Notes under the pieces: generated by a model
Told to the model about the DNA's origin: nothing
The model's input: only the letters and a program-made list of their open reading frames with translations
Databases searched by the model: none
Origin: Patescibacteria group bacterium
GTDB lineage: Bacteria; Patescibacteriota; Minisyncoccia; Phycocordibacterales; PALSA-1337
Length of the DNA: 64,000 nucleotides
Direction: 5' to 3'
NCBI GenBank assembly: GCA_038065415.1
Contig: JBBTRA010000002.1
Span: 13,646 to 77,645 of the forward strand
Translations under genes and position numbers: made by a program
Shown here: piece after piece, positions 1 through 64,000 of the stretch
Layout of the letters: each line of letters begins with the position of its first letter
Position numbering within the stretch: the first letter of the stretch is position 1

Positions 1-743
1 GACTTTTTGGCGCGCAGAAAAATACGATTTGCATCGCCTTGCTTGCCGTTCTCAGTCCAAACCGCGTCGGTGAGAGGTTGGTTCACATCCGCTATCTCGA
101 TGGTGCCTTGTTTGATGCCGCTACCGTAGAGACCATCTTCTGGGTATGCAACCGCGTGAGAGTAGTAGATCTTTACTGGAGCTGATTCTTGGTATGCAAC
201 CTGATGTATTACGAGTACATGATCTCGTTCACCTTCTTCGGTATTATCGAGCATGGTGATGATGTCGCCAGGGAGGATATCTTTGATCGCAACGATCGCG
301 CTGTTGTCATCGTGTGCAAGAGTGGCGACGTCACAATTCTCGATCGGGCGGAGAGTGCTGCGCAATTTTGCCATGAAACCAGTGCAGCGGACGAATGAGA
401 TACGCTTGCCGAGTACACCTTTCTTGAGTTCTAGGGACTCAGCATTGAGGATGTAGTAGGCGAATCCAGAACAGTCGATACCGATGTTCTCGTCAGTTAG
501 TACCTTCTTCAGGGCATCCCCAGTCAGTGCAGCTATCGAAACATGAGATTTGATAATGATGGTTTGTACTTCATCCAGTATATCGTGCGGTGATCCTTTG
601 CCAGCATTCACGCGCAGAGCTCCACGTGCGAGAACGGTCTTGTTGTTGAAGTAGGGGATCGAGCAGGAAGCTGAACCTACAGTGAAATGGAGATACTGAT
701 CGATCACGGACAAGGCTCGAGGCGTGAGAGTTTTTGTATTCAT
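1..743 (-). CDS. Hypothetical protein, 5' part only (runs off left edge); conserved Cys/His residues (…IDCSGFAYYILN… / …DHVLVIH…) suggest a papain-like/NlpC-P60-like or amidase-type hydrolase
   Basis: Manual translation of reverse strand from ATG (revcomp of 741-743) gives open frame to position 1 with no stop: MNTKTLTPRALSVIDQYLHFTVGSASCSIPYFNNKTVLARGALRVNAGKGSPHDILDEV…IDCSGFAYYILNAESLELKKGVLGKRISF…ERDHVLVIHQVAYQ…; not in ORF track because no stop inside window. Immediately downstream (same strand) of ATP-grasp gene. Confidence 0.4.
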   Translation of the reverse strand, partial: MNTKTLTPRALSVIDQYLHFTVGSASCSIPYFNNKTVLARGALRVNAGKGSPHDILDEVQTIIIKSHVSIAALTGDALKKVLTDENIGIDCSGFAYYILNAESLELKKGVLGKRISFVRCTGFMAKLRSTLRPIENCDVATLAHDDNSAIVAIKDILPGDIITMLDNTEEGERDHVLVIHQVAYQESAPVKIYYSHAVAYPEDGLYGSGIKQGTIEIADVNQPLTDAVWTENGKQGDANRIFLRAKK

Positions 744-753
744 TAGCTTTGAA

Positions 754-1965
754 CTAGTGTTTCTTGGTCATCATGGTGACTATCTCTTTGCCACGCTCAT
801 TGAAAACGCCGTGTCTCTCCATGATTCCGCGGGCACCTTGGATCCTGAGGAGGTCGGTATTGTATTCAGTATTAGGATAGGGAATGACATTATAGCCAGC
901 CGATTCAAGGGCAGTGATTGCATCGTTTGAGATAGAGTTCACGGTTTTGGTCACTCGCTGGATGATTTGTGCGCCATCATTCACGGGAATAATCTCTTCC
1001 TCGATACTTTCGCCGAGGAGCGCTTTGATGTGTGCCTCGAATGTGGTGAGTCCCGCAACTCCTTGGAGACGGTTCTCTTTTTGCAAGAAGGATTCGAAAG
1101 TTGTAGATGCTGGCTGGCGAGCATTGATCTCGATCAGATGGATGGTGCCACGCTCATCGTCGCGGATGAGGTCTACGCCGTAGAGACCGCGCCATCCGCT
1201 TGCGGTGAGCTTGGTGCCGATGTCTCTGACCATGGTTTGTACATACTCGAGCTCAGTGTCGCTCAGTAAATCATGCGATATGCTCCAGTCATTGCCGACA
1301 GTCGTGAAGACTCCGTCGGTGAATGGTTCCATGCCGGTGATCTGGTAGCTCACACTGCCCATGAGTATCTTGTTGGGCGCGACGATTGCATTGACGGTGT
1401 ACGATGATCCATGGATATACAGACTGCGGCGGGCCATGCGGTTGGGAAACTTTTCTTGGAGGGATGTGAGCTGGGCCTCGGAGTTCACAAGGATAGTACC
1501 GCCACCGGTATGGCCGTGTGCCCATTGGAGGACAAAAGGTTCGCCGTTCCAAGAGAGCTTCTTGGTAGGAGTGATCGTGTGTGGCGGGAGATATTTTTTA
1601 CCGAGGTCACCGAGCCACTCGATCTGAGTCATCTTATTTTCGACCATCTCGGAGAGGGAGGCCTTGGGATTGAGGAGTGTGAGACCGGCTTTGGTAGCTG
1701 CTTCTTCGACACGTGAAGTATTCTTGAAGACGATAGTGTCGGTGTTGGGTGGGATCATGCGGGCTGCATAGGCCTGCTCAATGAGGTCGCGAGTACCAAG
1801 AGTTGTATCCCCGTCGATGAGCTGGATATGGCCGGGGAATTGAGCGGCCAGCTTCTCGCCATAGGGGGTTTTGCCGGCTACCACATAGTAGTTACCCACG
1901 GGGTCTGCGCCCAGCGCACGCTCTATTTCACGGGTTATATAGGTGATGGTGCGGTCTGAATTCAT
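754..1965 (-). CDS. ATP-grasp domain protein (carboxylate-amine ligase superfamily)
   Basis: ORF 754..2178(-); realistic start at Met72 (revcomp ATG at 1963-1965) avoids overlap with divergent rsmI. C-terminal ATP-grasp signatures: …GGGTILVNSEAQL…, …GLYGVDLIRDDERGTIHLIEINARQP… (E-x-N motif). Confidence 0.6.
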   Translation of the reverse strand: MNSDRTITYITREIERALGADPVGNYYVVAGKTPYGEKLAAQFPGHIQLIDGDTTLGTRDLIEQAYAARMIPPNTDTIVFKNTSRVEEAATKAGLTLLNPKASLSEMVENKMTQIEWLGDLGKKYLPPHTITPTKKLSWNGEPFVLQWAHGHTGGGTILVNSEAQLTSLQEKFPNRMARRSLYIHGSSYTVNAIVAPNKILMGSVSYQITGMEPFTDGVFTTVGNDWSISHDLLSDTELEYVQTMVRDIGTKLTASGWRGLYGVDLIRDDERGTIHLIEINARQPASTTFESFLQKENRLQGVAGLTTFEAHIKALLGESIEEEIIPVNDGAQIIQRVTKTVNSISNDAITALESAGYNVIPYPNTEYNTDLLRIQGARGIMERHGVFNERGKEIVTMMTKKH

Positions 1966-2043
1966 GGATTCAATGTAGCAGAAAATGACGCTGATTTCTA
2001 GGCTTGGATTGAACTTATCAGTGAAGTGGAGTAGATTAACTCC

Positions 2044-2754
2044 ATGACCACCTTTTCCGTTATAGGAACCCCTATCGGCAACCTTGGAGACATCACGCTC
2101 CGAGCTCTCGAGACGCTCAAGAAGGCAGACCTCATTCTCTGCGAAGATACTCGTATGACCAAGAAGTTGCTCAGTCACTACGCTATCTCAAAGCCGACTC
2201 TGTCATATCATGCCCAGAGCGCTATATCGCGCACAGAAGATATCTTGAAGTACATTAAAGAGGGGAAGAATCTTGCGCTGGTTTCTGATGCTGGTACGCC
2301 GGGTATATCGGATCCGGGGTCGCATTTGATGCAGATTATTCGAGCGGAATTCAGGGCAGAGCTTGCGTCGGGTGCTTTGAAGATCGAAACTATCCCTGGA
2401 CCGTCAGCGCTTGCGAGCGCACTTTCTATTGCAGGAGTTCCGTGTGCGGATTTTACTTTTTTGGGATTTTTGCCACACAAAAAGGGAAGAGAGACTCTGT
2501 TCAAGGAGATTGCGGTATCCGAACGAACTATGGTGTTCTACGAATCACCGCATCGTATCATGAAGACGCTGGAGGCACTGGAGAAGCAGGGAGAACATAA
2601 TAAATTGATTACGGTCTGCAGGGAGCTGACGAAAATATTCGAGGAAGTTGTGCAGGGTAGTGCCGAAGAAGTAAAAAAATACTTTGAGGATAATAAGGAT
2701 AAGGTCAGAGGAGAGTTTGTGGTGATCGTGTCACCGCAGAAATCTACCGTATAA
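2044..2754 (+). CDS. rsmI: 16S rRNA (cytidine1402-2'-O)-methyltransferase
   Basis: N-terminus MTTFSVIGTPIGNLGDITLRALETLKKADLILCEDTR is the canonical RsmI (tetrapyrrole-methylase fold) signature; 236 aa. Confidence 0.85.
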   Translation: MTTFSVIGTPIGNLGDITLRALETLKKADLILCEDTRMTKKLLSHYAISKPTLSYHAQSAISRTEDILKYIKEGKNLALVSDAGTPGISDPGSHLMQIIRAEFRAELASGALKIETIPGPSALASALSIAGVPCADFTFLGFLPHKKGRETLFKEIAVSERTMVFYESPHRIMKTLEALEKQGEHNKLITVCRELTKIFEEVVQGSAEEVKKYFEDNKDKVRGEFVVIVSPQKSTV

Positions 2755-2912
2755 ACTATCTCAGCCGGAATAAACTACCTCGCAGCAGAGCTGCGGAGCA
2801 TGGACTCGTTTTTTCCGTCGTCGCTCGGACGCTGTGAATGCAGGACGCATTCACGCGCTCCTCGCTAGCCGGAATAAAAGGGCCGCGCATGTTTTGAATA
2901 TGGCGGCCTGAT

Positions 2913-3353
2913 TCACGCACCGAATGATTCTAGGAATCTGATCGCCTCATGCACCTCCCCGATATCTTTGCGTCGCCGTGAGACCACCGCTGCGCCGCCA
3001 TCGAAGCGTATGACAAGAATGTTTTGTAGATTTTCACCATGAATCACTCGCTGAGCGTTCTTGAGCCGGAATGGCAACTCGCCCGTCCGGATGCTGTTTT
3101 TGATGAGCCTGTCATTTTGCCTGAACAGTGTGTCTCCTGGATCTTGTGGATCGAGGTGGTCATTGTGTCCGAAGCGTATGAAAGGATCCATACCCAAAAG
3201 GAAGCAATCTTCCTCATGTCCTATCCGGTTGCATAGGCCTATGTACCAGCCTTTGTGCTCTGTGAAGAGTCGCACCGCTGTCTCATTTCCGTTCGATGGT
3301 TCGAATGGGTCGGTGTCGTGCTTCGTGAGAGCGTCGAATGTGACGTCGCTCAT
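2913..3353 (-). CDS. Hypothetical protein (146 aa); His/Asp-rich segment GHEEDCFLLGMDPFIRFGHNDHLD could be a metal site
   Basis: ORF with hairpin terminator candidates downstream (2870-2912 on reverse strand); no confident family assignment from sequence. Confidence 0.3.
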   Translation of the reverse strand: MSDVTFDALTKHDTDPFEPSNGNETAVRLFTEHKGWYIGLCNRIGHEEDCFLLGMDPFIRFGHNDHLDPQDPGDTLFRQNDRLIKNSIRTGELPFRLKNAQRVIHGENLQNILVIRFDGGAAVVSRRRKDIGEVHEAIRFLESFGA

Positions 3354-3396
3354 AAATTTCTGGCGTTATCGTATCACCCTGTGGTATATTTGCAAT

Positions 3397-3639
3397 ATGT
3401 CAAAAAGACAGCTTCTGATAGTGCTCGGTATATGGAACATGGCGTTCCTCTTTCTCGGCTTCCCGGCAGCGGCGGACAAGATTTTTGCCCTCGCTTCTGG
3501 AGCCATTATTCTTACGATCGCAGTGGCGATGAAACCTAGGGAGAAGATAGCGCCAAAGGGTCCTGTTCCGTTCGTTGACCATAAGGTTCCCGTTGCAGAA
3601 GCACACATTACCAACACTGATGCATCGATGAGTTCATGA
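3397..3639 (+). CDS. Small membrane protein (80 aa, two predicted TM helices)
   Basis: Internal Met113 of track ORF 3061..3639 (ATG 3397); MSKRQLLIVLGIWNMAFLFLGFPAAADKIFALASGAIILTIAVAM…; fills gap between 3353 and 3636; stop overlaps next start (ATGA). Confidence 0.35.
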   Translation: MSKRQLLIVLGIWNMAFLFLGFPAAADKIFALASGAIILTIAVAMKPREKIAPKGPVPFVDHKVPVAEAHITNTDASMSS

Positions 3640-4907
3640 TACGGCTTTGGCGTGAGGGCGGATCGACACGCACCACGATCGTGATCGTGGCAGCTTTTAT
3701 TATAGTTGTAGGTTTGATTGTTGCGCTGTGGCGCTTGCCTCTGGGGCGTATTACGTATACGAGTATGGTTGACTCCACGGATTTGTCGGCGGCTGTTGCG
3801 TCATCGACCCCTCTCGTAGAAGTGGCTTCATCGACCCCGGTATGGAAGGCGACACACCTCGATACTCCCGAGGCGGTGAGAGCTGTATACATGACGAGCT
3901 GGGCGGCAGGTAGTCAGAAGTTCAGGAAACACCTTTTCGACCTAGTGGATACGACGGAGATCAATGCTGTTGTTATCGATGTGAAGGATTATACCGGGCG
4001 CATTGCTTTTGATGTTGACGACCCTATGCTCATTGAGACCGGTGCAGTCGAAAGGAGAATACCGGATGTCAAAGAGTTGATCGAAGAACTCCATAAAAAG
4101 GGAGTCTACGTGATTGGTCGCGTCTCTGTTTTTCAAGATTCATATCTCATCAATGTGCATCCGGAGTGGGCGGTCAAGACGAAGGCAGGGGAGATATGGA
4201 AGGACTACAAGGGTGTCAAATGGCTCGATGCCGCAGCAAAGCCTGTATGGGATTATGCTATTGCCATCGGGCATGCAGCCTATGATGTTGGGTTCGACGA
4301 GCTCAATTTTGATTATGTGCGATTCCCGTCAGACGGCAACCTCGAAGATATAGCCTACACATGGGCTGAGGGTAAACAACGCTCCGAGGTTATGAAAGGA
4401 TTTTTTGAGTACGTCCACAATCATTTTTCAGGTACGGGCATACCAACCTCGGTGGATTTCTTCGGACTTACCACGAGTGCGGAGGGAGATCTCGGTATCG
4501 GACAGATACTTGAGCATGGTCTCGAATATTTTGATTATGTTGCGCCGATGGTGTACCCATCTCATTATGGCAAAGGATTCCTTGGATATACCAAACCAGC
4601 TCAGTATCCTTACGAAGTAATCGCATCCTCAATGGGTAGCGCCATCGCCAAGGCCGAGGCAACTACTACTCGCTCAGCTGTGCTTGGTGTGGAGCCGATC
4701 GCTTCTACCACGCCGCAACTCTATACGAAGAAATCGTATGATAAGCGAAAATTGCGCCCCTGGTTCCAAGCATTCGATCTGGGTGCAGTCTATACGCCCG
4801 AGATGGTGCGTAAGCAGATAGAGGCGGCTCATGATCTCGGTCTCGATAGTTGGATGTTGTGGGATGCGGCAAGCGTCTACGACAAGAATGATCTTCTCCC
4901 CAAGTAG
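3636..4907 (+). CDS. Membrane-anchored putative glycoside hydrolase (DUF4015/GH-like TIM-barrel family)
   Basis: N-terminal TM helix then …RAVYMTSWAAGSQKFRKHLFDLVDTTEINAVVIDVKDYTGRIAFD… resembling the 'putative glycosyl hydrolase domain' family; 423 aa. Confidence 0.5.
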   Translation: MIRLWREGGSTRTTIVIVAAFIIVVGLIVALWRLPLGRITYTSMVDSTDLSAAVASSTPLVEVASSTPVWKATHLDTPEAVRAVYMTSWAAGSQKFRKHLFDLVDTTEINAVVIDVKDYTGRIAFDVDDPMLIETGAVERRIPDVKELIEELHKKGVYVIGRVSVFQDSYLINVHPEWAVKTKAGEIWKDYKGVKWLDAAAKPVWDYAIAIGHAAYDVGFDELNFDYVRFPSDGNLEDIAYTWAEGKQRSEVMKGFFEYVHNHFSGTGIPTSVDFFGLTTSAEGDLGIGQILEHGLEYFDYVAPMVYPSHYGKGFLGYTKPAQYPYEVIASSMGSAIAKAEATTTRSAVLGVEPIASTTPQLYTKKSYDKRKLRPWFQAFDLGAVYTPEMVRKQIEAAHDLGLDSWMLWDAASVYDKNDLLPK

Positions 4908-5288
4908 AGGTGTTGTACACTTGCATCTTATTTTATAAGGAGTACCATTTACTTCCGGAAAGTGATACTCATGTACAACGATTGATTCGAGACCAAAGGC
5001 CTTGGTCGTTGTGCGTGCACAAGCAAGTAGTACAACACACAAAATAAAGTTATGGCAAAGGAAATCAAAGGAGCTCGAATCCGTCCGAGCTCAACCGCAT
5101 CTGACATTCTGGGCGGCTACAAGGTCGGGGAGCTTCCTCCGAAGTTCGCCGAACTCGCAGCCTCGCAGGAGCGTCGGGAAAATGCTCAGTCTAGCAGTTC
5201 ACGGCCTTCCACACAAAGAGTCCGTGCACATTGATCCGCCATGACACCTTGATTCCTCCAGCGACTTAGGAAATCGCATGAGAGACCG

Positions 5289-5321
5289 GCCCCCGTGCTT
5301 TTGCAGACGGGGGCTTTCGTT
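5289..5321 (+). terminator. GC-rich hairpin (GCCCCCGT-loop-ACGGGGGC) followed by TTTCGTT; terminator or leader structure
   Basis: Stem 5289-5296 / 5307-5314, loop gcttttgcag; lies 12 nt upstream of the 5333 start codon and downstream of small ORF 5052..5234. Confidence 0.4.
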
Positions 5322-5332
5322 ATGGTACAATA

Positions 5333-7342
5333 GTGTCATATATGGCTCCCGTATCAACTGATGAGAACCGAATAACATACTTTGCCGAGACTGATGCGCG
5401 CAGCAAACGCCTCAAATTTGGCATCAAAGCCAAGGATCGCACTCGCCACGTCTACGTCATCGGTAAGACGGGTATGGGAAAGTCGACTCTGCTCGAAAAT
5501 ATGGCGGTACAGGACATTCAGACTGGTGAAGGGATGTGCTTCATTGACCCTCACGGTAAGACTGCTGACCTCATGCTTGAATATGTTCCCAAGGAACGCA
5601 TTCGTGATGTGATATATATTGCTCCGTTCGATTTGGATCACCCGATCTCATTTAACGTGCTCGAGAGTGTGGATGCAACCAAGAGGCACCTCGTCGTCGG
5701 TGGTCTCATGAGTACCTTCAAGAAGATCTGGGAAGATGCGTGGTCGGCGCGTATGGAGTACATCCTGACCAACACACTCCTCGCTCTTCTTGAAGCTCCC
5801 AACACTACGTTGCTCGGGGTGAATCGTATGCTGTCTGACAAGGCGTACAGGAATGAGATTGTCTCGCATGTCACTGATCCGTCGGTCAAATCATTCTGGG
5901 TCAAGGAGTTCGCCAACTATACCGAGCGTATGGCAGCTGAGGCGGTACCAGCTATCCAGAACAAAGTCGGTCAATTCACCGCAAATCCCCTCATCAGGAA
6001 TATGATCGGACAAGCGCAGTCGTCGTTCGATTTCCGCAAAGCCATGGATGAACGCAAGATCATCATCATCAACCTTTCGAAGGGAAGGATCGGTGATGAG
6101 AATATGAAGCTCCTCGGGGGACTTCTGGTTACCAAGATATATCTTGCTGCGATGTCTCGCGCCGATGTTCCGGACCGCGTCATGAAGATGCTCCCCAACT
6201 TCTATCTCTTTGTGGACGAATTCCAGAACTTCGCCAACGCCTCATTTGCGGACATTTTGTCCGAAGCTCGCAAATACAAACTCAATCTGACTATCGCGCA
6301 TCAGTATATCGAGCAGATGGATGAGGTAGTCCGTCCTGCCGTGTTCGGTAACGTGGGAACCATGATAGCCTTTCGCGTCGGCGCGACCGATGGGGAGGTA
6401 TTCGAGAAGGAATTTGCTCCAGTTTTCGTACTTGAGGATCTGGTTAACCTAGGCTTCGCGCAGATTTACCTCAAACTCATGATCGATGGGTTGAGCTCAT
6501 CTCCATTTTCAGCAACGACATTGCCACCGATACCACATCCAGATACTTCGTATGTGGAGGAGATTATCGCTGCTTCGCGAGAGCAATTCTCGCGTCCACG
6601 TGCAGAAGTCGAAGAGCTGGTTGCCCGCTTCCACGATTCTACACCAGCCGTGAAGAAGATTGAGGCCTTGGGCGATCGCGAGAAGCCGTCACCAAAAGTT
6701 GGGTCTACTTCAATGGCGGCTGTCTCTGCGGCGCCTCGACCCCCAGTAGAAGCGCAGAAATCGACAACGCCAGTGCCACGGCCTCTCGTGGTCTCAAAAC
6801 CTGTTGTAGCAGTTCCAAAACCACCGCTCGAAGGACATTCCAGCCTGAAGGATGCACTTACTTCAGTTATTTCAAAGCCAAAGTCAGTGATTGAAGCACC
6901 AAAGCCTGTTGTTGAAGTTCAAAAACCTGCCCCTGTAATTCCCGTTGCTCCAGTACCTCCTGTGGTTGCCCATGCGGTTGCTCCTGTGTCCAAGCCGGTT
7001 GTTCAGGTTCAAAAAGCACCTGTAGAAATTCCAAAACCAGTGTCGCTCTCAGCTCTCGCACCAAAGCCACAAACACCTCGACAAGATCCAAAGGCTCAAT
7101 CAAAAGAGAATGTAAGCAGTCTCAAGAATGCTTTGGCAGCTGCCATGGCGAAGAAGGGGGATAGTGCTCCACAAGTAGCGAATGTTCAGCCCCTCAAGTC
7201 TCTCGAAAATCTTAAACAGGTGCCCAAGGCTCCGTTGGTAGATTCCAAACCTCCTCAGGCAAATACTGCACACACAACACCAAAACAGGTTCCGCATGAG
7301 GTTCCCGAAGATGTCCTGAAGCGGGTATTGAAAGTAGACTGA
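5333..7342 (+). CDS. VirD4/TraD/TrwB-like P-loop NTPase (type IV secretion coupling-protein DNA-binding-domain family) with C-terminal Pro/Val/Lys-rich low-complexity tail
   Basis: Walker A VIGKTGMGKSTLLEN, Walker B LFVDEFQNFA, …LTIAHQYIEQM…; no N-terminal TM segments; residues ~440-669 are repetitive KPVV/PKP/VQKP low-complexity (…KPVVAVPKPP…APKPVVEVQKPAPVIPVAPVPPVV…). Confidence 0.55.
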   Translation: MSYMAPVSTDENRITYFAETDARSKRLKFGIKAKDRTRHVYVIGKTGMGKSTLLENMAVQDIQTGEGMCFIDPHGKTADLMLEYVPKERIRDVIYIAPFDLDHPISFNVLESVDATKRHLVVGGLMSTFKKIWEDAWSARMEYILTNTLLALLEAPNTTLLGVNRMLSDKAYRNEIVSHVTDPSVKSFWVKEFANYTERMAAEAVPAIQNKVGQFTANPLIRNMIGQAQSSFDFRKAMDERKIIIINLSKGRIGDENMKLLGGLLVTKIYLAAMSRADVPDRVMKMLPNFYLFVDEFQNFANASFADILSEARKYKLNLTIAHQYIEQMDEVVRPAVFGNVGTMIAFRVGATDGEVFEKEFAPVFVLEDLVNLGFAQIYLKLMIDGLSSSPFSATTLPPIPHPDTSYVEEIIAASREQFSRPRAEVEELVARFHDSTPAVKKIEALGDREKPSPKVGSTSMAAVSAAPRPPVEAQKSTTPVPRPLVVSKPVVAVPKPPLEGHSSLKDALTSVISKPKSVIEAPKPVVEVQKPAPVIPVAPVPPVVAHAVAPVSKPVVQVQKAPVEIPKPVSLSALAPKPQTPRQDPKAQSKENVSSLKNALAAAMAKKGDSAPQVANVQPLKSLENLKQVPKAPLVDSKPPQANTAHTTPKQVPHEVPEDVLKRVLKVD

Positions 7343-7344
7343 AG

Positions 7345-8547
7345 ATGTGGAAGTATGGAGATATGAATACCTCCTCTGGGAACACTCGACCGAAGCGTGT
7401 ACTCATATTCTCTCTTGTATATTATCCTCGCACGATCGGCGGGGCAGAAGTCGCTGTAAAAGAGATCGCTGATCGTATCAGTCCATCTGAGATTGAGTTC
7501 GACATGATCACGCTCCGCAAGCATGCGCCTGCATTCGACCGTGTTGGTACCATCAATGTCCATCGTGTCGGGTTGCCGTGGATCGGCAAGAATACCCGGA
7601 GCTCAAAGCTTTTTCCGCTATCAAAAATCCTCTACATCCCGCTGGCTGGACTCAAGGCGATCTCGCTTCACAGAAAAAATAATTATGATGTCCTGTGGCC
7701 GATCATGGCGAGCTATGCTGGATTCTCCACACTTATATTCAGGGCATTTTTCCCGAAGGTGCCGGTCCTCCTCACTATACAAGAAGGAGACAACTTTGAG
7801 TGTCGTACAGGTGTTCTTGGTTACTTTTTCAGAAAGATATTCAAGAGTGCTAATCAGATTCAAGCCATATCGAACTTTCTTGCTGACTGGTCGAAGGACA
7901 TGGGTGCGACATGTCCGGTAACCGTCATTCCAAATGGTGTTGATGCTGATGTTTTTTCAAAAAAAATATCAGACACTGAAGCACAGGCTCTCAGAGATAA
8001 GCTTGGTAAGAAAACCGGCGATATATTCCTCGTGACCACTTCTCGCCTCGTTCCTAAAAATGGCATAGCTGATGTGATAGCTGCGCTTGAGCATCTTCCG
8101 GTGAATGTGAAGTTTTTGATTATTGGCAGTGGTCAACTGGAGGAGAGTCTCAAGTCACAAGTAGCAAGTAGCAAGTTGGAAGACAGGGTGATCTTTGGTG
8201 GCTTCATGCCGCACGAAGAAATGGCAAAATATGTACAGGTCTCTGATATCTTCATCCGCCCATCGCTGTCTGAAGGTCTGGGCAACTCATTCCTGGAAGC
8301 GATGGCTGCTGAAATACCTGTGATTGCCACCCCTGTTGGAGGTATACCGGATTTCTTGGTCGATGGTGAGACTGGCCTCTTTTGTGATGTGAGCAGTCCC
8401 AAGAGTATTGCCCAGAAGGTGGAGAAGCTCATCAAGGATCGTGAGTCGCGCGACTACATGGTCAGGAACGCGAAGAAGATGGTTGAAGAGAAATATGGAT
8501 GGAAGGGGATTGCTGAGGAGATGAAGAGGTTAATGATCAAGATTTAA
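7345..8547 (+). CDS. Glycosyltransferase family 4 (GT-B, retaining)
   Basis: EX7E motif region EGLGNSFLEAMAAEIPVIATPVGGIPDFLVDGETGLF; N-terminal …YPRTIGGAEV…. Confidence 0.7.
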   Translation: MWKYGDMNTSSGNTRPKRVLIFSLVYYPRTIGGAEVAVKEIADRISPSEIEFDMITLRKHAPAFDRVGTINVHRVGLPWIGKNTRSSKLFPLSKILYIPLAGLKAISLHRKNNYDVLWPIMASYAGFSTLIFRAFFPKVPVLLTIQEGDNFECRTGVLGYFFRKIFKSANQIQAISNFLADWSKDMGATCPVTVIPNGVDADVFSKKISDTEAQALRDKLGKKTGDIFLVTTSRLVPKNGIADVIAALEHLPVNVKFLIIGSGQLEESLKSQVASSKLEDRVIFGGFMPHEEMAKYVQVSDIFIRPSLSEGLGNSFLEAMAAEIPVIATPVGGIPDFLVDGETGLFCDVSSPKSIAQKVEKLIKDRESRDYMVRNAKKMVEEKYGWKGIAEEMKRLMIKI

Positions 8548-8572
8548 ATACAAAATTAAGTATAGAACTTTT

Positions 8573-9346
8573 ATGACTACCAATCGACACGCATTCATCC
8601 TCTCCACCATTGTTGATGCGGGAAATTTACTCCTTAAGACGCGTGATGAGAAATTCACTATTTCTTTCAAGAATGGTGACAGCAGTGACTTAGTCACATC
8701 AGTTGATATTGTCGTCGATGAATTTATCAAAAAGGCGATTCAGGCTACTTTTCCTAGTGACAAAATCTATTCAGAAGAATCTGCGAAAGATGATTCTGAT
8801 GAACATGATGCATGCTGGACGATTGATCCCATAGATGGAACCTCTAATTTTGCGCGCGGTATTCCGCATTTTGCTGTCTCGCTCGGGTATGTTGAAAAGG
8901 GTGTGTGTATCGTGGGTGCTGTGTACAACCCGATCACAAAAGAGCTTTTTAGTTTTGAAAAAGGAAAAGGCGCCTTTTTGAATGGGGGAGCGATACATGT
9001 ATCAGGAATAGAGTCGTTGAAGGATGCATACGTTTTATTGCATATCGGTCGTCCAGAATCGCTCCGTGAATGGGGTTTGGGTATGCAGAGGAAGCTCCTT
9101 GGATCTGCGAAGAAGACCATCAACCTTGGCTCATCAGCGCTCGATCTCTGTTTTGTGGCCGCAGGGAAAGTAGATGTAACTATTTATGGGACTTTGACTA
9201 CGCTTGATTGTGCGCCTGCAGTTGGAATAGTTCGAGAGGCGGGAGGAGAGATATATGATGGAGAAGGAAAAGCTATTGAATTGAAGACGGGGCCTCAGAA
9301 GATATTTGCGGTAGCAACTAGGAATCTATTTGAGCACGTGCGATAA
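8573..9346 (+). CDS. Inositol monophosphatase family protein (SuhB/CysQ-like)
   Basis: Signature WTIDPIDGTSNFARGIPHFAVSLG and downstream …GSSALDLCFVAAGKVD…. Confidence 0.75.
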   Translation: MTTNRHAFILSTIVDAGNLLLKTRDEKFTISFKNGDSSDLVTSVDIVVDEFIKKAIQATFPSDKIYSEESAKDDSDEHDACWTIDPIDGTSNFARGIPHFAVSLGYVEKGVCIVGAVYNPITKELFSFEKGKGAFLNGGAIHVSGIESLKDAYVLLHIGRPESLREWGLGMQRKLLGSAKKTINLGSSALDLCFVAAGKVDVTIYGTLTTLDCAPAVGIVREAGGEIYDGEGKAIELKTGPQKIFAVATRNLFEHVR

Positions 9347-9549
9347 GAGATGGGTAACAAATTTTGAGGAGGGAGGAGGGCACCCTTCCCCGATGTTTTT
9401 TCTAAGGCAACTTCTTTTTCAAATGTGGTGTAGTTTGGAAAATCACGGCTTCAAACCTCAGCCTTTTAAAACACAAAAACGGATTTCTGTGAATGAAAAA
9501 GTGTGTGGTACCTGCCTATCTTTTGTACCCCCAAGTTTCACTGCATGGC

Positions 9550-10653
9550 CTACGCCTTCGCAAATTCCTGCTGTCTCTCTTTTTCTTCTTGCGAACGCAG
9601 TCCGTCACGCCCCGCCCTGTAATCTTCTGAGATCTTCGGATCTGGAGGTGTATCTTTGACGATTGCCTTGAGCATTTCTAGCCAGAATGAGAGGCGTAGT
9701 TTGGTAAGCTCACGCAGGTCGCCCGAGGTCTTTTCGAGTGATGTTGCGTAATAGCTGAGCAGGTACCCGATCTTGTAGATACGCATCAGGCGAAGATCAA
9801 GATGCTCATTCTCACCACGATTGACTCGGATATATGAACTGAGCACCTTCTCCAGTGCAGGATTGTGAATGAGCATATAGTTGAGGAAGCGTGCCCAGCC
9901 TTCGTACTTATTGCCAAAATGAACTGCAGAACAGTCGAGCATGTATAGTGCATGGTCTTGCACGCGGAAGTTGTGCGGTACGAAATCGGTATGCGTTAGG
10001 TAGTTGGCATACTTGGCGAGGGTGGCGGAATTTGACTCGAGCAACTTGAGGGCGTCGGCGAGAGGTTGTGGATCAGCCTTGATTTCAGTGAGTGCGGGAC
10101 GCATTTTTTCTGGGAATGCCTTGAATGATTCGATATATTTTTCCGAGCTGAAAACAGTGAAGTTCTTCTGGATTGTCTTGAGATGTTCGAAGGTCGTCGC
10201 ATGGAATGATTCTTGTGCCTCGAATGCACGCAAGATGAGGAAGAATTGCTCTTCAGTGCTGTGATCTACGAAAACTTTGTCCTGGGGGACATATTCCGCG
10301 ATCCAGAACATATATCCGCTCTTCGTGCCGGAATACATTTCTGCAGGGAAGAGAATATACTCAGAAGCAAAGTCGATCGACATGAGGGTATCGCGAGCCG
10401 TCTTTTCTGCGATGATCTCCTTCTGTCCGTCAGGATGATTGCTCGCCTTAACGATGACTGCTTTCTTGTCGGAGGTCCGTATGGCTGCGAGTACGAGTTT
10501 GTTGCGGGTCATGAGATATCTCTCGCCACTCACGTGCGGCTGGTGCTCGTCGAGCTCGTAGCCGAGCGGCTTGAGCAGAGCGGATATGTTCGAGAGCTGG
10601 CCGGCGACATACTGCTTCCAGTCTGCTTCGGAGTGCATTGATTTCATCACCAT
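9550..10653 (-). CDS. Kinase-fold protein (aminoglycoside/choline-kinase-like phosphotransferase family)
   Basis: Catalytic-loop-like HTDFVPHNFRV and …YMLDCSAVHFGNKYEGWARFLNYML… resembling APH/CotS-type HxDxxxxN … D motifs. Confidence 0.45.
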   Translation of the reverse strand: MVMKSMHSEADWKQYVAGQLSNISALLKPLGYELDEHQPHVSGERYLMTRNKLVLAAIRTSDKKAVIVKASNHPDGQKEIIAEKTARDTLMSIDFASEYILFPAEMYSGTKSGYMFWIAEYVPQDKVFVDHSTEEQFFLILRAFEAQESFHATTFEHLKTIQKNFTVFSSEKYIESFKAFPEKMRPALTEIKADPQPLADALKLLESNSATLAKYANYLTHTDFVPHNFRVQDHALYMLDCSAVHFGNKYEGWARFLNYMLIHNPALEKVLSSYIRVNRGENEHLDLRLMRIYKIGYLLSYYATSLEKTSGDLRELTKLRLSFWLEMLKAIVKDTPPDPKISEDYRAGRDGLRSQEEKERQQEFAKA

Positions 10654-10688
10654 TTTATCCTATAGTACCTAGTGATTTTCCGCAATCT

Positions 10689-11648
10689 ATGGATACCGTA
10701 CTCGTAACTGGGGGAGCAGGATTCATCGGGTCTCATGTGGTCCGCAAGCTTATCGACGGCGGATATCGAGTCGTCTGTGTCGACAATTTCAATAGTGTAT
10801 ATGACCCGGCATTCAAAGAAGAGAATATCGCGCCTCTCCTTGTGTATCCGGATGTTTTCAAGCTAGAACGTGTCGATATTCGTGACAAAGTAGCACTCAA
10901 GGTTGTCTTTGAGAAGGAGAAGCCGGTATACGTTATCCACTTAGCGGCATTGGCAGATACACGCAACGCGGTAGATGTCCCTGGAGAGTATGTTGATGTG
11001 AATATAAACGGCACACTCAATGTTCTTGATTTTGCCCGCGACTACAAGGTCAAGAATGTGGCTCTGGCATCATCCTCATCGGTATATGGTAATACGCCAC
11101 GCTTCCCATGGGTCGAATCAGAGAATGCCGATATGCCGCTTTCCCCATACGGAGCCACTAAGCGTGCGATAGAGCTTTTCGCTTATGCATATCATCACAA
11201 TTTTGGACTCAACGTGACCTGCCTGCGTTACTTCAACGCCTATGGTGAGAACAATCGTCCAGGAATGGTGCCGTATGTCTGGACTAACGCGTTGCTTACA
11301 GGAAAAGAAATCGAAATATCTGGTGATGGTTCCCGCAAGCGCGACTACACCTATGTGGGTGATGTAGCTGATGCTACGATCCTCGCGATGCAAAAGCCGC
11401 TCGGGTATGAGATTTTGAATATTGGTAATAGCAACCCGATTTCCTTGGTAGAACTTTTGGTGGTATTAGAAAAGGCAACGGGCAAGACAGCGACCCGTAA
11501 GATGCGCCCGAGTCACTCAGCAAGTGTGGAGACGACGTGTGCAGATATTTCAAAAGCAAAGAAGTTGATCGGTTGGGAGCCGAAGGTTTCTCTCGAAGAA
11601 GGGATGGGGAAGTTGGTGGAGTGGTTTAGGGAGAAGAGGATCAACTAA
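10689..11648 (+). CDS. NAD-dependent nucleotide-sugar epimerase (UDP-glucuronate/UDP-GlcNAc 4-epimerase-like SDR)
   Basis: Start at internal Met (ATG 10689): MDTVLVTGGAGFIGSHVVRKLIDGGYRVVCVDNFNS; …SSSSVYGNTPRFPWVES…YGATK… (YxxxK). Confidence 0.75.
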   Translation: MDTVLVTGGAGFIGSHVVRKLIDGGYRVVCVDNFNSVYDPAFKEENIAPLLVYPDVFKLERVDIRDKVALKVVFEKEKPVYVIHLAALADTRNAVDVPGEYVDVNINGTLNVLDFARDYKVKNVALASSSSVYGNTPRFPWVESENADMPLSPYGATKRAIELFAYAYHHNFGLNVTCLRYFNAYGENNRPGMVPYVWTNALLTGKEIEISGDGSRKRDYTYVGDVADATILAMQKPLGYEILNIGNSNPISLVELLVVLEKATGKTATRKMRPSHSASVETTCADISKAKKLIGWEPKVSLEEGMGKLVEWFREKRIN

Positions 11649-11755
11649 GCACGCTAATGGTGCGGGCGTGTCGGGGAGACTTTGACAGGAGTTGTTATTT
11701 TTGATATAAAAAATTAGGTAAATTGAGTTAGAAAATTGAAAAAGAAAGGGAACCA

Positions 11756-12754
11756 ATGAACAGTGTACCAAGTCGGATCCAAGGCTGTCTCCTGGGCGTC
11801 GCCATCGGCGATGCGCTGGGTATGCCTGTTGAAACCATGTCTCATGATCGAATTATGGAAGCCACAAAAGGGATTGGAATCGATCGCTTCATCGAACCGA
11901 TCAATCGCCGAGACTGGACCAAAGGCATGAAGGCTGGTGCCACGACCGATGATTGGCAACTCACGCGAGCCGTTCTGACGTCACTCATCCGCACTCAAGG
12001 GGTCTTCAGTGTCGCTGATTGCGCAGCTGAACATGTTCGTGAGTCTAGCCAAAGCCTTTTTGGCTGGGGAAAGACGACGCAGGGTGCAATCGATGCGATC
12101 AAGCGGGGAGAACGCGATCCTGAGAAAGATCCACTTCCACCTGCTCCTGTCGGCGGTGGCTGTGGAAATGGGATTGTCATGAAGGTTGCACCGGTTGCTA
12201 TCGCCAACTTTCTACGCCAAAAAGATCACAAAGATCTCTGGCGAGACGTGAAAACCCTTGGTTCGATCACTCACCCAGATATTCTGGCGAGCGTTTCGGC
12301 GTTCGCGGTCGCTGTAATGTTGTGTAAAGTTCTCCAACCCGGAATACTTTCCGCTGGCCAAGTAGGTTTTCTGTTTGAGCAAATGCTTGCTGTCGTTATA
12401 AATTTGGAAAAGGAGGAGAAAATTCCACCTCACGTGTCGAATCGTCTGCTTAAAATTCCCGATTTTTGGAACGATGCAGGGTATCTTCGTAAAGGTGTCG
12501 GTTGTGGATTCTACGCGATCGATACGGCTGCCTTTGCGATTGGCACATTCTTACGGCACACGAATTCTTTCCGACAAGGAGTGCTCGAGGCGGTGAATGC
12601 TGGTGGTGACACAGACACCAACGCATCCGTAGTTGGTGCTCTCATTGGAGCCAATGTTGGCCTCGAAGGAATTCCTGATGAGTGGAAATGCTTCAGTGAG
12701 GAGTTCAAAGAGCCTCAAGTTCTCGGTCACCAACTGTCGCTCATTACGGCCTAA
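11756..12754 (+). CDS. ADP-ribosylglycohydrolase family protein
   Basis: GCLLGVAIGDALGMPVE…TTDDWQLT…GGDTDTNASVVGALIGA: Mg-binding motifs of ARH (DraG-like) fold; AT-rich promoter and RBS aaaggga upstream. Confidence 0.7.
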   Translation: MNSVPSRIQGCLLGVAIGDALGMPVETMSHDRIMEATKGIGIDRFIEPINRRDWTKGMKAGATTDDWQLTRAVLTSLIRTQGVFSVADCAAEHVRESSQSLFGWGKTTQGAIDAIKRGERDPEKDPLPPAPVGGGCGNGIVMKVAPVAIANFLRQKDHKDLWRDVKTLGSITHPDILASVSAFAVAVMLCKVLQPGILSAGQVGFLFEQMLAVVINLEKEEKIPPHVSNRLLKIPDFWNDAGYLRKGVGCGFYAIDTAAFAIGTFLRHTNSFRQGVLEAVNAGGDTDTNASVVGALIGANVGLEGIPDEWKCFSEEFKEPQVLGHQLSLITA

Positions 12755-12766
12755 CGAGCATACAAC

Positions 12767-12797
12767 CCGCTGATTCTATCAGCGGTTTTTTATTTTT
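12767..12797 (+). terminator. Rho-independent terminator (CCGCTGA-ttcta-TCAGCGG + T-run)
   Basis: Perfect 7-bp stem followed by TTTTTTATTTTTT, 13 nt after ARH stop; overlaps stop of convergent GT4 gene. Confidence 0.65.
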
Positions 12798-13935
12798 TCA
12801 CAACCTTCCCAAAAATCCCTTCCAAACCTTTAAGGTGGCCTTCCCAGGAGAATTTTTCATGCAGTAATTTTGTCCCACCCGCGACCAACTTCTTACAGAG
12901 CGCCTGATCTGTGAACAGTCTCTCTATTGCCGCGGCAAGCGCAGCATCATCACCGGGCTTCACAAGGAGGCCGGTTTGCTCATGATAGATGGCCTCATTT
13001 GTGCCAGAGATATCTGTGGCGACCACTGGTATCTCAGCCGCAAAGCTGGTGAGTACAGTGTGGGGAAGTCCTTCATAGGTTGAGTTCAGGACATATACAG
13101 AAGAATTCTTACGGACATGCCAAGTCTCCGCGCGTGATACTTTTCCAAGGAATGAGATGTTGTTTTCGACACCGAGATCCTGGGTGAGCTTTTTGAGGTT
13201 TTCGGTCTCTGGTCCATCGCCGGCAATGACTGCGCGCACATCAGGGAACCTCTTGCGGACGATGGCCATGGCTCGGATGATGCCGTCGATGCCTTTCCAT
13301 GCGGTGAGGCGAGCGGTGACCGCGATTTGGTGTGCGATAGGAGGTTTTGGTTCGAAAGGAAGCACCTCTGTTTCCTCGGCAGCATTGTAGTTCACGACGC
13401 TGCGCTCACGGCGGACGCCGTAGGCCTTGATGAGTTCCTCGGAGAGATATGCAGACGGTGTGGTCACACATGCTGCACGACGGAGCACCCAACCTTGGAC
13501 GCGCATCATCGCGCGAATCTTCCAGTCACCCTCAGGATTCGTGAGGAACTCCTCGAGGCGTTTCTTGGTGAGGCGTCTTTGAGTTGCGCGTTCCCATGCT
13601 TCGTCACCCACGAACTTGAGTACGAATGGTGTTCGCAATACGCTACAGACGATCGCTGTCGGTAGACCTGCAGCCATCGCATTTTGCACATATACGAGGT
13701 CTGCACCGCGAGCAGCTTTGAGCAAGGTGAGGAGATACAGAGGAAGGCGAACAGGCAGCGGCTTACGCTTGCTCACGGGCATCAGCTTTGTTCCCTCAAA
13801 AGCCGTGCCAACATCCGTGTATGCGACAACTGTTATGTCGTGGGTGCCATGGAGTCGCTCGCAAAGCTCTTTGGTATAGGTGGCTGGACCGCCGATTTCA
13901 GGAGGGTATATAGGAGTTGCTATGACGATCTTCAT
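12790..13935 (-). CDS. Glycosyltransferase family 4
   Basis: Start at Met10 (revcomp ATG 13933-13935): MKIVIATPIYPPEIGGPATYT…; …EGLPHTVLTSFAAEIPVVATDISGTNEAIYHEQTGLLV…. Confidence 0.7.
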   Translation of the reverse strand: MKIVIATPIYPPEIGGPATYTKELCERLHGTHDITVVAYTDVGTAFEGTKLMPVSKRKPLPVRLPLYLLTLLKAARGADLVYVQNAMAAGLPTAIVCSVLRTPFVLKFVGDEAWERATQRRLTKKRLEEFLTNPEGDWKIRAMMRVQGWVLRRAACVTTPSAYLSEELIKAYGVRRERSVVNYNAAEETEVLPFEPKPPIAHQIAVTARLTAWKGIDGIIRAMAIVRKRFPDVRAVIAGDGPETENLKKLTQDLGVENNISFLGKVSRAETWHVRKNSSVYVLNSTYEGLPHTVLTSFAAEIPVVATDISGTNEAIYHEQTGLLVKPGDDAALAAAIERLFTDQALCKKLVAGGTKLLHEKFSWEGHLKGLEGIFGKVVKK

Positions 13936-13969
13936 GCAAGTAAAGTAACACAAAAACAGCAAATAGTGT

Positions 13970-14845
13970 ATGATACTTCGTACCTATATGAGTGCTTCTC
14001 TCTCGCCCAAGCCACGCATCGGATTTATCGGTCAGGGATTTATTGGCAAGAATTATGCCGATGACTTCGAAGTTCGCGGGTATTCTGTGACCCGGTATGC
14101 AGCAGAACCTGCATATGTCGGCAACAAGGATGTAATCAAGGAATGCGACATTGTATTCATAGCTGTCCCCACTCCGACGACCCTGAAAGGGTTTGATGAC
14201 CACATAGTGCGAGAGGTCGTGAAGCTAGTCGGCAAAGGTAAAATTGCAGTGATCAAGTCGACACTCATTCCGGGAACAACAGTTTCGATACAAAAAGAGA
14301 ATCCCGATATATTTGTTTTTCATTCACCAGAGTTCCTTACGGAGGCTACTGCATCGAAGGATGCTGCTCATCCTCTGCGCAATATTGTCGGCGCACCTAT
14401 TGATTCTAGCGAGTACAAAAATAAGGCACAGGAGGTCATCGCGATCTTGCCGAAGGCGCCCTATGAGCTTGTCTGCTCTTCGCAGGAGGCCGAGCTCATC
14501 AAGTATGGCGGCAACTGCTTCCTCTATACGAAAATCGTGTATATGAATATGCTTTATGACTATGCAGCATCGCTCGGGTGCAATTGGGATGTGATTTCTG
14601 AGGCGATGGTGCACGATCCGCGTATCGGTGTAAGTCATATGAAGCCGCACCACGCATCAGGTCGGGGTGCGGGAGGTAATTGCTTCATCAAGGATTTCGA
14701 GGCGTTCATCGAGGGGTATAAGAAGAATAATCCACATGATATTGCGGGTATCGAAGCACTGGAAGGATTCAAGAACAAGAATTATGATTTACTGAAATCA
14801 TCAGGGAAAGATCTCAATCTGCTCAAAGAGGTAACGGGGGAATGA
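13970..14845 (+). CDS. UDP-glucose/GDP-mannose dehydrogenase-family protein, short form (291 aa; lacks most of C-terminal UDP-binding domain)
   Basis: RIGFIGQGFIGKNYADDF (Rossmann), CDIVFIAVPTPT, HSPEFLTEATASKDAAHPLRNIVG, catalytic-Cys motif GGNCFIKDFEAF (cf. UGDH GGSCFPKD). Paralog of 20178..21071. Confidence 0.55.
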   Translation: MILRTYMSASLSPKPRIGFIGQGFIGKNYADDFEVRGYSVTRYAAEPAYVGNKDVIKECDIVFIAVPTPTTLKGFDDHIVREVVKLVGKGKIAVIKSTLIPGTTVSIQKENPDIFVFHSPEFLTEATASKDAAHPLRNIVGAPIDSSEYKNKAQEVIAILPKAPYELVCSSQEAELIKYGGNCFLYTKIVYMNMLYDYAASLGCNWDVISEAMVHDPRIGVSHMKPHHASGRGAGGNCFIKDFEAFIEGYKKNNPHDIAGIEALEGFKNKNYDLLKSSGKDLNLLKEVTGE

Positions 14846-14850
14846 AAAAA

Positions 14851-14879
14851 GCGGCGCAGGAATCAGATTCCTGCGCCGC
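14851..14879. terminator. Terminator hairpin between convergent genes (GCGGCGCAGGAAT-cag-ATTCCTGCGCCGC)
   Basis: Perfect 13-bp inverted repeat; A-run upstream gives T-run for the minus-strand transcript. Confidence 0.6.
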
Positions 14880-14899
14880 TGTCAGTGTGGGTGACTGCC

Positions 14900-15691
14900 T
14901 CAGTCTTTTGTCCGAATTTTGATCTTGAATGATCCCGGAACTGACTTTTCGGATATAACAAAGAGGTAGCCTCCACCACATCCAGAGTACATCGCACCCA
15001 GACTGTGCCTCTGGTATGTTTTGAGGATACCTTTGAGGTCTGTCTTTATCGTACGATGCCGGATCGTTGCGGGGAGAATCGTCTCCCAGCATTCCATGCA
15101 CTCATTGAACGACCTTCCAAGTTTGCGGGGGTCCATCTCCGTAATTGCTCGGAAACAATCTGTGCCGCTTTGCCCGAGTCGTGCGATCCATTCTGGATCG
15201 AGATGTTTGATTCCGAGAGGATCGTATCCGGGTGGTCGTGGTGCGATAGGTAAAACATGCAGTACCTCCTCGAGCCAGTGAGCGTGAGCGGCGTCAGTAA
15301 TCGATGCTATATTCGTGGGGAATACACCTCGATGTGAACTGTAATTGTAGTCAAGCCGATTGATCCCTGGATACAATAGGCCGATCATGTCTTGGGAACC
15401 GCTCGGAGCGGACTTACCTTTGTTCTCTGCAACATAGAGCTCGCGAACGAGGGATTCTCGTGGCCGCCAGGGGAGACCATCTGGCCAGAGTTTGATGGCT
15501 GTGGAGCGTGTGCTTCCTGCGAGACCCGAGCGCTCCATGGGCAGGAAGTCAGGTTCGATCTGGGCGACAACCATTGATCCGAAGGGTTGTGTATTGAGTT
15601 TTGACACAAACGGCTGGTCAATCCATCCTCCGGCGAGGGCGATCCGATGCGGCATTGAGCCGATGATCGGTGTGATGGGATATTTCTTCAT
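14900..15691 (-). CDS. GHMP-kinase-family protein (short, 263 aa; sugar/sugar-phosphate kinase candidate)
   Basis: …RSGLAGSTRS… (GHMP motif-II-like) and C-terminal …SGCGGGYLFV… (motif III); lone minus-strand gene among plus-strand glycan genes. Confidence 0.45.
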   Translation of the reverse strand: MKKYPITPIIGSMPHRIALAGGWIDQPFVSKLNTQPFGSMVVAQIEPDFLPMERSGLAGSTRSTAIKLWPDGLPWRPRESLVRELYVAENKGKSAPSGSQDMIGLLYPGINRLDYNYSSHRGVFPTNIASITDAAHAHWLEEVLHVLPIAPRPPGYDPLGIKHLDPEWIARLGQSGTDCFRAITEMDPRKLGRSFNECMECWETILPATIRHRTIKTDLKGILKTYQRHSLGAMYSGCGGGYLFVISEKSVPGSFKIKIRTKD

Positions 15692-15794
15692 ATGAGGTGA
15701 GCAGGGCTTCTCTGGAGCCTACGCTAGCACGACGGAGCGGCCTCAGACAATGCCGCCGTACACAAAAAATCGAAATAGTGTACTATTACATGAT

Positions 15795-16814
15795 ATGAGA
15801 ATCCTCATTGCTTCAGGTATATATCCACCAGATATCGGCGGGGCGGCGCAGTATGCCCGCAATCTCTATGAGGCGTGGAAGTCTTCGGGCAACGACGTCA
15901 AAGTTGCCGCCTACCGTTGGGAGCGCGCATTCCCGCCACTGGTGCGTCACATACTCTTTTTCCTCAAGATTATCCGTAAGGGTTGGAACGCCGACCTCAT
16001 CCTTATTCTCGATACCTGGAGTGCTGCTGTTCCGGCGATGTATGCATGCAAGCTCATGCGCAAGAAGTATCTCATTCGCACCGGAGGAGACTTCTTATGG
16101 GAGAGCTATACTGAGCGAACTGGCGATCTGGTTTTGTTCAGGGATTTTTATTCAACAAGCATGAGCAAGCTCTCAACCAAAGAGAAGCTGGTGTTCAAAC
16201 TTGGAGGTGATGCTCTGCGCGGTGCAGCAAAAATCATATTCAGTACTTCGTGGCAAAAAGAAATATTCGAAAAAGCATATACTCTCGACTCGCACAAGAG
16301 CGTCATTATCGAGAATTATTGTGGCGAACGTGAGCCTACGGTAGAGCCAGAAAATCGTATGTTCGTTGCTGGTACTCGTCCGCTCAAATGGAAGAATGTG
16401 GAGTTCCTCAAAGAGTGTTTTACTGAAGCCAGTGACGCATTGCAGAAGCTTGGTCTCGAACCTATAGAGCTCGATTGTGGAAAGGCGGTGTATGACAGCT
16501 TCCTGGAGAAGATTCATCGTTCCTATGCCGTGATCCTGGTGTCTCTGGGTGATATCAGTCCAAATATGATCTTTGACGCAGTAAAATGTGGCACGCCGTT
16601 CATCGTCACGCAGGAAATCGGTATCCGCCATCGTATCGAGGATGCCGCACTCTTTGTGGATCCGAAAAATAAGAAGGATATCGTGGACAAGATCATATGG
16701 CTCGCAGATCCGAAGAATAGGGCGATACAAGCGGGGAAAGTGAGAGGTTTGTCATTTACCCATTCCTGGGCTCAGATAGGTAGTGAGATTGTCGAGGTGT
16801 GGAAGAGTTTGTAA
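15795..16814 (+). CDS. Glycosyltransferase (GT-B fold, GT4-like)
   Basis: Start at internal Met (ATG 15795): MRILIASGIYPPDIGGAAQYARNLYEAW (same N-terminal pattern as 12790 gene). Confidence 0.6.
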   Translation: MRILIASGIYPPDIGGAAQYARNLYEAWKSSGNDVKVAAYRWERAFPPLVRHILFFLKIIRKGWNADLILILDTWSAAVPAMYACKLMRKKYLIRTGGDFLWESYTERTGDLVLFRDFYSTSMSKLSTKEKLVFKLGGDALRGAAKIIFSTSWQKEIFEKAYTLDSHKSVIIENYCGEREPTVEPENRMFVAGTRPLKWKNVEFLKECFTEASDALQKLGLEPIELDCGKAVYDSFLEKIHRSYAVILVSLGDISPNMIFDAVKCGTPFIVTQEIGIRHRIEDAALFVDPKNKKDIVDKIIWLADPKNRAIQAGKVRGLSFTHSWAQIGSEIVEVWKSL

Positions 16815-16818
16815 GATC

Positions 16819-17835
16819 ATGCAGCAGAAGAAATTACTCATGATAAGCACGGACCGTAAGATCTTCCAAGAAGGGAGTGCTGTCAGAGCGCGTCAGGCTG
16901 AATATGCAAAAGGATGGGCAGAGGTGCACATACTGGTTTTCGATGACGCGCGGAGTTTGAATGGGGAAACAGTCATCGCACCAAATTGTTGGGCGTATCC
17001 CATACAGTCCCGAGCCAAAATTCTGCACCCATTTGGCACGATGAAGCTCGGGAAATTCCTTGTTGTGAAGAGAGGAATCACAGATGTTACATGTCAGGAT
17101 CCGTTTTTGACGGCTATGGCAGGCATCGGGCTCAAGAAGGATTTTCCACAGGTGCGCCTAGAGATGCAGGTACACAGTGATATTGGTAGTACCTACTTCA
17201 CATACTCCTTCGGCAATAAGATCAGGAAATCTCTCGCATTGAGCTATCTCCCAAAGGCTGATCATGTGCGTGTCGTTTCGGGCAAGATTAGGGATTTCCT
17301 TGTCGAGAAACTAGGGACTCCAGATTCGAAGATTGAAGTCAGGCCGATATTTGTGGATACGGAGAAAATCAAGACTGCACCGGTCATCGAAACCGCGGAT
17401 CTCCGCAAGAAATATCCTCAGTTCGGAAAGATCGTACTGGTAGCCTCACGTCTTGAAAAAGAGAAGAATGTCGCTTTGGCTATAAGCTCATGGAAAAAGA
17501 TCACCGAGAAGGCGCCGAGTGCTGGCTTGGTTATTGTGGGTTCTGGGTCAGAGCTGGCGACCTTGAAAAGCATGGTCACGGATCTAGGACTAAATACCAC
17601 CGTTGTCTTCGAAGGTTGGGCTGATCAGGCTACACTGTATTCGTACTACAAGACTGTTGATGTTTTCGTGAATACGTCCCTCTTCGAAGGGTATGGCATG
17701 ACGCTTGTCGAAGCTCATGCGGCTGGATGTCCGATCGTATCGACGGATGTTGGTGTCGCCAAAGAAGTCGGTGCTATCATAGCTGCGTGGGATGAATCAG
17801 ATGTTGCGGACAAAGTCGCTTCAGTCCTCGTATAA
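16819..17835 (+). CDS. Glycosyltransferase family 4
   Basis: Start MQQKKLLMIST… (ATG 16819, 4 nt after previous stop); …EGYGMTLVEAHAAGCPIVSTDVGVAKEV…. Confidence 0.65.
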   Translation: MQQKKLLMISTDRKIFQEGSAVRARQAEYAKGWAEVHILVFDDARSLNGETVIAPNCWAYPIQSRAKILHPFGTMKLGKFLVVKRGITDVTCQDPFLTAMAGIGLKKDFPQVRLEMQVHSDIGSTYFTYSFGNKIRKSLALSYLPKADHVRVVSGKIRDFLVEKLGTPDSKIEVRPIFVDTEKIKTAPVIETADLRKKYPQFGKIVLVASRLEKEKNVALAISSWKKITEKAPSAGLVIVGSGSELATLKSMVTDLGLNTTVVFEGWADQATLYSYYKTVDVFVNTSLFEGYGMTLVEAHAAGCPIVSTDVGVAKEVGAIIAAWDESDVADKVASVLV

Positions 17836-17847
17836 TACATATTCACT

Positions 17848-18291
17848 ATGATGGAAAAGATAGCAACTACATATACCAACCTCGGAACCGCGTATCCGTT
17901 CTGGTTCAAATTGGGGCGCTTTTGTATATCTGGGGGCGCGGGAGCAGCCATTAATATCGGTATTCTTTTTCTGCTCACGCATATTTTCAGTGTCTGGTAT
18001 CTGCTCTCGTCGGTTATTGCTTTCCTCATATCATTTTGCGCAAGCTTCATATTCCAGAAATTCTGGACTTTTGGTGATACCAAGACTGAACGACTTCACG
18101 TACAAGCGGGATGGTATCTCATTGTTGCTGTGGTTAATCTCGCACTTAACATCTCAATCATGTATGCATTGGTTGAATGGGCCGGGTTCCACTATATCGG
18201 CGCACAGCTCATCTCAAGTGCGACCATAGCACTTGAGAGTTATTTCGCGTATCAGGCAATATTCAAAGCATCTCAGCAAGTCCGCTCGTAG
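17848..18291 (+). CDS. GtrA-family membrane protein (polysaccharide-synthesis associated; putative lipid-linked sugar translocation)
   Basis: 147 aa, four TM helices, …FWFKLGRFCISGGAGAAINIGILFLLTHIFS…. Confidence 0.65.
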   Translation: MMEKIATTYTNLGTAYPFWFKLGRFCISGGAGAAINIGILFLLTHIFSVWYLLSSVIAFLISFCASFIFQKFWTFGDTKTERLHVQAGWYLIVAVVNLALNISIMYALVEWAGFHYIGAQLISSATIALESYFAYQAIFKASQQVRS

Positions 18292-18328
18292 GCTCGCTTT
18301 TGAGTCCGCATATGATATCCTTACCGGC

Positions 18329-19027
18329 ATGAAACTTTCCATAGTCATCCCTGCGTATAACGAAGAAAAGACAGTCGAAAAGATCCTGGCTGCGGTCGAT
18401 GCGGTCGTATTGCCAGGAGGTATAACCAAGGAGATTATCGTCGTTGATGATTGTTCCAAGGACAAAACATTTGAGGTGCTCCAGAGTCTCCAGAAGAGGT
18501 ACAACCTTATTTTGTCCCGTCATGCCATCAACCAGGGTAAGGGTGCTTCAGTTACCGATGGTATACGTATTTCGACGGGTGATGTAGTGGTTATACAAGA
18601 TGCTGATCTTGAATACGACCCGAAGGAGTTTTCACTTCTCTTGGAGCCGATACTTGCAGGCGATGCTGATGTGGTCTACGGTTCGCGCTTCATCAGCAAT
18701 CGTCCGCACCGCGTGCTCTATTTCTGGCACTCTATGGGCAATAAGTTTTTGACCCTGTTCTCCAACATCTTCACTGATCTCAATATCACCGATATGGAGA
18801 CCTGCTACAAAATGTTCACGAGGAAAGTCGTTGATGATATCAAGGACAAGTTGGTCTCCAAGAGATTTGGCATCGAGCCGGAGATTACGGCACGGGTCAA
18901 GAGATATCGTATATACGAAGTAGGTATTTCATACAAAGGCAGAACGTACGCTGAAGGCAAGAAAATCGGCTGGAAGGATGGATTCTCTGCGCTCTGGTGC
19001 ATCATCCGCTTCAATCTATTCGCATGA
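18329..19027 (+). CDS. Glycosyltransferase family 2, polyprenyl-phosphate sugar synthase-like (GtrB/DPM1-like)
   Basis: Start at internal Met (ATG 18329): MKLSIVIPAYNEEKTVEKIL…VVVDDCSKDKTFEV…VIQDADLEYDP… (DxD). Confidence 0.75.
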   Translation: MKLSIVIPAYNEEKTVEKILAAVDAVVLPGGITKEIIVVDDCSKDKTFEVLQSLQKRYNLILSRHAINQGKGASVTDGIRISTGDVVVIQDADLEYDPKEFSLLLEPILAGDADVVYGSRFISNRPHRVLYFWHSMGNKFLTLFSNIFTDLNITDMETCYKMFTRKVVDDIKDKLVSKRFGIEPEITARVKRYRIYEVGISYKGRTYAEGKKIGWKDGFSALWCIIRFNLFA

Positions 19028-20145
19028 CTTCATTTTTGAAGGCTCATTGGCATTGGTGTGCGATTGCGCTGACAATGCTCGCATCGATGGCACTTGTCTT
19101 CTCAGTCAATGGTTTTTTTGATACACGTATAGACGCGCGTATCTATGCCGCGCAAATATCTTCATTTGAGAGTGGTGATGTATTTTCGGGTGACCCACAT
19201 GTGATCATGCGCCTCTTCAAACCGCTCTACGGCATCATTGGTGGGTGGATATTCCAGTCGACACATCCTTATGGCATGATCCTGGGGCTCAATATATTTT
19301 TTTACGCCATTCTCGCTTTTTTCGCGTATCGTATCTTCAAAGCACTTGATTTCTCTGAAAGAGAATCGGTCGTCGGAACACTCTGGATAGTCACCGCATA
19401 TCCTGTCCTCAAATATGGTCTTGCACTGGGTACCGACATGTCGGGCTGGGCCTTGGCGGCAGTAACGGTGGCTATTGGTCTCGTTGCGATCAAGAAAGAT
19501 TCAAATTTTTTGTTGGCACTTGCTTCGGTTGCTGGATTTCTAGGAGCGGCAACAAAAGAGACGGGCCCGCTCGGACTGGGTGCGATCGGATTGTTGGTCG
19601 TGTGGACATATAGGAAACAGGGGATCAAGATTCTTGCTACTCGGTTGGCATCCGTATGTCTGCCATTCATTATTTTGTATGGAGTATTGTTTGCTACTAT
19701 TTCAGGCAGTGCCCCTACACTCTTCGACTGGTTCAATGCCAATACAACAGAGTATAGCGGCAAAGGCACGTATTCTGTAATCAAACTTGTCGCTGTTGCA
19801 GGCTCTACATTTGGTCTGTACTGGCTTGGTGTTGTGTATGCGATACGCATGATGATACGGGAACGACGAATGTTCGATCACATCGGCTATATTGTCGGGG
19901 CATTGATTGCTACTCTGCCGATACTTATGTGGCCGCTGTTTATTTCGAGAATAGTGTTCATACAATTTTTGTGGGTCATGCCACTTGCGCTCTACGGCTA
20001 TCGGGTGATGTCTGGTCGTATTCAGAGCAGGTATCCTGAAAAAGGAAAGATCATCATGATATTCGTTGCACTCGTTCCTATCGTGTTTAGTGCAGCGCTT
20101 TTCTTGGTTGGCGCGCGAGGCTCGCTCTTTACTTTGATGCATTGA
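19024..20145 (+). CDS. Polytopic membrane protein, putative GT-C-fold glycosyltransferase (third component of GtrA/GtrB module)
   Basis: ATGA overlap with preceding gene; ≥9 hydrophobic helices; first loop …DTRIDARIYAAQISSF… resembles the DExRY-type motif of ArnT/PMT-like GT-C enzymes. Confidence 0.45.
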   Translation: MTSFLKAHWHWCAIALTMLASMALVFSVNGFFDTRIDARIYAAQISSFESGDVFSGDPHVIMRLFKPLYGIIGGWIFQSTHPYGMILGLNIFFYAILAFFAYRIFKALDFSERESVVGTLWIVTAYPVLKYGLALGTDMSGWALAAVTVAIGLVAIKKDSNFLLALASVAGFLGAATKETGPLGLGAIGLLVVWTYRKQGIKILATRLASVCLPFIILYGVLFATISGSAPTLFDWFNANTTEYSGKGTYSVIKLVAVAGSTFGLYWLGVVYAIRMMIRERRMFDHIGYIVGALIATLPILMWPLFISRIVFIQFLWVMPLALYGYRVMSGRIQSRYPEKGKIIMIFVALVPIVFSAALFLVGARGSLFTLMH

Positions 20146-20177
20146 AAAAGGGCCGAAATTGGCTATAATGAGCCTCT

Positions 20178-21071
20178 ATGAAGAAACCCCTCATCGGCTT
20201 TATCGGACAGGGTTGGATTGGCAAAAATTACGCCCTCGACTTCGAAAAGCGCGGATATGAGGTTGTCCGCTATGGTCTTGAAGAGGCATATGCAGATAAT
20301 AGGGATAGGATCGGAGCATGTGACATCGTTTTTATTGCTGTACCCACACCGACGAGTAAAAAAGGTTTTGATGATAGCGTCATCCGTCACGTTTTACCGC
20401 TTGTCGGTGAAGGGAAGGTTGCAGTGATCAAGTCCACAATCATCGTGGGTACGACAGTAAAACTCCAGAAATCATTTCCGCGCATCATTGTTCTGCACTC
20501 GCCAGAGTTCTTGAGCGAACGTACAGCTGCATATGATGCTGCGAATCCGGACAGGAATATTGTGGGTGTTCCACAAAAAGGTTCGAAATATGCTGATGCC
20601 GCTAATCTCGTCATGTCAGTGCTTCCACCGTCACCGTTCTCACTTGTCTGTACTTCAGCGGAAGCCGAGTTGATCAAGTATAGCCATAACATCCATGGGT
20701 ATATCCAAGTAGTATTCGCCAATATCCTGTATGACCTCGCAGACGAGTTCTCGATGGACTGGGATGTGCTCTTCAAAGCATTTTCTGCCAATCCTCTCAT
20801 GGTCCCGCGCTACCTTCAACCGATTCATCAGAGCGGTCGTGGTGCTGGAGGTAATTGTTTTATCAAGGACTTCGAGGCCTTCATCCGACTCTATGAGAAG
20901 TCAGTGAAGGATGCGGTGGGACTCAAAACTCTCAAGGCTATCCGCGATAAAAATCTGGAGCTCCTCGTCTCGTCAGGAAAGGATCTCGAGAAGATAGCAG
21001 CAATCTATGGTCCAGCAAAAGCGAAACAGAGGGGGAAAACAATCCGAATCCAGAAGCGCATCAAGAAATAA
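20178..21071 (+). CDS. UDP-glucose/GDP-mannose dehydrogenase-family protein, short form (297 aa); paralog of 13970..14845
   Basis: MKKPLIGFIGQGWIGKNYALDF…CDIVFIAVPTPTSKKGFDD…HSPEFLSERTAAYDAANPDRNIVG…GGNCFIKDFEAF. Confidence 0.55.
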   Translation: MKKPLIGFIGQGWIGKNYALDFEKRGYEVVRYGLEEAYADNRDRIGACDIVFIAVPTPTSKKGFDDSVIRHVLPLVGEGKVAVIKSTIIVGTTVKLQKSFPRIIVLHSPEFLSERTAAYDAANPDRNIVGVPQKGSKYADAANLVMSVLPPSPFSLVCTSAEAELIKYSHNIHGYIQVVFANILYDLADEFSMDWDVLFKAFSANPLMVPRYLQPIHQSGRGAGGNCFIKDFEAFIRLYEKSVKDAVGLKTLKAIRDKNLELLVSSGKDLEKIAAIYGPAKAKQRGKTIRIQKRIKK

Positions 21072-21072
21072 T

Positions 21073-22164
21073 ATGAAACTCCTTGTCACGACACAAAAAG
21101 TAGACCGCGCAGATCCAATACTAGGCTTTTTCCATGCGTGGATCATCGAACTGGCAAAGCACTTCGATGTAGTCACGATCATCTGTCTGGAGGAAGGTGA
21201 GCATGAATTGCCCGCCAATGTCAGAGTGTTGACGCTCGGAAAGAGTAACCAGAAGCTCGTGCCAGTGGAGGCTCAGGTAAAAAGAAGGATAGGGTACGTA
21301 TGGAAATTCTATACGTACATCCTGAAGGAGCACAAAAATTATGACGCTGTCTTCGTGCACATGAACCCGGTATATAGTGTACTCGGTTGGCCAATCTGGA
21401 GATCGCTCGGCAAGAAAGTGTCACTCTGGTATGTGCATCGATCAGTCGATCTGAAGTTGCGTGCAGCAGCGATTTTGGTTGATCGTATATTTACCGCATC
21501 GAAGGAAAGCTTCAAAATTTCTAGCAAAAAAGTCCTGGTTGTTGGTCATGGTATAGAGACAGGACGGTTTGCCGGCATCACTCGTCCCTTGCCGCTTCCC
21601 GAAGATCCGATACGAGTCCTCCATGTAGGCCGTATCACAAAGATTAAGAATTGCGATGTTCTTATCGAAGCTGCCGGCATTTTGTCACAGTCATGGAGCC
21701 GTCGTGTAGAAGTGATATTTGTTGGAGAAATGGTCACACCTGCTGATCATGAGTATCGGAAAAAGTTGGATGATCAGATCAAGAACCTTGGCTTGACTGA
21801 CATGGTCCGTTTTGTCGGTCCAATCCCAAATCACGATATCGGCACTTGGTACGCGCAGGCGGATCTCACCGTCAATCTGGCTCCAACTGGTGGTGTCGAC
21901 AAGGCAGTGCTCGAGTCGCTCGCCTCGGGTGCGCCGGTCTTCTGGTCAAATGAATCATTTAGCGACATATTTCACCCGTATGAGAGTATCTTTCACATAG
22001 CGTACAAGGATGCAGGTATGCTTGCAGAAAAGATACGTTTGTACTGTGGGCGTATGGATGCTTCATCGATTGAGGCCGAGCTTCGTGCACGCGTCGTAGA
22101 ACGTTTCAGTATCGATGCACTTATTTCACGCATTTCACTAGATATTCATGACTCAAGTCGATAA
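21073..22164 (+). CDS. Glycosyltransferase (GT-B fold, GT1/GT4-like)
   Basis: Start MKLLVTTQKVDRADPILGFFHAWIIELAK (ATG 21073, 2 nt after previous stop); …ESLASGAPVFWSNES…. Confidence 0.6.
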   Translation: MKLLVTTQKVDRADPILGFFHAWIIELAKHFDVVTIICLEEGEHELPANVRVLTLGKSNQKLVPVEAQVKRRIGYVWKFYTYILKEHKNYDAVFVHMNPVYSVLGWPIWRSLGKKVSLWYVHRSVDLKLRAAAILVDRIFTASKESFKISSKKVLVVGHGIETGRFAGITRPLPLPEDPIRVLHVGRITKIKNCDVLIEAAGILSQSWSRRVEVIFVGEMVTPADHEYRKKLDDQIKNLGLTDMVRFVGPIPNHDIGTWYAQADLTVNLAPTGGVDKAVLESLASGAPVFWSNESFSDIFHPYESIFHIAYKDAGMLAEKIRLYCGRMDASSIEAELRARVVERFSIDALISRISLDIHDSSR

Positions 22165-22765
22165 AAAAGCATATCATCTGAGCACGTATTCGACTGCTGA
22201 CCGCTGGGTGAGCTACTATCATCAGCTGCGCTTGGCGACCGCATGTGCACCTCGAAACATTCTCGAGATTGGCGTTGGCGATAAGGTTTTTGGTTCGTAT
22301 ATCAAAGAGAATACGAATATTGCGTATGTGGGGGCGGATTATGATGCCACGGTTTCTCCTGATGTTATTGCGGATATCTTGAAGTTACCATTCAAAGATG
22401 AGGAGTTCGATGTGGTGTGTGTGTTCGAAGTTCTTGAGCATCTCCCATTCGGGCAGTTCGAGAAGGCACTGGCTGAACTGAGTCGCGTCTCTGTCAAGCA
22501 TGTCTTGATCAGCTTGCCGCATTTTGGTCCGCCGGTGAAGCTCAGCTTCAAGATTCCGTTCCTGCCGGAGGTGAAGCTGGCGTGGAAGCTTCCGTGGCCC
22601 AAGAAACATGTTTTCAATGGCCAGCATTATTGGGAAATTGGCAAGAAGGGATATTCGATCGACATGCTGCGCTCGGTGTTCAGGAAGCATTTTGTGCTAA
22701 AGCAAGATTTCGTTCCGTTCGAGAATCAGTATCATCACTTCTTTGTGCTTGAGAAAAAACCATGA
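22148..22765 (+). CDS. Class I SAM-dependent methyltransferase
   Basis: …ILEIGVGDKVFGSYI… (motif I), …FDVVCVFEVLEHLPF…. Confidence 0.6.
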   Translation: MTQVDKKAYHLSTYSTADRWVSYYHQLRLATACAPRNILEIGVGDKVFGSYIKENTNIAYVGADYDATVSPDVIADILKLPFKDEEFDVVCVFEVLEHLPFGQFEKALAELSRVSVKHVLISLPHFGPPVKLSFKIPFLPEVKLAWKLPWPKKHVFNGQHYWEIGKKGYSIDMLRSVFRKHFVLKQDFVPFENQYHHFFVLEKKP

Positions 22766-23826
22766 AAGTCCTCTATATATACTCTGGATCCCGCAAGGAT
22801 AAATTTAAGGGAACGATAGGGATAGATTATCCTGATACGCAATTTTATGGACTCAATCATCTGGGCAAGTTCGGTATTGAAACAGATTACGCAGAGTTTA
22901 GTGATGTTTTGACTTTCAAACCATTCAGATGGATTCTTTCCTTCCGGTTGAGGCACATCATCGCAACCCTCTATTTTTCTTTGAAAGGTGATTATGACGT
23001 TATCTTCGGTTCATCACTAGTGTATGGACTCCTCTTCAAAAGGTTGTTTGGTTTGAAGCAGAAATATGTTCTGCTTGATATCAGCATCGGCCGCACCCTC
23101 ACTGCGAATAGGGGTCGGACTTTACGATATAAGTTCTTCATTTGGTTGCTCGGCGCTGCTCATGGGATTGTGTCTCTATCAAACGTCCAAAAGGTGAGGC
23201 TTGAACAGGAATTGCCTCAGTTTATCGGTAAGGTATATTTCGCACACCTTGGTGTCGATACGAAATACCATACACCAATCTTCGAAGATAGGAATGGTCC
23301 CATACTCTCTGCGGGCCGTGATAATGGACGTGATTATGGGACTGTACTGGAAGTGGCTCGTCTCATGCCCGAGGAAAGATTTGAAATTGTTTGTAGTCGT
23401 CGCAATCTGGCGGGGTTGGGCGAAATTCCTGTGAATGTATCGGTGACCTATGATTTGCCGCCCCATGACCTGTATGATAGATTTGGCACAGCAGAGATGC
23501 TGCTTCTCATCACCCATGACGACTCATACGCTGATGGATCCGATTGTTCTGGTCAGACGGTACTTCTCGAGGCCCTGGCCAAAGGATTGCCGGTGATTGC
23601 TTCTACTAAAAAGTACCTCGCAGATTATGTAGAAGATGGCAAGGATATTCTCGAGGTCGATTTCTATGATGCTACAGGTATCGTAGAGAAGATACATGAG
23701 ATCAGAGCAGGAGACATGGCCGCACGGCTCGCGCGGAATGCTCGTGAGACTGCTGCATCATCGCTCTCGACTGAGAATATGGCGCGCGAGCTCTCGGATA
23801 TTTTTACCAAAATAACTACAAACTAA
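22762..23826 (+). CDS. Putative glycosyltransferase (GT-B C-terminal domain)
   Basis: ATGA overlap with previous; C-terminal …GQTVLLEALAKGLPVIASTKKYLADYVEDGKDILEV…. Confidence 0.45.
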   Translation: MKVLYIYSGSRKDKFKGTIGIDYPDTQFYGLNHLGKFGIETDYAEFSDVLTFKPFRWILSFRLRHIIATLYFSLKGDYDVIFGSSLVYGLLFKRLFGLKQKYVLLDISIGRTLTANRGRTLRYKFFIWLLGAAHGIVSLSNVQKVRLEQELPQFIGKVYFAHLGVDTKYHTPIFEDRNGPILSAGRDNGRDYGTVLEVARLMPEERFEIVCSRRNLAGLGEIPVNVSVTYDLPPHDLYDRFGTAEMLLLITHDDSYADGSDCSGQTVLLEALAKGLPVIASTKKYLADYVEDGKDILEVDFYDATGIVEKIHEIRAGDMAARLARNARETAASSLSTENMARELSDIFTKITTN

Positions 23827-24395
23827 TGGAACCGCAACTCAAGATCGTAGACAAGCTGGTGGCAGGCAAAGAGCGTGTGCTCGAGCTTGGCTGTGGCAAT
23901 GGCAAGCTCATCAACGGCATTGCCGCCGCATATCCGCATCTCAAGGCAATTATTGGCGTTGATTTTTACAATGCACCGCCTGTCATCGATCCGCGAGTCC
24001 AATTCATAAAACAGGATCTCGAGAACCTCTCTATTGAAGGTACATTCGACCTCATCATCCTCAATCACGTTTTTGAGCATATTAAGAATCCGCTCGGTCT
24101 CGTGGAGCGCATCAAGAAAAATCTCGCTCCTCGCGGTAAGCTCCTCATCATCGTCCCGAATAGGCGCGGCTTCCAGAATGAGGCGCGCACGTATCTTCCT
24201 GAGCATGGTAAGCACTATTTTCTCTGGGATCGTGAGAGTCTCGAGTACAGCCTCAATCGCCTGGGTATGGTTTGCCGCTTCCACAACCTACATTTCACCT
24301 CGACCCGCGGCAATCTCCTCAAGTTCATCCCGGCATTGCTACGCATAGAGAATCCAAACCTCATGTGTATTGCAGCGATGGATGTTCAGGAATAA
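23826..24395 (+). CDS. Class I SAM-dependent methyltransferase
   Basis: …RVLELGCGNGKLINGI…FDLIILNHVFEHIKNP…GKLLIIVPN. Confidence 0.65.
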   Translation: MEPQLKIVDKLVAGKERVLELGCGNGKLINGIAAAYPHLKAIIGVDFYNAPPVIDPRVQFIKQDLENLSIEGTFDLIILNHVFEHIKNPLGLVERIKKNLAPRGKLLIIVPNRRGFQNEARTYLPEHGKHYFLWDRESLEYSLNRLGMVCRFHNLHFTSTRGNLLKFIPALLRIENPNLMCIAAMDVQE

Positions 24396-25538
24396 ATGAC
24401 TAAGCTCACCTACATCACTAATGTCCGCATGCCTACCGAGAAGGCTCATGGCATCCAGATCGCTCGCATGTGCGAAGCCTTCGGTACGGCAGGAATTGAT
24501 CTCGAATTGGTGGTGCCGCGTAGGAAGGGAACGAATCCAGAGAGTGCGTATGCCTTTTATGGCATCAAGAATAATTTCAAGATACGCCCCCTCTGGTGCA
24601 TCGACATAGTCGAGAAAGTTCCATGGTTCGGTTACTGGCTCCAGCTTGCAACCTTCACTCTCTCTGTTTTGGTGCGCTACACATTCGCCTCACGCACAGC
24701 ATCAAGACTCTATACGCGCGAGTTTATGCTGGCTGTCCTGTTACGCCGTCTTGGCTATGACGTTGTCTATGAGTCACATCGCATTTTGTTGAAGAAGAAG
24801 CTCTTCTTTGGTTTGCTCCGCGGTGTGAACCGCATCATTACCAACTCACGCGGCGTCGCCGAGGAATTCAAGGCCAATGGCTTCAAGGATGTTCTGCCGC
24901 TACCCAATGGTATCGACCTTGCAGAGTTCGATCTGAAACAGAGCAAGGCAGAGCTTCGTCGAGAGCTTGGCTGGGTAGAGTCAGATCGTATCGCCCTGTA
25001 TACCGGCTACCTCTACAAATGGAAGGGTATCGATACACTCATGGCTGCGGGTGAGCTTATCTCCAAAACAGGTTCTTCGTTCAAGCTGGTGATCCTCGGA
25101 GGTAGCGTGGCGGACGTTAAGACATATAGCGATATCGCCCGCGAAAAGGGAATGATCAAGATGGAGTTCCTCGGACACAAGGATCGGAAGGTGATGCCCA
25201 AATACATGAAGGCGGCCGACGTTCTTTTGCTGCCTAATAGCGCAGTAAGCGAAGAGTCGGTCAAATATACTTCGCCCATCAAACTTTTTGAATACATGGC
25301 GAGTAGAGTTCCGATTGTGGCGTCGGATATGCCCTCGATTAGAGAGATCGTGAGTGATGAGAGTGCAGTGTTGGTCAAGCCGGATGATGCTGCTGCGTTG
25401 GTTGCAGGTATAGAAAAAACTCTTGCTGATGAGGCGGAATCAAAAGTACGCGCAGAGAAAGCGTATCAGGATGTGACGGAGCTCACGTGGGATGGTCGTG
25501 CAGCGAAGACGCTAGACTTTATCGGGCTGCGTGCTTAG
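24396..25538 (+). CDS. Glycosyltransferase family 4
   Basis: N-terminal …VRMPTEKAHGIQIARMCEAF…, C-terminal …FEYMASRVPIVASDMPSIREIV…. Confidence 0.7.
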   Translation: MTKLTYITNVRMPTEKAHGIQIARMCEAFGTAGIDLELVVPRRKGTNPESAYAFYGIKNNFKIRPLWCIDIVEKVPWFGYWLQLATFTLSVLVRYTFASRTASRLYTREFMLAVLLRRLGYDVVYESHRILLKKKLFFGLLRGVNRIITNSRGVAEEFKANGFKDVLPLPNGIDLAEFDLKQSKAELRRELGWVESDRIALYTGYLYKWKGIDTLMAAGELISKTGSSFKLVILGGSVADVKTYSDIAREKGMIKMEFLGHKDRKVMPKYMKAADVLLLPNSAVSEESVKYTSPIKLFEYMASRVPIVASDMPSIREIVSDESAVLVKPDDAAALVAGIEKTLADEAESKVRAEKAYQDVTELTWDGRAAKTLDFIGLRA

Positions 25539-26362
25539 ATACCGATGACTGTACGTATGAAGGACTTGAATCCGCTCCAGCCAGGGCGGAAGTTCTTTTT
25601 TATAGAATAGTCAGCATGCATTTTGAATGCAGTGCCATCGATAGTGAGTGTGTCCATCTTGCCCACGATGAAGGAAAGATTCTGGAGTGCTTCGGGTTGA
25701 GATTTCCTCTCGTGACGCTCATGTCCAGGACGGTACGGATGATTCTGGTGAATGGCCGTGACGACGGGGGTGATATCTATCGATGATATATTATTCTTCC
25801 TGCAATACCAGATCATCCAGTTATCCCAACCGATGCGTCCGACTACGAGTGCCGGCATGTCCGTGAAGATCTCCTTCCTGAAGATAAAATAATCCATGGC
25901 CGCAACAGAATGAAGCGCACCTTCTTTGTGAGCACGATCTTTGAGTGGACGTTCCCAGTTTGTATCCTTAAAATCTATTTCCTCGGTGATATCTAGATCC
26001 CATCGACGGCCGCAGAGTAGGAAAGGACTGGCACTTGCGGCATCGGCCTTCTTGATTGCAGGAATGAAATCTGAGGTCAGTATCATGTCGGCATTTGCAT
26101 ACATGAGGATGGAGTGACGCGCCGTGTTCCGCGCGAGCGCGAATGCAGAGTCGAGTCGTGGCGTCCCCTGATCGGTGATGGCGACTCCAGGGATGTGGGT
26201 CAGCCCCAATTCTTGTGCAGTTTCGGCGATGCCTGCATCGGTGCCGAGCGCTATGATCTCGACGTCTGGATGTATGTGCTTCCAGCTCTGGAGTGCATTG
26301 CGCTGTATGAGGCGGATATGCGGGTCAGTGAAGGGCTTGGGGATGGTGAAGAGGGTGATCAT
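25535..26362 (-). CDS. Putative nucleotide-diphospho-sugar transferase-like protein (hypothetical)
   Basis: MITLFTIPKPFTDPHIRLIQRNALQSW…ILMYANADMIL…; last gene of the long minus-strand run; 4-bp overlap with convergent GT4. Confidence 0.35.
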   Translation of the reverse strand: MITLFTIPKPFTDPHIRLIQRNALQSWKHIHPDVEIIALGTDAGIAETAQELGLTHIPGVAITDQGTPRLDSAFALARNTARHSILMYANADMILTSDFIPAIKKADAASASPFLLCGRRWDLDITEEIDFKDTNWERPLKDRAHKEGALHSVAAMDYFIFRKEIFTDMPALVVGRIGWDNWMIWYCRKNNISSIDITPVVTAIHQNHPYRPGHERHERKSQPEALQNLSFIVGKMDTLTIDGTAFKMHADYSIKKNFRPGWSGFKSFIRTVIGI

Positions 26363-26365
26363 ATA

Positions 26366-28270
26366 TTAGGGAACTATAGCATAGAGGCGGATATGGGTGT
26401 CACGCTTCTGATCGTAGTATTCATAAACCTTCATCCCGTAGTCTAGGAAGTACTGAGCCGTGCGAAGCTTGGCTACCTCATCGCGCATCCATGGATTCCC
26501 CCTGGTCTTGGTATCGTCGATGAAGTAGCGGACATTCATTTCCTGGAGGCAGGTACGAATTGCAGCATCGTCATTCGTGGAGCAAAAGTCATCGATATAC
26601 GAGTTGCCGTTTTTCATCGAATAGCGGTAGAAGACGTTCCAGTACTCGAGAACCTTCTCATCCTTCAAATGCGTATTGATATAGTCGGTCACATAGATAG
26701 CGCCGCCTTCTATCTCACGGAAACAGGTATTGCGGTCACGTAGACCAGTCGCGCAGACGATCTCTTTCTTGAATGATACGATGCTTGCGCCGAGGAGGGT
26801 GAGGGCGATGACGATGAGTAGGTGAGGTACTACCTTCTTCGCGTATGAGATATAAATTGAGCCTTTGTCAGCGATGGACTTCATGAGGACATCGAGTGCG
26901 AGGACCAGGAAAATATTATTCAATATGAGGGCGGGGATTATGAAACGTATCTGGTGCGACCAGATGAATACGAACGCAAGGTATATCTCCAGTGCAACCA
27001 GTGTATAGAGAAGAATCCCGCGCAGATTGCGTTTGAAGGCCAGGTATATTGCGAGAGCATATGTCGCCATGAAGCTGACTGATAGGAATATGCCGAAGGG
27101 CAGGTGGTAGGTCTCTTTGCCGAAAAGGTAGAAGGGAAAGATGAAGAAGTTGTACCAGGTCTTGTTGAGTATGAAAGCATTGACCTCCACAGTGAACTCC
27201 ACACCTCCGCCAGCGGCGAATATAGGAAAAAAAGGATTTCCTGTCAGTATGAGGTTCTTGATATACCAGAAGCCGCCAATAATGAGTGCCGACAGGAAAT
27301 ATATGCCGCATACCTTGGCAATGTGCACAGCAGGTTCTTTATGGAGCCTTGATATCAAGATGATCTCAATCAGGCCTATCGCACCGAAGAAGAGTGAGAG
27401 GTATTTGATTCCGAGTCCCAGGCCGAGAAGCGCGCCGGCAAGAATGACACCGGGGTATGCTGTGCGAAGGTGCTCATGCGCTATGTGCCTCCTGGAGAGA
27501 GTGTCTATGAGTAGGAGGAGGCTAGCGATACTGAAAAGGAACGACCATATATCTATCATGCCGCCGCTGAGTGCATTGCGGGCCAATGGCATACAGGCGA
27601 GGAGGAGTATCACGGTCAGGTAGGTGAATCTTTTGTCGGTGAAATATCGGTGTGATAGAAGGGCAGCAAAAATAATGAGTAAGAGGTATGCGGCAAACTC
27701 GATGAGCTTGGAAACGCCCAGATTGTCGAAAAGGACGATAGTGACTGCGTAGAGGATTTCGCCAAGAACAGGGAGTTGGCCGTATTCGGGGTCCTCCATG
27801 ATGGGGAATGAAATAGGTTCACCGCTCGCTATCTCTGCGGAGAACGGTAGATGATATGCGAGACCATCTTTACCCATTGCTGATGCGGAGAGTGCTATGC
27901 CGGTATATATGATGGTCCAGGCGATGAGTATGAAGAGTAGGACGGATTCTACCTTTGTTTTTGGGATGAGTTTCTTCATCGTGTGCTTCCATGATTTGAA
28001 GCCAGCAAGTAAGTGCACATGGTAATAAATCGTCTTTCTAGAGATATAGAGGATGATGATCGTTATTAGACCGAGCCAAAAGATGTTCAAGATGCCAAAA
28101 AGGGAAAGCATCAATCCGACCATTGCGACGGCTCCATAGCCGAGAATAAGCGATACGGTGCTATGAAGTAGCACCTCTTTGCGCCAACAGATTGCCTTGA
28201 GGAGCGACCTTCCGAGAAGGAATGAGATGTAGCTGAATATGAGTGTTTGAATAATATAGAGAAACCACAT
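26366..28270 (-). CDS. Large polytopic membrane protein (634 aa) with C-terminal soluble domain; candidate GT-C glycosyltransferase/polymerase
   Basis: >12 hydrophobic helices across residues 1-470; C-terminal ~150 aa hydrophilic; no confident family motif. Confidence 0.4.
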   Translation of the reverse strand: MWFLYIIQTLIFSYISFLLGRSLLKAICWRKEVLLHSTVSLILGYGAVAMVGLMLSLFGILNIFWLGLITIIILYISRKTIYYHVHLLAGFKSWKHTMKKLIPKTKVESVLLFILIAWTIIYTGIALSASAMGKDGLAYHLPFSAEIASGEPISFPIMEDPEYGQLPVLGEILYAVTIVLFDNLGVSKLIEFAAYLLLIIFAALLSHRYFTDKRFTYLTVILLLACMPLARNALSGGMIDIWSFLFSIASLLLLIDTLSRRHIAHEHLRTAYPGVILAGALLGLGLGIKYLSLFFGAIGLIEIILISRLHKEPAVHIAKVCGIYFLSALIIGGFWYIKNLILTGNPFFPIFAAGGGVEFTVEVNAFILNKTWYNFFIFPFYLFGKETYHLPFGIFLSVSFMATYALAIYLAFKRNLRGILLYTLVALEIYLAFVFIWSHQIRFIIPALILNNIFLVLALDVLMKSIADKGSIYISYAKKVVPHLLIVIALTLLGASIVSFKKEIVCATGLRDRNTCFREIEGGAIYVTDYINTHLKDEKVLEYWNVFYRYSMKNGNSYIDDFCSTNDDAAIRTCLQEMNVRYFIDDTKTRGNPWMRDEVAKLRTAQYFLDYGMKVYEYYDQKRDTHIRLYAIVP

Positions 28271-28271
28271 G

Positions 28272-29315
28272 TTATTTGAGGCGTGCAGATATCACTATGC
28301 AGTCGCCGCTCTGGAGAAGATCCACGATACGGTTGCAAAGGGAGATGAGATTGAGAACTAGAAGATATACAGCTCTTTTCAGGACGGATTTGAGTTTTGC
28401 AGGGAAGCCATGGTTTTTCGAAGGTTTTTCCTGGGAAGCTGCTGCATCTTTTTGTTCGTATGCCCACAAAGGATTCTTCATGCCTTGCTGAGGTGTGAAG
28501 CGGAGACGATTGAGCGTATGGATCATCCATGTGGTCGGACTCACTGTCCTCTTTGAGATGACCTCAAAGCCATGGCGCGCGAGCAAGATGCCGATCGCAC
28601 GTGAGGTCAAAATGTGTTGGTGATAGGGGATGTGCCAGTGCGCCCATGCCCGACCGAATATCCTGCGATATATGCTGTCAGCATTGGGTGTACTGAGGAT
28701 GAGTGTGCCATTCTTCACCATGAATTGTTTTGTATGAGCAATGAAGCTCTCAAGATCGATGATGTGTTCGATGACTTGGTTGGCGATGGCATAGTCGAAA
28801 GTGCCTTGAGGAAAAGGACAATCTTCGATCGTACCGATGTGGAGATTGAGCTTAAGGGCGTCTCGGACTATGGATATGTTCTCATCTGTTTCTATGCCGT
28901 ATGCTTCAAATCCACGTCGCTCGAGTTCGATGAGCGATGCGCCGTCACCACAGCCAATGTCGAGGACTCTCTTGCTGTCGCCCTGAAGCGGGAGCATATG
29001 CTGTATCTTGTGGTTGCCATACCACCAATACATGAAGCGCTGATGGAGTGTCTCAGACCTGTTGCCGCGAGCTTCGACAGACTGTAGGTCGATGATGTGA
29101 CGAGGATAGTAGTCGGTGTAGAGTGGTCCGATATCTTCTGGTTTGAGTGGTGGTTCGGTCGTGAGCGTGCCGCAGGAATGACATCGCATGATGGAATACG
29201 ATCCGGGGTGGCCATAGCGGTCATCGTAGATGTGGGGGATGTAGGGGACAGTGGGGCTGCTACAGACAGGGCATGGAGATGAAGCCACTAAATTTTTTTT
29301 GGTGGATGTGGTCAT
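28272..29315 (-). CDS. SAM-dependent methyltransferase with N-terminal Cys4 zinc-ribbon
   Basis: CPVCSSP…CHSCGT then …VLDIGCGDGASLIELERRGFEAYGIE…FDYAIANQVIEHIIDL…. Confidence 0.6.
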   Translation of the reverse strand: MTTSTKKNLVASSPCPVCSSPTVPYIPHIYDDRYGHPGSYSIMRCHSCGTLTTEPPLKPEDIGPLYTDYYPRHIIDLQSVEARGNRSETLHQRFMYWWYGNHKIQHMLPLQGDSKRVLDIGCGDGASLIELERRGFEAYGIETDENISIVRDALKLNLHIGTIEDCPFPQGTFDYAIANQVIEHIIDLESFIAHTKQFMVKNGTLILSTPNADSIYRRIFGRAWAHWHIPYHQHILTSRAIGILLARHGFEVISKRTVSPTTWMIHTLNRLRFTPQQGMKNPLWAYEQKDAAASQEKPSKNHGFPAKLKSVLKRAVYLLVLNLISLCNRIVDLLQSGDCIVISARLK

Positions 29316-30703
29316 GTGGTTCTACGTTTCAAGGCTAGCTCTATCGGACGTATCACGCAATATGCGCTATAAGCCTTCGATTCTGCATTGGTCTTGCCAT
29401 AGAGCTCTCCCATACCTAGATGTCTGAGTAGGCCGTATATTTTGGGGATTGACAGTATTTTTTGCACTCCTTTTTTCCAAGCAAGTTTCTTATGAGCCTT
29501 CGTAAGGGTTGAATTTATCGAGCGAACATAGGCAGGATCGAGTACTTCTCCGAGGATCGCCTCATCGAGTGGAGGCAGCTGACCTTCCTGTATTATCTGG
29601 AGATTGAGAGTGTTATTGCCATCACAGGTGAGACCATCATTTTCGATATCGAGTTTGTGATCTGCAAAGTATTTCTTTTGCCATGATCGGCCAGAGCGTT
29701 CATCTGCTCCGATTGAGAGCATACCGAGTGCAACTTCTGGATCGAGGAAGGGAGACCATGGTTTCCAGGAAAAATGCTCGGGAATCTGATAGAGATAGGT
29801 GAGCAGAATGAGCTTCATACGGGCAAAAAGTATTGGTTGGTAGAATGAGTCATTTATCCTGTTTTTGTGGCGCTCGAAATACGCGGTTCGAAGTGCACGA
29901 TCTGATTTCAGAAGAGATTTGGTATGGTCAGCATGGTCTCCGTGATTACGGGACAAGTTGACGAGGTCACCCTCCGAAGTAATGGGATCAAAATGCACAT
30001 GTCCCGCCCAGAGGTCCCCGATGATGCCACTCAAGAATGCCTGTGCTCCAGGAGCGCTCTTCTTGCGAACTTCTCCGAAGAAATCTAGATGATACATGCC
30101 GTGTGCGTGCACCGCGGGTCCGAACATACCATCCCATTCTTTGAGATATGCTTGAGAATTATGAAGAGGGATGAAGCTCCATTCGAACCCGAGGCGTTTG
30201 GAGGTTTCTGCTGCTCGTATCACTTCGCAGGAACGATGCTGTTCTTCAGATGTGCCATAGGTGAATGCACGCACGCGTGCAGGTTCGCCCAGCATGCTGC
30301 CGAGCAAGCGTGAATCGTAACCACCACTCAAAGGAAGGGTGATAGGTCCCTCGATGCTTTTTTCCCATGTTCTGACTTTGTCTGTGAGTAGGGCAGTCAT
30401 TTCTTCCGGAGTACATATACGCCTATCCGCTGACTCGATCGGGTCAGGAAGCTTTTCTATGAACAATTTTCCTGACTCATCGACGGTGATACGTTCACAT
30501 GCTCCGAGGAATTTTACGTCCTGTATAGGCGTCTGTCCGAAGACCGAGTAGCCAAATTCGAGATAGTTGTTGAAGCCTTCAGGATGGAGCGTCAAATTAG
30601 AATAGTTGATGACGTCGTGTATCGAATGACTCACGGCACCTGTCTTCTCGTTGTAGAAGACAGGTCGCGATGCTAGCCAATCTGTTTCAAAGGTCTTCTT
30701 CAT
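29312..30703 (-). CDS. Asparagine-synthetase-like PP-loop ATP pyrophosphatase (amidotransferase candidate, no obvious N-terminal glutaminase Cys)
   Basis: PP-loop ITLPLSGGYDSRLLGSMLGE (cf. AsnB SGGLDSS); start placed at MKKTFETDW (1 nt after upstream stop); alternative upstream starts would overlap DUF362 gene. Confidence 0.5.
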   Translation of the reverse strand: MKKTFETDWLASRPVFYNEKTGAVSHSIHDVINYSNLTLHPEGFNNYLEFGYSVFGQTPIQDVKFLGACERITVDESGKLFIEKLPDPIESADRRICTPEEMTALLTDKVRTWEKSIEGPITLPLSGGYDSRLLGSMLGEPARVRAFTYGTSEEQHRSCEVIRAAETSKRLGFEWSFIPLHNSQAYLKEWDGMFGPAVHAHGMYHLDFFGEVRKKSAPGAQAFLSGIIGDLWAGHVHFDPITSEGDLVNLSRNHGDHADHTKSLLKSDRALRTAYFERHKNRINDSFYQPILFARMKLILLTYLYQIPEHFSWKPWSPFLDPEVALGMLSIGADERSGRSWQKKYFADHKLDIENDGLTCDGNNTLNLQIIQEGQLPPLDEAILGEVLDPAYVRSINSTLTKAHKKLAWKKGVQKILSIPKIYGLLRHLGMGELYGKTNAESKAYSAYCVIRPIELALKRRTT

Positions 30704-30704
30704 A

Positions 30705-32255
30705 TTAGAGTTCAATATGTCCACGCCAACCTCTTTGCGGAATGAAATTCGCATGATTTTTGCGTATACCATCGACGGAGACATATGAAGGATCGTTGCT
30801 CTTCACGGGTATAGCATCGAGGTTACCCTTCCATCTCTTCAGCCAGGATCTCTTGAGTCCGACACGGAGTGTGGCCATCTTATCTGCATCGAATCCCATG
30901 TAGGTCACGCTGACCGCATCGGCCGCTAGCGGGTTGAGACTGCCTATGAGCGTGCCAACCCTTTTATCCGAAGGGCGGAGCGGACCCTCAGCTTCTCCAG
31001 CGATGATACCGTCGGTGAGCGCCAAGAATATTCTCTGTGGAGTATTTTGCAGGGCTCCTTGTCTGTCGGAATACAAGATGATGCGGATGAGATCGAGGCT
31101 CATGCGCCATGCGGTATCGTTGCCGTACCATGATCCACCGTTGATGTTGCCAATATAGTCTTTTCCACATTTCTTGCGACCGATACGATCTGCGACGCCT
31201 TGTCCGTAGTATTGTATCGGACGTAGGAACCAGCGGTATATGGTATCTGCCAGCTTGTTCTCATGGGAGAGTACATGAAGCTCGCCCCACATGCGGAAGC
31301 GATTGAGTGCATTCTGGAACATGCCAAGATCAGGGTACTCGTCTCCACCGCGTGACGGGTCGCCGATCCTGCAGTGGGGGATATAATTCTTATCTCCCTG
31401 GGTTCCGACCATTGATTTGATATTCAGTGTGGCGCCAACCTTCATGTGTGTCTTGAGCTTGGGTACGGAGATGATGACGTCGGCATTGAGGAATGTCTGA
31501 GCAACCTTGTAGCGATGTGCGCCACCGGTATGGTTGCGTACCGTGTGTTGATTGTCGTAGTCGGCACCATAGAAGAGTGAGCATTGTTTCTCGGTGAGTT
31601 TCGCAAATTCGCTGCTGCCGCGGAGATCGATCTCACGATATCCGGCGGGGTCGCGTTCTTTGATTTCGCGTAGACTCGATGGGCTATAGCCACTCTTTGC
31701 ATCCCACGGAGCGATGAGGGTGCGCAAATCGTAGACTTCGAGATCGAAATTCTTTTCCTTCTTATAAAGTGCAATCATCTCATCCATACCTGTGATCTTC
31801 CTCCAGTTGTCGAAATTCGAGGGTATGATCGGCGCATCAGCGATGACGATTCTACCGGTGCCGCCGAGCGCGATGTACGCATAGTCGACAAGCGCGCGCA
31901 TGACTGATCCGTGGGTGATGCTCGCAAATGAAGATGCTGCGCGATTGAGGTTTTTGTCCCAGACGGCATTGGGCTTGATGACTACAGTATTACCCTTAGC
32001 TATGATGTCCGAGAGAGGGTTCCAATTCTTCGTTCCGTAGTTTTGTGCATCGAAGCCAAGGGTGTGTAGTACTTCGCGTACCCCCGAGTATGCGGGATTC
32101 TTCACCCCTGTACTTATGGTATCCACGCCAAAAGGATATTCTGGATATGCCTCGTCGGGATGGTAGGGTGCTGTCTCGAAATATTCGGTTGCGCCTGTTT
32201 TCCAGATTGCTACGGTTGCCTGCTCGAGAAAATCTTTTTTGGTGAATCGGGTCAT
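30705..32255 (-). CDS. DUF362-family protein (516 aa)
   Basis: …KGNTVVIKPNAVWDKN…GGTGRIVIADAP… matches DUF362 hallmark (xLIKPNLV … IVGD/AP). Confidence 0.5.
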   Translation of the reverse strand: MTRFTKKDFLEQATVAIWKTGATEYFETAPYHPDEAYPEYPFGVDTISTGVKNPAYSGVREVLHTLGFDAQNYGTKNWNPLSDIIAKGNTVVIKPNAVWDKNLNRAASSFASITHGSVMRALVDYAYIALGGTGRIVIADAPIIPSNFDNWRKITGMDEMIALYKKEKNFDLEVYDLRTLIAPWDAKSGYSPSSLREIKERDPAGYREIDLRGSSEFAKLTEKQCSLFYGADYDNQHTVRNHTGGAHRYKVAQTFLNADVIISVPKLKTHMKVGATLNIKSMVGTQGDKNYIPHCRIGDPSRGGDEYPDLGMFQNALNRFRMWGELHVLSHENKLADTIYRWFLRPIQYYGQGVADRIGRKKCGKDYIGNINGGSWYGNDTAWRMSLDLIRIILYSDRQGALQNTPQRIFLALTDGIIAGEAEGPLRPSDKRVGTLIGSLNPLAADAVSVTYMGFDADKMATLRVGLKRSWLKRWKGNLDAIPVKSNDPSYVSVDGIRKNHANFIPQRGWRGHIEL

Positions 32256-32264
32256 ATGTGTGAG

Positions 32265-33221
32265 TTAGTAGAATACACGATTCGGCTTGGTGGTCACGAA
32301 GAATTTCTCCTTACCCTTGTAGTACTCCCAGTCGATGCCTGTACGATCAAATATGATGAAAGGTACATTGCCATACCATGCGGCAAAAGGGCCAAAGGTG
32401 CTGTCTGAGCCGATGATCACGTCGGTTGCGGCCAAAGTGAAAAGGTCTTCCGCAGGAGATCCTGTGGGGAAGAATGCGTTAATACTTTTGAAATGGTCAG
32501 GGTTGAGCTTCTCATCGGAGCATATCACGAAGCAGATGTCTTGGGTTTGCATGCCGGATTGTGTGACATACTCAGTGAGTATTTTTTCAACCTGCTGTGG
32601 TTCGAAGAAGAATTTCTTCTCTTCGACATAACGATAATCACCGAGGCGGAAGTGGACACCGACGACGTGTTTGAAATTAGCACGAGGATAAGCGAGTACA
32701 GAGGAGACGTGGGTTCGCACTTTTTTCTTAGGTTTAATCGCGGTCATGATGTCAGCTCGATATTTTTCCATGCCAATCGGATTGCGGTACATCCATCCAG
32801 TCACATATGCAGCACTGTCGCCTGAGTCCTCAATCATTTTGAGTTTGCGTGCCTGATCCGTATCAGCTACCTCGGTCGGCGGCAAATAGAAAGGACGCCA
32901 AGAATCAACTTCTACAGTATCGTTGATTGTTTCTGGATGTTTGGCGAGAGTGCGTTTGGTATATTTTGGAAATACCCAATGTCTGAGTGGAGACCATTTC
33001 CTGAAGGATATTTTCCGGAGCGGCGAATAGAATAGCAACCAAATCAGCCAGTTGCCTACAGGCATCTCTATTTCATCGCTGTATGTTGAGAAACAATAGT
33101 TCCTGAACTCATAGCCCTTCTCTATGCAGTACGCATAGAGCGCAGCAGAAGGCCAGAGCTGGTTGCCGAGACGGCCGCCATAATGTTGAAGGTAGACTAT
33201 TTTTTTCTTGGAGGGTGTCAT
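32265..33221 (-). CDS. Glycosyltransferase family 11-like (alpha-1,2-fucosyltransferase family)
   Basis: HFRLGDY (cf. GT11 HxRRGDY), …VICSDE…, …IIGSDSTFGPFAAWYGN…. Confidence 0.6.
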   Translation of the reverse strand: MTPSKKKIVYLQHYGGRLGNQLWPSAALYAYCIEKGYEFRNYCFSTYSDEIEMPVGNWLIWLLFYSPLRKISFRKWSPLRHWVFPKYTKRTLAKHPETINDTVEVDSWRPFYLPPTEVADTDQARKLKMIEDSGDSAAYVTGWMYRNPIGMEKYRADIMTAIKPKKKVRTHVSSVLAYPRANFKHVVGVHFRLGDYRYVEEKKFFFEPQQVEKILTEYVTQSGMQTQDICFVICSDEKLNPDHFKSINAFFPTGSPAEDLFTLAATDVIIGSDSTFGPFAAWYGNVPFIIFDRTGIDWEYYKGKEKFFVTTKPNRVFY

Positions 33222-33234
33222 GAGATAGTTTGAT

Positions 33235-34326
33235 CTAAAATGAATTGAGCGCCTTGATCACAGTGTCGACCTCTGCGTCCGTGAGTTCAGGGAATATCGG
33301 CAGAGAAATTATCTCGTCAGCTGCCTTTTCTGTGTTGGGCAGATCGCCTTTCTTACCGCCCAATCCTTCATACGCCGTCTGCAGGTGAACCGGATGTTTG
33401 TAGTGGAAACCATGGCCGATCGAATGCTGTTCCAGATGCTTGATCAAGGTGTCTCTGTCAGCTGTTCGTATCACGAAGAGGTGGTACGTATGCCATGCAC
33501 CTGGCCTTTCTGTGGGTAAAATAAGCTTCGGATTCTTGATGCTGTTTGCGTATTGCGCAGCAATCTCTCGGCGGCGCTCATTGGCTGCTCCGAGTAGGGG
33601 GAGCTTCACGCGTAGGATTGCGGCCTGGATCTCGTCCATACGGCTGTTCCAACCTTCCACCTCGGCAAAATACGTCTTTTTCATACCATACATGCGCATA
33701 GCCCTGCAGGTGTCCGCAACTTCCTGGCTGTTTGTGACGATCATACCACCATCGCCATAGGCTCCTAGATTCTTTGTAGGGTAGAAGCTGAAGCATGCAG
33801 CATTGCCGAAGCTACCGATCGTCTTTCCGTTCAGTTGTGTCCCCGTCGATTGTGCGCAGTCTTCGACGACGATGAGCTTGTGTTTGTGCGCAATTTTCAT
33901 GATTGCATCCATATCGCAGGCATTGCCATAGAGGTGGACGGGTACAATCGCACGAGTCTTTGTTGTGATTGCAGCCTCTATCTTACTTGTGTCGATGGTG
34001 AAGTAGTGGTCTGTGTCTACAAAAATGGGGGTTGCGCCGAGTTCCCGGATCGCGCTCACGGTTGGTACGGCAGTATTCGCTACGGTGATCACTTCATCGC
34101 CAGCCTGTACGCCGAGTGCTCGCAGGGCGATTTTGAGCGCATCAGTGCCAGAATTCACAGCGATGGCGTATTTTGCACCAATGAACGCGGAGAATTCCTG
34201 TTCGAGAGATTCACCCTCTTTTCCGAGAATATACTTGCCCGAGTCGAGGACGCGTTTGATGGCGGCCATTACTTCCGGCTCTATCTTTTTCCAGCTGCGC
34301 TGACTATCGAAGAAGGGGATTACCAT
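33235..34326 (-). CDS. DegT/DnrJ/EryC1/StrS-family PLP-dependent sugar aminotransferase (FdtB-like)
   Basis: …FIGAKYAIAVNSGTDALKIALRALGV…; …CFSFYPTKNLGAYGDGGMIVTN… (Lys in PTKN). Confidence 0.85.
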   Translation of the reverse strand: MVIPFFDSQRSWKKIEPEVMAAIKRVLDSGKYILGKEGESLEQEFSAFIGAKYAIAVNSGTDALKIALRALGVQAGDEVITVANTAVPTVSAIRELGATPIFVDTDHYFTIDTSKIEAAITTKTRAIVPVHLYGNACDMDAIMKIAHKHKLIVVEDCAQSTGTQLNGKTIGSFGNAACFSFYPTKNLGAYGDGGMIVTNSQEVADTCRAMRMYGMKKTYFAEVEGWNSRMDEIQAAILRVKLPLLGAANERRREIAAQYANSIKNPKLILPTERPGAWHTYHLFVIRTADRDTLIKHLEQHSIGHGFHYKHPVHLQTAYEGLGGKKGDLPNTEKAADEIISLPIFPELTDAEVDTVIKALNSF

Positions 34327-34754
34327 GGCTTTTTCTCTGCAACGAATTTCATGAAGTCGTCGTAACTTCGGATGTAGTCTTTCTCGTCATATTCGGTGTC
34401 GGCGATGACGAGCAGGATCGCGTCATCGCTGAAGCTATGCATGACATGCCACACATACGGGAGGAGCAGTACACCTTCATTGGCCGCTGAGAGCGCGACG
34501 GACGTCTTCTCAGAGCCATTGTCGAGATCTACCGAACATGATCCCTGGAGGCAGAAAAGTATCTGGTTCGTCTCGTGATGCGTATGACCGCCGCGGGTGT
34601 CGTCGTTCTTCATGCCCTGCATGGTCAGTATCCTTTTCGGTTGGAAGGGAAGTTTCTCGACGCCTTTATTCTGTACATATTCATACATGGTCAAAACTCC
34701 GTTCTTGGTATCGCGGCTCGGGAACTTCAGCATTTTGTAGAATTCTTTTTTCAT
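34320..34754 (-). CDS. WxcM/FdtA-like cupin (dTDP-4-keto-6-deoxyhexose 3,4-ketoisomerase family)
   Basis: 144 aa; …RGGHTHHETNQILFCLQGSCSVDLDNG… cupin His motif; overlaps aminotransferase gene by 7 nt. Confidence 0.65.
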   Translation of the reverse strand: MKKEFYKMLKFPSRDTKNGVLTMYEYVQNKGVEKLPFQPKRILTMQGMKNDDTRGGHTHHETNQILFCLQGSCSVDLDNGSEKTSVALSAANEGVLLLPYVWHVMHSFSDDAILLVIADTEYDEKDYIRSYDDFMKFVAEKKPW

Positions 34755-34764
34755 TTGGGGCGGC

Positions 34765-35769
34765 TTATTTACCGATAAGCCCTTTGATCTTGCTAGCGAT
34801 CTTTGCCTTCATGCCTTGTTTGATTTTGGCGGTGCCTGTCTCGCAGAGCTTGAGATATTCGGGTATATAGGCATCGAGGGTCATCTTCGGAGTCCAACCG
34901 AGTGAGCGGATCTTATCAGCAGCAATGGCATAGCGTACATCTTGACCGCTCCTGTTGCCCACGAACTCATAGAAGTCCTGTGGCTTGCCCATATGTTTGA
35001 GGATCATTTTGATGACTTCGAGGTTGGTGTGGCTTTCTCCGGATGAGATATTGTATATCTCATCATCCTTTCCTTCCTCCATGACCTTGAAGACTGCTTC
35101 GCAATAATCCTTCACATATATCCATTCACGAATGTACTTGCCGTTGCCATGAACAGGAACCTTGGAGCCTTTGGTAGTGAGCTTGATGGTCTTGGGGATG
35201 AGCTTCTCCGCCTGCTGACCGTAACCATAGTTGTTGCTACCACGGCAGAGACGCGAGCGGACACCGTAGGTGCGCGACCATGCGAACACGAGCTGATCGG
35301 CGGCAGCCTTGGTTGCAGAATAAGGGCTCGATGGCTTGAGCTTGTCTTCTTCTGTGAAGAAGTCGGTATCACGGTCTCCGTAGACCTCGTCGGTCGAGAT
35401 ATGGACGAGGAGTGGGCGATCGACGGCATCCTTGCGGCGAAGAAGTTCGAGCAGGGTATGGACTCCCTTGACGTTGCTCTTGAAGAAAACTTCGTTGGAT
35501 GCGATGGAGTTGTCGACATGAGACTCGGCGGCGAAGTTCACAATGGTTGATATGCCACCTGGAAGCGCTTTGAGCTCGGCAATATCGGCGCGGATGAACT
35601 CGTAGTTTGGATGCTGGTCAAAATTGGTGTCCTTGCGGGCGGCATAGGTCATCTTGTCGATGTTGACCACGCGATAGCCTCGTTCGAGCGCCATCTCGAT
35701 GAAGTTGGAGCCAATGAAGCCTAATCCTCCGGTTACCATGATCTTCTTGGATGTAGTCATATTCATCAT
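34765..35769 (-). CDS. rfbB: dTDP-glucose 4,6-dehydratase
   Basis: KIMVTGGLGFIGSNFIEMALERGYRVVNIDKMTYA…NFAAESHVDNSI…HISTDEVYGD…. Confidence 0.8.
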   Translation of the reverse strand: MMNMTTSKKIMVTGGLGFIGSNFIEMALERGYRVVNIDKMTYAARKDTNFDQHPNYEFIRADIAELKALPGGISTIVNFAAESHVDNSIASNEVFFKSNVKGVHTLLELLRRKDAVDRPLLVHISTDEVYGDRDTDFFTEEDKLKPSSPYSATKAAADQLVFAWSRTYGVRSRLCRGSNNYGYGQQAEKLIPKTIKLTTKGSKVPVHGNGKYIREWIYVKDYCEAVFKVMEEGKDDEIYNISSGESHTNLEVIKMILKHMGKPQDFYEFVGNRSGQDVRYAIAADKIRSLGWTPKMTLDAYIPEYLKLCETGTAKIKQGMKAKIASKIKGLIGK

Positions 35770-35770
35770 A

Positions 35771-36835
35771 TTATACCGCCTTTCGGGGCCTGAATATATT
35801 GATAATAGGCTGCAAAAATGGCCTGATGAGATCCTTGAACGCCCACCACCAGAGAGGGAAGGCGACAGTCTTCAGCTCATCCGAAATACCTGTACGCTGG
35901 ATAGTTCCGGCGATAAAATCGGGCTGTATCATGCGGATGGTTTTCATCGCCTTGTAGAGCTCGTTGCGGTACTGATTATAGATGAGCCTTTTGATGAAGG
36001 TTGGTTTACCATAGTTGTGAGCCGTCTTGGCTATAGAGACCCTGAACGGTGATGGCAGAAAATATATTTTGAAGCTTGAGAAATGGAAAAAGATGAGTGG
36101 AACATCATCGATCATTACTACTCCATTTTTACGGTATATTTTGTCCTTGAAATTGCCAATGCACCATGGGGCGAGATTGGATCCCTTGTGGGTGAGAATG
36201 TAAACGCCTTTGAATTTTTCTTCAAAAAAGTCGAGATACTTCTGATCGCCAAAACGGTCAGGTTCTACTCGCGCGTAACACCATTCGATACATTTGTCGC
36301 TCCACCAGGTTAGACATGCTCGACCATCGTCATCGTTTCTGAAAATCACCATGCCGACATTGTATTTCCCCACATCCTTCTCTTTGTGGCGACGATTCTC
36401 TGGGTGATTGTGTGGAATGATAAGAGTCGAATTGTTCCCGAAGAGGTCAAATATAGGCTGTACCGATGAATAGAAGTAAAGGTCGGCGTCGACGTAGATG
36501 ACGAGTTGAGACGCATCACCTGGATCTGTATAGTTTTTCATTACATGCTGAGTGAATCCGCTTCCGAGCGTCCAACAGTATTCTTCGAGAGTTCTGGTTT
36601 TTTTCGTGGCGGCAATCGCTGGCTCTTTTTGTTCGAATTCAACACGACTTACGAGAGTGACGCGTGGTAGCGCGAGTTTCGTGAGTAATGCATGAGATTC
36701 TTCGTCAACGCAGAGGATATAGAGTTGGAAAGGCTGGGGTGCATATCTTATGAGCGACGCATGAAGTGCGAGTCCACGATTGGTGAATCCTTTATCGAAC
36801 AATGTTACGTAGAGATGCTTCATGATTTTTTGCAT
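35771..36835 (-). CDS. Putative GT-A-fold glycosyltransferase (DxD: …IYVDADLYF…)
   Basis: MQKIMKHLYVTLFDKGF…; 1-nt gap to rfbB start; no confident family. Confidence 0.4.
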   Translation of the reverse strand: MQKIMKHLYVTLFDKGFTNRGLALHASLIRYAPQPFQLYILCVDEESHALLTKLALPRVTLVSRVEFEQKEPAIAATKKTRTLEEYCWTLGSGFTQHVMKNYTDPGDASQLVIYVDADLYFYSSVQPIFDLFGNNSTLIIPHNHPENRRHKEKDVGKYNVGMVIFRNDDDGRACLTWWSDKCIEWCYARVEPDRFGDQKYLDFFEEKFKGVYILTHKGSNLAPWCIGNFKDKIYRKNGVVMIDDVPLIFFHFSSFKIYFLPSPFRVSIAKTAHNYGKPTFIKRLIYNQYRNELYKAMKTIRMIQPDFIAGTIQRTGISDELKTVAFPLWWWAFKDLIRPFLQPIINIFRPRKAV

Positions 36836-37617
36836 AGATAGCTGGTTATTAATACGGGCTCACCAAGACCTGGAACATTCATCGAACTGATGGTTTCACT
36901 CGCTGCAACGTCGAGACCGTATTTCTTGAAGAGGTCGAATAGTTCAGACTCATTGAAGAATATCTCGAACATTGGCAGGCCATAGCCGATCTTTTCTGCA
37001 TAGGTTGTCGATGTCGATCTCACGACTGGCGTGCGGTGAAATAATGCATACTGCGTAGCGACGCGAGCGGTCTCGGCAATAGCCTTCTCGTAATCGATAA
37101 TATGGAGTATACAGCAGCCTGATATGGCGATATCGAAAGATGTATCAGGATATCCGAGTTTTGTAGCGTCTTCAGTCCGAAATGATATACCCGGATGCAG
37201 TTCTTTTGCTTTTGCTACAAAAGCCTCTGAATAATCACATCCTTCATATGAGACCTCGAGTCCTGCGTCTTTGAATACATCTGCGTAATATCCTGTCGAG
37301 CAGCCAATTTCGAGGATGGTCGGCTTGGTCAAATGTGTTGCACGGATAAGTTTAACTGCAGCTTCATAGACAGGTGCGCTTTTAGGGGATCGAGCGTTAA
37401 CTTTGAGCTGTTGGGCAGGAATAGATGAATCCTTCCAGATATCCTCATATTTTCTTTTAAGTTCTGCGAGATTTGGATTTTTCAGAATACTATAGTGGCC
37501 CGAAGCTTTTTCTGTGCGAGGACGCAGAGTATACAAACACTTTTTAGCGAATGACCAAAGTGGCGTTGGTATGACGGACTTCAGATTGCGGAGCTTGTTT
37601 TTTAGAGTATTCTTCAT
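36820..37617 (-). CDS. Class I SAM-dependent methyltransferase
   Basis: …ILEIGCSTGYYADVFKDAGLEVSYEGCDYSE…FDIAISGCCILHI…. Confidence 0.65.
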   Translation of the reverse strand: MKNTLKNKLRNLKSVIPTPLWSFAKKCLYTLRPRTEKASGHYSILKNPNLAELKRKYEDIWKDSSIPAQQLKVNARSPKSAPVYEAAVKLIRATHLTKPTILEIGCSTGYYADVFKDAGLEVSYEGCDYSEAFVAKAKELHPGISFRTEDATKLGYPDTSFDIAISGCCILHIIDYEKAIAETARVATQYALFHRTPVVRSTSTTYAEKIGYGLPMFEIFFNESELFDLFKKYGLDVAASETISSMNVPGLGEPVLITSYLCKKS

Positions 37618-37623
37618 GTCAGT

Positions 37624-38340
37624 TTATTTCTTTGCCACGATAATATTATCCATGTAGAGATCATTATTCTTCGGCAGTATCCGGTACAGGATGGATCCGA
37701 TTATTGTTACCGGCGCTATGAGTATGGCATAGCTGAGTAGCTTCAGGTAGTAGTTCTTGAAAGGGAGCGACTTGTGGATATAGCAGGCGATAAGCTGGAA
37801 TATCACGCGAATATCGTTGAGGCTTTTTCGGTGCTCGATAATCGTGAAGCCATGTTCTTTGAGGAGATGTGCAACGCCAAATGAAGAATACCGCGCATAG
37901 TCGTAAGGTTGGGAGTGCTCGTCCCAGACGAACGGCACGCTCATGAGTATGCTGCCGCCCTTCTTGAGGGTGCGGTTGATTTCTGTAAGGAATTCGTCGG
38001 GATTGAAGACGTGTTCAAGCACTTGAGTGAATATGATGCCGTCAAAGGTTTCGTCTGCAAAAGGGAACTTCTTAGTGTCGTAGAACACATCTATCTGCTT
38101 GATCTTCCTATTCTCCGGAGAGTCGTAGTCCATGCCGATATATTCGGTTGCGTGCGTGAAAAGCTTCTCATAGGGCTTGGTGCCGCAGCCGACATCCAGA
38201 ACTTTGCCGGTGATGTGGCTGCTCAACTCCTTCATATTCTGGTGCAAGGCGCGGCGCACGAAATAGAATGGGTTGAAGACCATGCCGAGGAGCTTCGGGT
38301 TGTATTTCTGCGACTGAATTTTTTGGAAAAATTTCGACAT
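37624..38340 (-). CDS. Class I SAM-dependent methyltransferase (paralog of 39259..40035)
   Basis: Start at Met36 (revcomp ATG 38338-38340): MSKFFQKIQ…FNPFYFVRRAL…VLDVGCGTKPYEKLF…. Confidence 0.6.
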   Translation of the reverse strand: MSKFFQKIQSQKYNPKLLGMVFNPFYFVRRALHQNMKELSSHITGKVLDVGCGTKPYEKLFTHATEYIGMDYDSPENRKIKQIDVFYDTKKFPFADETFDGIIFTQVLEHVFNPDEFLTEINRTLKKGGSILMSVPFVWDEHSQPYDYARYSSFGVAHLLKEHGFTIIEHRKSLNDIRVIFQLIACYIHKSLPFKNYYLKLLSYAILIAPVTIIGSILYRILPKNNDLYMDNIIVAKK

Positions 38341-38362
38341 GCGAGTGTAGGTTTGAGCAGGC

Positions 38363-39262
38363 TTATGAGCGGATCTTATTGATAATTCGACGGATGATGC
38401 TCGGTTTTTTTGGTCGGAGATAGTCGGCGAACAGTGCGCGTGCACGAGAGTCTTCTTGGAGCGGGATCCGTTCGGCCCGGATCTTCCGGTCAGATAGCGT
38501 ACTGCGGTATTTCAGTGTCTTCTTGGAGTGTGTACCGGTCGTGTCATGACCGATGTTATCGACGAGCGATATGCCCGGATAGAGCGTGAGTTTTGCTGCT
38601 AGAAATGAGGAGGCGTGCCAGCGTACTGCCCAGGAATTGTTTGTGCCGGCAATCTGACCTTTCAACATATCAGTGAAAGGGTACGATCCATCGAGATCGA
38701 ATGCTTGTGTCAGATTTTGTTCCTCGAGTTGTATCAAGAGGGCCTTACCGTCTGGATTGAATTCGGCCCAGGCTCTCTTCCAAGTAGCCCAGCCCCAGCA
38801 GTCTGCACCTCGCAGAAAGAATGTCTCGGGAAGTTTTTCCTTTACAGCGTAGCTGTACCCGTGGATGCTCGCTACTTTGTTATCGTGTTTGTAGAGGTTG
38901 AGTCCGTCGTTCATATAGGTGAGGAAATATGGTGAAGTGACGAGATCGTCCTCAACGATAATTATCTGCTCGTATGTGTTCACGATCTCGGTGACACCAG
39001 TGATGATTGATTTGGCCAGGCCGTAATTTTCCGCACGCTCTACTATATGCACAGATTTGAAACCTGCAACTGATTTGAGGTATGTGCGAACAGCAGTGAC
39101 TCCTTCCAGTGCCGCTTCATTCTTGGCTCCATCGGCGAAGATGAAAAGATCGCTTTCGGCAGCAAGCATATTCTGCTGCAGAGCTTCAATCGTTTTTTGT
39201 GTATGCTCAGGACGATTGTAGACAAAGAGGGCTATGGGGGCGTAATTTTTCATGGAGTTCAT
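38363..39262 (-). CDS. Glycosyltransferase family 2-like
   Basis: …APIALFVYNRPEHTQKTIEAL…IIVEDDL… (DxD); start MNSMKNY forms ATGA overlap with upstream stop. Confidence 0.6.
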   Translation of the reverse strand: MNSMKNYAPIALFVYNRPEHTQKTIEALQQNMLAAESDLFIFADGAKNEAALEGVTAVRTYLKSVAGFKSVHIVERAENYGLAKSIITGVTEIVNTYEQIIIVEDDLVTSPYFLTYMNDGLNLYKHDNKVASIHGYSYAVKEKLPETFFLRGADCWGWATWKRAWAEFNPDGKALLIQLEEQNLTQAFDLDGSYPFTDMLKGQIAGTNNSWAVRWHASSFLAAKLTLYPGISLVDNIGHDTTGTHSKKTLKYRSTLSDRKIRAERIPLQEDSRARALFADYLRPKKPSIIRRIINKIRS

Positions 39263-40035
39263 ATTTTTCGGGCCGTCACAATATAGTCGAGAGTGATACC
39301 TTTCTTGCTGAAGATACGATCGAACACGAGGCCGATGATCTGTATTGGCGCACATACAATAGCTATGATTATGCGTGAACCAATGAATTTCAACTTATAT
39401 CTGAGGCCTGATAATCCACCACGATCGAGCAGGGAGTTTGTCCAGTCTATAAGGAAGTCAGACATAATCTGTGCACATGTTCCGAAAATACCTGTGGTGT
39501 GCTCGATCTTCTTGATCTCGAAGCCGCATTCCTTGAGTAGCTTCTGGTGTCCGAAGGAGGTGAATCTCTGAAAATCGTAGGGTTTTTCATGTTCGGGCCA
39601 TACAAATGGCATCGATAAAAATAGTGTTCCTCCGGGTTTGAGTACACGATGTATATCCTTGGTCAATTCGGGCAGGTACTCTACATGCTCGAATACCTCA
39701 GAGGCTATAACAATATCGAACTTCTCTGCAGGGAAAGGTATATTTTTACCATCGAAGAAAAGATCAGCATCCATAGCGCCACGATCATGGCCGCTTTCGG
39801 AAACTTCGATGCCGGTATACTCGTTCCCTTTGAAAAGTTGCTCGTAAGGCTTGATGCCGCAACCGACATCAAGGATGGAATTTCCGGGCTTGAGCGTTTT
39901 GGAGAACTCAAAGAATTTTCGGTATAGATGCCTTCGTGTGATAAAAAATGGGTTCAAGAATATTCCGAACCAGCGTGGGTTAAACGCGTGGGCATCCTCA
40001 ATCTGGCGTATTTTGTTTTCTATGAATTTCTTCAT
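39259..40035 (-). CDS. Class I SAM-dependent methyltransferase (paralog of 37624..38340)
   Basis: MKKFIENKIRQIED…FLNPFFITRRHLYRKF…ILDVGCGIKPYEQLF…; ATGA overlap with upstream gene. Confidence 0.6.
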   Translation of the reverse strand: MKKFIENKIRQIEDAHAFNPRWFGIFLNPFFITRRHLYRKFFEFSKTLKPGNSILDVGCGIKPYEQLFKGNEYTGIEVSESGHDRGAMDADLFFDGKNIPFPAEKFDIVIASEVFEHVEYLPELTKDIHRVLKPGGTLFLSMPFVWPEHEKPYDFQRFTSFGHQKLLKECGFEIKKIEHTTGIFGTCAQIMSDFLIDWTNSLLDRGGLSGLRYKLKFIGSRIIIAIVCAPIQIIGLVFDRIFSKKGITLDYIVTARKI

Positions 40036-41141
40036 GATAGATTTTCTTGCAGCATGCTGCATAGTTCTCTCATCCGGTGCTCGTAGGTATGCTCGGTGAG
40101 TGTTCTGTGCTGCCCAGCCTTCGCTATCTGAGCTCGTTCGGACTCGTTCGTAAGATAGTACTGTATTTTTTGTACGAGATCCTCTGGTGAGTCATAGGTG
40201 ACCACTTCTTTTCCTGGCACGAATATATCCCCAATATTCTTTTTGTTATCGACCATAAGGAGGCATCCGACGCCCGTAGCTTCATACATACGCATATTGT
40301 TGGCGTAGTCTCCAGCCACTTTCTTCACATGTCCCGTTATGGTTATTTTGCTATTTCTCAATATGGAGAACATCTCTGAGCCCCATGCTTCGCCGTGATA
40401 ATTTTTCCGTATAGCTGACTCGGCGGGAAGGTTTTCAATCCCATAGCCCCATGCATCAAGCTTTATCGCGTGCGCGACTGCTTCCAAGGTGCGGTTGCGG
40501 TCTGCGTGAATCTGATCATAGCCTCCGATGTGGGTGATGTCATATGTCAACGCTGCTGGCTGTAGATTTTCCAATATAGTCTGATCGAATGCGAGCTTCA
40601 GATAGTAGGATTTTGTACCGTGATTGTGTAGGTACTCCACCTGATTTGGAAGAGAAGAAACTACAAAATCGTAGGGCTTGAAAGCGTCCATGGTTGGCAG
40701 TTTGCTGGCGATCTGGAGTACATAGAGTTTCGTCAGCTTCTTTATACGCATGTTGAATGCGGTATCGAGGTCGCGGGTAATCGAATATATAACATCGGGC
40801 TTATATGCGCGTACTTGGGCCTCGAGTATTTCTTCTTGCCAGCCCCATTTCTTGTGAATCAGGTAGTGCAGCTTTGCTGAAAGCGTAGGAGTTTTTTGCG
40901 GTGAATTTAAGGAGTGTTCCTTTATCCATGCTTTTTGTAGTCTTTCATTGTTCACGATGATCAATTCGACCTCATGTCCCAATAAGGAGAGTGCTCGTAC
41001 ACACGGGAGAGCTGGACCTGAATTTTCTTGTTCGAGAGCCTTTTTCTGCTCGACATACGAAAGCGACGACAGATTCGGATATTTCCGATAGGAATTCTCT
41101 ATATGTTCCTGATAGTCTGTGTCTATGACGAGTATCTTCAT
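40032..41141 (-). CDS. Putative glycosyltransferase (CgeB-like/GT1-like)
   Basis: MKILVIDTDYQEHIENSYRKYPNL…; C-terminal …YEATGVGCLLMVDNKKNIGDIFVPGKEVVTYDSPEDLVQKI…. Confidence 0.45.
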   Translation of the reverse strand: MKILVIDTDYQEHIENSYRKYPNLSSLSYVEQKKALEQENSGPALPCVRALSLLGHEVELIIVNNERLQKAWIKEHSLNSPQKTPTLSAKLHYLIHKKWGWQEEILEAQVRAYKPDVIYSITRDLDTAFNMRIKKLTKLYVLQIASKLPTMDAFKPYDFVVSSLPNQVEYLHNHGTKSYYLKLAFDQTILENLQPAALTYDITHIGGYDQIHADRNRTLEAVAHAIKLDAWGYGIENLPAESAIRKNYHGEAWGSEMFSILRNSKITITGHVKKVAGDYANNMRMYEATGVGCLLMVDNKKNIGDIFVPGKEVVTYDSPEDLVQKIQYYLTNESERAQIAKAGQHRTLTEHTYEHRMRELCSMLQENLS

Positions 41142-41145
41142 GGAT

Positions 41146-41844
41146 TTATTCCTTAGTGAATACAGCTACGTATCCATTTGTTTTACTACGGGGCCATCCG
41201 GTCATTGTCCAGAACCACAGCGAGATACGATTGATGATCGATATACCTGGTAGCGGCCATGAGAATTCGAGTCCTTCGCGACGATTCCAATTGCTGATGA
41301 GATTGACTTGGTGTGCACCCTGCTTTTGTTGCTGCTCGAGGGTGAAATAGTGCATGATCGCCTTGGGTGGGTATGGCTTGATATGGTCGAGTTCATTGTA
41401 GAAACCAGGGTACATGAGAGGGCTTCGTATGATAACGATACCCCCCGGCTTTACCACACGGAAAAGTTCCTCAAGGAGAAGGGTTACTTCGGGATAACTG
41501 AAATGCTCGATGACATGTGCGCAGTGGACGATATCGAACGATGAGTCTGCGTAGGGCATTTTTGTTGCAGATGCTGCTGCAGTCTTGAACCCTTTTTCCG
41601 TGAGTTTTTGTGCGACGGTTGTGTTGACTTCGAGGCACTCGATGTCGAGCTTCTCTTTGGGGTGGATGGTGCGAAGCTTGAGAGGGAAGCGTCCGAGACC
41701 TGCTCCTACCTCGAGATATTTTGTGGGTACGCCTGTAGGAGTGTTTGAAGAGGGTGCCTCTATGGTGTGCACGATCGCATCGAGTGCAGGAGCATCTTCG
41801 CGCTCGACCGACTTCATGTTGTATCTATCTCGAATAGTCATATG
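41146..41844 (-). CDS. Class I SAM-dependent methyltransferase
   Basis: …YLEVGAGLGRFPLKL…FDIVHCAHVIEHFSYPE…VKPGGIVIIRSP…. Confidence 0.6.
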   Translation of the reverse strand, partial: HMTIRDRYNMKSVEREDAPALDAIVHTIEAPSSNTPTGVPTKYLEVGAGLGRFPLKLRTIHPKEKLDIECLEVNTTVAQKLTEKGFKTAAASATKMPYADSSFDIVHCAHVIEHFSYPEVTLLLEELFRVVKPGGIVIIRSPLMYPGFYNELDHIKPYPPKAIMHYFTLEQQQKQGAHQVNLISNWNRREGLEFSWPLPGISIINRISLWFWTMTGWPRSKTNGYVAVFTKE

Positions 41845-41852
41845 ATTGATAG

Positions 41853-43127
41853 TTATTTCCGCTCTACGACACTCCACTTTTGGTCAATGAAGATGGGGCT
41901 ATGTGCGGTCTGCACGCCTGTGCCGTAATAGTCACCTTCATCAACACGGAACACGGCTACATTCTTGACATGGTCTTCACGATTTTCACCTGCATGGAGA
42001 TCCACTGAGACGCCATAGGTCCCTACATTGAGTGGGAACTTCTGGTCGATGCTACAGCGGATGACTCCTTTTTGTGGGAGGGTGGCAAATTGTTCTTTGG
42101 TCAGATTGGTCGAAGCGAGGATGAGTGGTGTACCAGACTCTGCAGTGATGGAGAAAGTTGCGTTCACGTCATTCACAGGAGACCCGTCAGTCGTATATTC
42201 GAAGCAGAGTGTGTATGAGCCTCCTGTCTTGAGTGTGTTGACCTTTTTGCCATTTTCCTCAATGAAGAATGAATCTATCTTCACGCGCCCCGCACCTTTG
42301 CGGTCATGGCGCATGCGGACATCGACACCTTTTTCGCGCACGAGCGGATCCTTGAGATACATGCTGATAATTTCATCAGTGTCTCCTGATGCTTTGACCA
42401 CACCCTTCTCGATGAGGATGCAACGGTTGCAGAGTTTCCTGACAGCTTCCATGTTGTGACTGACGAATAAGATCGTGCGGCCGTCCTCACGGGTGATCTG
42501 ATCCATTTTGCCGAGACATTTCTTCTGGAAATCGGCATCGCCCACAGCGAGCACCTCATCGATGATGAGGATGTCTGGCTCCATGTGTGCTGCCACCGAG
42601 AAGGCGAGGCGTACGTACATACCGCTGGAATAGTATTTTACCGGCGTATCGAGGAATTTTTCGATCTCTGCAAATCTGACGATCGCATCGAACTTGGAGG
42701 CCATCTCTTTTCGGGTCATGCCGAGGATGGCGCCATTCAAGAATATGTTCTCGCGGCCAGTGAGTTCCGGATGGAAGCCGGTTCCGACTTCGAGCAGGCT
42801 GCCGACCTTGCCGTGAAGCGTGATCTCGCCTTCGGTGGGCGAGGTGATCTGGGAGAGGATCTTGAGTAGGGTAGATTTTCCGGCCCCATTGTGACCGATG
42901 ATGCCGACCACTTCACCAGGATTCACTGTGAAGTTGATATCTTTGAGTGCCCAGAAGACCTCTTTCTTGGTGAGCCCTGTCATATCCTTGAATTTCGAGC
43001 CGAGGTAACGCAAGGGATGCTTGAATGCATCGGTGATCACGTCGCGCAGAGCGATATATCCACCACGTTCATGTGTGATCTTGTAGCTCTTGGCGATATT
43101 CTTTACTTCGATGATGGGGGAGGACAT
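41853..43127 (-). CDS. wzt: ABC transporter ATP-binding protein for glycan export (Wzt/TagH-like) with ~170-aa C-terminal extension
   Basis: Walker A GHNGAGKSTLLKIL, signature YSSGMYVRLAFSVA, Walker B ILIIDEVLAVGD, H-loop FVSHNM; residues ~255-424 form an extra β-rich domain. Confidence 0.8.
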   Translation of the reverse strand: MSSPIIEVKNIAKSYKITHERGGYIALRDVITDAFKHPLRYLGSKFKDMTGLTKKEVFWALKDINFTVNPGEVVGIIGHNGAGKSTLLKILSQITSPTEGEITLHGKVGSLLEVGTGFHPELTGRENIFLNGAILGMTRKEMASKFDAIVRFAEIEKFLDTPVKYYSSGMYVRLAFSVAAHMEPDILIIDEVLAVGDADFQKKCLGKMDQITREDGRTILFVSHNMEAVRKLCNRCILIEKGVVKASGDTDEIISMYLKDPLVREKGVDVRMRHDRKGAGRVKIDSFFIEENGKKVNTLKTGGSYTLCFEYTTDGSPVNDVNATFSITAESGTPLILASTNLTKEQFATLPQKGVIRCSIDQKFPLNVGTYGVSVDLHAGENREDHVKNVAVFRVDEGDYYGTGVQTAHSPIFIDQKWSVVERK

Positions 43128-43141
43128 ATATATATAGAATG

Positions 43142-43984
43142 TTAGACGATATCAGCGAAGTACCTCTCGACCTTTTTGAAGACATAGATTCCCACAATGA
43201 GCAGTATGAAGCAGGCGATGAGCGAGATGCCAAGGAGGAGCCAGTTGATCGGCGCGGTACCGAGGAGTGCCGCGCGGGCATTCTGGATGACTCCCATCAT
43301 CGGGTTGATGGCCAAGAATTTCGAATATGCTCCGGCGATCGAGGCGGGGTAGATGACCGGAGTTACGAAGAGGAGGAGCTGAATGAAGAAAGGCAGTGCG
43401 TAACGGACGTCACGGTATTTTACATTGATCGAGGCAAGGATCAGTCCACCGCCAACCGCTGCCATGAAAGTGATGAGAAGGAGAAGCGGTATGAGAAGCA
43501 GGCCGCTGATGTGCGGCGTATATCCATAGTAGAACATCAGGCCGACGAGGATGGCCGCAGCAATGGCAAAATCTACGAGCTTGGTGATGACCGAGGAGAT
43601 GGGGAGTATGAGGCGCGGGAAGTAGACCTTGGTGATGATTGCCTGGTTGCTGATGAGTACATTGCTGGTGTCGCCGAGCGCGCTCGAGAAAAATTGCCAG
43701 AAAATAAGACCGACATAGACGAAGATCGGGTAGGGGACGCCGTCAGAAGGCATCTTGGCTAGTCCTCCGAAGAAGATGGAGAAGACCACCATGGTGATGA
43801 AAGGTTGGAATATTGCCCAGCCTGCACCGATGACAGTCTGCTTGTAGCGGACCTTGAGGTCACGCCAGGTGAAGAAGTAAAGGAGCTCCTTGTAGTTCCA
43901 GAGTTCGCGGAGATCCGAGAAATGGAATATCTTCTTTGGTTTGATAGTCGTGATGATGCTCATGAGAGAAATGTATTCTAGCAC
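43142..43984 (-). CDS. wzm: ABC-2 type transporter permease (Wzm-like)
   Basis: 280 aa, six TM helices; adjacent upstream of Wzt; first gene of minus-strand run. Confidence 0.75.
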   Translation of the reverse strand: MLEYISLMSIITTIKPKKIFHFSDLRELWNYKELLYFFTWRDLKVRYKQTVIGAGWAIFQPFITMVVFSIFFGGLAKMPSDGVPYPIFVYVGLIFWQFFSSALGDTSNVLISNQAIITKVYFPRLILPISSVITKLVDFAIAAAILVGLMFYYGYTPHISGLLLIPLLLLITFMAAVGGGLILASINVKYRDVRYALPFFIQLLLFVTPVIYPASIAGAYSKFLAINPMMGVIQNARAALLGTAPINWLLLGISLIACFILLIVGIYVFKKVERYFADIV

Positions 43985-44012
43985 TTTTTACCCAGTAGGT
44001 GATCCTGCTGGA

Positions 44013-44261
44013 TCACCACTTATTTATCTTGTCCACGACCTTCTTCTTGAGACCGAGGTATGACTTGACTGCTTCTTGTTCGAGTTCAGGGGAGAGGACG
44101 CGGAGTATTTCTTTGCCGAGGATACGATACTGCCCGCCGACTTTGTTGGCGCGGAGGAGTCCTTTCTTGAGCATGCGCTTGATCGTGCTCTCGCTTACAC
44201 GGAGTATGTCTTGTGTTTCGCTTGTCGTATAGACGCCATGAGGTTTTATCTCTTCTGTCAT
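44013..44261 (-). CDS. Small helix-turn-helix DNA-binding protein (excisionase/MerR-type HTH)
   Basis: 82 aa; …YTTSETQDILRVSESTIKRMLKKGLLRANKVGGQYRI…. Confidence 0.6.
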   Translation of the reverse strand: MTEEIKPHGVYTTSETQDILRVSESTIKRMLKKGLLRANKVGGQYRILGKEILRVLSPELEQEAVKSYLGLKKKVVDKINKW

Positions 44262-44364
44262 AGAGCTCTATTCTAGCAAAGTGTCAAAAGGTGTCAAGTT
44301 GGTTCACTAGTAAAAAGCCTTTGATTGGGGCCCTATTTAAGCTTTAATTAGCGCTCTATAAATA

Positions 44365-44393
44365 TTGACAAATAGCATTATATATGCTATACT
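44365..44393 (+). promoter_or_regulatory. Near-consensus sigma70-type promoter (TTGACA-17 nt-TATACT)
   Basis: TTGACA at 44365-44370, 17-nt spacer, TATACT at 44388-44393; followed by RBS AAGAGG 8 nt before ATG 44466; region also carries GTGTCAA direct repeats (44291-44309) and TAGAGCTCTA palindrome (44261-44270). Confidence 0.5.
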
Positions 44394-44465
44394 TAGTACA
44401 GGATTTAAGCTCCCAATTGTGGGAGATTCGTGGGTATAACCAAAAACAAAAAGAGGACATTTACA

Positions 44466-44801
44466 ATGAAATATCGTATTACATTAGCGGCCGTTGTGAT
44501 GTGTCGCCCCGATGTTGCTCGACAACTCGGCTTCATTCCGGCGACGGACAAAGAAATCGTACTCGACACGCAGGATGGTTTGGGAAGGGAGATCTGGTTC
44601 GGGTATCTTTCTGAGCGGCAGAAGCAACAACAGGAGCCGCTTTCCGAGGACAGCTGGTTGAAAATCCGTGTTCCGGAAGACGGCGATCCGCTCAACGAAA
44701 TCCATAAATTTGCCGAGGCGGTCAATTTATTCTTTCGGTTTATGGCCGATGGGATTCGGGACAACTGTCTTGCGGTAAGAAGGATTGAGGTCATGGTCTA
44801 A
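44466..44801 (+). CDS. Hypothetical small protein (111 aa)
   Basis: MKYRITLAAVVMCRPDVARQLGFIPATDKEIVLDTQDGLGREIWFGYL…; strong promoter/RBS upstream, terminator downstream. Confidence 0.45.
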   Translation: MKYRITLAAVVMCRPDVARQLGFIPATDKEIVLDTQDGLGREIWFGYLSERQKQQQEPLSEDSWLKIRVPEDGDPLNEIHKFAEAVNLFFRFMADGIRDNCLAVRRIEVMV

Positions 44802-44823
44802 CCACCGTTACATATCAATGGGA

Positions 44824-44852
44824 AACCGTTGATGTGTAACGGTTTTTCATTT
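44824..44852 (+). terminator. Rho-independent terminator (AACCGTT-gatgtgt-AACGGTT + TTTTCATTT)
   Basis: Perfect 7-bp stem 23 nt after stop of 44466..44801. Confidence 0.6.
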
Positions 44853-44956
44853 GCGGAGCTTCCTCGTGGCGGCGTCGATTACATGTCCGTGGCATGTTTG
44901 GGATAGGCGTGGTATATTTTGCGGTACTTACCAAATAACCATCAGCGTCCATTACT

Positions 44957-47170
44957 ATGAACCTCCAGAAAATCCTCCGTTCGTTGTCCGTTGGTCTCAT
45001 TTTTCTCATACCTATCTTCCCACTGATCGTCGCGGACGGGTTCTTCTTTCCATTTATTACGGGCAAAGCGTTCTATTTCCGCATCTTGGTTGAGGTTGCT
45101 TTCGTTGCATGGATCCTGTTGGCATTTCTTGATGCAAAGTATCGTCCTCGATTCACCGCGCTTACCATCAGTGTAACGCTCTTCGCTGTCATCACCCTGA
45201 TCGCCGATCTTCTCGGAGTCAATCCAGTCCGCAGTATGGTCTCAAACTTCGAGCGCATGGAGGGCTGGTTGGTTATTGCTCATCTCTGGATGTTCTACAT
45301 GACCGCTACTCATCTTTTTGGCCATGATGAAGAGGGTAAGCGCATGTGGCGTCGTTGGTTCAACTTCTCGCTGGGTGTCGCGGTCGTAGTAGTAGGATAC
45401 GCGTTTGCTCAGATGTTTGGCTGGGCGGAGATTCATCAGGGTAGTGTCCGTCTCGATGCTTCACTCGGCAATGCTGCATATCTTGCGGTGTACATGCTCA
45501 TGCATGTAGGTATAGCTGCGTACCTCTCCTTCGTTGCCTATGCCGGCAAGATCGCTAATGCTAGTTTTCTGAAGTGGGCGTATCCGCTCCTGGCGCTTGT
45601 ATTCAGCTTCATTATTATCCAAACACAGACTCGCGGAACGATCATCGGCTTGGCAGGTGGTGCTCTGCTCGCCCTTGCTCTATATGCTCTCTTTGCCAAG
45701 AAAGAGTCGATACGCTCCCGTTCTATAGCGGCTGGTGCCATTGGCCTCATCTTGGTACTTACTGGTGCACTCTTCTTGAGCCGCGATACAGCCTTCGTCA
45801 AGAATAGCCCGTCCCTCAACCGTATCGCATCTATCTCGCTCACTGATACCAAGACGCAGGCACGTGCCTATGTGTGGCCGATGGCTCTCAAGGGCTTCAC
45901 TGAGCGCCCAATTCTCGGATGGGGTCAGGAGAATTTCAACTATGTGTTCAATCAGCACTACAATCCGAAGATGTGGAATCAAGAGCAGTGGTTCGACCGC
46001 GCTCACAGCGTCTTCCTTGATTGGTTGGTCGCGTCAGGGGCTGTTGGTGTGCTCTCGTATCTCGCACTCTATGTTTTTGCACTCATGGCTGTGTGGAAGT
46101 CGAGGATTACTATAGCTGAGAAGAGCACTCTCACGGGTCTCATCGTGGGATATGCTGTCCACAATATTTTCGTGTTCGACAACCTCGCCAGCTACGTCTT
46201 CTTCTTTGCGATCCTGGGATTTGCCGGTTCACTCGGATCTGCTGAACGATCTTCCAAGTCCAAAGTAGAGAAGTGGCTCGAGACCAAGACATTCAGCCGT
46301 GATGCAGTCGAGTATATCGTCGCCCCGATCGCTATCGTCGCGCTCGCTGCAGGAATATACTTTCTTAATGTTCGTAATATTCAAGCCAACACTAGCTTGA
46401 TAGACGCTTTGAGAGCGTGCTCCACGGCTGGTCGTGCGGATATTGCGCTTTTTGAAGGTCTTTTCAAGATTGATTCCGCAATGGCTGCTCAGGAAGCACG
46501 TGAACAGCTCATTTCATGTGCTACTGGCGTAGTTAGCAACCCATATCCAGGTCCGGTCAAGCAAGCTTTCTACGATCTGACAGTCAAGCAGATCCAGGAA
46601 CAGATTGCGGATGCTCCCGAAGATGCACGCATGTATATTCTCGGAGGTCTCTTCCTGAGCAATCTCAATCAGACCGCAGAAGCGAAGAAGCTCCTTGAGA
46701 AGGCTCGCGAACTGACTCCAGGTAAGCAGGCGGTAGCATTCCAGCTCGCCACTTTGTATGTGGCCGAGGGCAAGAAGGATGAAGCACTTGCATTGCTCAA
46801 GACAGCGTATGATGCAGATCCTACATATGATGATGCTCGCTCAGCATATGCAACCTCTATGATTATTGCCGGCAAGGATGCTGAGGCGCGCGTGCAGTTC
46901 GATAATGACCCTACTATCTTCGAGACCCAGCGCGCAGCTCAGGCATATGCCTCGCTCAAGCAGTATGATAAGGCGATAGCTATATACAATAGGCTTATCG
47001 CTGCCGATGCCAAGAACGTCAATCTCCGTACGGCACTTGCACAGACACAGTATTCTGCTGGCATGACCTGGTCAGCGACTGAGACTTTGCGCGCTATTGC
47101 CAAGGATTTCCCTGAGTACAAGGAACAGATAGATGCTGCTATCAAGGAGGTACAGGCTGGCGCAAAATAG
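44957..47170 (+). CDS. O-antigen ligase/polymerase-like (Wzy_C-type) membrane protein with C-terminal TPR repeats
   Basis: ~10 TM helices in N-terminal 470 aa; C-terminal …AEAKKLLEKARELTPGKQAVAFQLATLYVAEGKKDEALALLKTAYDADPTYDDARSAYA… TPR-like. Confidence 0.55.
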   Translation: MNLQKILRSLSVGLIFLIPIFPLIVADGFFFPFITGKAFYFRILVEVAFVAWILLAFLDAKYRPRFTALTISVTLFAVITLIADLLGVNPVRSMVSNFERMEGWLVIAHLWMFYMTATHLFGHDEEGKRMWRRWFNFSLGVAVVVVGYAFAQMFGWAEIHQGSVRLDASLGNAAYLAVYMLMHVGIAAYLSFVAYAGKIANASFLKWAYPLLALVFSFIIIQTQTRGTIIGLAGGALLALALYALFAKKESIRSRSIAAGAIGLILVLTGALFLSRDTAFVKNSPSLNRIASISLTDTKTQARAYVWPMALKGFTERPILGWGQENFNYVFNQHYNPKMWNQEQWFDRAHSVFLDWLVASGAVGVLSYLALYVFALMAVWKSRITIAEKSTLTGLIVGYAVHNIFVFDNLASYVFFFAILGFAGSLGSAERSSKSKVEKWLETKTFSRDAVEYIVAPIAIVALAAGIYFLNVRNIQANTSLIDALRACSTAGRADIALFEGLFKIDSAMAAQEAREQLISCATGVVSNPYPGPVKQAFYDLTVKQIQEQIADAPEDARMYILGGLFLSNLNQTAEAKKLLEKARELTPGKQAVAFQLATLYVAEGKKDEALALLKTAYDADPTYDDARSAYATSMIIAGKDAEARVQFDNDPTIFETQRAAQAYASLKQYDKAIAIYNRLIAADAKNVNLRTALAQTQYSAGMTWSATETLRAIAKDFPEYKEQIDAAIKEVQAGAK

Positions 47171-47256
47171 GCTCTTGACTCGATAGAGGGCAGTGATATA
47201 CTAGCGATGTGAGTACCCATGTGTGGGACTTCCAATAAATAAATGTTTCGCAAAGT

Positions 47257-47277
47257 CCCGCCCTCGGCGGGCTTTTG
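47257..47277 (+). terminator. Rho-independent terminator (CCCGCC-ctc-GGCGGG + CTTTTG)
   Basis: 86 nt downstream of 47170 stop. Confidence 0.5.
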
Positions 47278-47700
47278 CGTAATTCACCGCGCGAATTCCA
47301 TCATATTCAAATAACAAGAGGAATGTGGGCTCGGAAAACGCTTGGAGTCCAGTACATAGTTTCTTCAATTTTTTTCATTCACAGAAATGAATTTTTGTGC
47401 TGTAGAATGTTGAGGTTTGGGGCCGTCGTTTGGCATACTACACCACATCAAAAGAAGAAGTTGCCGAAGAAAATTTTTTGGAAAAGTGCTTCCTCGTGAC
47501 GTGGACAATGAGGCCTTTGTCACCACCCAGAAGGGTCTCGGCATACTCAGTGAATCTCTACTATTTGATTGTATGTGTACATTTGTATATAATTGCGAAT
47601 AGATTGTACCAAGTGACGGCGACGGCTGTACTCACATAAATTTAAACATTTTATTTGGAGCTCGCACCCGTCGCCATCAGTTGGCGCAAAAACAACAATC

Positions 47701-48729
47701 ATGGCATTGATCATCAAAGAAAAGGTATCGCTTGCCCCCTATACTACATTCAAACTCGGTGGGCTGGCGCGATTTTATTGCTCCGTCAACACAGAAGACG
47801 AGCTTGTTGAGGCGTGCCAGTTTGCGCGAGAGAAGGATCTCCAGATCTTTATCTTGGGAGGCGGATCGAACATCCTTATTTCAGGAAAAGGGTTCAATGG
47901 ACTCGTCATTCGCATGCGTATCAAGGGTATCACCATAGAAGAGAAGGAGAGTGGAGCTGTCTGTGTTACTGCAGCAGCTGGCGAACTCTGGGATGACTTG
48001 GTAGAAAAGACTGTTTCTGAAGGGATATATGGGTTGGAGAATCTTTCTGCGATACCGGGTACAGTCGGTGCGGCGCCTGTTCAGAATATCGGTGCATATG
48101 GGGCAGAGGTTTCAGAGACAATCATCGAGGTGCGTGCGTTCCACATCCCAACGCTCACCTTTGTGCAACTTTCAAAAGCTGAGTGTGGTTTTTCATACCG
48201 GGATAGCGTCTTCAAGCATGACAAGGGTAAGTATGTTATCACGAGAGTGTATTTTGGGCTTTTCAAAAATGGGAAGGTGAATACGAGCTATAGGGAAGTC
48301 CAGCAGTATTTTGCCGAAAAAGAAATTGCAGAGCCTACATTGCAAGAAGTACGTGATGCGGTCATTGATATTCGATGGGGTAAACTACCTGATTGGAAGT
48401 TGTGGGGAACGGCAGGATCATTTTTTAAGAACCCTGTTATTAGTGCGGTAGCATTCGCTGAGCTCAAGAAACGGTATCCTGATTTACCGGGATTTCCTGA
48501 ACCTGATGATAGGGTCAAGGTTTCACTCGGGTGGATACTCGACAAGGTCTGTAATGTGAAAGGGCTCTGTGTCGGCAATGTCTGTGTGTATGAGAAGCAG
48601 GCGCTGGTACTTGTGGCCAAGCCCGGTGCGACGTCTGAGGAAGTGGTCAAGTTGGCGCAAGATCTCATGAAGGCGGTCAAGGAGAAGACGGGCATAGATA
48701 TAGAGGGAGAGGTTGAGTGGGTCAATTAG
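47701..48729 (+). CDS. murB: UDP-N-acetylenolpyruvoylglucosamine reductase
   Basis: …YTTFKLGGLARFYCSVNTEDELVEACQFAREKDLQIFILGGGSNILIS… FAD-binding MurB signature. Confidence 0.8.
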   Translation: MALIIKEKVSLAPYTTFKLGGLARFYCSVNTEDELVEACQFAREKDLQIFILGGGSNILISGKGFNGLVIRMRIKGITIEEKESGAVCVTAAAGELWDDLVEKTVSEGIYGLENLSAIPGTVGAAPVQNIGAYGAEVSETIIEVRAFHIPTLTFVQLSKAECGFSYRDSVFKHDKGKYVITRVYFGLFKNGKVNTSYREVQQYFAEKEIAEPTLQEVRDAVIDIRWGKLPDWKLWGTAGSFFKNPVISAVAFAELKKRYPDLPGFPEPDDRVKVSLGWILDKVCNVKGLCVGNVCVYEKQALVLVAKPGATSEEVVKLAQDLMKAVKEKTGIDIEGEVEWVN

Positions 48730-48756
48730 TTTTTTTATTGTCCCAAATATGGTACA

Positions 48757-51288
48757 GTGCCATCTACTCTTATGGCTATATTTTCCAACATATTCACCCG
48801 CACCCATACCAAGAATGTCAAAGCATTCGAACCTATCGTCGCACGCATAAACGCCCTTGAAGATACAATCAAGGCTCTTTCTGATACTGATCTTCGAGCC
48901 AAGACCGACGAGTTCAAGAAGTCGCTCGCTGAAGGAAAAACACTTGATAATATTCTCCCCGAAGCGTTCGCTGTTGTGCGCGAGGCATCACGCCGTACAC
49001 TCGGTCAGCGTCATTTTGACGTACAGCTTCTGGGTGGCATGGTACTCAATTCTGGCGGTATCGCAGAGATGAGGACGGGAGAAGGTAAGACCTTGGTGGC
49101 GACATTTCCTGCATATTTGAATGCTCTTACAGGCAAAGGAGTGCATGTTGTCACAGTTAACGACTACCTCTCAAGGCGTGATGCAGTCTGGATGGGCCAG
49201 ATATACGCCTTTCTCGGACTCTCTGTCGGTGTGATCGGCAATGAGACATCATTTTTGTATGATCCGACACACAAGGAGGCGCCAGCGTCCGTAGAATCTT
49301 CTGATGAGCTCGATACGGAACGCGATCAGCTCGGTGCATTCAAGGTGGTTCATGAATTCCTGCGCCCGGTATCTCGCCGAGACGCGTATGCAGCTGATAT
49401 CACCTATGGTACGAACAATGAGTTCGGTTTTGATTATTTGCGTGACAACCTCGTGTACAGCCCTGATAGGCTTTGTCAGCGTGAACCAAGCTATGCTATC
49501 GTCGACGAGATCGACTCTATCCTCATCGATGAGGCGCGCACACCACTGATCATTTCTTCGCCGACTCGTGATGCTGAATCTACATACAAACAGTTCGCAA
49601 CACTGGTGAAATCGTTTGCACAGGAGTCTGACTACACTGTCGATGAGAAGCATCGCTCGATCTCGCTCACGTCTGACGGTATCACCAAAGCTGAGAAGGC
49701 TCTCAATATTGAAAATATCTACACCGACAAGGGTATCAAGTCGGTTCATCATCTGGAGACCGCTATCAAAGCAACCGCACTCTATAAGAAGGATATCGAC
49801 TATGTAGTCAAAGAAGGTCAGATTGTGATTGTTGATACATTTACGGGGCGTATGCAACCAGGCCGTCGTTGGTCCGATGGTCTCCATCAGGCTATTGAGG
49901 CCAAGGAAGGTGTCGGTATCCAACAGGAATCTCGTACCTACGCATCGGTCACATTCCAGAACTTCTTCCGCATGTATCCCAAGCTTTCTGGTATGACGGG
50001 AACCGCAGCAACTTCCGCAGAGGAATTCTTCAAGGTGTATGGCCTCGAAGTTTCTGTTATCCCAACCAACAATAAGCCGGTTCGTATCGACCGCAATGAT
50101 CAGATATTCCAGACCGAGCTTGGTAAGTTCAAGGCCCTCGCACGCACTATCAAGGAATTGCACAAAAAAGGCCAGCCGGTCCTTATTGGTACAGTATCTA
50201 TCGAGAAGAACGAGTTGCTCTCACACTTCCTCAAGGCCGAAGGCATACCGCACCAGATGCTCAATGCCAAGAACCATGAGAAGGAAGGGGAGATCATTGC
50301 TCAGGCTGGTAAGAAGGGAGCAGTTACTATTGCTACCAACATGGCAGGTCGCGGTGTCGATATCAAACTCGGCGGTAACCCGAGCACACCTGAAACATCA
50401 CAGGAAGTAAAAGCCGCCGGAGGTCTCTTTGTGATCGGCACCGAACGTCATGAGGCACGCCGTATCGACAACCAGCTCCGCGGTCGTTCAGGTCGCCAAG
50501 GAGATCCAGGCGAAACACAGTTCTTCGTGTCTCTCGAGGATACGCTCATGCGCGTGTTTGCCTCGGATATGCTCAAGTCTATGATGGGTAAGCTCGGTGT
50601 CGCCGAGGATGAGCCGATCGAGCACAAGCTCATTTCCAAGTCCCTCGAGAGTGCCCAGCAGAAAATCGAAGGATTCAACTTCGATTCCCGTAAGCATGTG
50701 CTCGAGTTCGATGACGTCATCAACACACAGAGAAAGAACATGTATGGCCGCAGAAGGAAGGTTTTGCTCGGAACAGTAGATGAAGTTGAGACGGAATTGA
50801 AGGAGATCGTTGGTGATGATTCTCTCGGTGAGGTTATTTCCAAGAAATCCGTTGAATTCGGCCGCGACATGTTCTTTGACGCGATTCGCATGGTGCTCCT
50901 TCAGGCAATCGATATGTATTGGGTTGAGCACCTTGAAGTCATGGATTACACCCGTTCGAGCGTTAATCTGCGCGCCTACGGTCAGCGTGATCCTCTCGTA
51001 GAATACAAGAAGGAAGGTTTGAGGCTTTTCAAGGAGATGCAGGCGGCCATGCGTGAGCAGGTCGTGAAAGTGATTCCTCATGTGGTACCTGTAGGTAACG
51101 CTGCTCCGGTTGTACAGGAGCAGAAGGACCTCAAGGAAGTCCATGAAAATGCATCCATCATTGGAGGGGGTGACGGATCAGGTAACGCGCAGTCTTCAGT
51201 AAAGAAAGAACCGGAAGTTGGCAGGAATGACTTGTGTCCATGCGGAAGCGGCAAGAAATACAAGAAGTGCCACGGAGTTGGGAAGTAA
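48757..51288 (+). CDS. secA: Preprotein translocase ATPase SecA
   Basis: …IAEMRTGEGKTLVATFPAYLNAL… (Walker A), DEAD-like motor, C-terminal zinc finger CPCGSGKKYKKCHG; 843 aa. Confidence 0.9.
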   Translation: MPSTLMAIFSNIFTRTHTKNVKAFEPIVARINALEDTIKALSDTDLRAKTDEFKKSLAEGKTLDNILPEAFAVVREASRRTLGQRHFDVQLLGGMVLNSGGIAEMRTGEGKTLVATFPAYLNALTGKGVHVVTVNDYLSRRDAVWMGQIYAFLGLSVGVIGNETSFLYDPTHKEAPASVESSDELDTERDQLGAFKVVHEFLRPVSRRDAYAADITYGTNNEFGFDYLRDNLVYSPDRLCQREPSYAIVDEIDSILIDEARTPLIISSPTRDAESTYKQFATLVKSFAQESDYTVDEKHRSISLTSDGITKAEKALNIENIYTDKGIKSVHHLETAIKATALYKKDIDYVVKEGQIVIVDTFTGRMQPGRRWSDGLHQAIEAKEGVGIQQESRTYASVTFQNFFRMYPKLSGMTGTAATSAEEFFKVYGLEVSVIPTNNKPVRIDRNDQIFQTELGKFKALARTIKELHKKGQPVLIGTVSIEKNELLSHFLKAEGIPHQMLNAKNHEKEGEIIAQAGKKGAVTIATNMAGRGVDIKLGGNPSTPETSQEVKAAGGLFVIGTERHEARRIDNQLRGRSGRQGDPGETQFFVSLEDTLMRVFASDMLKSMMGKLGVAEDEPIEHKLISKSLESAQQKIEGFNFDSRKHVLEFDDVINTQRKNMYGRRRKVLLGTVDEVETELKEIVGDDSLGEVISKKSVEFGRDMFFDAIRMVLLQAIDMYWVEHLEVMDYTRSSVNLRAYGQRDPLVEYKKEGLRLFKEMQAAMREQVVKVIPHVVPVGNAAPVVQEQKDLKEVHENASIIGGGDGSGNAQSSVKKEPEVGRNDLCPCGSGKKYKKCHGVGK

Positions 51289-51326
51289 TATGTCTGTCAT
51301 AAGGAAAAGTAGACTATTAGCAATTT

Positions 51327-51824
51327 ATGGAGACAAAACCAAGAAAACTCTTTACGCTCTGCATAGTCCATCAGGATGGTAGAGTGCTTCTTGGTATGAA
51401 GAAGAGGGGATTTGGTGCGGGGAGATGGAACGGGTTTGGTGGCAAGGTTATGCCCGATGAAGGTATTGAGGGCGCTGCTCACCGAGAATTGACTGAAGAG
51501 GCAAGTATCAAAGCTTTGAAACTCGAAAAGGCGGGCATATTGGAGTTTGAATTTGAAAATGACCCGAAGATGATGGAGGTTCATGTGTTCAAGATAGAAA
51601 GCTTCGAAGGGGAACCGGTAGAAAGTGAGGAAATGAGACCTCAGTGGTTCAATGTTCAGGAGATACCTTTTGATGATATGTGGTCCGATGACCGTTATTG
51701 GTTGCCATTGCTTTTGCAAGGCAAGAAATTTACAGGGAAGTTCCTTTTCGATAAGCCATCGACAGCTGAATATTCTGCAAAAATCCTCAAAGAGGAACTT
51801 GTCGAAACTGCGGATCTTCCTTAG
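51327..51824 (+). CDS. NUDIX hydrolase (MutT/MTH1-like)
   Basis: Nudix box GGKVMPDEGIEGAAHRELTEEASI. Confidence 0.7.
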   Translation: METKPRKLFTLCIVHQDGRVLLGMKKRGFGAGRWNGFGGKVMPDEGIEGAAHRELTEEASIKALKLEKAGILEFEFENDPKMMEVHVFKIESFEGEPVESEEMRPQWFNVQEIPFDDMWSDDRYWLPLLLQGKKFTGKFLFDKPSTAEYSAKILKEELVETADLP

Positions 51825-51895
51825 ATATACGGGTGCTGTATATCCCGTAAAGACAAAAAATTCACAATAATTTGATAGTGTGGTAATGTAATATC

Positions 51896-52945
51896 ATGAT
51901 AACCACACCTCCAAGTCAGTTCTTCTTCGGCCTCCTTTTGGCTGCGATAGTCTTGGCAGTTCTCATTTTTATGCCCTTCCTGACGCCAATCGTCCTTGCG
52001 GCAGCCCTTGCGGTCGTTGCGGGTCCTGCACATCGTCTCATGATACGGATATTGTTCCGTGATCGGGAGCGCAGTAGTCTCGCCGCGGTGATTACGACCA
52101 TACTCATCATAGTGGTGATATGTGTGCCAGTACTTCTTGTTGCGGGTAAGATATACACCGAAGTGCAGACCATGTACGCATTCTTGACTGATGAGGCCGG
52201 TAGATCTCAGGTGATCACCTCTCTCAACGCAGCAACATCCGGGCTTTCACGCGTGTTCCTCGGCCTCTATCCGGCGTATTCATTTGATTCGTTCAACATC
52301 ACTACAATCCTCCAGAGGGCGCTCGAATGGCTCTTTGCCAATCTGGATGTGGTCTTCGGTGGCGTATCGAAGATAGCGCTCAGTGTGTTCATCATGTGTC
52401 TGGCGCTCTTCTACTTCCTCCGTGATGGCCGTGAACTCAAGCGTCAGATCATTTCGCTGTCTCCACTGGGAGACGCTGATGATGAACGTATATTTGGCAA
52501 GCTTGAACAGACTATATACTCCATATTCGCAGGAAGCATCTCGGTCGGTATCGTTCAAGGTGTGCTCACGGGTATCGGCTTTGCTATCTTCGGCGTGCCA
52601 AGTCCTGCTTTGTGGGGATCGATCGCAGCTATTTCCGCACTCATCCCAGGTATCGGCACCGCGCTCGTGATCGTGCCTGGCGTTGCGTACCTCTTCTTCA
52701 CGGGTGCCACGGGTCCGGCCATCGGTCTCCTTATTTGGGGAGTGGTCGCTGTCGGTTTTATCGACAATTTCTTGGCTCCTATCATCATCAACAGGAGGGT
52801 CAAGATTCATCCGTTCATGATTCTGCTTTCGGTGTTGGGAGGTCTTATCTTCTTTGGACCGGTCGGATTTGTGCTCGGACCGATAGCGCTGGCTTTCCTT
52901 TTTGCACTGCTCGATATCTATAAGACGAGGCCCAAAGTAAACTAA
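51896..52945 (+). CDS. AI-2E family transporter (PerM/UPF0118)
   Basis: 349 aa, 7-8 TM helices; typical AI-2E topology and C-terminal …IDNFLAPIIINRRVKIHP…. Confidence 0.65.
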   Translation: MITTPPSQFFFGLLLAAIVLAVLIFMPFLTPIVLAAALAVVAGPAHRLMIRILFRDRERSSLAAVITTILIIVVICVPVLLVAGKIYTEVQTMYAFLTDEAGRSQVITSLNAATSGLSRVFLGLYPAYSFDSFNITTILQRALEWLFANLDVVFGGVSKIALSVFIMCLALFYFLRDGRELKRQIISLSPLGDADDERIFGKLEQTIYSIFAGSISVGIVQGVLTGIGFAIFGVPSPALWGSIAAISALIPGIGTALVIVPGVAYLFFTGATGPAIGLLIWGVVAVGFIDNFLAPIIINRRVKIHPFMILLSVLGGLIFFGPVGFVLGPIALAFLFALLDIYKTRPKVN

Positions 52946-52950
52946 CCGAT

Positions 52951-53922
52951 ATGGCCTTCATAGATGAAATCACATTCCACGCGAAAGCGGGCGACGGCGG
53001 CACCGGCGTGGTTCGTTGGCGTCATGAAAAAGGCAAGGAATTCGCTGGCGCAGCTGGCGGTAACGGCGGCCCGGGAGGCGATGTCTATGTACGTGCGGTA
53101 CGCGATATCAATATCCTCGCGCGCCATCGCTCGGTCAAACAATTTCGTGCGACCGACGGCAACGCGGGCGAGAATTGGAGCAGGCAGGGTAGTGCTGGTG
53201 AAGATATATATGTAGAGCTCCCGATCGGTTCTTTGGTCAAAAACGTGCAGAGCGGCCGTGAGGTCGAACTCATCGAGGATGGTCAAGTTTCCAAAATACT
53301 GCATGGCGGTAGGGGTGGTCTCGGCAATGAGCATTTCAAGGCTTCGACCAACGTTAAGCCTGAGCAGTCTACAGACGGCATGATCGGCGATGAAGCGGAT
53401 TTCACTGTTGAGCTCAACCTGATCGCAGATGCTGGCTTCATTGGTTTGCCGAATGCAGGCAAATCTAGCCTTTTGAATGTATTGACCCGTGCTAATGCCA
53501 AGGTGGGCAGTTACGCCTTCACCACGCTCGATCCGAACCTCGGCGCGCTGCATGGATATGTGCTCGCTGATATCCCTGGTCTTATTGAAGGTGCATCTGA
53601 AGGCAAAGGTCTTGGACACAAATTTTTGAAACATGTGAAGAGAACCAAGGCGTTGTTCCACCTTGTTTCTCTCGAGAATCCGGCTGATAAGATAGAGGAA
53701 GTCTATACAACTATCCGCAAGGAATTGGAAAAGTACGGACAGGGGCTTACCGATAAAAAGGAAGTTATCATTTTGACGAAGACAGATCTCGTGGATGCGG
53801 AGGCGGTCAAGACTGCACGCAAGATCCTCGAGAAATACAATCGCGAGATACTAGAAGTTTCTATACTGGATGATGCGTCTATCAAGAAGATAGGTGAGGA
53901 GATCGCAGGGAGGCTTGCATAA
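52951..53922 (+). CDS. obg: GTPase Obg (short form without C-terminal OCT domain)
   Basis: MAFIDEITFHAKAGDGGTGVV… Gly-rich Obg fold; G1 GLPNAGKSSLL, G3 DIPG, G4 TKTD. Confidence 0.85.
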   Translation: MAFIDEITFHAKAGDGGTGVVRWRHEKGKEFAGAAGGNGGPGGDVYVRAVRDINILARHRSVKQFRATDGNAGENWSRQGSAGEDIYVELPIGSLVKNVQSGREVELIEDGQVSKILHGGRGGLGNEHFKASTNVKPEQSTDGMIGDEADFTVELNLIADAGFIGLPNAGKSSLLNVLTRANAKVGSYAFTTLDPNLGALHGYVLADIPGLIEGASEGKGLGHKFLKHVKRTKALFHLVSLENPADKIEEVYTTIRKELEKYGQGLTDKKEVIILTKTDLVDAEAVKTARKILEKYNREILEVSILDDASIKKIGEEIAGRLA

Positions 53923-53932
53923 GCAAAGCTTT

Positions 53933-54616
53933 CTATTTTTGCGGGAGAGAATACATTGGTATCCCATAAGCGTACCGGATACCACCACAATGAAGTTTAT
54001 TTTCTGTAATTAAGTTTTTTGTGTTACCTATGGTGACTGTAGCCCCTGTAGTATTTTGGGGCAGTATACTAAGTGCTTTTATGTTACTACGGTTAATAGA
54101 AAGGACGCGGTTTACTTTTGTTTGCAGTCCGTGCTCGTTTAGAGAAGGAGTACTAAATCCTAAGAGAAATATGTCTCTATTTTCATATATCTTGCAGACA
54201 CGAGCCGTTTCTATATGTCTACTTTTTTCTGGGGCTTCTGCAAAGGATATGCCAAGCACCCTAAGTTTTTCAAGCTCTTCTTCATCAGCAATAATACTCG
54301 CAAGGTATGGCTTTGCTCCACCCAGCCATTGAGGTATAAAAGGAAAAAAGAAATTACTAAAAATATATATCCAAATCAACAAACAGGAAAATTTGAGTAA
54401 AAAGTTTGTCTTGGAAAAACGAATTCTAACCCATTTCCAGATGCCAATAGTTAGTATAGGAGGAAATAATATTAAAGTACCGGCGGATAAAAACCGTGTT
54501 TGTAACAGATCGTATTCAAATATCCCAAAGTGACCAAGATATAAATTCCATGCAAAAAATCCGCTTGCATATGCTGTAGCCAGTAACATAACAGTTTTTT
54601 TCTCAAGTAAATCCAT
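53933..54616 (-). CDS. Hypothetical membrane protein (227 aa) in locally AT-rich DNA
   Basis: Several hydrophobic helices; codon usage visibly AT-skewed relative to neighbours. Confidence 0.35.
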   Translation of the reverse strand: MDLLEKKTVMLLATAYASGFFAWNLYLGHFGIFEYDLLQTRFLSAGTLILFPPILTIGIWKWVRIRFSKTNFLLKFSCLLIWIYIFSNFFFPFIPQWLGGAKPYLASIIADEEELEKLRVLGISFAEAPEKSRHIETARVCKIYENRDIFLLGFSTPSLNEHGLQTKVNRVLSINRSNIKALSILPQNTTGATVTIGNTKNLITENKLHCGGIRYAYGIPMYSLPQK

Positions 54617-54630
54617 CGCCGTTAATAAAT

Positions 54631-56097
54631 TTATCCGAGTTTCTCCAACAACAACTTCTTGATCATCTCAGGGTTGCCTGCACCCTTGGTTGCTTTCATC
54701 GCCATACCGACGAGGAACTGGAGTGAAGCGAGCTTGCCGGCCTTATATTCAGCGATGGCTTTTGGGTTATCGGCGAGTACTTGTTCGATAGCGGGAATGA
54801 GTGCTGAAGGGTCGTTTTTCTGGATGAGACCCTTGGCCTCAGCGACCTTCTTTGCAGATATTCCCTTCTCGGTAAAGAGGATTTTGAGGAGATCTTTGGC
54901 GCCGCGAGATGAGAGTTCACCCGCGTTGATCATGCTGATCAGCTCGGCAAAAACAGAGGGTGATACCTCCCACAGAAGGGAAGTAGTGCTGACGGGTGAT
55001 TGGGTAGATGAGTCCTTTATAAGCCTTATATAATCAGTGAGAATATAGTTGGTAGCCAGCTTCACAGATTTTGAGTCTCCAGCAGCGAAGTAGTTTACCA
55101 CCTCTTCATAGTAGTCAGCGGTCTCGGGTGATTCGACAAACACCGCAACTTCTTTGTCAGTCATGCCAAAGTCCTTGGTGAAGCGCTCGCGCTTGATCCA
55201 TGGGAGCTCAGGCAACTCCTTCTTCAAAGTCTCGGCAGAGAACTCTGGGATTTCGGAGAGCTTCAACTTTGGTATATCAGGATCCGGGAAGTAGCGGTAA
55301 TCGTGAGAGCTCTCCTTTTTTCTTTGAGAGTATGTTTCGTTTTTGCCATCGTCCCAACCACGAGTTTCTTGTATGACCTTGTCACCAGAACGGATGAGGT
55401 CGGACTGACGTTCGATCTCATACTCGATTGCTTTTTCAACTGAACGGAATGAATTGAGGTTTTTGACTTCGGTCTTCGTTCCAAATTTTCCGGCAGTAGT
55501 GTCAGCAGGGGATGCGACAGAAATATTTGCTTCGATACGCATCTCTCCCTTTTCCATGTTTGCTTCACCCGCACCGAGATAGCGGAGGAGGAGCTGGAGC
55601 TCGCTCGCAAACTTCACTGCAGTTGCTCCGTCGTGAATGACAGGTTTTGTCACGAGTTCCATGAGAGGTACTCCAGCACGATTGAAGTTCACCAAACTTT
55701 TGTCATGGGTGTCGTGTGTCGACTGAGCAGTGTCTTCTTCGAGATGTATACGCTCAAGCTCGACACCAGAAAGGGAGCCTCCCGTGATGAGCGGATATTT
55801 GTACTGACTGATCTGGTAACCTTTTGGGATGTCAGGATAGAAATAATTCTTGCGATCCCACTCTGTGAAGTCGGCGAGAGTTCCGCCAAGAGCGACACCC
55901 ATTTTGAGCACATGATTGATTGCCTCCCTGTTCAGGACGGGAAGGGTACCTGGATGACCAAGACAAACAGAACAGACATTCTTGTTAGGAACCTCTTCAT
56001 CGGGGTCATTCTTGCATGAGCAGAACATCTTTGAATTCGTAGCGAGTTCCGCATGTATCTCGAGTCCTATGGTGGCGATGAATTCCTGGTCAGTCAT
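54631..56097 (-). CDS. gatB: Asp-tRNA(Asn)/Glu-tRNA(Gln) amidotransferase subunit B
   Basis: MTDQEFIATIGLEIHAELATNSKMFCSC…VCLGHPGTLPVLN… canonical GatB N-terminus; 488 aa. Confidence 0.9.
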   Translation of the reverse strand: MTDQEFIATIGLEIHAELATNSKMFCSCKNDPDEEVPNKNVCSVCLGHPGTLPVLNREAINHVLKMGVALGGTLADFTEWDRKNYFYPDIPKGYQISQYKYPLITGGSLSGVELERIHLEEDTAQSTHDTHDKSLVNFNRAGVPLMELVTKPVIHDGATAVKFASELQLLLRYLGAGEANMEKGEMRIEANISVASPADTTAGKFGTKTEVKNLNSFRSVEKAIEYEIERQSDLIRSGDKVIQETRGWDDGKNETYSQRKKESSHDYRYFPDPDIPKLKLSEIPEFSAETLKKELPELPWIKRERFTKDFGMTDKEVAVFVESPETADYYEEVVNYFAAGDSKSVKLATNYILTDYIRLIKDSSTQSPVSTTSLLWEVSPSVFAELISMINAGELSSRGAKDLLKILFTEKGISAKKVAEAKGLIQKNDPSALIPAIEQVLADNPKAIAEYKAGKLASLQFLVGMAMKATKGAGNPEMIKKLLLEKLG

Positions 56098-56234
56098 AAT
56101 GGGTTTATAGTATATGAAAAGGAGCAGGATTTCAATCGGAGTTGATGCTATAGCGATAAATCCAAGAGGACTAGAAAACCCGCCATAGCGGGTTTCTTGG
56201 AGGTTGCTGGGAGAGCTCTCTCTTCGTCTCCAGT

Positions 56235-56495
56235 TTAGTCCTGATCGAGGTGCTTCACCTGAAGCTTCCTGACAGCTTTCTTAGGTGTTCGTGTTGCTCG
56301 GGTAGGAGATTCATTTTTGCCGATCACCTCGATAAGTTTCTCGATGTCCTCTCTCTTATATACTCGGTAATTATTGATGGGGTGTCTGAGGGCCTTGAGC
56401 TTGCCCTTGTTGTCCCAATTACGGAGGGTAAGAGGGGTGACCCCGAGCATTCTAGAGGCTTGCTTTATAGTGACTATTTTTGATTCTTGGCTCAT
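56235..56495 (-). CDS. MerR/excisionase-type HTH DNA-binding protein (86 aa)
   Basis: …IKQASRMLGVTPLTLRNWDNKGKLKALRHPINNYRVYKREDIEKL…. Confidence 0.55.
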   Translation of the reverse strand: MSQESKIVTIKQASRMLGVTPLTLRNWDNKGKLKALRHPINNYRVYKREDIEKLIEVIGKNESPTRATRTPKKAVRKLQVKHLDQD

Positions 56496-56582
56496 GCGTG
56501 TGTGATATGGCTTATAAGTACCCGCTTAGTATAACACTTATAAACATTGATAAACCATATATAAACTGTGGACAATTATATC

Positions 56583-56599
56583 AATCTATAAAATAGATT
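56583..56599. promoter_or_regulatory. Palindromic operator candidate AATCTAT-AAA-ATAGATT in AT-rich divergent intergenic region
   Basis: Perfect 7-bp inverted repeat between divergent HTH gene (56495) and 56810 gene. Confidence 0.3.
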
Positions 56600-56809
56600 A
56601 GTAATGTTTTATTAAAAACGTCGAATTTGATCGGTGCACTAAAAAATATTTTTCAGCTACTTCGAGTGGCTATTATGAGAGTAAAAAATATCGACCAAAA
56701 TCTAAAACGACCCTTTAAAATGCGATATGAGACTTTTATTTTTTGATACATGATATTAGTGCTATCCACAGAGCTTTTTCATATCGATGATTGCTATACT
56801 TATCACTGA

Positions 56810-57943
56810 ATGAAAGATTCAATTTTAATCGATGCTCGTGAGTTCATCTCGGTTGTCCGAGCCTCCGAGATAACCAAGTACAGCAACGACTATATCGGGC
56901 AACTCTGCCGCGAGGGTAAGATTGCTGCACGCATGGTTGGCCGCACCTGGTTCATCGATCGCGAATCTCTCTCCGTCTACAAAAATTCCGTTGATGCTGC
57001 ATTCGCCGGACAGGGCAAGCAGAAGGAGGCCATCCTGCCAAAGGGGTCGGTCGAGTCGAACATGATCGATGGGCGCGAATACGTCGAAGTCGCCAAGGCG
57101 GCTGAGATGACCAAATACTCCAAGGACTATATCGGGCAACTCTGCCGCGAGGGTAAGATTGCTGCGCGCATGGTTGGCCGCACCTGGCTCATAGACCGTG
57201 AATCTCTTGCCACCTACAAGAGCTCAGTCGACTCCTTCTTTGCTGGTCACGGTAAGCAAAAAGAGCCGGTGCTTCCGCGTGTTGTTGTTGAGTCGAAGAT
57301 GGTCGCTAAGTCGACGGTCATGTTTGTCGAAAAGCAAAAAGAGTCGCTTGCAAGGAACGCATCAGTGACGTACATGCCGGACACCGGCGCGACGTTACCA
57401 GTGTTGCAAAAGAAATATGATGCATCTGTCGCCGTGACACATGTTCCAAATAGTGATCAGCGCATTGTGTATCGTGAATCTAGGAAGTCATCGCCAATGC
57501 GTACTGCATTTACGGTTGTTGCGATTGCGCTCGTTCTCGTCTCTGGCTCAGTAGCTTTTCTTCGCATCTCTAATCGCTCAGGTCAGGGTCATGTTGCAGT
57601 CGAGATGATGGCCCCGAACACAGCCTCTGTTGGCAGTATCATCTATGCGATTGAAGATTTCTTCAGAAGGGTCTTCAACATGGAGTCTCGATCATTAGCA
57701 ACGAATGATGTGGAGAAGCCTCCACCGAACCCTGGAGGGCTCGCCATCGTACCGTCGTCAAATTCGAAAGCACAAGATGAACTTATAAAACAAAAGATAC
57801 GAGGATCGTTCTCGGATGAAGTCCGAGTCGCTCCAGACGAAAGTGGCACCGCGGGGGTGATCACGCCAGTCTTCAAGAAAGCAACGGGAGATAACTTCGT
57901 ATATGTATTGGTCCCCGTCGCAGAGCAAGCAAATAATCAGTGA
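56810..57943 (+). CDS. Membrane-tethered protein with two tandem excisionase-type HTH domains, one TM helix and ~120-aa extracytoplasmic C-terminus
   Basis: Repeat unit …EITKYSNDYIGQLCREGKIAARMVGRTWFIDRESL…AGQGKQKE… occurs twice (63-bp near-identical DNA repeat 56888-56950 / 57125-57187); TM …TAFTVVAIALVLVSGSVAFL…. Confidence 0.5.
   Translation: MKDSILIDAREFISVVRASEITKYSNDYIGQLCREGKIAARMVGRTWFIDRESLSVYKNSVDAAFAGQGKQKEAILPKGSVESNMIDGREYVEVAKAAEMTKYSKDYIGQLCREGKIAARMVGRTWLIDRESLATYKSSVDSFFAGHGKQKEPVLPRVVVESKMVAKSTVMFVEKQKESLARNASVTYMPDTGATLPVLQKKYDASVAVTHVPNSDQRIVYRESRKSSPMRTAFTVVAIALVLVSGSVAFLRISNRSGQGHVAVEMMAPNTASVGSIIYAIEDFFRRVFNMESRSLATNDVEKPPPNPGGLAIVPSSNSKAQDELIKQKIRGSFSDEVRVAPDESGTAGVITPVFKKATGDNFVYVLVPVAEQANNQ
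56888..56950 (+). repeat. 63-bp intragenic direct repeat copy 1 (second copy 57125..57187, 1 mismatch)
   Basis: gactatatcgggcaactctgccgcgagggtaagattgctgc[a/g]cgcatggttggccgcacctgg; 237 bp period = 79 codons = one HTH unit. Confidence 0.8.
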
Positions 57944-58059
57944 TCGTACTCAAGTGTCTCGGCTGTTTCGAAGAAGAACCAAGACACATGAGCAGGATTA
58001 CTCATGAGATCGAAGACAGAATTATCAAGGATCGAATTTATATCATAAGCATTATTACC

Positions 58060-58731
58060 ATGAAAGAAATCATTCAGACGCTCAGAATAAGCATGACGAC
58101 GCTACTCATAGTGGCAGTCGCATTCTTCACTCTTGAGCCCGCAGTTAGCAACGCAATCGAAGATCAGTTCACAGTTACGCAAGTGGTCACCGCTGAGATA
58201 TCCTTCCTCACGCCGAGCTCGGATATCGTCATGAGTCCACAGCTCGCGGGTATCACAGGAGGAACTTCCAATGGATCGACCTATGTTCGTGTCCTTACCA
58301 ACAATGCGCTTGGCTATAGCATGACGCTCACATCAAGCTCCTCCTTGGGTATGATCGGCAACACTCAGGGCGGAAATATTCCCGCTTACACGCCAGCAAC
58401 TGGTATCGTTCCAGACTTCAGCTTCTCAGTACCAGTGAACAGGGCTGAGTTTGGGTATACGGTAGAAGCATCGACGACACCAGATCTTGCTCAGGCATTC
58501 TTGGATAACGGTACGACAACCTGCGATACAGGGTCGGCTGATACAGTCGATGCATGCTGGGTTAATGCAAGTACGTCTGCACGTACGATCATCAATCGTA
58601 CCACTGAGACAGCTGCTTCAGGTGCTACGACGACTATCAAATTCCGCGTCACTATCAACTCCAATCCATCTCCAGCAGTTCCTCAGGATACATATGTAGC
58701 AACCACCACTCTTACTGCCACCACGAACTAA
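58060..58731 (+). CDS. Secreted Ser/Thr-rich protein with conserved Cys pair (paralog of 59756..60544)
   Basis: Start at internal Met (ATG 58060): signal peptide MKEIIQTLRISMTTLLIVAVAFFTLEPAVSNA; …TCDTGSADTVDACW…. Confidence 0.45.
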   Translation: MKEIIQTLRISMTTLLIVAVAFFTLEPAVSNAIEDQFTVTQVVTAEISFLTPSSDIVMSPQLAGITGGTSNGSTYVRVLTNNALGYSMTLTSSSSLGMIGNTQGGNIPAYTPATGIVPDFSFSVPVNRAEFGYTVEASTTPDLAQAFLDNGTTTCDTGSADTVDACWVNASTSARTIINRTTETAASGATTTIKFRVTINSNPSPAVPQDTYVATTTLTATTN

Positions 58732-58761
58732 CGAAGCGTCTTTACACTTCACATCACTACC

Positions 58762-59748
58762 ATGACATTACAAACACTCTTCAGAATGATATCCGGTTGT
58801 GCGATTGCGCTGGCCTTGCAGGCCGGCTCGCCAGTTCTTTCCGTTGCGCATGCAGCTCCGTACAGCATCGAGACTCTCCCCGATGCAACTGTCTACAATG
58901 ACTTCGTCGTGGGTCCCGGCAAATACCAGGTAGATGCAAAACCAGGCGAGACCAAGACGGTCAATATGATCGTGACGAACCGTCTCGGCAAAGAGAAGGC
59001 GTTTCAGATCCAGCTCGAGGATTTCGTAGGTTCACGCGATTTGCAGAAGACGGTTGTACTTCTCGACAACGAGCGTGGCCCGTATTCGCTCAAGGATTAT
59101 CTCAGAATTGCCTCGAGTACTTTCGTACTCAACAATGCTGAGAGAGTGACTATACCGGTGACCATCCAGATCCCAACAGATGCTCAGCCCGGTGGTCTTT
59201 ATGGCAGCGTGGTCATCAGTACAGTGACTTCGCCTGCGGAGCAGAGGCCTGCAGGATCAGCAGGTATCAGCCCGATTGTTACTCGCATCGGTTCACTCTT
59301 CTTCATTCGTGTAGCTGGAGAGGTCAAGCAAGATTTGATCCTCAAAGAATTCTCCCTGAAAGGAGATTCGCGCATCGTAGGATCGAGTCCGGTAGATTTC
59401 CAATTGCTCTATGAGAACAACGGCTCCATTCACGAGAATCCATCCGGATCCATCAGGGTCAGGAATATGTTTGGCTCCGAGGTTGCTACTTTGGAAGTCG
59501 AACCGTGGTTCGTCATGCCAGACTCACTTCGTCTCAGGGAGGTTTCTTGGAACTCTCCATTTCTCTTCGGTAGGTATGTCGCAACCGCAGAGATACACAA
59601 GGGGTATGACAATTTGACAGATACGGCTTCGGTCGCATTCTGGGTCATACCTTGGAAGATCATCCTGGCTGTATTCATCGTCATCGTGATCATTGTCGCA
59701 GGGATCAGATTCATCGCATCGAAGATCAACATATCACTCAAGAAGTAA
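58762..59748 (+). CDS. Cell-surface protein with signal peptide and C-terminal TM anchor (DUF916/DUF3324-like architecture)
   Basis: …SVAHAAPYSIETLPDATVYNDFVVGPGKYQVDAKPGETKTVNMIVTN… β-rich; C-terminal …IPWKIILAVFIVIVIIVAGIRFIASK…. Confidence 0.45.
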   Translation: MTLQTLFRMISGCAIALALQAGSPVLSVAHAAPYSIETLPDATVYNDFVVGPGKYQVDAKPGETKTVNMIVTNRLGKEKAFQIQLEDFVGSRDLQKTVVLLDNERGPYSLKDYLRIASSTFVLNNAERVTIPVTIQIPTDAQPGGLYGSVVISTVTSPAEQRPAGSAGISPIVTRIGSLFFIRVAGEVKQDLILKEFSLKGDSRIVGSSPVDFQLLYENNGSIHENPSGSIRVRNMFGSEVATLEVEPWFVMPDSLRLREVSWNSPFLFGRYVATAEIHKGYDNLTDTASVAFWVIPWKIILAVFIVIVIIVAGIRFIASKINISLKK

Positions 59749-59755
59749 ATCAACC

Positions 59756-60544
59756 ATGCACTTCGCTAGCAAACAACCATCGACCATATCGAAAGCCGCC
59801 TTCCCGGTATTTTTCGCGTTGGTTGTCCTTGCTGCAGTGTACTCGTCTCCGTACGCGGCAGGTCAGACTATGACAAGTGGTTCGTACAAGATACAGAGCG
59901 ACAGCGTCAACTTCGGTGGTGCTCGTTCATCATCAGCAACCTACACGATCGAGGATACTGCTGGCGAGGTTGCTACGGGCATATCGTCGAGCACCAACTA
60001 TCAGGTCAAGGCTGGATATCAGCAAATGCAGGAGACATATATCGCACTAGCTCCAGCTGCGGATGTGGCCATGAGTCCAGCGATCGGCGGTATCACTGGT
60101 GGGATATCGAATGGTTCCACTGGCTTCACCGTGACTACAGACAATCCTGCAGGATACACCGTGACTATCAAGGCGAGCTCCACTCCAGCTATGCAGTCAC
60201 CGTTGGATACAGTTGCAGATCATAGCGCAGGTGCAGCGAATCCAAGTTTCGGATTCACTGTACCGGTGACTGCTTCTGCATTTGCATTCACGCCAGAGGG
60301 AACTGATATAGCGAGCACATTCAAGGATGATGGTGCATCTTGTAATACTGGTTCGGGCGACACCTCCTTCGCATGCTGGGCTGGCCTCTCTACAGCTCCT
60401 CAGACGATCGTAAGCAGGACATCGGCAAATCATCCATCGGGAACTCTTACGACAATCAACTTCCAGGTTCGCTCTGGATCAGAGCATGTGTTGGTGGCGG
60501 GCATCTATGTAGCCACTACGACTATAACCGCATTGCCGTTGTAA
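59756..60544 (+). CDS. Secreted Ser/Thr-rich protein with conserved Cys pair (paralog of 58060..58731)
   Basis: Start MHFASKQPSTISKAAFPVFFALVVLAAVYSSPYAAG (ATG 59756); …SCNTGSGDTSFACW…; shared MSPxxGGITGGxSNGST motif. Confidence 0.45.
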   Translation: MHFASKQPSTISKAAFPVFFALVVLAAVYSSPYAAGQTMTSGSYKIQSDSVNFGGARSSSATYTIEDTAGEVATGISSSTNYQVKAGYQQMQETYIALAPAADVAMSPAIGGITGGISNGSTGFTVTTDNPAGYTVTIKASSTPAMQSPLDTVADHSAGAANPSFGFTVPVTASAFAFTPEGTDIASTFKDDGASCNTGSGDTSFACWAGLSTAPQTIVSRTSANHPSGTLTTINFQVRSGSEHVLVAGIYVATTTITALPL

Positions 60545-60549
60545 AACTC

Positions 60550-62127
60550 ATGAAGAAGTACACAGCACAACTCATGCATATCGGACTGGCGCTCTTGGTT
60601 GGAGCATCTTTTGCTTTTGCGGCAGAGAATACATTCCAGGTGCAGCTTGCGGTCATACCAGAGGGGAATACGGCTCCGTCGGTTCCAGCTAACCTTGTGG
60701 CGACTGCAGTTTCATCTTCGCAGATCGATCTTTCATGGGACACATCTACCGATGATGTCGCTGTAGATGGATACAGAATATTCAGGGACGGTATCGTTGT
60801 GGCTTCTACGACTGCTCTCACATACTCGGATATAGGTCTGACTGCATCGACCGCGTATACCTATGAGGTGGAGGCGTTCGACACAGCTCCGCTCTATTCG
60901 GGTCTATCCGCACCTGCGACAGCGACGACGCTTGCTGTTGGAGTTACTCCGCCAGGTCCTGGTGGACAATCAGGAGATGGTCAGCTCACACTGATCTTGA
61001 GCAACATCAATGCCACACCTGCACAACGCTCTGCTGTTGTGAGCTTCTCGACCAATCAGGCGACACAGGCGAAGGTTTACTGGGGTACAACAGCTGAATA
61101 CGAGCTCGGTTCGATCTCGGGCCTTTTCTATGACGTCAACCATGCAGTGACCATAGATAGCCTTGTTCCCGGTACACAGTACTTCTTCAGGGTTGAAGTT
61201 GTGAATTCTATTGGAGCGATGAAGTCAGCCGAAGGTTCATTTGAGACTTTGTCAGTAGTCCAGCAGGAAGTTCTGACTAACGTGACTGGCTTCAAAGCAA
61301 CTCCACGCACATCAGATATCGCTCTTTCATGGAAGAATCCTTCCCAGAGCATTTTCGATAGCGTTCGTATCGTCCGTTCAGATAAATTCTTCCCGAGGGA
61401 TATCTATGACGGACAAGTCGTATACGAGGGGCGCGCTCAGAATCATGTGGATGCGGATGTTCGCATTGGAACGACCTACTACTACACGATATTTGCACGC
61501 GACACAGCTGGCAACTACTCGTCGGGAGCGCTTGCCAAAGCTCGCATCGCTCCGGCAGGCGAGATTGTCATATCGCCAGATTCTACGGATCCGTTCATCG
61601 GCATACCGGTGCTCGAAAATGTTGATCCGGGCATAGCACGCCTAACCCTGCTTGATTTCGATTTCTTCCAGGAAGGGAAGAAGCTCGTCAATATCGGCAA
61701 TCAAATCGGGATCGATGGCTCGAAGGATCTCACTATACGCCTTGAGTATGGCAAAGTTCCAGAGATATTGAAGACTATCGCAATCACTCTGGCTGATCCT
61801 GAGGATCCGACGCAAGTGTTTCCATTCTTGCTCCGCGTGAATCAGGACAAGACTGCGTACGAGGCTACCATCGCTCCACTCGGTAAGCGTGGCAAGTACA
61901 AAATGAACATCGTCATCCTCGACTACAAGAATCAAGGATTGAGGAGGTTGGACGGCAATCTGAGAGCGTTCGTCTTTGGTTCGATTCCGGGCCTTGTAGG
62001 AGCCAGGGGAGGTGTGTCATACCGCGTGGTTGATCTTTTCTTCTTGCTTGTGGCATTGATCATGATCCTGCTCGCTATTGCATATCGCAGGCACAAGAAA
62101 ACAACTCAAGAAACATATGGAGTATAA
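60550..62127 (+). CDS. Cell-surface protein with fibronectin type III-like domains and C-terminal TM anchor
   Basis: Start MKKYTAQLMHIGLALLVGASFAFA (signal); …LVATAVSSSQIDLSWDTSTDDVAVDGYRIFRDGIVVASTTALTYSDIGLTASTAYTYEVEAFD… (FN3); C-terminal …LFFLLVALIMILLAIAYRRHKK. Confidence 0.55.
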   Translation: MKKYTAQLMHIGLALLVGASFAFAAENTFQVQLAVIPEGNTAPSVPANLVATAVSSSQIDLSWDTSTDDVAVDGYRIFRDGIVVASTTALTYSDIGLTASTAYTYEVEAFDTAPLYSGLSAPATATTLAVGVTPPGPGGQSGDGQLTLILSNINATPAQRSAVVSFSTNQATQAKVYWGTTAEYELGSISGLFYDVNHAVTIDSLVPGTQYFFRVEVVNSIGAMKSAEGSFETLSVVQQEVLTNVTGFKATPRTSDIALSWKNPSQSIFDSVRIVRSDKFFPRDIYDGQVVYEGRAQNHVDADVRIGTTYYYTIFARDTAGNYSSGALAKARIAPAGEIVISPDSTDPFIGIPVLENVDPGIARLTLLDFDFFQEGKKLVNIGNQIGIDGSKDLTIRLEYGKVPEILKTIAITLADPEDPTQVFPFLLRVNQDKTAYEATIAPLGKRGKYKMNIVILDYKNQGLRRLDGNLRAFVFGSIPGLVGARGGVSYRVVDLFFLLVALIMILLAIAYRRHKKTTQETYGV

Positions 62128-64000
62128 GAACATATACAAGAGAATAGTCTACATGGTTGCCGTCTTCGCGGTGGCTTTGACGGTTGTCTCTGCATATGTG
62201 TTTGTGGCACACGCTGCGATCAATCGTGAGATCAACTATCAGGGTAAGTTGACCAATGCATCCAATGTCGCTGTCGCCGATGGTCTCTACACGATGTCCT
62301 TCAGCCTCTACACAGTCCCTACGGCTGGATCGGCGATCTGGACTGAGCTCCTGAATGGTGCAAATGAGGTTCAGGTCACCAATGGTCTCTTTAGTGTCAT
62401 GCTCGGTTCGACGACACCATTCACTGGCGTGGACTTCAATCAGGAGTTGTACCTCGGTGTCACGATCGAAGGTGACAGCGAGATGACTCCGCGCAAGATC
62501 CTCGGCACAGTACCAGCTGCATTTGTTGCAGATACGCTCGACAATCTTTCGAGCGAACAGTTTCTTCGTTCCGATGCACAGAATTCCACTTCGACAGCAT
62601 CTACCTTCTTGACCATTATCCAGAACGGAGCAGGTAAGATCGCAGAATTCTTTGGCGCTGCATCCAATAGTGTGTTCTCTCTGCTTTCGAATGGAAATGT
62701 GGGCATCGGCACCACCACTCCATATGCAAAGCTTTCGGTTGCAGGTCAGGTAGTAGCTGAGAATTTTGTGGGAACATCGACGGCTACATCAACCTTTGGT
62801 GGAAATCTTGCTCTACGAGGAGGATTTGAGGTTCGGTATGAGGATGCTACAGAAACTCTTTTCATAGACAAACCATCGTCTGCATTTGAACACATACGAG
62901 TAAGAGATCTCACTGCCACCGACGCACTCTCTTCTTTGACCCAGGTATATACACCGCGCGTTGATGCTACTACTGATCTTTTGCTTAAGGCAAATACTGA
63001 TTTGGGTGAGGATACTACCGTTACAATTGATTCGACTTTCGGATATTTTACGGGGAGAGTAGGCATCGGCACCACCACTCCATATGCAAAGCTTTCGGTT
63101 GCAGGTCAGGTAGTCGGAGAGTACTTCACTGCAACTTCAACCACTGCTTCTAGATTCCCATACGCTTCAACTACAGCTCTCACAGTCTCAGGTACCAATG
63201 GTCTCCAGCTTGCTTCAGGTCTCAACGGATCTCTTCAGGCGATCAACGGTCTTGTGTCAGCTACCTCAACTCTCTCTACTGCATTTGGTGGTACGGGTAT
63301 CTCTACGAAGCCTGCGTATGGGGAGCTTCTCTTGGGTCAAGCAAATGGAACATATGCGCTGACATCCACAACATCTTTGAACATTGCTGCAAACAGTCTT
63401 GTTGGGACGCTTGGTGTTTCGCAGGGCGGCACGGGGTCTTCGTCATTCGGACAGGGTTGGATATATTCGAATGGTGGAACCAATGCGCTCAATTCCTCCT
63501 CATCTCCAACGGTGAACTATGTTATTGCTACGAGCACCACGAAGAAGAGTATATTTGTAGGAGGTATAGATTCACGCAATACCTCGACCTTCTATAGTCC
63601 GATTGATGCTGCTACGCTCACGGTGAATAGCTACTCGAGTGTTTCGTTGACATCGTCTGATGGAATCATCAACATTGGTGATGAGAGTGTCAATCAGGAG
63701 ATGCGCTTTGTTACAACCTCGGCGGGTACAATAGGTGCTGCAATTAGCACTACAGATTCATATTTTGCACAATATGGCGGCAATGTCAGGGTAGGACCAG
63801 TATCTCCACTCACTGATTATGGGTCACGCCTCTTTGTGACCAGTGAGAATCTCTCAGACGCATGGATCAATCTCAAGCAAACCTCCGGTGATAGTCAGCT
63901 TGTCATCGGAGCTATGACCAATCCACGCGATGTGAATGGGTTGGCGGCTCCATATTTGCAGTCATATAATGATGGGTCTGCGTACGCGCTTATTTTGAAT
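62118..64000 (+). CDS. Large fibre-like surface protein, N-terminal part (open to window end; ≥627 aa), with repeated GIGTTTPYAKLSVAGQVV motif
   Basis: Manual translation from ATG 62118 (MEYKNIYKRIVYMVAVFAVALTVVSAYVFVAHA…) shows no stop to 64000; not in ORF track (no stop in window). Motif resembles β-helical repeats of tail-fibre/S74-chaperone-type fibre proteins. Confidence 0.5.
62699..62755 (+). repeat. 57-bp direct repeat copy 1 (encodes NVGIGTTTPYAKLSVAGQVV)
   Basis: Near-identical (1 mismatch) to 63059..63115, 360 bp (120 codons) apart, inside the fibre gene. Confidence 0.8.
63059..63115 (+). repeat. 57-bp direct repeat copy 2
   Basis: See 62699..62755. Confidence 0.8.

Follow-up and report, generated by a model that had tools for sequence, protein, structure and literature searches.

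A Wzm/Wzt Glycan Exporter with a Predicted Carbohydrate-Binding Domain in a Methyltransferase-Rich Locus of Patescibacteria

Gene content of the locus

Patescibacteria (CPR) are uncultivated, ultrasmall, monoderm episymbionts and, to our knowledge, their surface chemistry is essentially unknown. The locus described here lies in a 64-kb stretch of DNA, hereafter called the window, from a groundwater MAG of this group; its features are collected in table 1 and its relatives in other CPR genomes are designated by L numbers. The interval 41853-43984, assigned to a Wzt ATPase in a preliminary description, contains two genes: the lower part does encode Wzt, in a reading frame that includes both of the peptides quoted in that description, whereas the upper part is a separate gene, wzm. 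Wzm is likely to start at the ATG at 43963, giving 273 residues, has six hydrophobic segments and shares 70-80% identity with its CPR relatives. The gaps following wzm, wzt and the first methyltransferase gene (MT1) measure 14, 11 and 4 nt, respectively, an alternative GTG start of MT1 at 41877 overlapping wzt, and intergenic distances range from -80 to +49 nt throughout the co-directional array. This array opens with the gene of an HTH_17 protein, and a near-consensus promoter lies 9 nt 5' of its start codon. Since such sites are no more numerous in the region than expected from shuffling, it is the position alone that makes this promoter suggestive, and we regard it as the probable start of the operon. 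An Rfam search of positions 40000-48000 gave no match.

Downstream of wzt, the locus is dominated by methyltransferases (MT) of 189-347 residues. The number of seven given earlier agrees with the Pfam annotation, but their placement downstream needs correction: five are co-directional with wzt and downstream of it, whereas MT6 and MT7 lie on the plus strand in a convergent gene block. MT2 (hydrophobic residues 229-247) and MT3 each carry one C-terminal transmembrane segment. The matches of MT1-MT5 in PDB and NCBIfam are generic class I methyltransferases only and thus allow no assignment of acceptor specificity; nothing in these searches linked them diagnostically to WbdD or characterized sugar O-methyltransferases. 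The Glyco_trans_1_2 glycosyltransferase (GT) that follows MT1, for which the PDB search found no solved relative by sequence, is a candidate for the chain-extending or terminal GT of the wzm-wzt-MT-GT block. The GT-A protein encoded between MT2 and MT3 is homologous to the N-terminal half of 541-residue GT::TylF-methyltransferase fusions that follow wzt elsewhere in CPR (phmmer E 1e-22 with the L004 fusion), and is 61% identical to its homologue in L009, where an orthologue of MT3 is 62% identical.

Beyond MT4 lies the gene of a 354-residue protein that recurs in nine of 10 CPR loci with 34-51% identity and is fused to a dehydratase in L004. The three adjacent nucleotide-sugar genes together constitute a predicted dTDP-3-amino-3,6-dideoxyhexose route, and the distal array includes a 634-residue protein with 17 hydrophobic segments. 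On the other side of the operon head, a divergent gene encodes a Wzy_C+TPR membrane protein with about 13 hydrophobic segments, homologues of which lie beside wzm in L006 (53% identity), L008 and L009; its search against PDB sequences returned TPR proteins only. We consider it a candidate for the transferase moving the exported glycan onto its acceptor. Neither an initiating phosphoglycosyltransferase nor an obvious acceptor protein was found in the window, which also contains no SLH/S-layer or Bac_transf gene. Near the wzt gene of the related locus L089, a Bac_transf gene does occur.

Table 1. Features of the exporter locus, with positions in the window
Feature	Position	Strand	Evidence
Wzy_C (O-antigen-ligase/PglL-type) + C-terminal TPR membrane protein, 737 aa, divergent	44957..47170	+	Wzy_C 72.2 bits, TPR_19, TPR_14
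Sigma-70-like promoter, TTGACA-16-TAGAAT with TG	44270..44297	-	11/12 hexamer positions match
HTH_17 DNA-binding protein, 82 aa, first gene of array	44013..44261	-	Pfam HTH_17 46.4 bits
wzm, ABC-2 type permease	43142..43984	-	Pfam ABC2_membrane 56.5 bits
wzt (424 aa)	41853-43127	-	ABC_tran + Wzt_C (Pfam)
wzt nucleotide-binding domain, residues 1-260 including hinge helix 250-259	42348..43127	-	ABC_tran, motifs, fold
wzt carbohydrate-binding domain, residues ~270-424, beta-sandwich/jelly roll	41856..42320	-	Wzt_C profile + predicted fold
MT1, class I SAM methyltransferase, 231 aa	41146..41841	-	Methyltransf_11 59.4 bits
Glyco_trans_1_2 glycosyltransferase, 369 aa	40032..41141	-	PF13524 116.3 bits
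MT2, SAM methyltransferase	39259..40035	-	Methyltransf_23 67 bits
GT-A (GNT-I/GT2-like) glycosyltransferase	38363..39262	-	weak Pfam GNT-I, Glycos_transf_2
MT3, SAM methyltransferase	37624..38340	-	Methyltransf_23 60 bits
MT4, SAM methyltransferase	36820..37617	-	Methyltransf_11 56.4 bits
Conserved protein, 354 aa	35771..36835	-	no Pfam or NCBIfam match
dTDP-glucose 4,6-dehydratase-like gene	34765-35769	-	TIGR01181 346.6 bits, just below cutoff 365
FdtA-type 3,4-ketoisomerase	34320-34754	-	FdtA 124.5 bits
DegT aminotransferase	33235-34326	-	DegT 401.7 bits
Distal array: GT11-like, DUF362, Asn-synthase-like, MT5, 634-aa protein, 275-aa ORF	25535..33221	-	
MT5, tail-anchored methyltransferase	28272-29315	-	Pfam
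MT6, convergent glycosyltransferase block	23826-24395	+	Pfam
GT, convergent glycosyltransferase block	22762-23826	+	Pfam
MT7, convergent glycosyltransferase block	22148-22765	+	Pfam

The two domains of Wzt

Residues 61-192 of Wzt match the ABC_tran profile of Pfam (88.7 bits), and the motifs of the nucleotide-binding domain, hereafter abbreviated as NBD, are all found: Walker A (GHNGAGKS, 78), the signature (YSSGM, 166), Walker B (ILIIDE, 186) and the H-loop (SHN, 223). The domain superimposes on the NBD of Aquifex aeolicus Wzt (6m96/6amx) with a TM of 0.86, normalised to the target. Its end, previously placed near residue 250, coincides in the full-length model with a terminal helix spanning residues 250-259, and the β-rich character ascribed to the C-terminal extension is recovered in the predicted structure at residues ~282-396 plus a terminal strand. 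In the sequence search, residues 56-384 align with full-length A. aeolicus Wzt across both domains (E 3.5e-66), and the top seven fold matches of the full-length model are again full-length A. aeolicus Wzt (31% identity, E 2e-39), the best match of the entire protein by sequence as well as by fold. By homology, wzm and wzt encode an ordinary Wzm/Wzt sugar-chain exporter with a known chain-end-reading domain on its ATPase.

This C-terminal domain, hereafter abbreviated as CBD (carbohydrate-binding domain), is recognized at residues 274-403 by the Wzt_C profile (PF14524; 64.7 bits, E 1.2e-17, cutoff 30.4). The AlphaFold model of residues 250-424 (pLDDT 87, pTM 0.83) is ordered, and its 17 best PDB matches in Foldseek are exclusively Wzt CBDs (E 7.6e-9 to 4.2e-7), namely 2r5o, 6o14/8dky, 5hno/5hnp and the CBD of full-length A. 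aeolicus Wzt, from Escherichia coli O9a, A. aeolicus and Raoultella terrigena; RhoGDI-like Ig folds rank after them (E 1.3e-5 vs 4.2e-7). Since profile and predicted fold both indicate a Wzt-type CBD, the outcomes that the preliminary description had named as evidence against its proposal, disorder or a non-carbohydrate-binding fold, do not apply, and by these two lines of prediction the domain is a member of the Wzt_C family. In the monomer model of the CBD alone, a low-confidence loop precedes the last strand (residues 416-422), which folds back onto the domain, and in that of full-length Wzt this strand is unpacked and of low confidence; these models, of monomers only, are compatible with strand exchange in a CBD dimer without demonstrating it.

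The likeness to solved CBDs rests on fold comparison, because a phmmer search of PDB sequences with the CBD alone gave chance matches only and no solved CBD. With the CBD as the only query, word-indexed homology searching found no match, although it did find relatives of full-length Wzt; an exhaustive HMMER search found 706 relatives, and peptide patterns derived from the CBD identified no confirmed locus in metagenomes. In an alignment with the A. aeolicus CBD of ~18% identity, only His350 of the cap-pocket residues is kept (His378 here), and a counterpart of Trp362, which stacks on the methyl group, was not identified. In the same ~18%-identity alignment, the positions corresponding to the cap pocket are hypervariable within the CPR clade and the scaffold residues are invariant.

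Related CPR loci and characterized systems

CPR loci for comparison were collected by a homology scan of genome contigs, which gave at least three of them, plus a look-up of contigs encoding relatives. Methyltransferases were counted with seeds taken from stretches of the CPR loci that Pfam verified as methyltransferase only, seeds which may undercount these enzymes in the non-CPR comparison set; a second phmmer iteration was discarded, as it expanded from 124 to 339 ORFs by drifting into GTs via methyltransferase-GT fusion proteins. The gene directly after wzt encodes a SAM methyltransferase, of varying family, in 10 of 11 CPR loci, with a mean of 3.3 methyltransferases in the 6 kb downstream of wzt, vs any methyltransferase in the 6 kb upstream in one locus of 10. 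The trio HTH_17-wzm-wzt is common to nine of 10 related CPR loci, where the HTH_17 protein keeps its position with 61-78% identity. The putative capped-glycan export module thus outlined is widespread in Parcubacteria-type genomes, nearly always with HTH_17 at its head and a methyltransferase after wzt. Where the source is named, the closest 60-odd relatives of Wzt among the matches listed (52-68% identity) come from Parcubacteria, Paceibacterota, Falkowbacteria or Azambacteria.

Across the CPR loci, the identity of the NBD is 70-96% and that of the CBD 23-79%, divergence being far faster in the CBD than in the ATPase domain. Divergence specific to the CBD is seen in L006 and L009, with 23-35% identity to other loci while the NBD retains 70-77%. 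The four loci in which GT::TylF fusions adjoin wzt (L004, L007, L008 and L090) cluster together by their CBD (63-79%), their NBDs also being the closest (86-96%), and loci of the MT1 type are weakly separated from those of the TylF type by CBD identity (about 50% vs about 45%). The three loci having CBDs closest to that of the window (L087, L088 and L089) contain positional orthologues of MT1, directly 3' of wzt (40-47% identity), of the Glyco_trans_1_2 GT, after MT1 (39-49%; present also in L007), and of MT4, which adjoins the Glyco_trans_1_2 gene in these loci and in L007 (49-54%).

The order HTH_17-wzm-wzt-MT-GT corresponds to the known succession wzm-wzt-terminator-polymerase, as found in E. 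coli O8/O9a, in the TET operon of Pseudomonas syringae and in the S-layer glycosylation cluster of Geobacillus. With A. aeolicus WzmWzt (7k2t, 8dku, 6o14, 8dky) our system shares the two-gene transporter and the architecture of NBD, hinge helix and CBD (TM 0.75 for the CBD, normalised to the target, at ~18% identity). In A. aeolicus, the CBD recognizes 3-O-methyl-mannose or -rhamnose as the cap, and the export of capped chains requires this domain (PMC9445017); in contrast to the CPR host, A. aeolicus is a diderm that places the glycan on LPS. E. coli O8/O9a (Klebsiella pneumoniae O5/O3), with the genes wzm-wzt-wbdD-wbdA, exports only capped chains and provides the best fold match of the CBD (2r5o); it has the same order of transporter, methyltransferase-containing terminator and GT, but its acceptor is LPS, unlike here. 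Moreover, its WbdD is a large coiled-coil ruler combining kinase and methyltransferase in O9a, whereas the methyltransferases of our locus are small and without detected coiled coil, a crude scan finding no 35-residue heptad-patterned segment in any of 25 locus proteins. A ruler-type terminator was rejected, as MT1-MT4 have no WbdD match, MT5 only one at E 0.006-0.009, and no kinase domain was found.

Stand-alone enzymes are encountered in the common polysaccharide antigen operon TET of P. syringae, ordered wzm-wzt-MT-GT (PMC7820976), in which a small SAM methyltransferase and a GT1 directly follow a CBD-bearing wzt; the two are fused in some isolates, as in some CPR loci. That antigen, however, is an LPS component of a diderm with a D-rhamnan backbone, and the sequences are not close. 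The slg clusters of Geobacillus stearothermophilus NRS 2004/3a and Paenibacillus alvei belong to monoderm hosts and place overlapping, methyltransferase-containing biosynthesis genes after wzm-wzt. The G. stearothermophilus order is wzm-wzt-wsaE, the methyltransferase of WsaE forming a 2-O-methyl cap, and O-oligosaccharyltransferases of the Wzy_C+TPR type include WsfB and PglL (PMC2943079). Our locus resembles these clusters in the tight packing of wzm-wzt-MT-GT together with a divergent Wzy_C+TPR gene similar to their Wzy_C-type enzymes (WsfB with TPR), and also in having an Asn-synthase homologue and Fdt/Qdt-type aminosugar genes (PMC2943079). It differs from them in that no S-layer structural gene or WsaP/WbaP-type initiating transferase was found in the window, in having rmlB only and not the full rml set, and in its many more methyltransferases. 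Wall teichoic acid exporters of the TagGH/TarGH type also serve monoderm hosts and have a homologous NBD (6jbh, 7dd0, 9cfl), and TagH models rank top in NCBIfam. The identity as TagH is nevertheless rejected because the cutoffs are missed (210 vs 538 bits for PRK13545, 187 vs 320 for PRK13546) and the C-terminal fold is different, a Wzt_C jelly roll; no TagF/TagB/TagD-type synthesis genes were seen in the window.

Probable export of a capped glycan and its alternatives

The preliminary description had reasoned from O-antigen systems. An O-antigen is not supported as the destination here, given that the phylum is monoderm (PMC11665869) and that Pfam annotation reveals no lipid A or core genes in the window; the product would therefore not be a classical LPS O-antigen and would not be ligated to lipid A-core. 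[quoted passage not shown] Judged by its counterparts in E. coli O8/O9a, R. terrigena O12 and A. aeolicus, the CBD would recognize a modified non-reducing terminus on completed chains, which would restrict entry into the channel to chains that have been terminated. An O-methylated terminal sugar is the most probable cap. It would be made by a methyltransferase of the same operon, for which synteny and the co-variation of the CBD with its neighbours suggest MT1, directly after wzt, as the leading candidate and MT4 as the second. The glycan would probably then pass to the adjacent Wzy_C+TPR enzyme for transfer to a surface protein or other envelope acceptor, as in the S-layer glycosylation of Geobacillus and Paenibacillus. 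Further methylation of the lipid-linked glycan is the most likely role of the other methyltransferases, three of which are tail-anchored membrane proteins; some may act on internal residues or on nucleotide sugars, with N-methylation of the 3-amino sugar as one example. Taken as a whole, cap-gated export of a glycan that probably ends in a methylated sugar, with MT1 as the leading candidate for the capping enzyme, and its delivery to a non-LPS envelope acceptor form an explanation that we consider probable, with some reserve. The earlier argument, leading from the CBD to a chain-terminating cap made by a neighbouring methyltransferase, is consistent with gene order and comparative genomics; the chemistry of the cap, the enzyme responsible and the binding are inferred.

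A functional CBD could instead read a feature other than a methyl group, namely a dedicated terminal sugar or a repeat-unit epitope, while the methyltransferases decorate internal residues or nucleotide sugars, possibly N,N-dimethylating the latter as in the mycaminose and desosamine pathways. The terminal sugar might then be added by the GNT-I-like or the Glyco_trans_1_2 GT and could be the 3-amino-3,6-dideoxyhexose of the RmlB-FdtA-DegT pathway encoded in the locus. Seven methyltransferases exceed the needs of one cap, known caps include Kdo and phosphate besides methyl, the equivalents of the pocket residues are unlike the methyl-binding pocket of A. aeolicus, and homologues of the GT-A protein recur beside wzt, in the TylF fusions mentioned above. 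Yet the position directly after wzt, held by a methyltransferase in nearly all of the CPR loci, is that of the terminator in characterized systems, and the Pfam annotation of the window shows no gene for the Kdo pathway, a kinase or a GT99/GT137-type terminator; we judge this explanation rather unlikely.

Much less probable is that the CBD has been kept for dimerisation or ATPase regulation and gates export no longer, which would then be coupled to polymerisation as with CBD-less Wzt or TagH. The poor conservation of the pocket-equivalent positions and the best NCBIfam scores of the NBD, on TagH and galactan-Wzt models, could be taken in this sense, but the TagH cutoffs are far off, a full-length CBD with strongly conserved scaffold motifs is found in every CPR relative, and variability confined to the pocket, in a CBD that partly tracks its neighbour enzymes, is predicted by diversifying ligand specificity and not by decay. 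As to a conventional LPS O-antigen locus of a diderm, arising from a mis-binned contig or an LPS-making lineage, we find it scarcely credible: full-length relatives with 42-48% identity are common, among the matches listed, in Cyanobacteria, Planctomycetota, Acidobacteriota and Bacteroidota, and the Wzy_C protein might in theory act as a WaaL ligase, but its TPR repeats resemble PglL and WsfB instead, an identical Wzt is encoded in a Patescibacteria MAG, where its contig measures 87.6 kb, and in independent 0.1-um-filtered groundwater assemblies, and the CPR affiliation of the closest named relatives, the conserved HTH_17-wzm-wzt trio and the lack of lipid A or core genes in the window all oppose it.

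For transporter biology, capped-glycan export governed by a probable methyl cap adds nothing to the established paradigm of a cap-reading CBD. It is the host alone that is unusual, a monoderm, LPS-less CPR bacterium in which this exporter heads a large, methyltransferase-rich surface-glycan locus; a literature search, with the CBD/terminator survey of Mann et al. 2019 (PMID 31504498) outside its scope, found no link between Patescibacteria and Wzt. The value of the finding thus lies in CPR biology, as a testable handle on surface display and its variation among lineages that could bear on host recognition. We tentatively raise the possibility that Parcubacteria-type CPR share an HTH_17-wzm-wzt(CBD)-MT operon for a heavily O-methylated, hydrophobic and end-capped glycan, the export of which would be gated by the cap and followed by Wzy_C+TPR-mediated attachment to surface proteins (pili or S-layer-like), with the CBD and the adjacent methyltransferase diversifying together. 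If true, the ~37-kb locus would represent a large investment for genomes that are reduced in general, no surface-glycoconjugate pathway would have been defined in CPR before this operon, and its strain-specific surface glycans would amount to a monoderm 'serotype' system relevant to host attachment.

Wzm, Wzt and the C-terminal domain

The stretch 41853-43984, which the preliminary description had labelled as a Wzt ATPase with an additional C-terminal domain, does encode such a protein but contains two minus-strand genes rather than one, wzm and wzt. Wzm is recognized by Pfam as ABC2_membrane (56.5 bits), and Wzt combines ABC_tran at residues 61-192 (88.7 bits) with Wzt_C (PF14524) at residues 274-403 (64.7 bits, E 1.2e-17; gathering cutoff 30.4 bits). 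Both peptides previously cited from the protein are present in its ORF. The motifs of the nucleotide-binding domain (NBD) are intact, namely Walker A (GHNGAGKS, 78), the signature YSSGM (166), which is of the Wzt type, Walker B (ILIIDE, 186) and the H-loop (SHN, 223). Alignment with the full-length Wzt of Aquifex aeolicus (8dku/7k2t) spans residues 56-384 and hence both domains (E 3.5e-66).

A sequence search with the last 167 residues matched no solved structure. The structure of the C-terminal domain was predicted from residues 250-424 aligned with 49 full-length relatives, and the model (mean pLDDT 87.1, pTM 0.83) folds as an all-beta sandwich with some 11 strands. Its 17 best PDB matches in Foldseek are exclusively Wzt carbohydrate-binding domains (CBDs): that of E. 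coli O9a ranks first (2r5o, E 7.6e-9), the others being from A. aeolicus (6o14/8dky; target-normalized TM 0.75, rmsd ~2.9 Å), Raoultella terrigena (5hno/5hnp) and the CBD parts of full-length A. aeolicus WzmWzt. Ig-like sandwiches of the RhoGDI/NPC2 type come next, at clearly poorer scores (E 1e-5 or worse, TM ~0.45). On this model the region is neither disordered nor of another fold; the structural comparison that had been proposed thus agrees with the Pfam assignment in identifying a Wzt carbohydrate-binding domain, as had been suspected. For the full-length model (pLDDT 79), the seven top-ranking PDB matches are all full-length A. aeolicus Wzt (E 2e-39 to 2e-37), with CBD-less Wzt, TagH and TarH NBDs ranking below. 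The two genes encode an ABC exporter of the Wzm/Wzt class, and its CBD is truly of the Wzt type. Identification as TagH was rejected, since the score remains far from the NCBIfam equivalog cutoff (210 vs. 538 bits) and the C-terminal fold is that of Wzt_C.

A low-confidence loop precedes the terminal strand (416-422), which the full-length monomer model leaves unpacked, a position compatible with the C-terminal strand exchange of CBD dimers without proving it. With the CBD alone as query, exhaustive HMMER searching retrieved 706 representative clusters at E<1e-3; the family is very large, and this protein is an ordinary member.

The glycan gene array and its methyltransferases

Downstream from 44261 to 25535 run 19 co-directional minus-strand genes, spaced by -80 to +49 nt. 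Their order is HTH_17, wzm, wzt, MT1, a Glyco_trans_1_2 glycosyltransferase (GT), MT2, GNT-I-like GT-A, MT3, MT4, a conserved 354-aa protein, dTDP-glucose 4,6-dehydratase-like, FdtA 3,4-ketoisomerase, DegT aminotransferase, GT11-like, DUF362, Asn-synthase-like, MT5, a membrane protein with 17 hydrophobic segments and a 275-aa ORF. In all, glycan genes occupy ~37 kb of the window. Seven methyltransferases had been placed downstream of wzt; the number is upheld by Pfam (start codons were refined after detection), but just MT1-MT5 lie downstream on its strand.

Coordinates of the glycan genes and neighbouring features in the window
Feature	Position	Strand	Remarks
TraG/VirD4-like coupling ATPase	5333-7342	+	
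GT4, GT2, UDP-sugar dehydrogenase-like and methyltransferase block	10638-25538	+	convergent with array
UDP-glucose/GDP-mannose dehydrogenase-like	13970-14845	+	291 aa
UDP-glucose/GDP-mannose dehydrogenase-like	20178-21071	+	297 aa
MT7	22148-22765	+	class I SAM methyltransferase (Pfam)
MT6	23826-24395	+	class I SAM methyltransferase (Pfam)
Membrane protein with ~17 hydrophobic segments	26366-28270	-	634 aa
MT5	28272-29315	-	class I SAM methyltransferase (Pfam)
Conserved protein	35771-36835	-	354 aa
MT4	36820-37617	-	class I SAM methyltransferase (Pfam)
MT3	37624-38340	-	class I SAM methyltransferase (Pfam)
GNT-I-like GT-A	38363-39262	-	
MT2	39259-40035	-	class I SAM methyltransferase (Pfam)
MT1	41146-41841	-	class I SAM methyltransferase (Pfam)
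wzt	41853-43127	-	424 aa
wzm	43142-43984	-	280-aa ABC-2 permease
HTH_17 protein	44013-44261	-	82 aa, excisionase/MerR-like
Sigma-70-type promoter, near-consensus	44270-44297		9 nt upstream of HTH_17 gene
Promoter-like site of 111-aa ORF	44365-44393		
111-aa ORF	44466-44801	+	
Hairpin with T-run, terminator-like	44804-44843		18-bp stem
Wzy_C+TPR membrane protein	44957-47170	+	divergent from array, on its other side
Protein with two HTH_17 stretches	56810-57943	+	377 aa
WxL-interacting/fn3 surface proteins	58762-62127	+	

MT2, MT3 and MT5 each end with a single hydrophobic helix, which suggests tail-anchored membrane enzymes whose substrate would be lipid-linked and not a soluble nucleotide sugar. 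MT5 also carries an N-terminal CxxC...CxxC of zinc-ribbon-like appearance. The 634-aa protein has only a weak LIC_10190-family match, and PMT_2 (GT-C) proteins occupy comparable positions in three related loci (L004, L006 and L087); these proteins suggest extracytoplasmic glycosylation of the exported glycan.

Other genes of the region deserve mention. The 354-aa protein, which has no Pfam or NCBIfam match, is kept in 9/10 related wzt loci (34-51% identity), usually between the methyltransferases and the dehydratase, and L004 has it as part of a 673-aa fusion with an RmlB-like dehydratase; an uncharacterized enzyme of glycan biosynthesis is the probable identity. The 111-aa ORF, located between the operon and the Wzy_C+TPR gene, has its own promoter-like and terminator-like sites, and the public assemblies L001 and L002 likewise annotate it as a gene. 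The two short dehydrogenase-like proteins have N-terminal and central domains, with no match reported to the C-terminal domain of their family, and a similar 264-aa gene lies just upstream of HTH_17 in L087. The genes for the TraG/VirD4-like ATPase, the protein with two HTH_17 stretches and the WxL-interacting/fn3 surface proteins flank the glycan region and may have mobile-element or cell-surface functions; the surface proteins could be glycosylation targets.

Related CPR loci and divergence of the CBD

We compared the window with ten related loci of CPR bacteria (L004-L009 and L087-L090), hence 11 loci in total. The HTH_17-wzm-wzt trio is conserved among them, identity being 70-80% for Wzm and 52-68% for Wzt. 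The HTH_17 protein directly upstream of wzm is about as conserved as the transporter (61-78% identity in 9/10 loci) and may serve the glycan operon as its dedicated regulator. Methyltransferases were detected by phmmer with Pfam-verified seeds from CPR loci: one lies immediately 3' of wzt in 10 of the 11 loci, at least one is found within 6 kb downstream in all 11 (mean 3.3), and any within 6 kb upstream in only 1/10. In the listed non-CPR loci whose CBD is similar, a methyltransferase directly follows wzt in 8/33 and lies within 6 kb in 20/27, counts that may be too low because the seeds came from CPR loci.

The methyltransferase family next to wzt varies between CPR loci. It is an MT11-type enzyme of ~230 aa, orthologous to MT1, in L087, L088 and L089; a divergent MT11 in L006; MT21 in L009; MT24, followed by a TylF fusion, in L090; and, in L004, L007 and L008, a GNT-I-like GT fused to a TylF-type methyltransferase (541 aa). 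The GNT-I-like GT-A of the window is homologous to the N-terminal half of these ~541-aa fusions (L004 11274-12899, L007 11268-12881, L008 11286-12911, L090 10245-11849), which may be combined modules that add a terminal sugar and then methylate it, an arrangement reminiscent of WsaE. The block wzt-MT1-Glyco_trans_1_2-(MT)-MT4 is kept in the closest relatives of the window. The window's own MT2-GT-A-MT3 segment, most similar to L009 (61-62% identity), seems to have been inserted after the GT and before MT4.

Across the 11 loci, NBD identity is 70-96% vs. 23-79% for the CBD. The four loci with TylF fusions are 63-79% identical in the CBD and 86-96% in the NBD; since their NBDs are also the closest, they are simply nearer relatives. 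The CBDs of L006 and L009 are 45% identical to each other and 23-35% to those of other loci, whereas their NBDs still show 70-77% identity to all others. The window CBD is closest to MT1-type loci (59, 53 and 48%) and only 31% identical to that of L009, despite the common MT2-GT-MT3 block.

Methyl-dependent binding in A. aeolicus lies in the 10-500 µM range. The cap is bound there by Asn313, His350, Ile299, Leu300, Thr346, Ala348, the trap loop 353-355 and Tyr233 (PMC9445017). Their tentative equivalents in the window, mapped through an alignment of ~18% identity, are S339, H378, F325, S326, S374, D376, E381-R383 and Y257/L258. The pocket positions thus mapped are highly variable within the CPR clade (at position 378, for instance, 18 sequences have F, 7 have D, 4 have L and 3 have H), while the scaffold and hinge residues Y257, R273, D275-G278, Y311, P365, G369, Y371 and D385 are invariant or nearly so. 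This pattern fits diversifying ligand specificity, the CBD appearing to behave as a fast-evolving specificity module, and it makes MT1 and MT4 better candidates than MT2 and MT3 for producing the feature read by the window CBD.

Host, proposed mechanism and alternatives

An identical Wzt occurs on an 87.6-kb contig of MAG GCA_964357625.1 and in Hainich groundwater assemblies (0.1-µm filter fraction); the NCBI source name is 'Patescibacteria group bacterium'. The closest 60-odd relatives among the matches listed share its architecture at 52-68% identity and, where the source is named, belong to Parcubacteria, Paceibacterota, Falkowbacteria or Azambacteria. Full-length relatives including the CBD (42-48% identity) are widespread in diderm phyla among the listed matches, which also include a methanogen MAG. 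The relative in L034 (Methanobacteriota MAG) is 48% identical to query residues 4-418, so through the CBD region; it did not reach E<1e-3 in the CBD-only phmmer search. There and in L033 (Methanomassiliicoccales MAG), the next downstream gene is a methyltransferase. In the part of the literature searched, nothing was found that connects Wzt or O-antigen-type export with Patescibacteria. This phylum is described as monoderm (PMC11665869), so the product cannot be a classical LPS O-antigen.

In this monoderm host, a methyltransferase and a GT are encoded immediately 3' of wzt, an arrangement parallel to wzm-wzt-wbdD-wbdA of E. coli, wzm-wzt-MT-GT of the P. syringae TET operon (PMC7820976) and wzm-wzt-wsaE of G. 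stearothermophilus. By analogy with characterized systems, the glycan would be finished in the cytoplasm on a polyprenyl carrier; a terminal modification would halt elongation and be bound at the interface of CBD and hinge helix, and ATP binding would displace the CBD, allowing the chain to be threaded through Wzm (PMC9445017). Synteny suggests an O-methylated sugar as the cap and MT1 as its maker. Given the host type and the neighbouring gene, the Wzy_C+TPR enzyme, homologues of which adjoin wzm in L006, L008 and L009, may transfer the exported glycan to protein or another envelope acceptor, as do the S-layer O-oligosaccharyltransferases WsaB and WsfB; WsfB and PglL also have TPR repeats.

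A coiled-coil ruler of the WbdD/WbbB type was rejected: the methyltransferases are small, MT1-MT4 do not match WbdD, and a crude heptad scan detected no coiled coil in 25 locus proteins. MT5 matches WbdD marginally, in the SAM-binding region only (E 0.006-0.009). Control of chain length, if there is any, would need another basis, terminator/polymerase stoichiometry for instance. Among the Pfam-annotated genes of the window, no terminator candidate of the Kdo, kinase or GT99/GT137 kind was seen.

The main alternative, rather unlikely though plausible enough to be weighed, has the CBD recognizing a terminal feature other than a methyl group, for example a dedicated terminal sugar added by one of the GTs, with the methyltransferases decorating internal residues or nucleotide sugars; the locus has an RmlB-FdtA-DegT route to a 3-amino-3,6-dideoxyhexose, from which an N-methylated sugar could be made. 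The conserved scaffold makes a vestigial CBD quite improbable, and the CPR-specific synteny renders an origin from a mis-binned diderm hardly credible.

The Wzt_C domain of exactly this protein is already in public precomputed Pfam annotations, and cap reading by the CBD is textbook knowledge. The new elements are the monoderm CPR host of a cap-reading type of exporter, the conserved HTH_17-wzm-wzt-MT module in Parcubacteria-type genomes, and a CBD that diverges much faster than the NBD, partly tracking the neighbouring methyltransferase family.

Follow-up and report, generated by a model that had tools for sequence, protein, structure and literature searches.

The gene at positions 56810..57943 (+ strand) of the 64-kb stretch of DNA analyzed here (the window) encodes a protein of 377 aa, designated HTH-TM, which consists of two winged helix-turn-helix (HTH) units, a disordered linker, a transmembrane (TM) helix and a conserved outside C-terminal domain. 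Our main finding is that HTH-TM belongs to a large, unstudied and uncharacterized family (782 clusters at 50% identity, in hundreds of species genomes) that is restricted to Paceibacteria (CPR), and that its gene occupies a near-fixed order: gatB, a divergent gene for a small MerR-type protein (mini-MerR), a long AT-rich spacer, HTH-TM, surface genes and a giant surface protein. The best-fitting reading of HTH-TM is that of a membrane-tethered one-component regulator. Starting from the observed domain architecture, topology, family size, fixed synteny and conserved cis-elements, we tentatively propose, with a little less than an even chance of being right, that it is a bitopic (N-in, C-out) transmembrane transcription regulator, which follows a ToxR-like logic and is coupled to a surface-filament operon.

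Few uncultured bacteria are as abundant as Paceibacteria (Parcubacteria), and to our knowledge almost nothing is known of how they regulate their genes or build their surface structures, which presumably serve host attachment. Few regulatory modules are conserved class-wide in these reduced genomes, and the locus would represent one of them, made up of a membrane-tethered putative DNA-binding protein, a mini-MerR partner and a promoter with conserved sites, including a consensus DnaA box, and heading a Pam/WxL-like filament and giant-adhesin operon. It also supplies defined candidate sites and protein fragments for cultivation-free in vitro work.

A preliminary description of this DNA had placed the two divergent genes at 56810..57943 (+) and 56235..56495 (-), where we also find them, and its overall layout for HTH-TM, cytoplasmic HTH(s) followed by one TM helix and an outside domain, is borne out. 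The HTHs are of excisionase type: Pfam HTH_17 (PF12728) matches two stretches (55.1 bits, cut-off 27), and the TIGR01764 'excise' profile scores 50.7 bits (cut-off 28.8). AlphaFold2 models unit 1 (56828..57039, +) and unit 2 (57065..57276, +) as winged HTHs with pLDDT >90, and predicts a helix at residues 231-253. The best Foldseek matches of this model are Xis of mycobacteriophage Pukovnik and TraN of Enterococcus; the match of the HTH units to Pukovnik Xis (4j2n; target-normalised TM-score 0.72-0.74, rmsd 1.2 Å), together with the model's pLDDT, assigns them to the Xis-type winged-helix fold. Residues Y24, D27, Y28, G30, Q31, L32, R34, K37 and W47 of the HTH are invariant in the family alignment.

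The single TM helix spans residues 232-253 (57503..57568, +; Kyte-Doolittle 2.47). One hydrophobic segment is present in 107 of 120 homologues, and the N-in, C-out orientation agrees with a positive-inside bias across the family (mean K+R 2.8 N-terminal and 1.0 C-terminal to the helix; N>C in 95/120). The cytoplasmic linker varies from about 40 to >500 aa in the family and is of low complexity, with both ends conserved. It carries a short linear motif, YMPDTGATLPVLQKK (57371..57415, +), which emerged from the family alignment (consensus Y..D.RPLLP.L.K) and is kept in the long-linker members P0180 and P0189. The extracytoplasmic tail comprises 125 aa (residues 254-377), close to the ~120 aa estimated earlier. 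Within it, residues 302-377 (57713..57940, +; SFSDEV...GTAGVITPVF...YVLVPV) form a hyper-conserved domain with 13 invariant columns in 99 sequences. This domain matched nothing in Pfam, even at E<=10, nor any PDB sequence, and AlphaFold2 with a deeper alignment gave a helix plus hairpin at a pLDDT of only 64-85. The suggestion that it senses the exterior is a conjecture, because its conservation far exceeds that typical of sensor domains and it has no fold or family match.

The two HTH units are encoded by a 212-nt internal repeat (56828-57039 and 57065-57276; 75% DNA identity, offset 237 nt). A 63-bp near-identity with one mismatch, reported earlier, is real and far above chance: the tracts at 56888..56950 and 57125..57187 (both +), which encode the recognition helix and wing, DYIGQLCREGKIAARMVGRTW, are identical at 62/63 positions. 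It does not reflect a recent internal duplication, however, as the units are just 63-65% identical outside this core. Among codons for identical amino acids, synonymous differences number 1/19 in the core and 22/32 in the flanks (Fisher p=7e-6). This mosaic fits a gene-conversion tract within an older HTH duplication. Nucleotide-identical conversion tracts cover the recognition helix in four lineages, and their boundaries differ, which disfavors a nucleotide-level functional element behind the 63-nt identity. Nor is the repeat likely to be an assembly artefact: contigs from two assembly records match the window without a single difference over 17 kb, and with the 63-nt tracts 237 nt apart assembly collapse is unlikely. 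Comparison of copy number across relatives shows that most have one HTH and that two-HTH forms arose several times independently; the HTH has been duplicated repeatedly, with concerted evolution of its recognition helix.

Of the 92 loci fetched, a set that includes redundant contigs, about 60 show the same sequence of genes, gatB / mini-MerR (-) / spacer / HTH-TM (+) / pilin-like / chaperone-like / FnIII-TM / giant protein, so that the linkage of HTH-TM to both the downstream surface genes and the divergent small HTH gene, first noted in the window, is conserved. The gap between HTH-TM and the next gene is 1-7 nt in several species, and the core-genome neighbors secA, AI-2E transporter, obg and gatB are fixed across hundreds of species. 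MerR-less lineages retain the HTH-TM gene and the DnaA-box-like 9-mer described below; pilin and chaperone genes were not detected downstream of it within the fetched flanks.

In the window, profile searches and synteny delimit co-oriented surface-filament genes at 58063..62127 (+): a pair of pilin-like paralogues with signal peptides (58063-58731 and 59756-60544), a WxLIP-like, Ig-type chaperone-like protein with a C-terminal TM helix (58762-59748), and a fibronectin type III (FnIII) protein, also with a C-terminal TM helix (60550-62127). The chaperone-like product matches EfmWxLIP1 in the PDB (E=3e-4), falls just short of the WxLIP_PGBD cut-off (PF06030; 26.6 bits, cut-off 27.3) and has a C-terminal hydrophobic segment. 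The pilin-like paralogues with signal peptides, the chaperone-like protein with its TM helix and a nearby giant tail-fibre-like protein recall the Pam pilus operon of CPR bacteria and the WxL clusters of Firmicutes, and the FnIII protein with its TM helix resembles PamR. Judging by sequence, the relationship to the CPR Pam pilus operon is distant at best, the NCBIfam PamT equivalog giving 40.6 bits on the downstream genes versus a cut-off of 240. According to the available part of the Pam preprint, Pam pilins occur chiefly in Saccharimonadia and Microgenomatia, not Paceibacteria, and its sections on pilin assembly and gene neighborhoods mention no HTH-TM gene (bioRxiv 10.64898/2026.03.03.709456). 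Our literature search found no paper on WxL-type clusters in Parcubacteria.

The divergent gene (56235..56495, -) encodes an 86 aa protein in which a MerR-type winged HTH is followed by a basic tail that runs out into a conserved KKLxVxHL end. Its description as MerR-like is confirmed by Pfam MerR (PF00376; 43.8 bits, cut-off 28.2) and PF13411 (40.2 bits, cut-off 21.6). In related loci we found 49 distinct homologues (~82 aa), always divergent from the HTH-TM gene. The coiled-coil dimerisation helix and effector-binding domain are absent, since only the basic tail and short conserved end follow the HTH. Mini-MerR resembles BldC of Streptomyces in having a MerR-type HTH without these two elements and differs from it by its tail and KKLxVxHL end; it lies outside the BldC family proper (NCBIfam NF033787, 21.7 bits versus a cut-off of 77). 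BldC binds direct repeats as head-to-tail multimers (PMC5859096); in the window, the mini-MerR promoter is overlain by GTTTA repeats 10-11 bp apart, which are candidates for mini-MerR binding.

The two genes are separated by an AT-rich regulatory spacer (56496..56809, 314 nt, ~30% GC). Such spacers are long throughout the family: of 54 measured, 53 span 243-1006 nt (median 372), and the remaining, shorter value belongs to a locus containing masked bases. In six loci, the spacers gave no Rfam match at the gathering score, and no conserved small ORF was shared among those of 700-1000 nt. On the mini-MerR side, sequence and an alignment of MerR-proximal regions point to a -10 (TATACT) at 56528..56533 (-). 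Next to it lies an array of three GTTTA-containing repeats, M2 (56541..56566, -; TAAAC on the + strand at 56541, 56551 and 56562), the repeats being 10-11 bp apart and abutting a distal DnaA-box-like 9-mer, TTGTCCACA (56567..56575, -). The M2 pattern, whose strict form occurs once in the 64-kb window, yields 44 sites in 32 of 46 MerR-containing spacers versus 2.5 expected, and 0 in 21 MerR-less loci. The GTTTA repeats therefore track the presence of the mini-MerR gene, and M2 is a candidate mini-MerR operator. A third element, M3 (TTAAAATGCGATAT; 56715..56728, +), is present in only one copy in the window and has conserved counterparts, on either strand, in spacers from many lineages.

On the HTH-TM side, a proximal DnaA-box-like 9-mer, CTATCCACA (56762..56770, +), is found 40-48 nt upstream of the ATG and 24 nt upstream of a putative -10 (TATACT, 56795..56800, +). 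This hexamer ends 9 nt upstream of the start codon. The transcript, with a 5' end predicted near 56806-56808, probably has no leader or almost none. No match to a -35 is seen in this promoter, and a simple sigma-70 scan gives no -35/-10 pair there. In an alignment of 38 loci, TATAAT-like hexamers lie 4-16 nt from the ATG, and an equivalent of the proximal box (ATCCACA, <=1 mismatch) is present in 74 of 80 distinct upstream regions. The position matrix of the box carries information at exactly nine positions, TT[A/G]TCCACA. Exact boxes occur 37 times in 20.4 kb of spacers versus 0.23 expected, and box counts of 54 in spacers against 5 in 559 kb of flanks make the box about 250 times denser in the spacer, a contrast that rules out a general promoter motif. 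Its distance to the -10 is 22-24 nt or 30-34 nt in 36 of the 38 loci, that is, two spacing classes 6-12 nt apart (modes 23 versus 31-32). Each spacer contains one or two boxes, both with and without the mini-MerR gene; over the whole window there is no overall enrichment at one mismatch (17 matches versus 13 expected).

These sites modify the earlier picture of the spacer, which had stressed perfect palindromes. The strings exist (AATCTAT-AAA-ATAGATT at 56583-56599), but are not conserved in the nearest relative, L048, and we estimate that seven-base arms are expected about 0.3 times per spacer in 30%-GC DNA; being near chance level and not kept in L048, they are not meaningful. The conserved cis-elements are instead the DnaA-box-like 9-mer, the GTTTA repeats and the TTAAAATGCGATAT element. 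None of the box, M2 and M3 is found at 57944-58059, which had been put forward as a second target region.

In the mechanism that we propose, the two cytoplasmic excisionase-type units would form a covalently fused dimer and, on their flexible linker, would bind their operon's own promoter or DNA close to it. This promoter, without a -35, would have its TT[A/G]TCCACA box one to two helical turns upstream of the -10 occupied by DnaA or by HTH-TM itself, while mini-MerR might act as a BldC-like co-regulator by binding the GTTTA direct repeats over its own promoter. The outside domain would report on, or dock to, the envelope or filament machinery encoded just downstream, and in this way the operon for the pilin-like, chaperone-like and giant adhesin proteins would have its expression coupled to the state of the cell surface. 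We infer DNA binding by the HTH units, and likewise the pairing of proteins with motifs, the direction of regulation and the contacts of the outside domain. Several observations argue for such a regulator. Both HTH_17 units exceed the Pfam cut-off, fold at pLDDT >90 and resemble Pukovnik Xis and TraN, which binds double-stranded DNA; a single TM helix with a positive-inside bias follows; and the variable, low-complexity linker with conserved ends suits a tether through which the HTH could gain access to DNA. The gene order and the 1-7 nt gaps recur, the box is enriched in spacers at set distances from the -10 with or without mini-MerR, and independent HTH duplications are accompanied by conversion tracts over the recognition helix in four lineages. 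There is also precedent, as transmembrane transcription regulators are widespread: 151 of 50,302 surveyed use HTH_17, and HTH-TM combines the two elements of their definition, a recognised DNA-binding domain and at least one TM region (PMC10269533).

Some features of the protein fit this proposal poorly. The recognition helix lacks the basic residues usual for HTH_17 and the pI of the units is only 7.8-8.9, and in our comparison box number does not rise with HTH number: two boxes are the rule at loci with one unit, and a single box is frequent at those with two. Conservation of the outside domain goes far beyond what is common for sensor domains, and the pLDDT of this domain, only 64-85, is better accommodated by a role in docking or assembly than by ligand sensing. 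Moreover, RodZ, which also combines an HTH with a TM helix, illustrates that such proteins are not necessarily transcription factors. HTH-TM might then be a structural or assembly component of the surface-filament or giant-adhesin apparatus, which we regard as unlikely though worth serious attention. Its outside domain would dock the pilin-like subunits, the WxLIP-like chaperone, the FnIII-TM protein or the cell wall, and its cytoplasmic HTH would serve as a protein-interaction or nucleoid-anchoring module, as does the RodZ HTH with MreB. Consistent with this, HTH-TM is the first gene of the cluster, a few nucleotides ahead of the next in several species, its outside domain has those 13 invariant columns, and the linker contains a conserved short motif. 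The strand-prone motifs GVITPVF and FVYVLVPV are only moderately predicted in isolation, which could mean folding on a partner; relatives of the filament system assemble by strand exchange, according to the available part of the preprint (bioRxiv 10.64898/2026.03.03.709456). However, the repeated duplication of the HTH, and the fact that precisely its recognition helix and wing evolve in concert, are easier to understand through recognition of a DNA site, the fold matches include DNA-binding proteins, and MerR-less lineages keep HTH-TM and the box with no pilin or chaperone genes detected downstream in the fetched flanks. A mobile-element origin, in which both HTH genes would encode excisionases or recombination-directionality factors of a mobile element or prophage, has a negligible probability. 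Both proteins do match PHROG excisionase families and HTH_17 / TIGR01764, but the core-genome synteny across hundreds of species rejects this reading, no integrase is present in the flanks of the 92 loci, and a TM anchor with a conserved outside domain is foreign to excisionases.

Whichever of the regulatory and structural readings of HTH-TM applies, the identity of the protein that binds the box is a separate question, which concerns the cis-element and is compatible with both. The sole universally conserved cis-element matches the DnaA box in sequence, length and boundaries, so DnaA is the more obvious binder, a point against the regulator proposal. We give an even chance to the 9-mer being a genuine DnaA box, bound by DnaA, with the operon under DnaA control and HTH-TM having another DNA target. 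The information in the matrix is limited to the nine positions, TTATCCACA and TTGTCCACA are both canonical DnaA-box forms, as established in E. coli, B. subtilis and actinobacteria, and the high density in the spacer and the two spacing classes to the -10 of a promoter without a -35 agree with this. On the other hand, DnaA typically works through clustered boxes, whereas each spacer has one or two, with no excess of weaker, two-mismatch boxes (82 observed versus 82.6 expected), and the invariant recognition helix of the HTH-TM family predicts an invariant site equally well. Our literature search yielded nothing on DnaA boxes in Patescibacteria. Being long and AT-rich, with consensus DnaA boxes and flanking divergent genes, the spacer at 56496-56809 also evokes a chromosomal oriC, or a datA/DARS-like DnaA-titration site; we judge this very improbable. 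An origin needs negative GC skew on its left, but skew to the left of the spacer is positive in 37/37 loci (mean +0.109; ~0 on the right) and also across 1-58 kb of the window. The few boxes, unaccompanied by degenerate ones, are held at a fixed distance from the -10, and six-frame translations of the window and the 92 loci did not reveal the DnaA signature motif. Skew, weak-box counts and the missing signature lead us to reject such a site. Finally, the invariant HTH of the family might itself recognise the DnaA-box 9-mer, making HTH-TM a membrane-tethered, box-binding autoregulator that competes with or complements DnaA. This seems improbable, but if true it would couple the chromosome (origin or DnaA regulon) physically and regulatorily to the envelope and host-attachment filaments, and would link replication state to surface organelles in ultra-small episymbionts.

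Returning to the proposed regulator, the earlier comparison with ToxR and CadC stands for the layout and for the MerR/Xis-type HTH, but not for family membership, no Trans_reg_C being detected at E<=1. Like ToxR, CadC and TcpP, HTH-TM has an N-terminal cytoplasmic DNA-binding domain, one TM helix in the N-in/C-out orientation of ToxR-like receptors and an outside C-terminal domain, and is encoded beside the genes that it putatively controls; proteins of this type often have partners encoded directly downstream (ToxS, TcpH, VtrC). Unlike the ToxR type, with its OmpR-type Trans_reg_C, HTH-TM uses one or two tandem copies of an excisionase/MerR-type winged HTH (HTH_17), and its outside domain has no detectable relative and its family occurs only in Paceibacteria. 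TraN carries two excisionase/MerR-like winged HTH units in a single chain and binds double-stranded DNA. The TraN of Enterococcus plasmid pIP501 (PDB 4pm3 / 4p0z) is a top structural match to the two-unit model (Foldseek probability 0.93-0.96), with no sequence similarity detectable between it and HTH-TM; it differs in being a small soluble cytoplasmic conjugation protein, without TM helix or outside domain. HTH-TM and RodZ are alike in having the HTH at the cytoplasmic N terminus, one TM helix and a conserved C-terminal domain outside, and in being widely conserved. RodZ is thus an example of a protein of this build with a non-transcriptional role. RodZ differs by its Xre-type HTH (HTH_25), its DUF4115 and its genomic context, and a Pfam search detected neither domain in HTH-TM. 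In Sulfolobus acidocaldarius, ArnR and ArnR1 are described, in the available part of the source, as membrane-bound HTH regulators of type IV pili and the archaellum (PMC6396743). As such they parallel HTH-TM as proposed here, although they are archaeal, differ in HTH family and membrane topology, and show no homology. Within the HTH-TM family itself, gene conversion is ongoing and variants with one HTH exist beside those with two fused HTHs, a natural series for work on the dimerisation of winged-helix proteins on DNA.

The gene at 56810..57943 (+), called HTH-TM below, encodes a 377-aa protein and is divergent from mini-MerR (56235..56495, -), whose 86-aa product has a MerR-type HTH; both open reading frames of the preliminary description were thereby recovered. 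As it had foreseen, HTH_17 (Pfam) matches HTH-TM in two stretches (55.1 bits, cut-off 27), and TIGR01764 'excise' scores 50.7 bits. An AlphaFold2 model, built on a 28-sequence alignment, places two winged HTH units at residues 4-68 and 84-145 (pLDDT above 90), followed by a disordered linker, after which residues 231-253 form a helix. The hydrophobic segment at residues 232-253 is the sole such segment in 107 of 120 homologues, and K+R residues average 2.8 on its N-terminal flank versus 1.0 on the C-terminal one. An N-in, C-out topology is thus predicted, which agrees with the single transmembrane (TM) helix and extracytoplasmic tail proposed earlier, the tail measuring 124-125 aa.

The defining feature of the ToxR/CadC/TcpP family is an OmpR-type DNA-binding domain. 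HTH-TM is proposed to work in the same manner but without this domain, so that of the ToxR/CadC likeness first suggested, the HTH-TM-outside architecture stands but membership of the family does not. Structural matches of the model in a fold search include Xis and the DNA-binding TraN; a function as an excisionase was rejected because no mobile element is present, and identity with RodZ was also rejected. Mini-MerR resembles BldC in having no dimerisation or effector domains (PMC5859096).

HTH-TM is a member of a large family and not a one-off. The exact protein, which comes from a Patescibacteria MAG, has no database name beyond 'helix-turn-helix domain-containing protein'. A word-indexed search returned 993 matches, and the last 76 residues, used as query in a full HMMER scan, gave 782 clusters at 50% identity, in which the C-terminal domain always lies at the extreme C-terminus. 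Species genomes of GTDB contributed at least 565 confirmed matches, and the genomes of those listed are titled Taylorbacteria, Kaiserbacteria, Nomurabacteria, Paceibacteria or Minisyncoccia. Every member starts with MKD... and one or two HTH units; there follow a low-complexity linker of ~40 to >500 aa, one TM helix, an amphipathic stretch and a ~65-aa domain (SFSDEV.V.PD.SGTAGVITPVF...F.YVLVPV). Within the otherwise variable cytoplasmic linker, a short motif, Y..D.RPLLP.L.K (57371-57415, residues 188-202), is retained even where linkers reach 500 aa; some partner may dock at it. No description of the family was found in the literature searched; what is new is a lineage-wide, uncharacterised family of putative transmembrane transcription regulators (TTRs), whose outside domain is new and whose promoter is distinctive.

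The HTH units are encoded by an in-frame DNA repeat of 212 nt (56828-57039 versus 57065-57276, offset 237 nt, 75% identity), with a core (56888-56950 versus 57125-57187) identical at 62 of 63 positions. The 63-bp repeat with one mismatch noted previously is therefore real, but its reading as a recent duplication is not upheld: identity is 98% in the core versus 63% and 65% on its two sides, and synonymous differences at amino-acid-identical codons number 1/19 in the core versus 22/32 in the flanks (Fisher p=7e-6). Such a contrast is the signature of a conversion tract, and judged from its sequence the core is a gene-conversion tract within an older duplication. The window matches contigs of two assembly records identically. 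Comparison of repeat copy number across relatives, as the preliminary description had proposed, gave one unit in 92 and two in 27 of the best 120 homologues. The closest relatives of the window protein (P0002, P0003 and P0011) have one unit, which both window units resemble, while units of other two-unit clades pair by position, so duplication occurred several times. Similar identical tracts exist in the independent lineages L010, L025, L073, L051 and L079 (L-numbers denote homologous loci), and in four lineages (L001, L010, L025 and L073) the tract spans the recognition helix and wing. Tract boundaries differ among lineages, which disfavours a fixed nucleotide-level element and points to recurrent conversion.

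A near-fixed order emerged from gene calling around seven homologues and from tblastn searches of 92 loci with the window's proteins: AI-2E transporter, obg, gatB, mini-MerR (always divergent), a spacer of 243-1006 nt (median 372), HTH-TM, then two pilin-like genes flanking a chaperone-like one (or a reduced set), FnIII-TM and a giant protein of 2,000-5,000 aa. In L006 and in the contig that holds the window, the giant protein carries Peptidase_S74. The gap between the HTH-TM stop and the next gene is 1-7 nt in several species. Mini-MerR is missing from loci titled Kaiserbacteria. The orientation of gatB differs between lineages while mini-MerR remains divergent from HTH-TM, so inversion breakpoints respect the regulatory pair. 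Between obg and gatB, a 227-aa multi-pass membrane protein without family match (53933-54616, -) is present, among the 92 loci, only in this genome's own contigs, and therefore looks like a lineage-specific insertion into conserved synteny.

The surface cluster (58063-62127) comprises two pilin-like paralogues (42% identity), a WxLIP-like, or chaperone-like, protein and an FnIII protein, the latter two with a C-terminal TM helix; the Peptidase_S74 protein (~3,400 aa) follows, occupying 62117 to the window end and running off it. The PamT profile scores 40.6 bits on the cluster (cut-off 240), and the chaperone-like protein gives 26.6 bits with WxLIP_PGBD (cut-off 27.3) and E=3e-4 with EfmWxLIP1. 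These similarities suggest a distant relative of the Firmicute WxL clusters (PMC10599100) and of the CPR Pam pilus operon, described recently and consisting of pilins, TM-anchored PapD-like chaperones and the FnIII-TM protein PamR, with a tail-fibre-like neighbour (bioRxiv 10.64898/2026.03.03.709456). No description of Pam- or WxL-like systems in Paceibacteria was found in the literature searched.

K-mer analysis of 46-47 distinct spacers between mini-MerR and HTH-TM (56496..56809 in the window) uncovered a DnaA-box-like 9-mer, TTATCCACA or TTGTCCACA, with 37 exact occurrences versus 0.23 expected, and 54 in 24.5 kb of spacers versus 5 in 559 kb of flanks. It is present in 74 of 80 distinct upstream regions, where information content is limited to exactly nine positions, TT[A/G]TCCACA, which match the DnaA-box consensus in both sequence and length. 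Loci without mini-MerR have it as well. One copy, always on the + strand, lies 41-63 nt upstream of the HTH-TM ATG (CTATCCACA, 56762-56770, +, in the window), and a second is usually near mini-MerR (TTGTCCACA, 56567-56575, -). In 36 of 38 loci the copy ahead of HTH-TM precedes a TATAAT-like -10 by 22-24 or 30-34 nt. This hexamer ends 4-16 nt before the ATG (9 nt in the window, 56795-56810), so that HTH-TM mRNAs probably have little or no leader; neither a -35 element at this promoter nor a Shine-Dalgarno sequence ahead of the ATG was found. Two boxes are nearly always seen where the protein has one HTH, and two-HTH loci often have the proximal box only, an inverse pattern that may be a phylogenetic artefact. 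For CPR bacteria, the literature searched yielded no account of a DnaA box at an operon for surface organelles.

Other spacer elements are less general. M2, [AT]T[ACT]A[AT][GT]GTTTA (56541-56566), forms 10-11-bp direct repeats and inverted copies around the mini-MerR promoter, and occurs only alongside this gene (44 sites, spread over 32 of the 46 loci with it, versus none in 21 loci without). The palindromes highlighted in the preliminary description do exist as strings, but are short, near chance expectation and not retained in the closest relative. CCGAGA[TA] has no copy in the window's spacer; in many lineages, whether or not mini-MerR is present, it accompanies HTH-TM, beside the box or directly ahead of the -10, and often forms an inverted repeat TTCTCGG...CCGAGAA (for example, L022, L039, L042, L055, L064 and L072). 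Spacers of 700-1006 nt, unusually long for reduced genomes (L021, L023, L036, L038, L039, L009 and L088), hold no common ORF and no Rfam match, and are conserved only at their ends and in M3 (TTAAAATGCGATAT, either orientation; 56715-56728 in the window).

The best-supported reading, to which we give slightly less than even confidence, is that HTH-TM is a TTR. Its two fused excisionase-type HTH units would reach DNA via the flexible tether and act at the gene's own promoter, the conserved outside domain would engage envelope or filament machinery encoded downstream, and mini-MerR would bind the GTTTA repeats. This reading draws on the fold matches with Xis and TraN, an invariant and repeatedly homogenised recognition helix, the fixed operon linkage, and the fact that TTRs are a known, widespread class, of which a few use HTH_17 (PMC10269533). 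Against it, the sole universal site is a DnaA box, whose obvious binder is DnaA itself, loci with more HTH units do not have more boxes, and the outside domain resembles a docking module more than a sensor. Binding of the box by DnaA is an even bet and compatible with any of the readings considered here; that the HTH of HTH-TM itself reads it seems very improbable. A structural or assembly component following a RodZ-like logic is a rather unlikely role for the protein.

A replication origin in the spacer was ruled out. An origin requires negative GC skew on its left flank; skew left of the spacer is positive in all 37 loci, and over 1-58 kb of the window, weaker boxes show no excess in spacers, no DnaA signature motif was detected in the window or related loci, and the box holds register with the -10 element. 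In nearly all species, across the 37 related loci, skew is steadily positive up to HTH-TM (1-58000 in the window) and about zero in the surface genes (58000-64000), a drop that is probably an effect of the amino-acid composition of the Thr/Ser/Ala-rich proteins and not of replication.

Follow-up and report, generated by a model that had tools for sequence, protein, structure and literature searches.

Previous studies have described two systems that stand close to the locus considered here. According to the part of the published account used here, the mosaic adhesive trimer (MAT) fibres of Bdellovibrio have a signal peptide, a conserved β-rich N-terminal domain of ∼130 amino acid residues and S74 or other tips, and they carry a capping-loop motif, V-G-G/N-pi-x-x-P-x-x-x-L; the same part gives the partner of this N-terminal domain as unidentified (Caulton et al. 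2024, PMC10769870). In Candidatus Mycosynbacter amalyticus, the pam operon encodes PamR, which was modelled as the pilus terminator; its FnIII domains are followed by a TM helix at the C-terminus and joined by an additional strand at the N-terminus. A "tail fibre-like protein" was found to be co-localised with pam operons, and most of the Pam homologues reported belong to Saccharimonadia and Microgenomatia (Troman et al. 2026, bioRxiv 10.64898/2026.03.03.709456).

The DNA analyzed here (the window, 64,000 nt) comes from an ultrasmall, Paceibacteria-type groundwater patescibacterium. We consider it likely that its last two genes, encoding a membrane-anchored FN3 stalk and a MAT-like S74 fibre, close a conserved surface-appendage operon. 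By analogy, the fibre is probably a trimeric adhesin and a relative of the fibres with which Bdellovibrio grabs its prey. The gene order of the locus is HTH regulator, pilin-like protein, WxLIP-like chaperone, PamT-like pilin, FN3 anchor and fibre (Table 1).

The first-pass annotation had proposed a giant fibre gene that reads open from 62118 and leaves the window. The frame is indeed free of stops over 628 codons up to the window end, with its ATG at 62117 rather than 62118, and the fibre start overlaps the end of the anchor gene, stop codon included, by 11 nt. Three public contigs from Hainich groundwater (L001–L003) were base-identical to the window; once the gene was extended on public contigs over the remaining 8355 nt, the complete protein, obtained from public sequences as P0241, was found to have 3412 amino acid residues. 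The best homologue of the fibre was matched with an E-value of 3.5e-89 across 49% of the 628 residues. Two minus-strand ORFs had been taken for artefacts of this gene, and this was borne out: both begin MVVPMPT... within the reverse complement of a repeat, have no Pfam match and lie opposite a plus-strand frame that forms a conserved part of the N-terminal half of the fibre.

Table 1. Features of the appendage locus, in window coordinates.
Feature	Position	Strand	Basis or remarks
Membrane-bound regulator candidate	56810..57943	+	two HTH_17 repeats (Pfam E 9e-15), TM, extracytoplasmic C-terminal part
Pilin-like protein A, single Ig-like domain with Cys pair	57988..58731	+	start according to the gene call on L001
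WxLIP-like, PamC/D-like membrane-anchored chaperone candidate	58762..59748	+	two Ig-like domains, C-terminal TM
Pilin-like protein C	59756..60544	+	N-terminal 'SGSYKIQSDSVNFGG..IEDTAGEVATG' module, then Ig-like domain
FN3 stalk/anchor protein, 525 aa, PamR-like architecture	60550..62127	+	adjoins the fibre
Putative anchor signal peptide (MKKYTAQLMHIGLALLVGASFAFA, then A)	60550..60621	+	inferred from sequence by eye
Mature anchor N-terminal extension (AENTFQVQLAVIPEG...)	60622..60678	+	candidate donor or docking strand
FN3 domain 1	60679..60936	+	
FN3-like β-sandwich 2	60994..61251	+	AF2; Pfam Pur_ac_phosph_N aa 156–233, E 3e-6
FN3 domain 3	61279..61551	+	AF2 mature 222–308; second Pfam fn3 stretch
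Fourth β-sandwich D4, membrane-proximal	61654..61971	+	AF2 mature 345–450
C-terminal TM helix (VVDLFFLLVALIMILLAIAY), then basic tail RRHKK	62026..62085	+	sequence; AF2 helix mature 467–498
Fibre gene, first 628 of 3412 codons	62117..64000	+	MAT-like, S74 type
Putative fibre signal peptide (MEYKNIYKRIVYMVAVFAVALTVVSAYVFVAHA, then A)	62117..62215	+	sequence
MAT_N-like N-terminal β-sandwich domain	62216..62611	+	AF2 and NCBIfam Bdello_MAT_N
Antisense ORF	62440..62718	-	start inside reverse complement of repeat copy 1; no Pfam match
Repeat copy 1, capping-loop-like motif VGIGTTTPYAKLSVAGQVV	62699..62755	+	closes the family-conserved N-terminal region
Antisense ORF	62746..63078	-	start inside reverse complement of repeat copy 2; no Pfam match
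Lineage-specific 101-aa module	62756..63058	+	missing in L011, L012, L014 and P0004
Repeat copy 2, motif VGIGTTTPYAKLSVAGQVV	63059..63115	+	sequence

FN3 modules and a C-terminal membrane anchor had been proposed for the upstream protein, and three FN3-like domains, a fourth β-sandwich (D4) and a TM helix were found. From its sequence, the protein is predicted to be exported and to stay fixed in the cytoplasmic membrane through the C-terminal TM helix; in the AF2 model, the three FN3-like domains and the conserved D4 would project from there as a stalk. The putative signal peptide shows a basic n-region, a hydrophobic core and an AxA-type site. In the extension that follows it, mature residues 1–4 and 6–11 had pLDDT values below 50 (AF2), F5 is at least 90% conserved, and L9 and V11 are kept in the family consensus; the extension is comparable to the additional N-terminal strand of PamR. 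FN3 domain 3 is kept in short-form anchors. D4, with block-mean pLDDT values of 83–94 (AF2) and many invariant residues, is the part present in all short or fused anchor forms; at three loci (L019, L025 and L033), similarity to the anchor starts only at query residue 333 or 346 and thus comprises D4, plus the TM helix in two of them.

Read from its sequence, the fibre is predicted to be secreted and consists of a putative signal peptide, a MAT_N-like domain, fibrous modules punctuated by the motif of the repeats, an adhesin-like head and a C-terminal S74 domain. A motif of the INYQGKL type occurs within the first 200 residues of 112 of the 120 homologues, and it lies a few residues past an AxA-type site in most of the homologues displayed. 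Block-mean pLDDT values (AF2) for the MAT_N-like domain were 91–98 at aa 44–123 and 81–82 at both ends of aa 34–133. NCBIfam Bdello_MAT_N matched this domain with an E-value of 4e-5 and 23.5 bits, which, set against the curated cut-off of 60, indicates homology at the superfamily level only; the same model was matched by 14 of 16 family members (best E 6.4e-12). The MAT_N-like family comprises 22,538 representative clusters (E ≤ 1e-3), and all relatives with a name or location are patescibacterial.

Further along the fibre, aa 683–901 matched trimeric autotransporter adhesin heads in the PDB (CbpF, UspA1, Hep_Hag; best E 7.6e-9), and Pfam YadA_head scored 24.1 bits, just under its cut-off of 25. 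No YadA-type β-barrel anchor was detected in the Pfam scan, which covered 3337 of the 3412 residues, the tail outside the scan being acidic low-complexity sequence. The S74 domain presumably takes the place of such a barrel in driving trimerisation. The C-terminal Peptidase_S74 domain (PF13884) that had been predicted was located at aa 3000–3062 with an E-value of 6e-17 and 62.1 bits (cut-off 22), and the match spans positions 1–57 of the 58 in the profile. The catalytic Ser-Lys motif S-D-x-x-x-K is preserved as SDQRLK (S3000 to K3005), which aligns with SDRRIK of a phage long tail fibre (PDB 6f45) and with the equivalent region of MyRF (7dc3). Among relatives, the tips include S74, Fib_succ_major, LVIVD, BNR-like and other domains.

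Two near-perfect 57-bp repeats, 360 bp apart, had been noted at the start of the fibre gene. Both are present, with 55 of 57 positions identical and an exact core of 53 nt (62702..62754 = 63062..63114). The motif is preceded by N in copy 1 and by R in copy 2, and the same codon is used at 17 of the 19 positions. The 19-residue motif, of the VGIGTxxPxxKLxV type, occurs 16 times in the fibre gene, and copy 1 is conserved throughout the family alignment. The motif exceeds the published MAT capping-loop consensus by one residue, and this consensus has no exact match in the gene. Other copies of the motif share the codon at just 4–11 of the 14–18 positions with the same residue; given the codon usage of the gene, the agreement of the two window copies (P ∼ 2e-9) argues for shared DNA ancestry, beyond constraint at the protein level alone.

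The 303 nt separating the copies are unique sequence, and Tandem Repeats Finder reported neither an array with a 360-bp or 57-bp period nor a simple repeat, so that the "recent expansion" read from the repeats did not hold. Phase or length variation, also suggested earlier, was not seen: the two assemblies that span the repeats are identical, which is a weak test given that both derive from Hainich groundwater data. The 101-aa module between the copies has no homologue elsewhere in the fibre gene or in the sampled relatives. It is absent from four of the closest relatives aligned, and other relatives have different modules at the same joint. Since the copies flank a module missing in close relatives, module insertion or gene conversion is indicated; as judged from the sequence, the DNA identity of the repeats indicates a recent module insertion, duplication or gene conversion with the motif as the joint. 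The repeats thus mark mosaic evolution, and neither tandem expansion nor a phase switch.

The anchor and the fibre are a genetic pair. Their genes overlap in the window, an anchor homologue lies directly upstream of the fibre at 61 of the 80 species loci, and elsewhere the two are fused into one polypeptide (18 proteins found), with both hydrophobic segments retained. The pairing is not obligatory, as no anchor lies within 8 kb of the fibre at 19 of the 80 loci. Homologues of the other operon genes were also found at the 80 loci: the regulator in the fetched flanks of the fibre, usually upstream (63), pilin-like protein A (45), the chaperone candidate (42) and pilin-like protein C (59). The two pilin-like proteins are paralogues (42% identity over 171 aa, E 1e-33). 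Pilin-like protein C matched NCBIfam CPR_pilus_PamT with an E-value of 1.6e-10 and 40.8 bits, well short of the 240 bits set as the curated cut-off; no other NCBIfam model, and for the chaperone no Pam model, was matched by the remaining operon proteins. Neither pilin-like protein matched PDB sequences, nor were WxL-family models of Pfam or NCBIfam matched at E-values up to 0.1. The chaperone candidate matched Pfam WxLIP_PGBD (E 6.8e-6), as did 19 of 25 family members, and its family profile matched EfmWxLIP1 in the PDB (9i25, 9i1y; E 1.5e-8). In short loci, the N-terminal module of pilin-like protein C (pilin-N) is fused to the anchor.

An assembly pathway can be proposed from these data. After signal-peptide cleavage, the FN3 anchor would hold the MAT_N domain at the cell surface, most likely through the membrane-proximal D4. 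If the fibre behaves like the S74 fibres of phages and like MAT fibres, its S74 domain would nucleate trimerisation from the C-terminus and then cleave itself at Ser3000, leaving a trimer with ∼2966 residues per chain. The N-terminal extension of the anchor, or in short forms the pilin-N module found in its place, may couple the pair to Pam/WxL-like pilins, which the WxLIP-like chaperone would assemble. The fibre may serve to attach the bacterium to a host cell or to some other surface. A bolder reading, which we consider less likely than not, is that the FN3-TM protein is the dedicated membrane dock for MAT_N, that in Paceibacteria this anchor-fibre cassette and the WxL/Pam-type donor-strand system form one host-capture organelle, and that the giant fibres diversify by module swaps at the capping-loop motif. 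If so, the FN3-TM dock would be the "surface element" left unidentified in the Bdellovibrio MAT paper (PMC10769870), and the window would show a recent module swap, with the 101-aa module lying between joints identical over 53 nt.

Other explanations of the locus were weighed against this reading. The motif had been called typical of phage tail fibres or S74-type fibres; the second part stands, given the Peptidase_S74 domain, whereas the cellular context and the phage comparison speak against the first. S74 domains are classic in phage fibres, the fibre has a weak PHROG match of unassigned function, and PHROG tail-protein matches of the anchor were ascribed to its FN3 domains. On the other hand, no phage genes lie nearby, the flanks carry the core genes SecA, Obg and GatB and a NUDIX gene, and the same chromosomal position is found in many species. 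GC content (0.489, against 0.488 for the window) is that of the genome, and a tblastn search of fibre residues 1–628 gave no match in 50,697 phage records. A phage or prophage tail fibre was rejected on these grounds and a prophage or tailocin remnant is effectively refuted: the locus is cellular, not phage. We also consider it very unlikely that the fibre is a contingency gene, in which recombination between the 53-nt repeats would often remove and restore the 360-bp unit in frame, so that fibres of varying length would occur within a population. Exact direct repeats spaced by 360 nt (3 × 120), the precise "deleted" arrangement in the four relatives and the different modules at the joint in others would suit such a gene, but neither a tandem array nor a simple repeat is present, both repeat-spanning assemblies agree, a stretch of 53 nt offers homologous recombination only a short substrate, and the observed differences lie between species, not inside one population.

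Alternatively, the fibre could itself be a pilus component, a tip or lateral adhesin whose N-terminal strand or domain is joined to the Pam/WxL-like pilins by donor-strand exchange, with the FN3 protein just terminating and anchoring the pilus, as proposed for PamR, without touching the fibre. The persistence of the anchor-fibre pair, even fused, where full-length pilin and chaperone genes were undetected and the pilin-N module alone is left makes this unlikely, as do the AF2 monomer model, which places the conserved INYQGKL strand with high confidence within its own complete sandwich, and the difficulty of squaring a trimeric fibre with a 1:1 donor-strand polymer. Its attractions are the two pilin-like genes and the WxLIP/PamC-like chaperone in the operon, the modelling of PamR as a terminator with a tail fibre-like gene co-localised, the highly conserved alternating strand I-N-Y-Q-G-K-L at the mature N-terminus of the fibre, and the pilin-N module with which some fused proteins open. 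There is, finally, a small chance that the fibre has a structural role in the envelope or matrix, in association with an S-layer or in a biofilm-related, RbmA-like system, and is not a host-recognition adhesin. The FN3 anchor architecture resembles the RbmA-like PamR, Gly, Thr and Ser abound in the fibre, nothing ahead of the S74 domain is recognisable as a lectin or a receptor-binding tip, and the cell-envelope genes Wzy_C and MurB are close to the locus. All characterised relatives (MAT, trimeric autotransporter adhesin heads, S74 phage fibres) are nevertheless adhesins, and relatives that vary strongly between species in length (474 to over 3400 aa) and in their tips show a pattern typical of host-range determinants.

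Several known systems share features with the locus. The Ser-Lys dyad S74 domain is common to S74 phage fibres and spikes (K1F endosialidase, T5 L-shaped fibre, S16 long tail fibre) and MyRF; in the phage fibres, VG..P...L loops also lie ahead of S74, and trimerisation followed by autocleavage would be expected here as well. The present fibre differs from them in having no virion-attachment N-terminus and a conserved chromosomal context. With trimeric autotransporter adhesins (YadA, UspA1, CbpF heads), the link is the match of aa 683–901 to head repeats in PDB chains, whereas no YadA-type β-barrel was detected in the fibre and the lineage is assumed to have no outer membrane. The Firmicutes WxL/WxLIP clusters, as far as covered by the portion of Hassan et al. 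2023 (PMC10599100) used here, contain a WxLIP homologue of the chaperone candidate, in which a TM segment at the C-terminus follows two Ig-like domains, and likewise pair a small with a larger paralogous surface protein; the cluster composition given there is without the FN3 anchor and the MAT-like fibre, both of which are present here.

The S74 subgroup of Bdellovibrio bacteriovorus MAT fibres (e.g. Bd3182), as presented in the part of the MAT paper used here, resembles the fibre in its signal peptide directly before a β-rich N-terminal domain, its long body with recurring VG..P...L capping-loop-type motifs, its C-terminal S74 domain with SDxxxK within a family of swapped and diverse tips, and its nature as a cellular gene of an organism living on other bacteria. 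The homology is distant, the motif here is one residue longer, the fibre is three times longer than typical MATs (∼1000 aa in that part of the paper), and the host is a monoderm-like CPR bacterium and not a Gram-negative predator. Coupling or fusion to an FN3-TM anchor in a pilin/chaperone operon is found here and is not mentioned for MAT in that part of the paper (PMC10769870). The pam operon follows the same logic as the present locus, with Ig-like pilins, membrane-anchored chaperone(s), an FnIII-TM protein and a tail-fibre-like gene nearby, and one pilin-like gene here matches CPR_pilus_PamT weakly. The lineage here is Paceibacteria-type, and the preprint assigns neither function nor partner to the fibre (bioRxiv 10.64898/2026.03.03.709456). 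In its predicted structure, the anchor has the architecture of PamR, with a conserved but unstructured N-terminal extension and four β-sandwich domains where PamR has two.

The fibre gene starts at ATG 62117, overlaps the stop codon of the FN3 gene by 11 nt, and is open for 628 codons to the end of the window; the first-pass annotation had correctly read the frame as continuous, with its start placed at 62118. The exact FN3 protein was found on several public contigs, including those of NCBI GCA_964357625.1 (87.6-kb contig), an ENA assembly from Hainich groundwater well H41 (0.1-µm fraction, 55 kb) and a Logan assembly, and the window was identical to the public contigs at every base across the overlap. 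Extension of the contig, as had been proposed, gave the whole gene of 3412 codons, and the complete product was recovered in the representative-protein search as P0241, a 3400-aa form with a later called start. The suggested C-terminal chaperone domain was present as Peptidase_S74 at aa 3000-3062 (Pfam, E 6e-17), and its catalytic motif, S3000-D-Q-R-L-K, was aligned with MyRF (7dc3) and with the equivalent motif in the long tail fibre of a phage (PDB 6f45). YadA_head repeats gave sub-threshold Pfam matches, and aa 683-901 matched the heads of trimeric autotransporter adhesins in PDB (CbpF, UspA1 and Hep_Hag). A sequence search of residues 162-428 against PDB returned nothing meaningful. According to an AF2 model of aa 34-345, aa 44-123 formed a β-sandwich (block-mean pLDDT 91-98), with the ends of aa 34-133 at 81-82. 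Beyond the S74 domain come a stretch predicted to be helical, then a small segment containing Cys, and last a long acidic tail of low complexity (∼150 aa, Ser/Gly-rich). The Cys-containing segment, TGQVYCVQISNGDWNKRLGSC, lies outside the window (L001 21200..21578, C-terminus of P0241), and similar segments were seen near the C-termini of P0004 and P0014, two relatives without a Pfam S74 match.

The FN3 protein has a typical signal peptide at its N-terminus, MKKYTAQLMHIGLALLVGASFAFA, and then reads AENTF. Both the FN3 modules and the C-terminal membrane anchor that had been noticed in it were confirmed by Pfam matches to fn3 (E 7e-14, two stretches) and to the FN3-like Pur_ac_phosph_N, and by a hydrophobic helix (V493-Y512) with a basic tail; an LPXTG motif was absent from the 525-aa sequence. 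In the AF2 model (mean pLDDT 86.8), an N-terminal extension, with mature residues 1-4 and 6-11 disordered, was followed by three FN3-like sandwiches, a fourth β-sandwich (D4), a linker and the TM helix. Within the anchor family (355 detected members, the listed ones mostly about 500-590 aa), F5 was at least 90% conserved, L9 and V11 were kept in the consensus, and D4 was among the conserved stretches. The informatively named members were patescibacterial, except for one MAG labelled Nanoarchaeia.

Four genes precede the FN3 gene, separated by gaps of 45, 30, 7 and 5 nt (Table). The first encodes a possible membrane-bound operon regulator, in which a tandem pair of excisionase-type HTH_17 repeats is combined with a TM segment and a C-terminal region that is extracytoplasmic. 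The two pilin-like proteins are paralogues (42% identity, E 1e-33), and neither gave a meaningful match in a sequence search against PDB. Pilin-like protein C has a separable N-terminal module (59756..59950; 'S.SYKIQSDSVNFGG..SSS.TY.IEDT.GE.ATG...AGYQQ'). Pfam WxLIP_PGBD was matched by 19 of 25 members of the WxLIP-like family, whose profile also matched Enterococcus faecium WxLIP1 (PDB 9i25, 9i1y; E 1.5e-8); this chaperone-like gene is a homologue of Firmicutes WxLIP (DUF916/DUF3324 + TM). A promoter and terminator scan of 56000..64000 performed no better than shuffles. Elsewhere in the window, 5333..7342 encodes a VirD4/TrwB-like type IV secretion coupling protein (Pfam TrwB_AAD_bind, T4SS-DNA_transf), which fits the monoderm-type T4SS reported for Patescibacteria, and 7345..47170 is a long run of envelope and glycan genes.

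Table. Genes of the fibre-associated operon and of the envelope/glycan region in the window
Feature	Coordinates	Strand	Remarks
GT4 glycosyltransferase	7345..8547		
Large ORF without Pfam match	26366..28270	-	
Large ORF without Pfam match	29312..30784	-	
Wzt-type ABC ATPase	41853..43127	-	
Wzy_C O-antigen-ligase-like protein with TPR repeats	44957..47170		
Membrane-bound protein with two HTH_17 repeats	56810..57943	+	Pfam HTH_17
Pilin-like protein A	57988..58731	+	Paralogue of pilin-like protein C
WxLIP-like protein with C-terminal TM	58762..59748	+	Pfam WxLIP_PGBD, E 6.8e-6
Pilin-like protein C	59756..60544	+	NCBIfam CPR_pilus_PamT, E 1.6e-10, sub-threshold
FN3 anchor	60550..62127	+	525-aa ORF

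A complete 692-kb Paceibacterota genome and a JGI contig had homologues of all five genes in unchanged order, and a third contig had them in permuted order. When relatives were sought with the fibre N-terminal domain, taking one genome per GTDB species, 466 were found; the best 80 were all Patescibacteria, mostly of Paceibacteria/Parcubacteria lineages. An anchor homologue lay immediately 5' of the fibre in 61 of these 80 loci, and the fetched flanks also held homologues of the HTH gene (63 loci), pilin C (59), pilin A (45) and the WxLIP-like gene (42). The anchor was reduced in 'short' loci, as in L015, where it had a single FN3 domain, D4 and the TM helix behind the N-terminal module of pilin C; in the shortest anchors, the detectable part was the C-terminal part from D4 on. 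In such short loci the pilin-C module was joined directly to FN3-3, D4 and TM of the anchor (L015 6752..7912). Three single-polypeptide fusions of anchor and fibre (P0015, P0053 and P0064) retained at their junctions the anchor TM, a short basic loop and a fibre signal-peptide-like segment with an AxA site, and fusion was also found in 15 of 116 further cluster representatives. Other named fusions include P0245, P0248, P0251, P0253, P0256 and P0267, some fusions reach 4829 aa, and several bear the pilin-C module at their extreme N-terminus. Downstream of the fibre in another locus, 380 nt past its stop codon, a 1778-aa protein with Laminin_G_3, fn3, Big_7 and Flg_new_2 matches is encoded (L091 16583..21919, outside the window), and giants with Laminin_G_3 or Gly_rich_2 also lie 3' of the fibre in L004 and L009; the locus may encode this giant as a second large surface protein.

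Given the adjacency, the translational overlap and the recurrent fusion, there is a strong genomic case that anchor and fibre act together. The 19 of 80 loci with a fibre and no anchor within 8 kb count against an obligatory pairing. In about a quarter of the species loci (L026, L039, L046, L051, L054, L055, L069, L072, L076-L080, L083, L086 and L089), no homologue of the anchor, the pilins or the chaperone lay within 8 kb of a fibre with the MAT-type N-terminal domain, and most of these loci kept the HTH gene. There, either the anchor may be encoded elsewhere or an uncleaved signal peptide may serve as the membrane anchor.

A prophage origin of the fibre was considered. The anchor's PHROG matches were tail proteins and were attributed to the FN3 domains. 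The fibre itself gave a single weak PHROG match of unknown function, and its residues 1-628 had no match in 50,697 phage records. The locus is flanked by genes for Wzy_C-TPR, MurB, SecA, NUDIX, an AI-2E transporter, Obg and GatB, and the GC content of the fibre gene is 0.489 against 0.488 for the window. The prophage reading was rejected by gene context, GC content and the lack of a phage match, and the fibre gene is a cellular one within a conserved operon.

The two near-perfect 57-bp repeats of the first-pass annotation are real (62699..62755 and 63059..63115, spacing 360 nt). They are identical at 55 of 57 nt, with an exact core of 53 nt, and both encode VGIGTTTPYAKLSVAGQVV. Self-BLASTP of the fibre under default statistics had shown no off-diagonal HSPs, and the motif V-G-I-G-T-x-x-P-x-x-K-L was instead counted by regex, which found it 16 times in the gene. 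The 14 copies other than the window pair diverge from it, the six closest sharing pairwise 39-46 of 57 nt and 4-11 codons, whereas the window pair has the same codon at 17 of 19 positions (P about 2e-9 under the codon usage of the gene). For the 101-aa module between the pair, phmmer and tblastn searches covered the remainder of the gene, 120 homologues and every fetched locus, and only its generic 'NFxGTSTATSTFGG' start was matched. In the alignment, four of the closest relatives (L011, L012, L014 and P0004) had a single motif, with the upstream context of copy 1 leading through it directly into the downstream context of copy 2 ('..EYFTATSTT.AS.FPYASTTALTVSG..'). Because one motif joins both contexts in these relatives, the window lineage carries a 120-aa unit, namely one motif plus the 101-aa module, that they lack. 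Other relatives had different modules at the same joint, likewise bounded by motif copies.

The unit, flanked on both sides by DNA-identical joints, may have arisen by recent insertion or duplication at the motif; the identity of the copies could also come from gene conversion between them, and repeated deletion of the unit in the relatives is a possible, less parsimonious, alternative. The repeats had been ascribed to recent expansion; a tandem expansion was rejected: no tandem array was found at the repeats, and the intervening 303 nt are unique. Phase or length variation was likewise not seen within the population, for which only two assemblies, both of Hainich groundwater data, span both copies. 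The earlier annotation was largely right on the kind of protein and wrong on the origin of the repeats; its recombination-prone fibre holds as module shuffling at the motif and fails as tandem expansion or phase variation. The repeat pair illustrates module gain or loss in mosaic fibres.

Beyond the observed domain content, S74 motif, operon, pairing and fusions, analogy with MAT fibres and the S74 fibres of phages suggests that the C-terminal S74 domain would drive trimerisation of the fibre and then self-cleavage at S3000; the Cys-containing segment and the acidic tail would be shed together with the S74 fragment. Scaled roughly from the Bd2133 tip, for which Caulton et al. 2024 (PMC10769870) give a measured 150 Å per ∼370 aa, a chain of ∼2966 residues might form a fibre on the order of 100 nm. 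The mature trimer would be kept on the cell by binding of its N-terminal domain to the anchor, probably at D4, and a link to Pam/WxL-like pilins may be provided by the pilin-N module or by the extension at the anchor's N-terminus. A donor-strand role for the INYQGKL strand of the fibre is treated only as a rival, because the AF2 monomer model packs this strand into its own domain. By the same analogies, the fibre would serve attachment to a host cell or a surface.

Much of bacterial diversity belongs to the Patescibacteria, whose members in culture live attached to other cells; for Paceibacteria, the dominant groundwater class, we know of almost no molecular picture of attachment. The locus leads to a family that is very large, unannotated and mostly labelled 'hypothetical' (∼22,500 clusters at 50% identity; 22,538 with E<=1e-3 and 6,659 with E<=1e-10 for the N-terminal domain), which is related to Bdellovibrio prey-recognition fibres and tied by adjacency and natural fusions to a specific membrane anchor and a Pam/WxL-like pilus module. 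Its members are testable candidate host-range determinants of uncultivated episymbionts.

Caulton et al. 2024 (PMC10769870) describe 21 MAT fibres of Bdellovibrio, with a signal peptide, a conserved β-rich N-terminal domain (∼130 aa, without PDB homologue) whose surface partner they leave unidentified, trimeric β-helical bodies with capping loops (V-G-G/N-pi-x-x-P-x-x-x-L), and S74 (SDxxxK) or other adhesive tips. NCBIfam Bdello_MAT_N matched the window fibre domain at E 4e-5 (23.5 bits, cut-off 60) and 14 of 16 of its relatives (best E 6.4e-12). The window motif resembles the capping-loop consensus, but is one residue longer. Relatives of the fibre range from 474 to >3400 aa and end in S74, Fib_succ_major, LVIVD, BNR-like and other domains, which is the 'mosaic tip' pattern of MAT fibres. 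Judged by these likenesses, the fibre appears to be a distant member, from the CPR, of the MAT/S74 kind; CPR bacteria are absent from the list of MATs in other organisms in that paper (PMC10769870), and no link between MAT fibres and Patescibacteria was found in the literature. What is new here, and well supported by the genomic comparison, is that the fibre is genetically coupled, within an operon of Pam/WxL-like type, to an FN3-TM anchor. The main value is a testable hypothesis on how the cell holds MAT-type fibres, with the anchor as a candidate answer to the question of what keeps their N-terminal domain on the cell.

The window operon matches the logic of the pam operon of the CPR bacterium Ca. 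Mycosynbacter amalyticus (Troman et al. 2026, bioRxiv 10.64898/2026.03.03.709456), which has membrane-anchored chaperones and Ig-like pilins that assemble via donor-strand exchange, and in which PamR is an RbmA-like FnIII protein carrying an additional N-terminal strand and a TM helix at its C-terminus, and a consistently co-localised 'tail fibre-like protein' is given no function. Because the chaperone-like gene of the window is a homologue of Firmicutes WxLIP, while WxL is nowhere mentioned in that preprint, CPR Pam-like operons and Firmicutes WxL clusters may form one superfamily of surface systems. Three separately described systems, namely MAT fibres, CPR Pam pili and Firmicutes WxL clusters, are joined in this locus.
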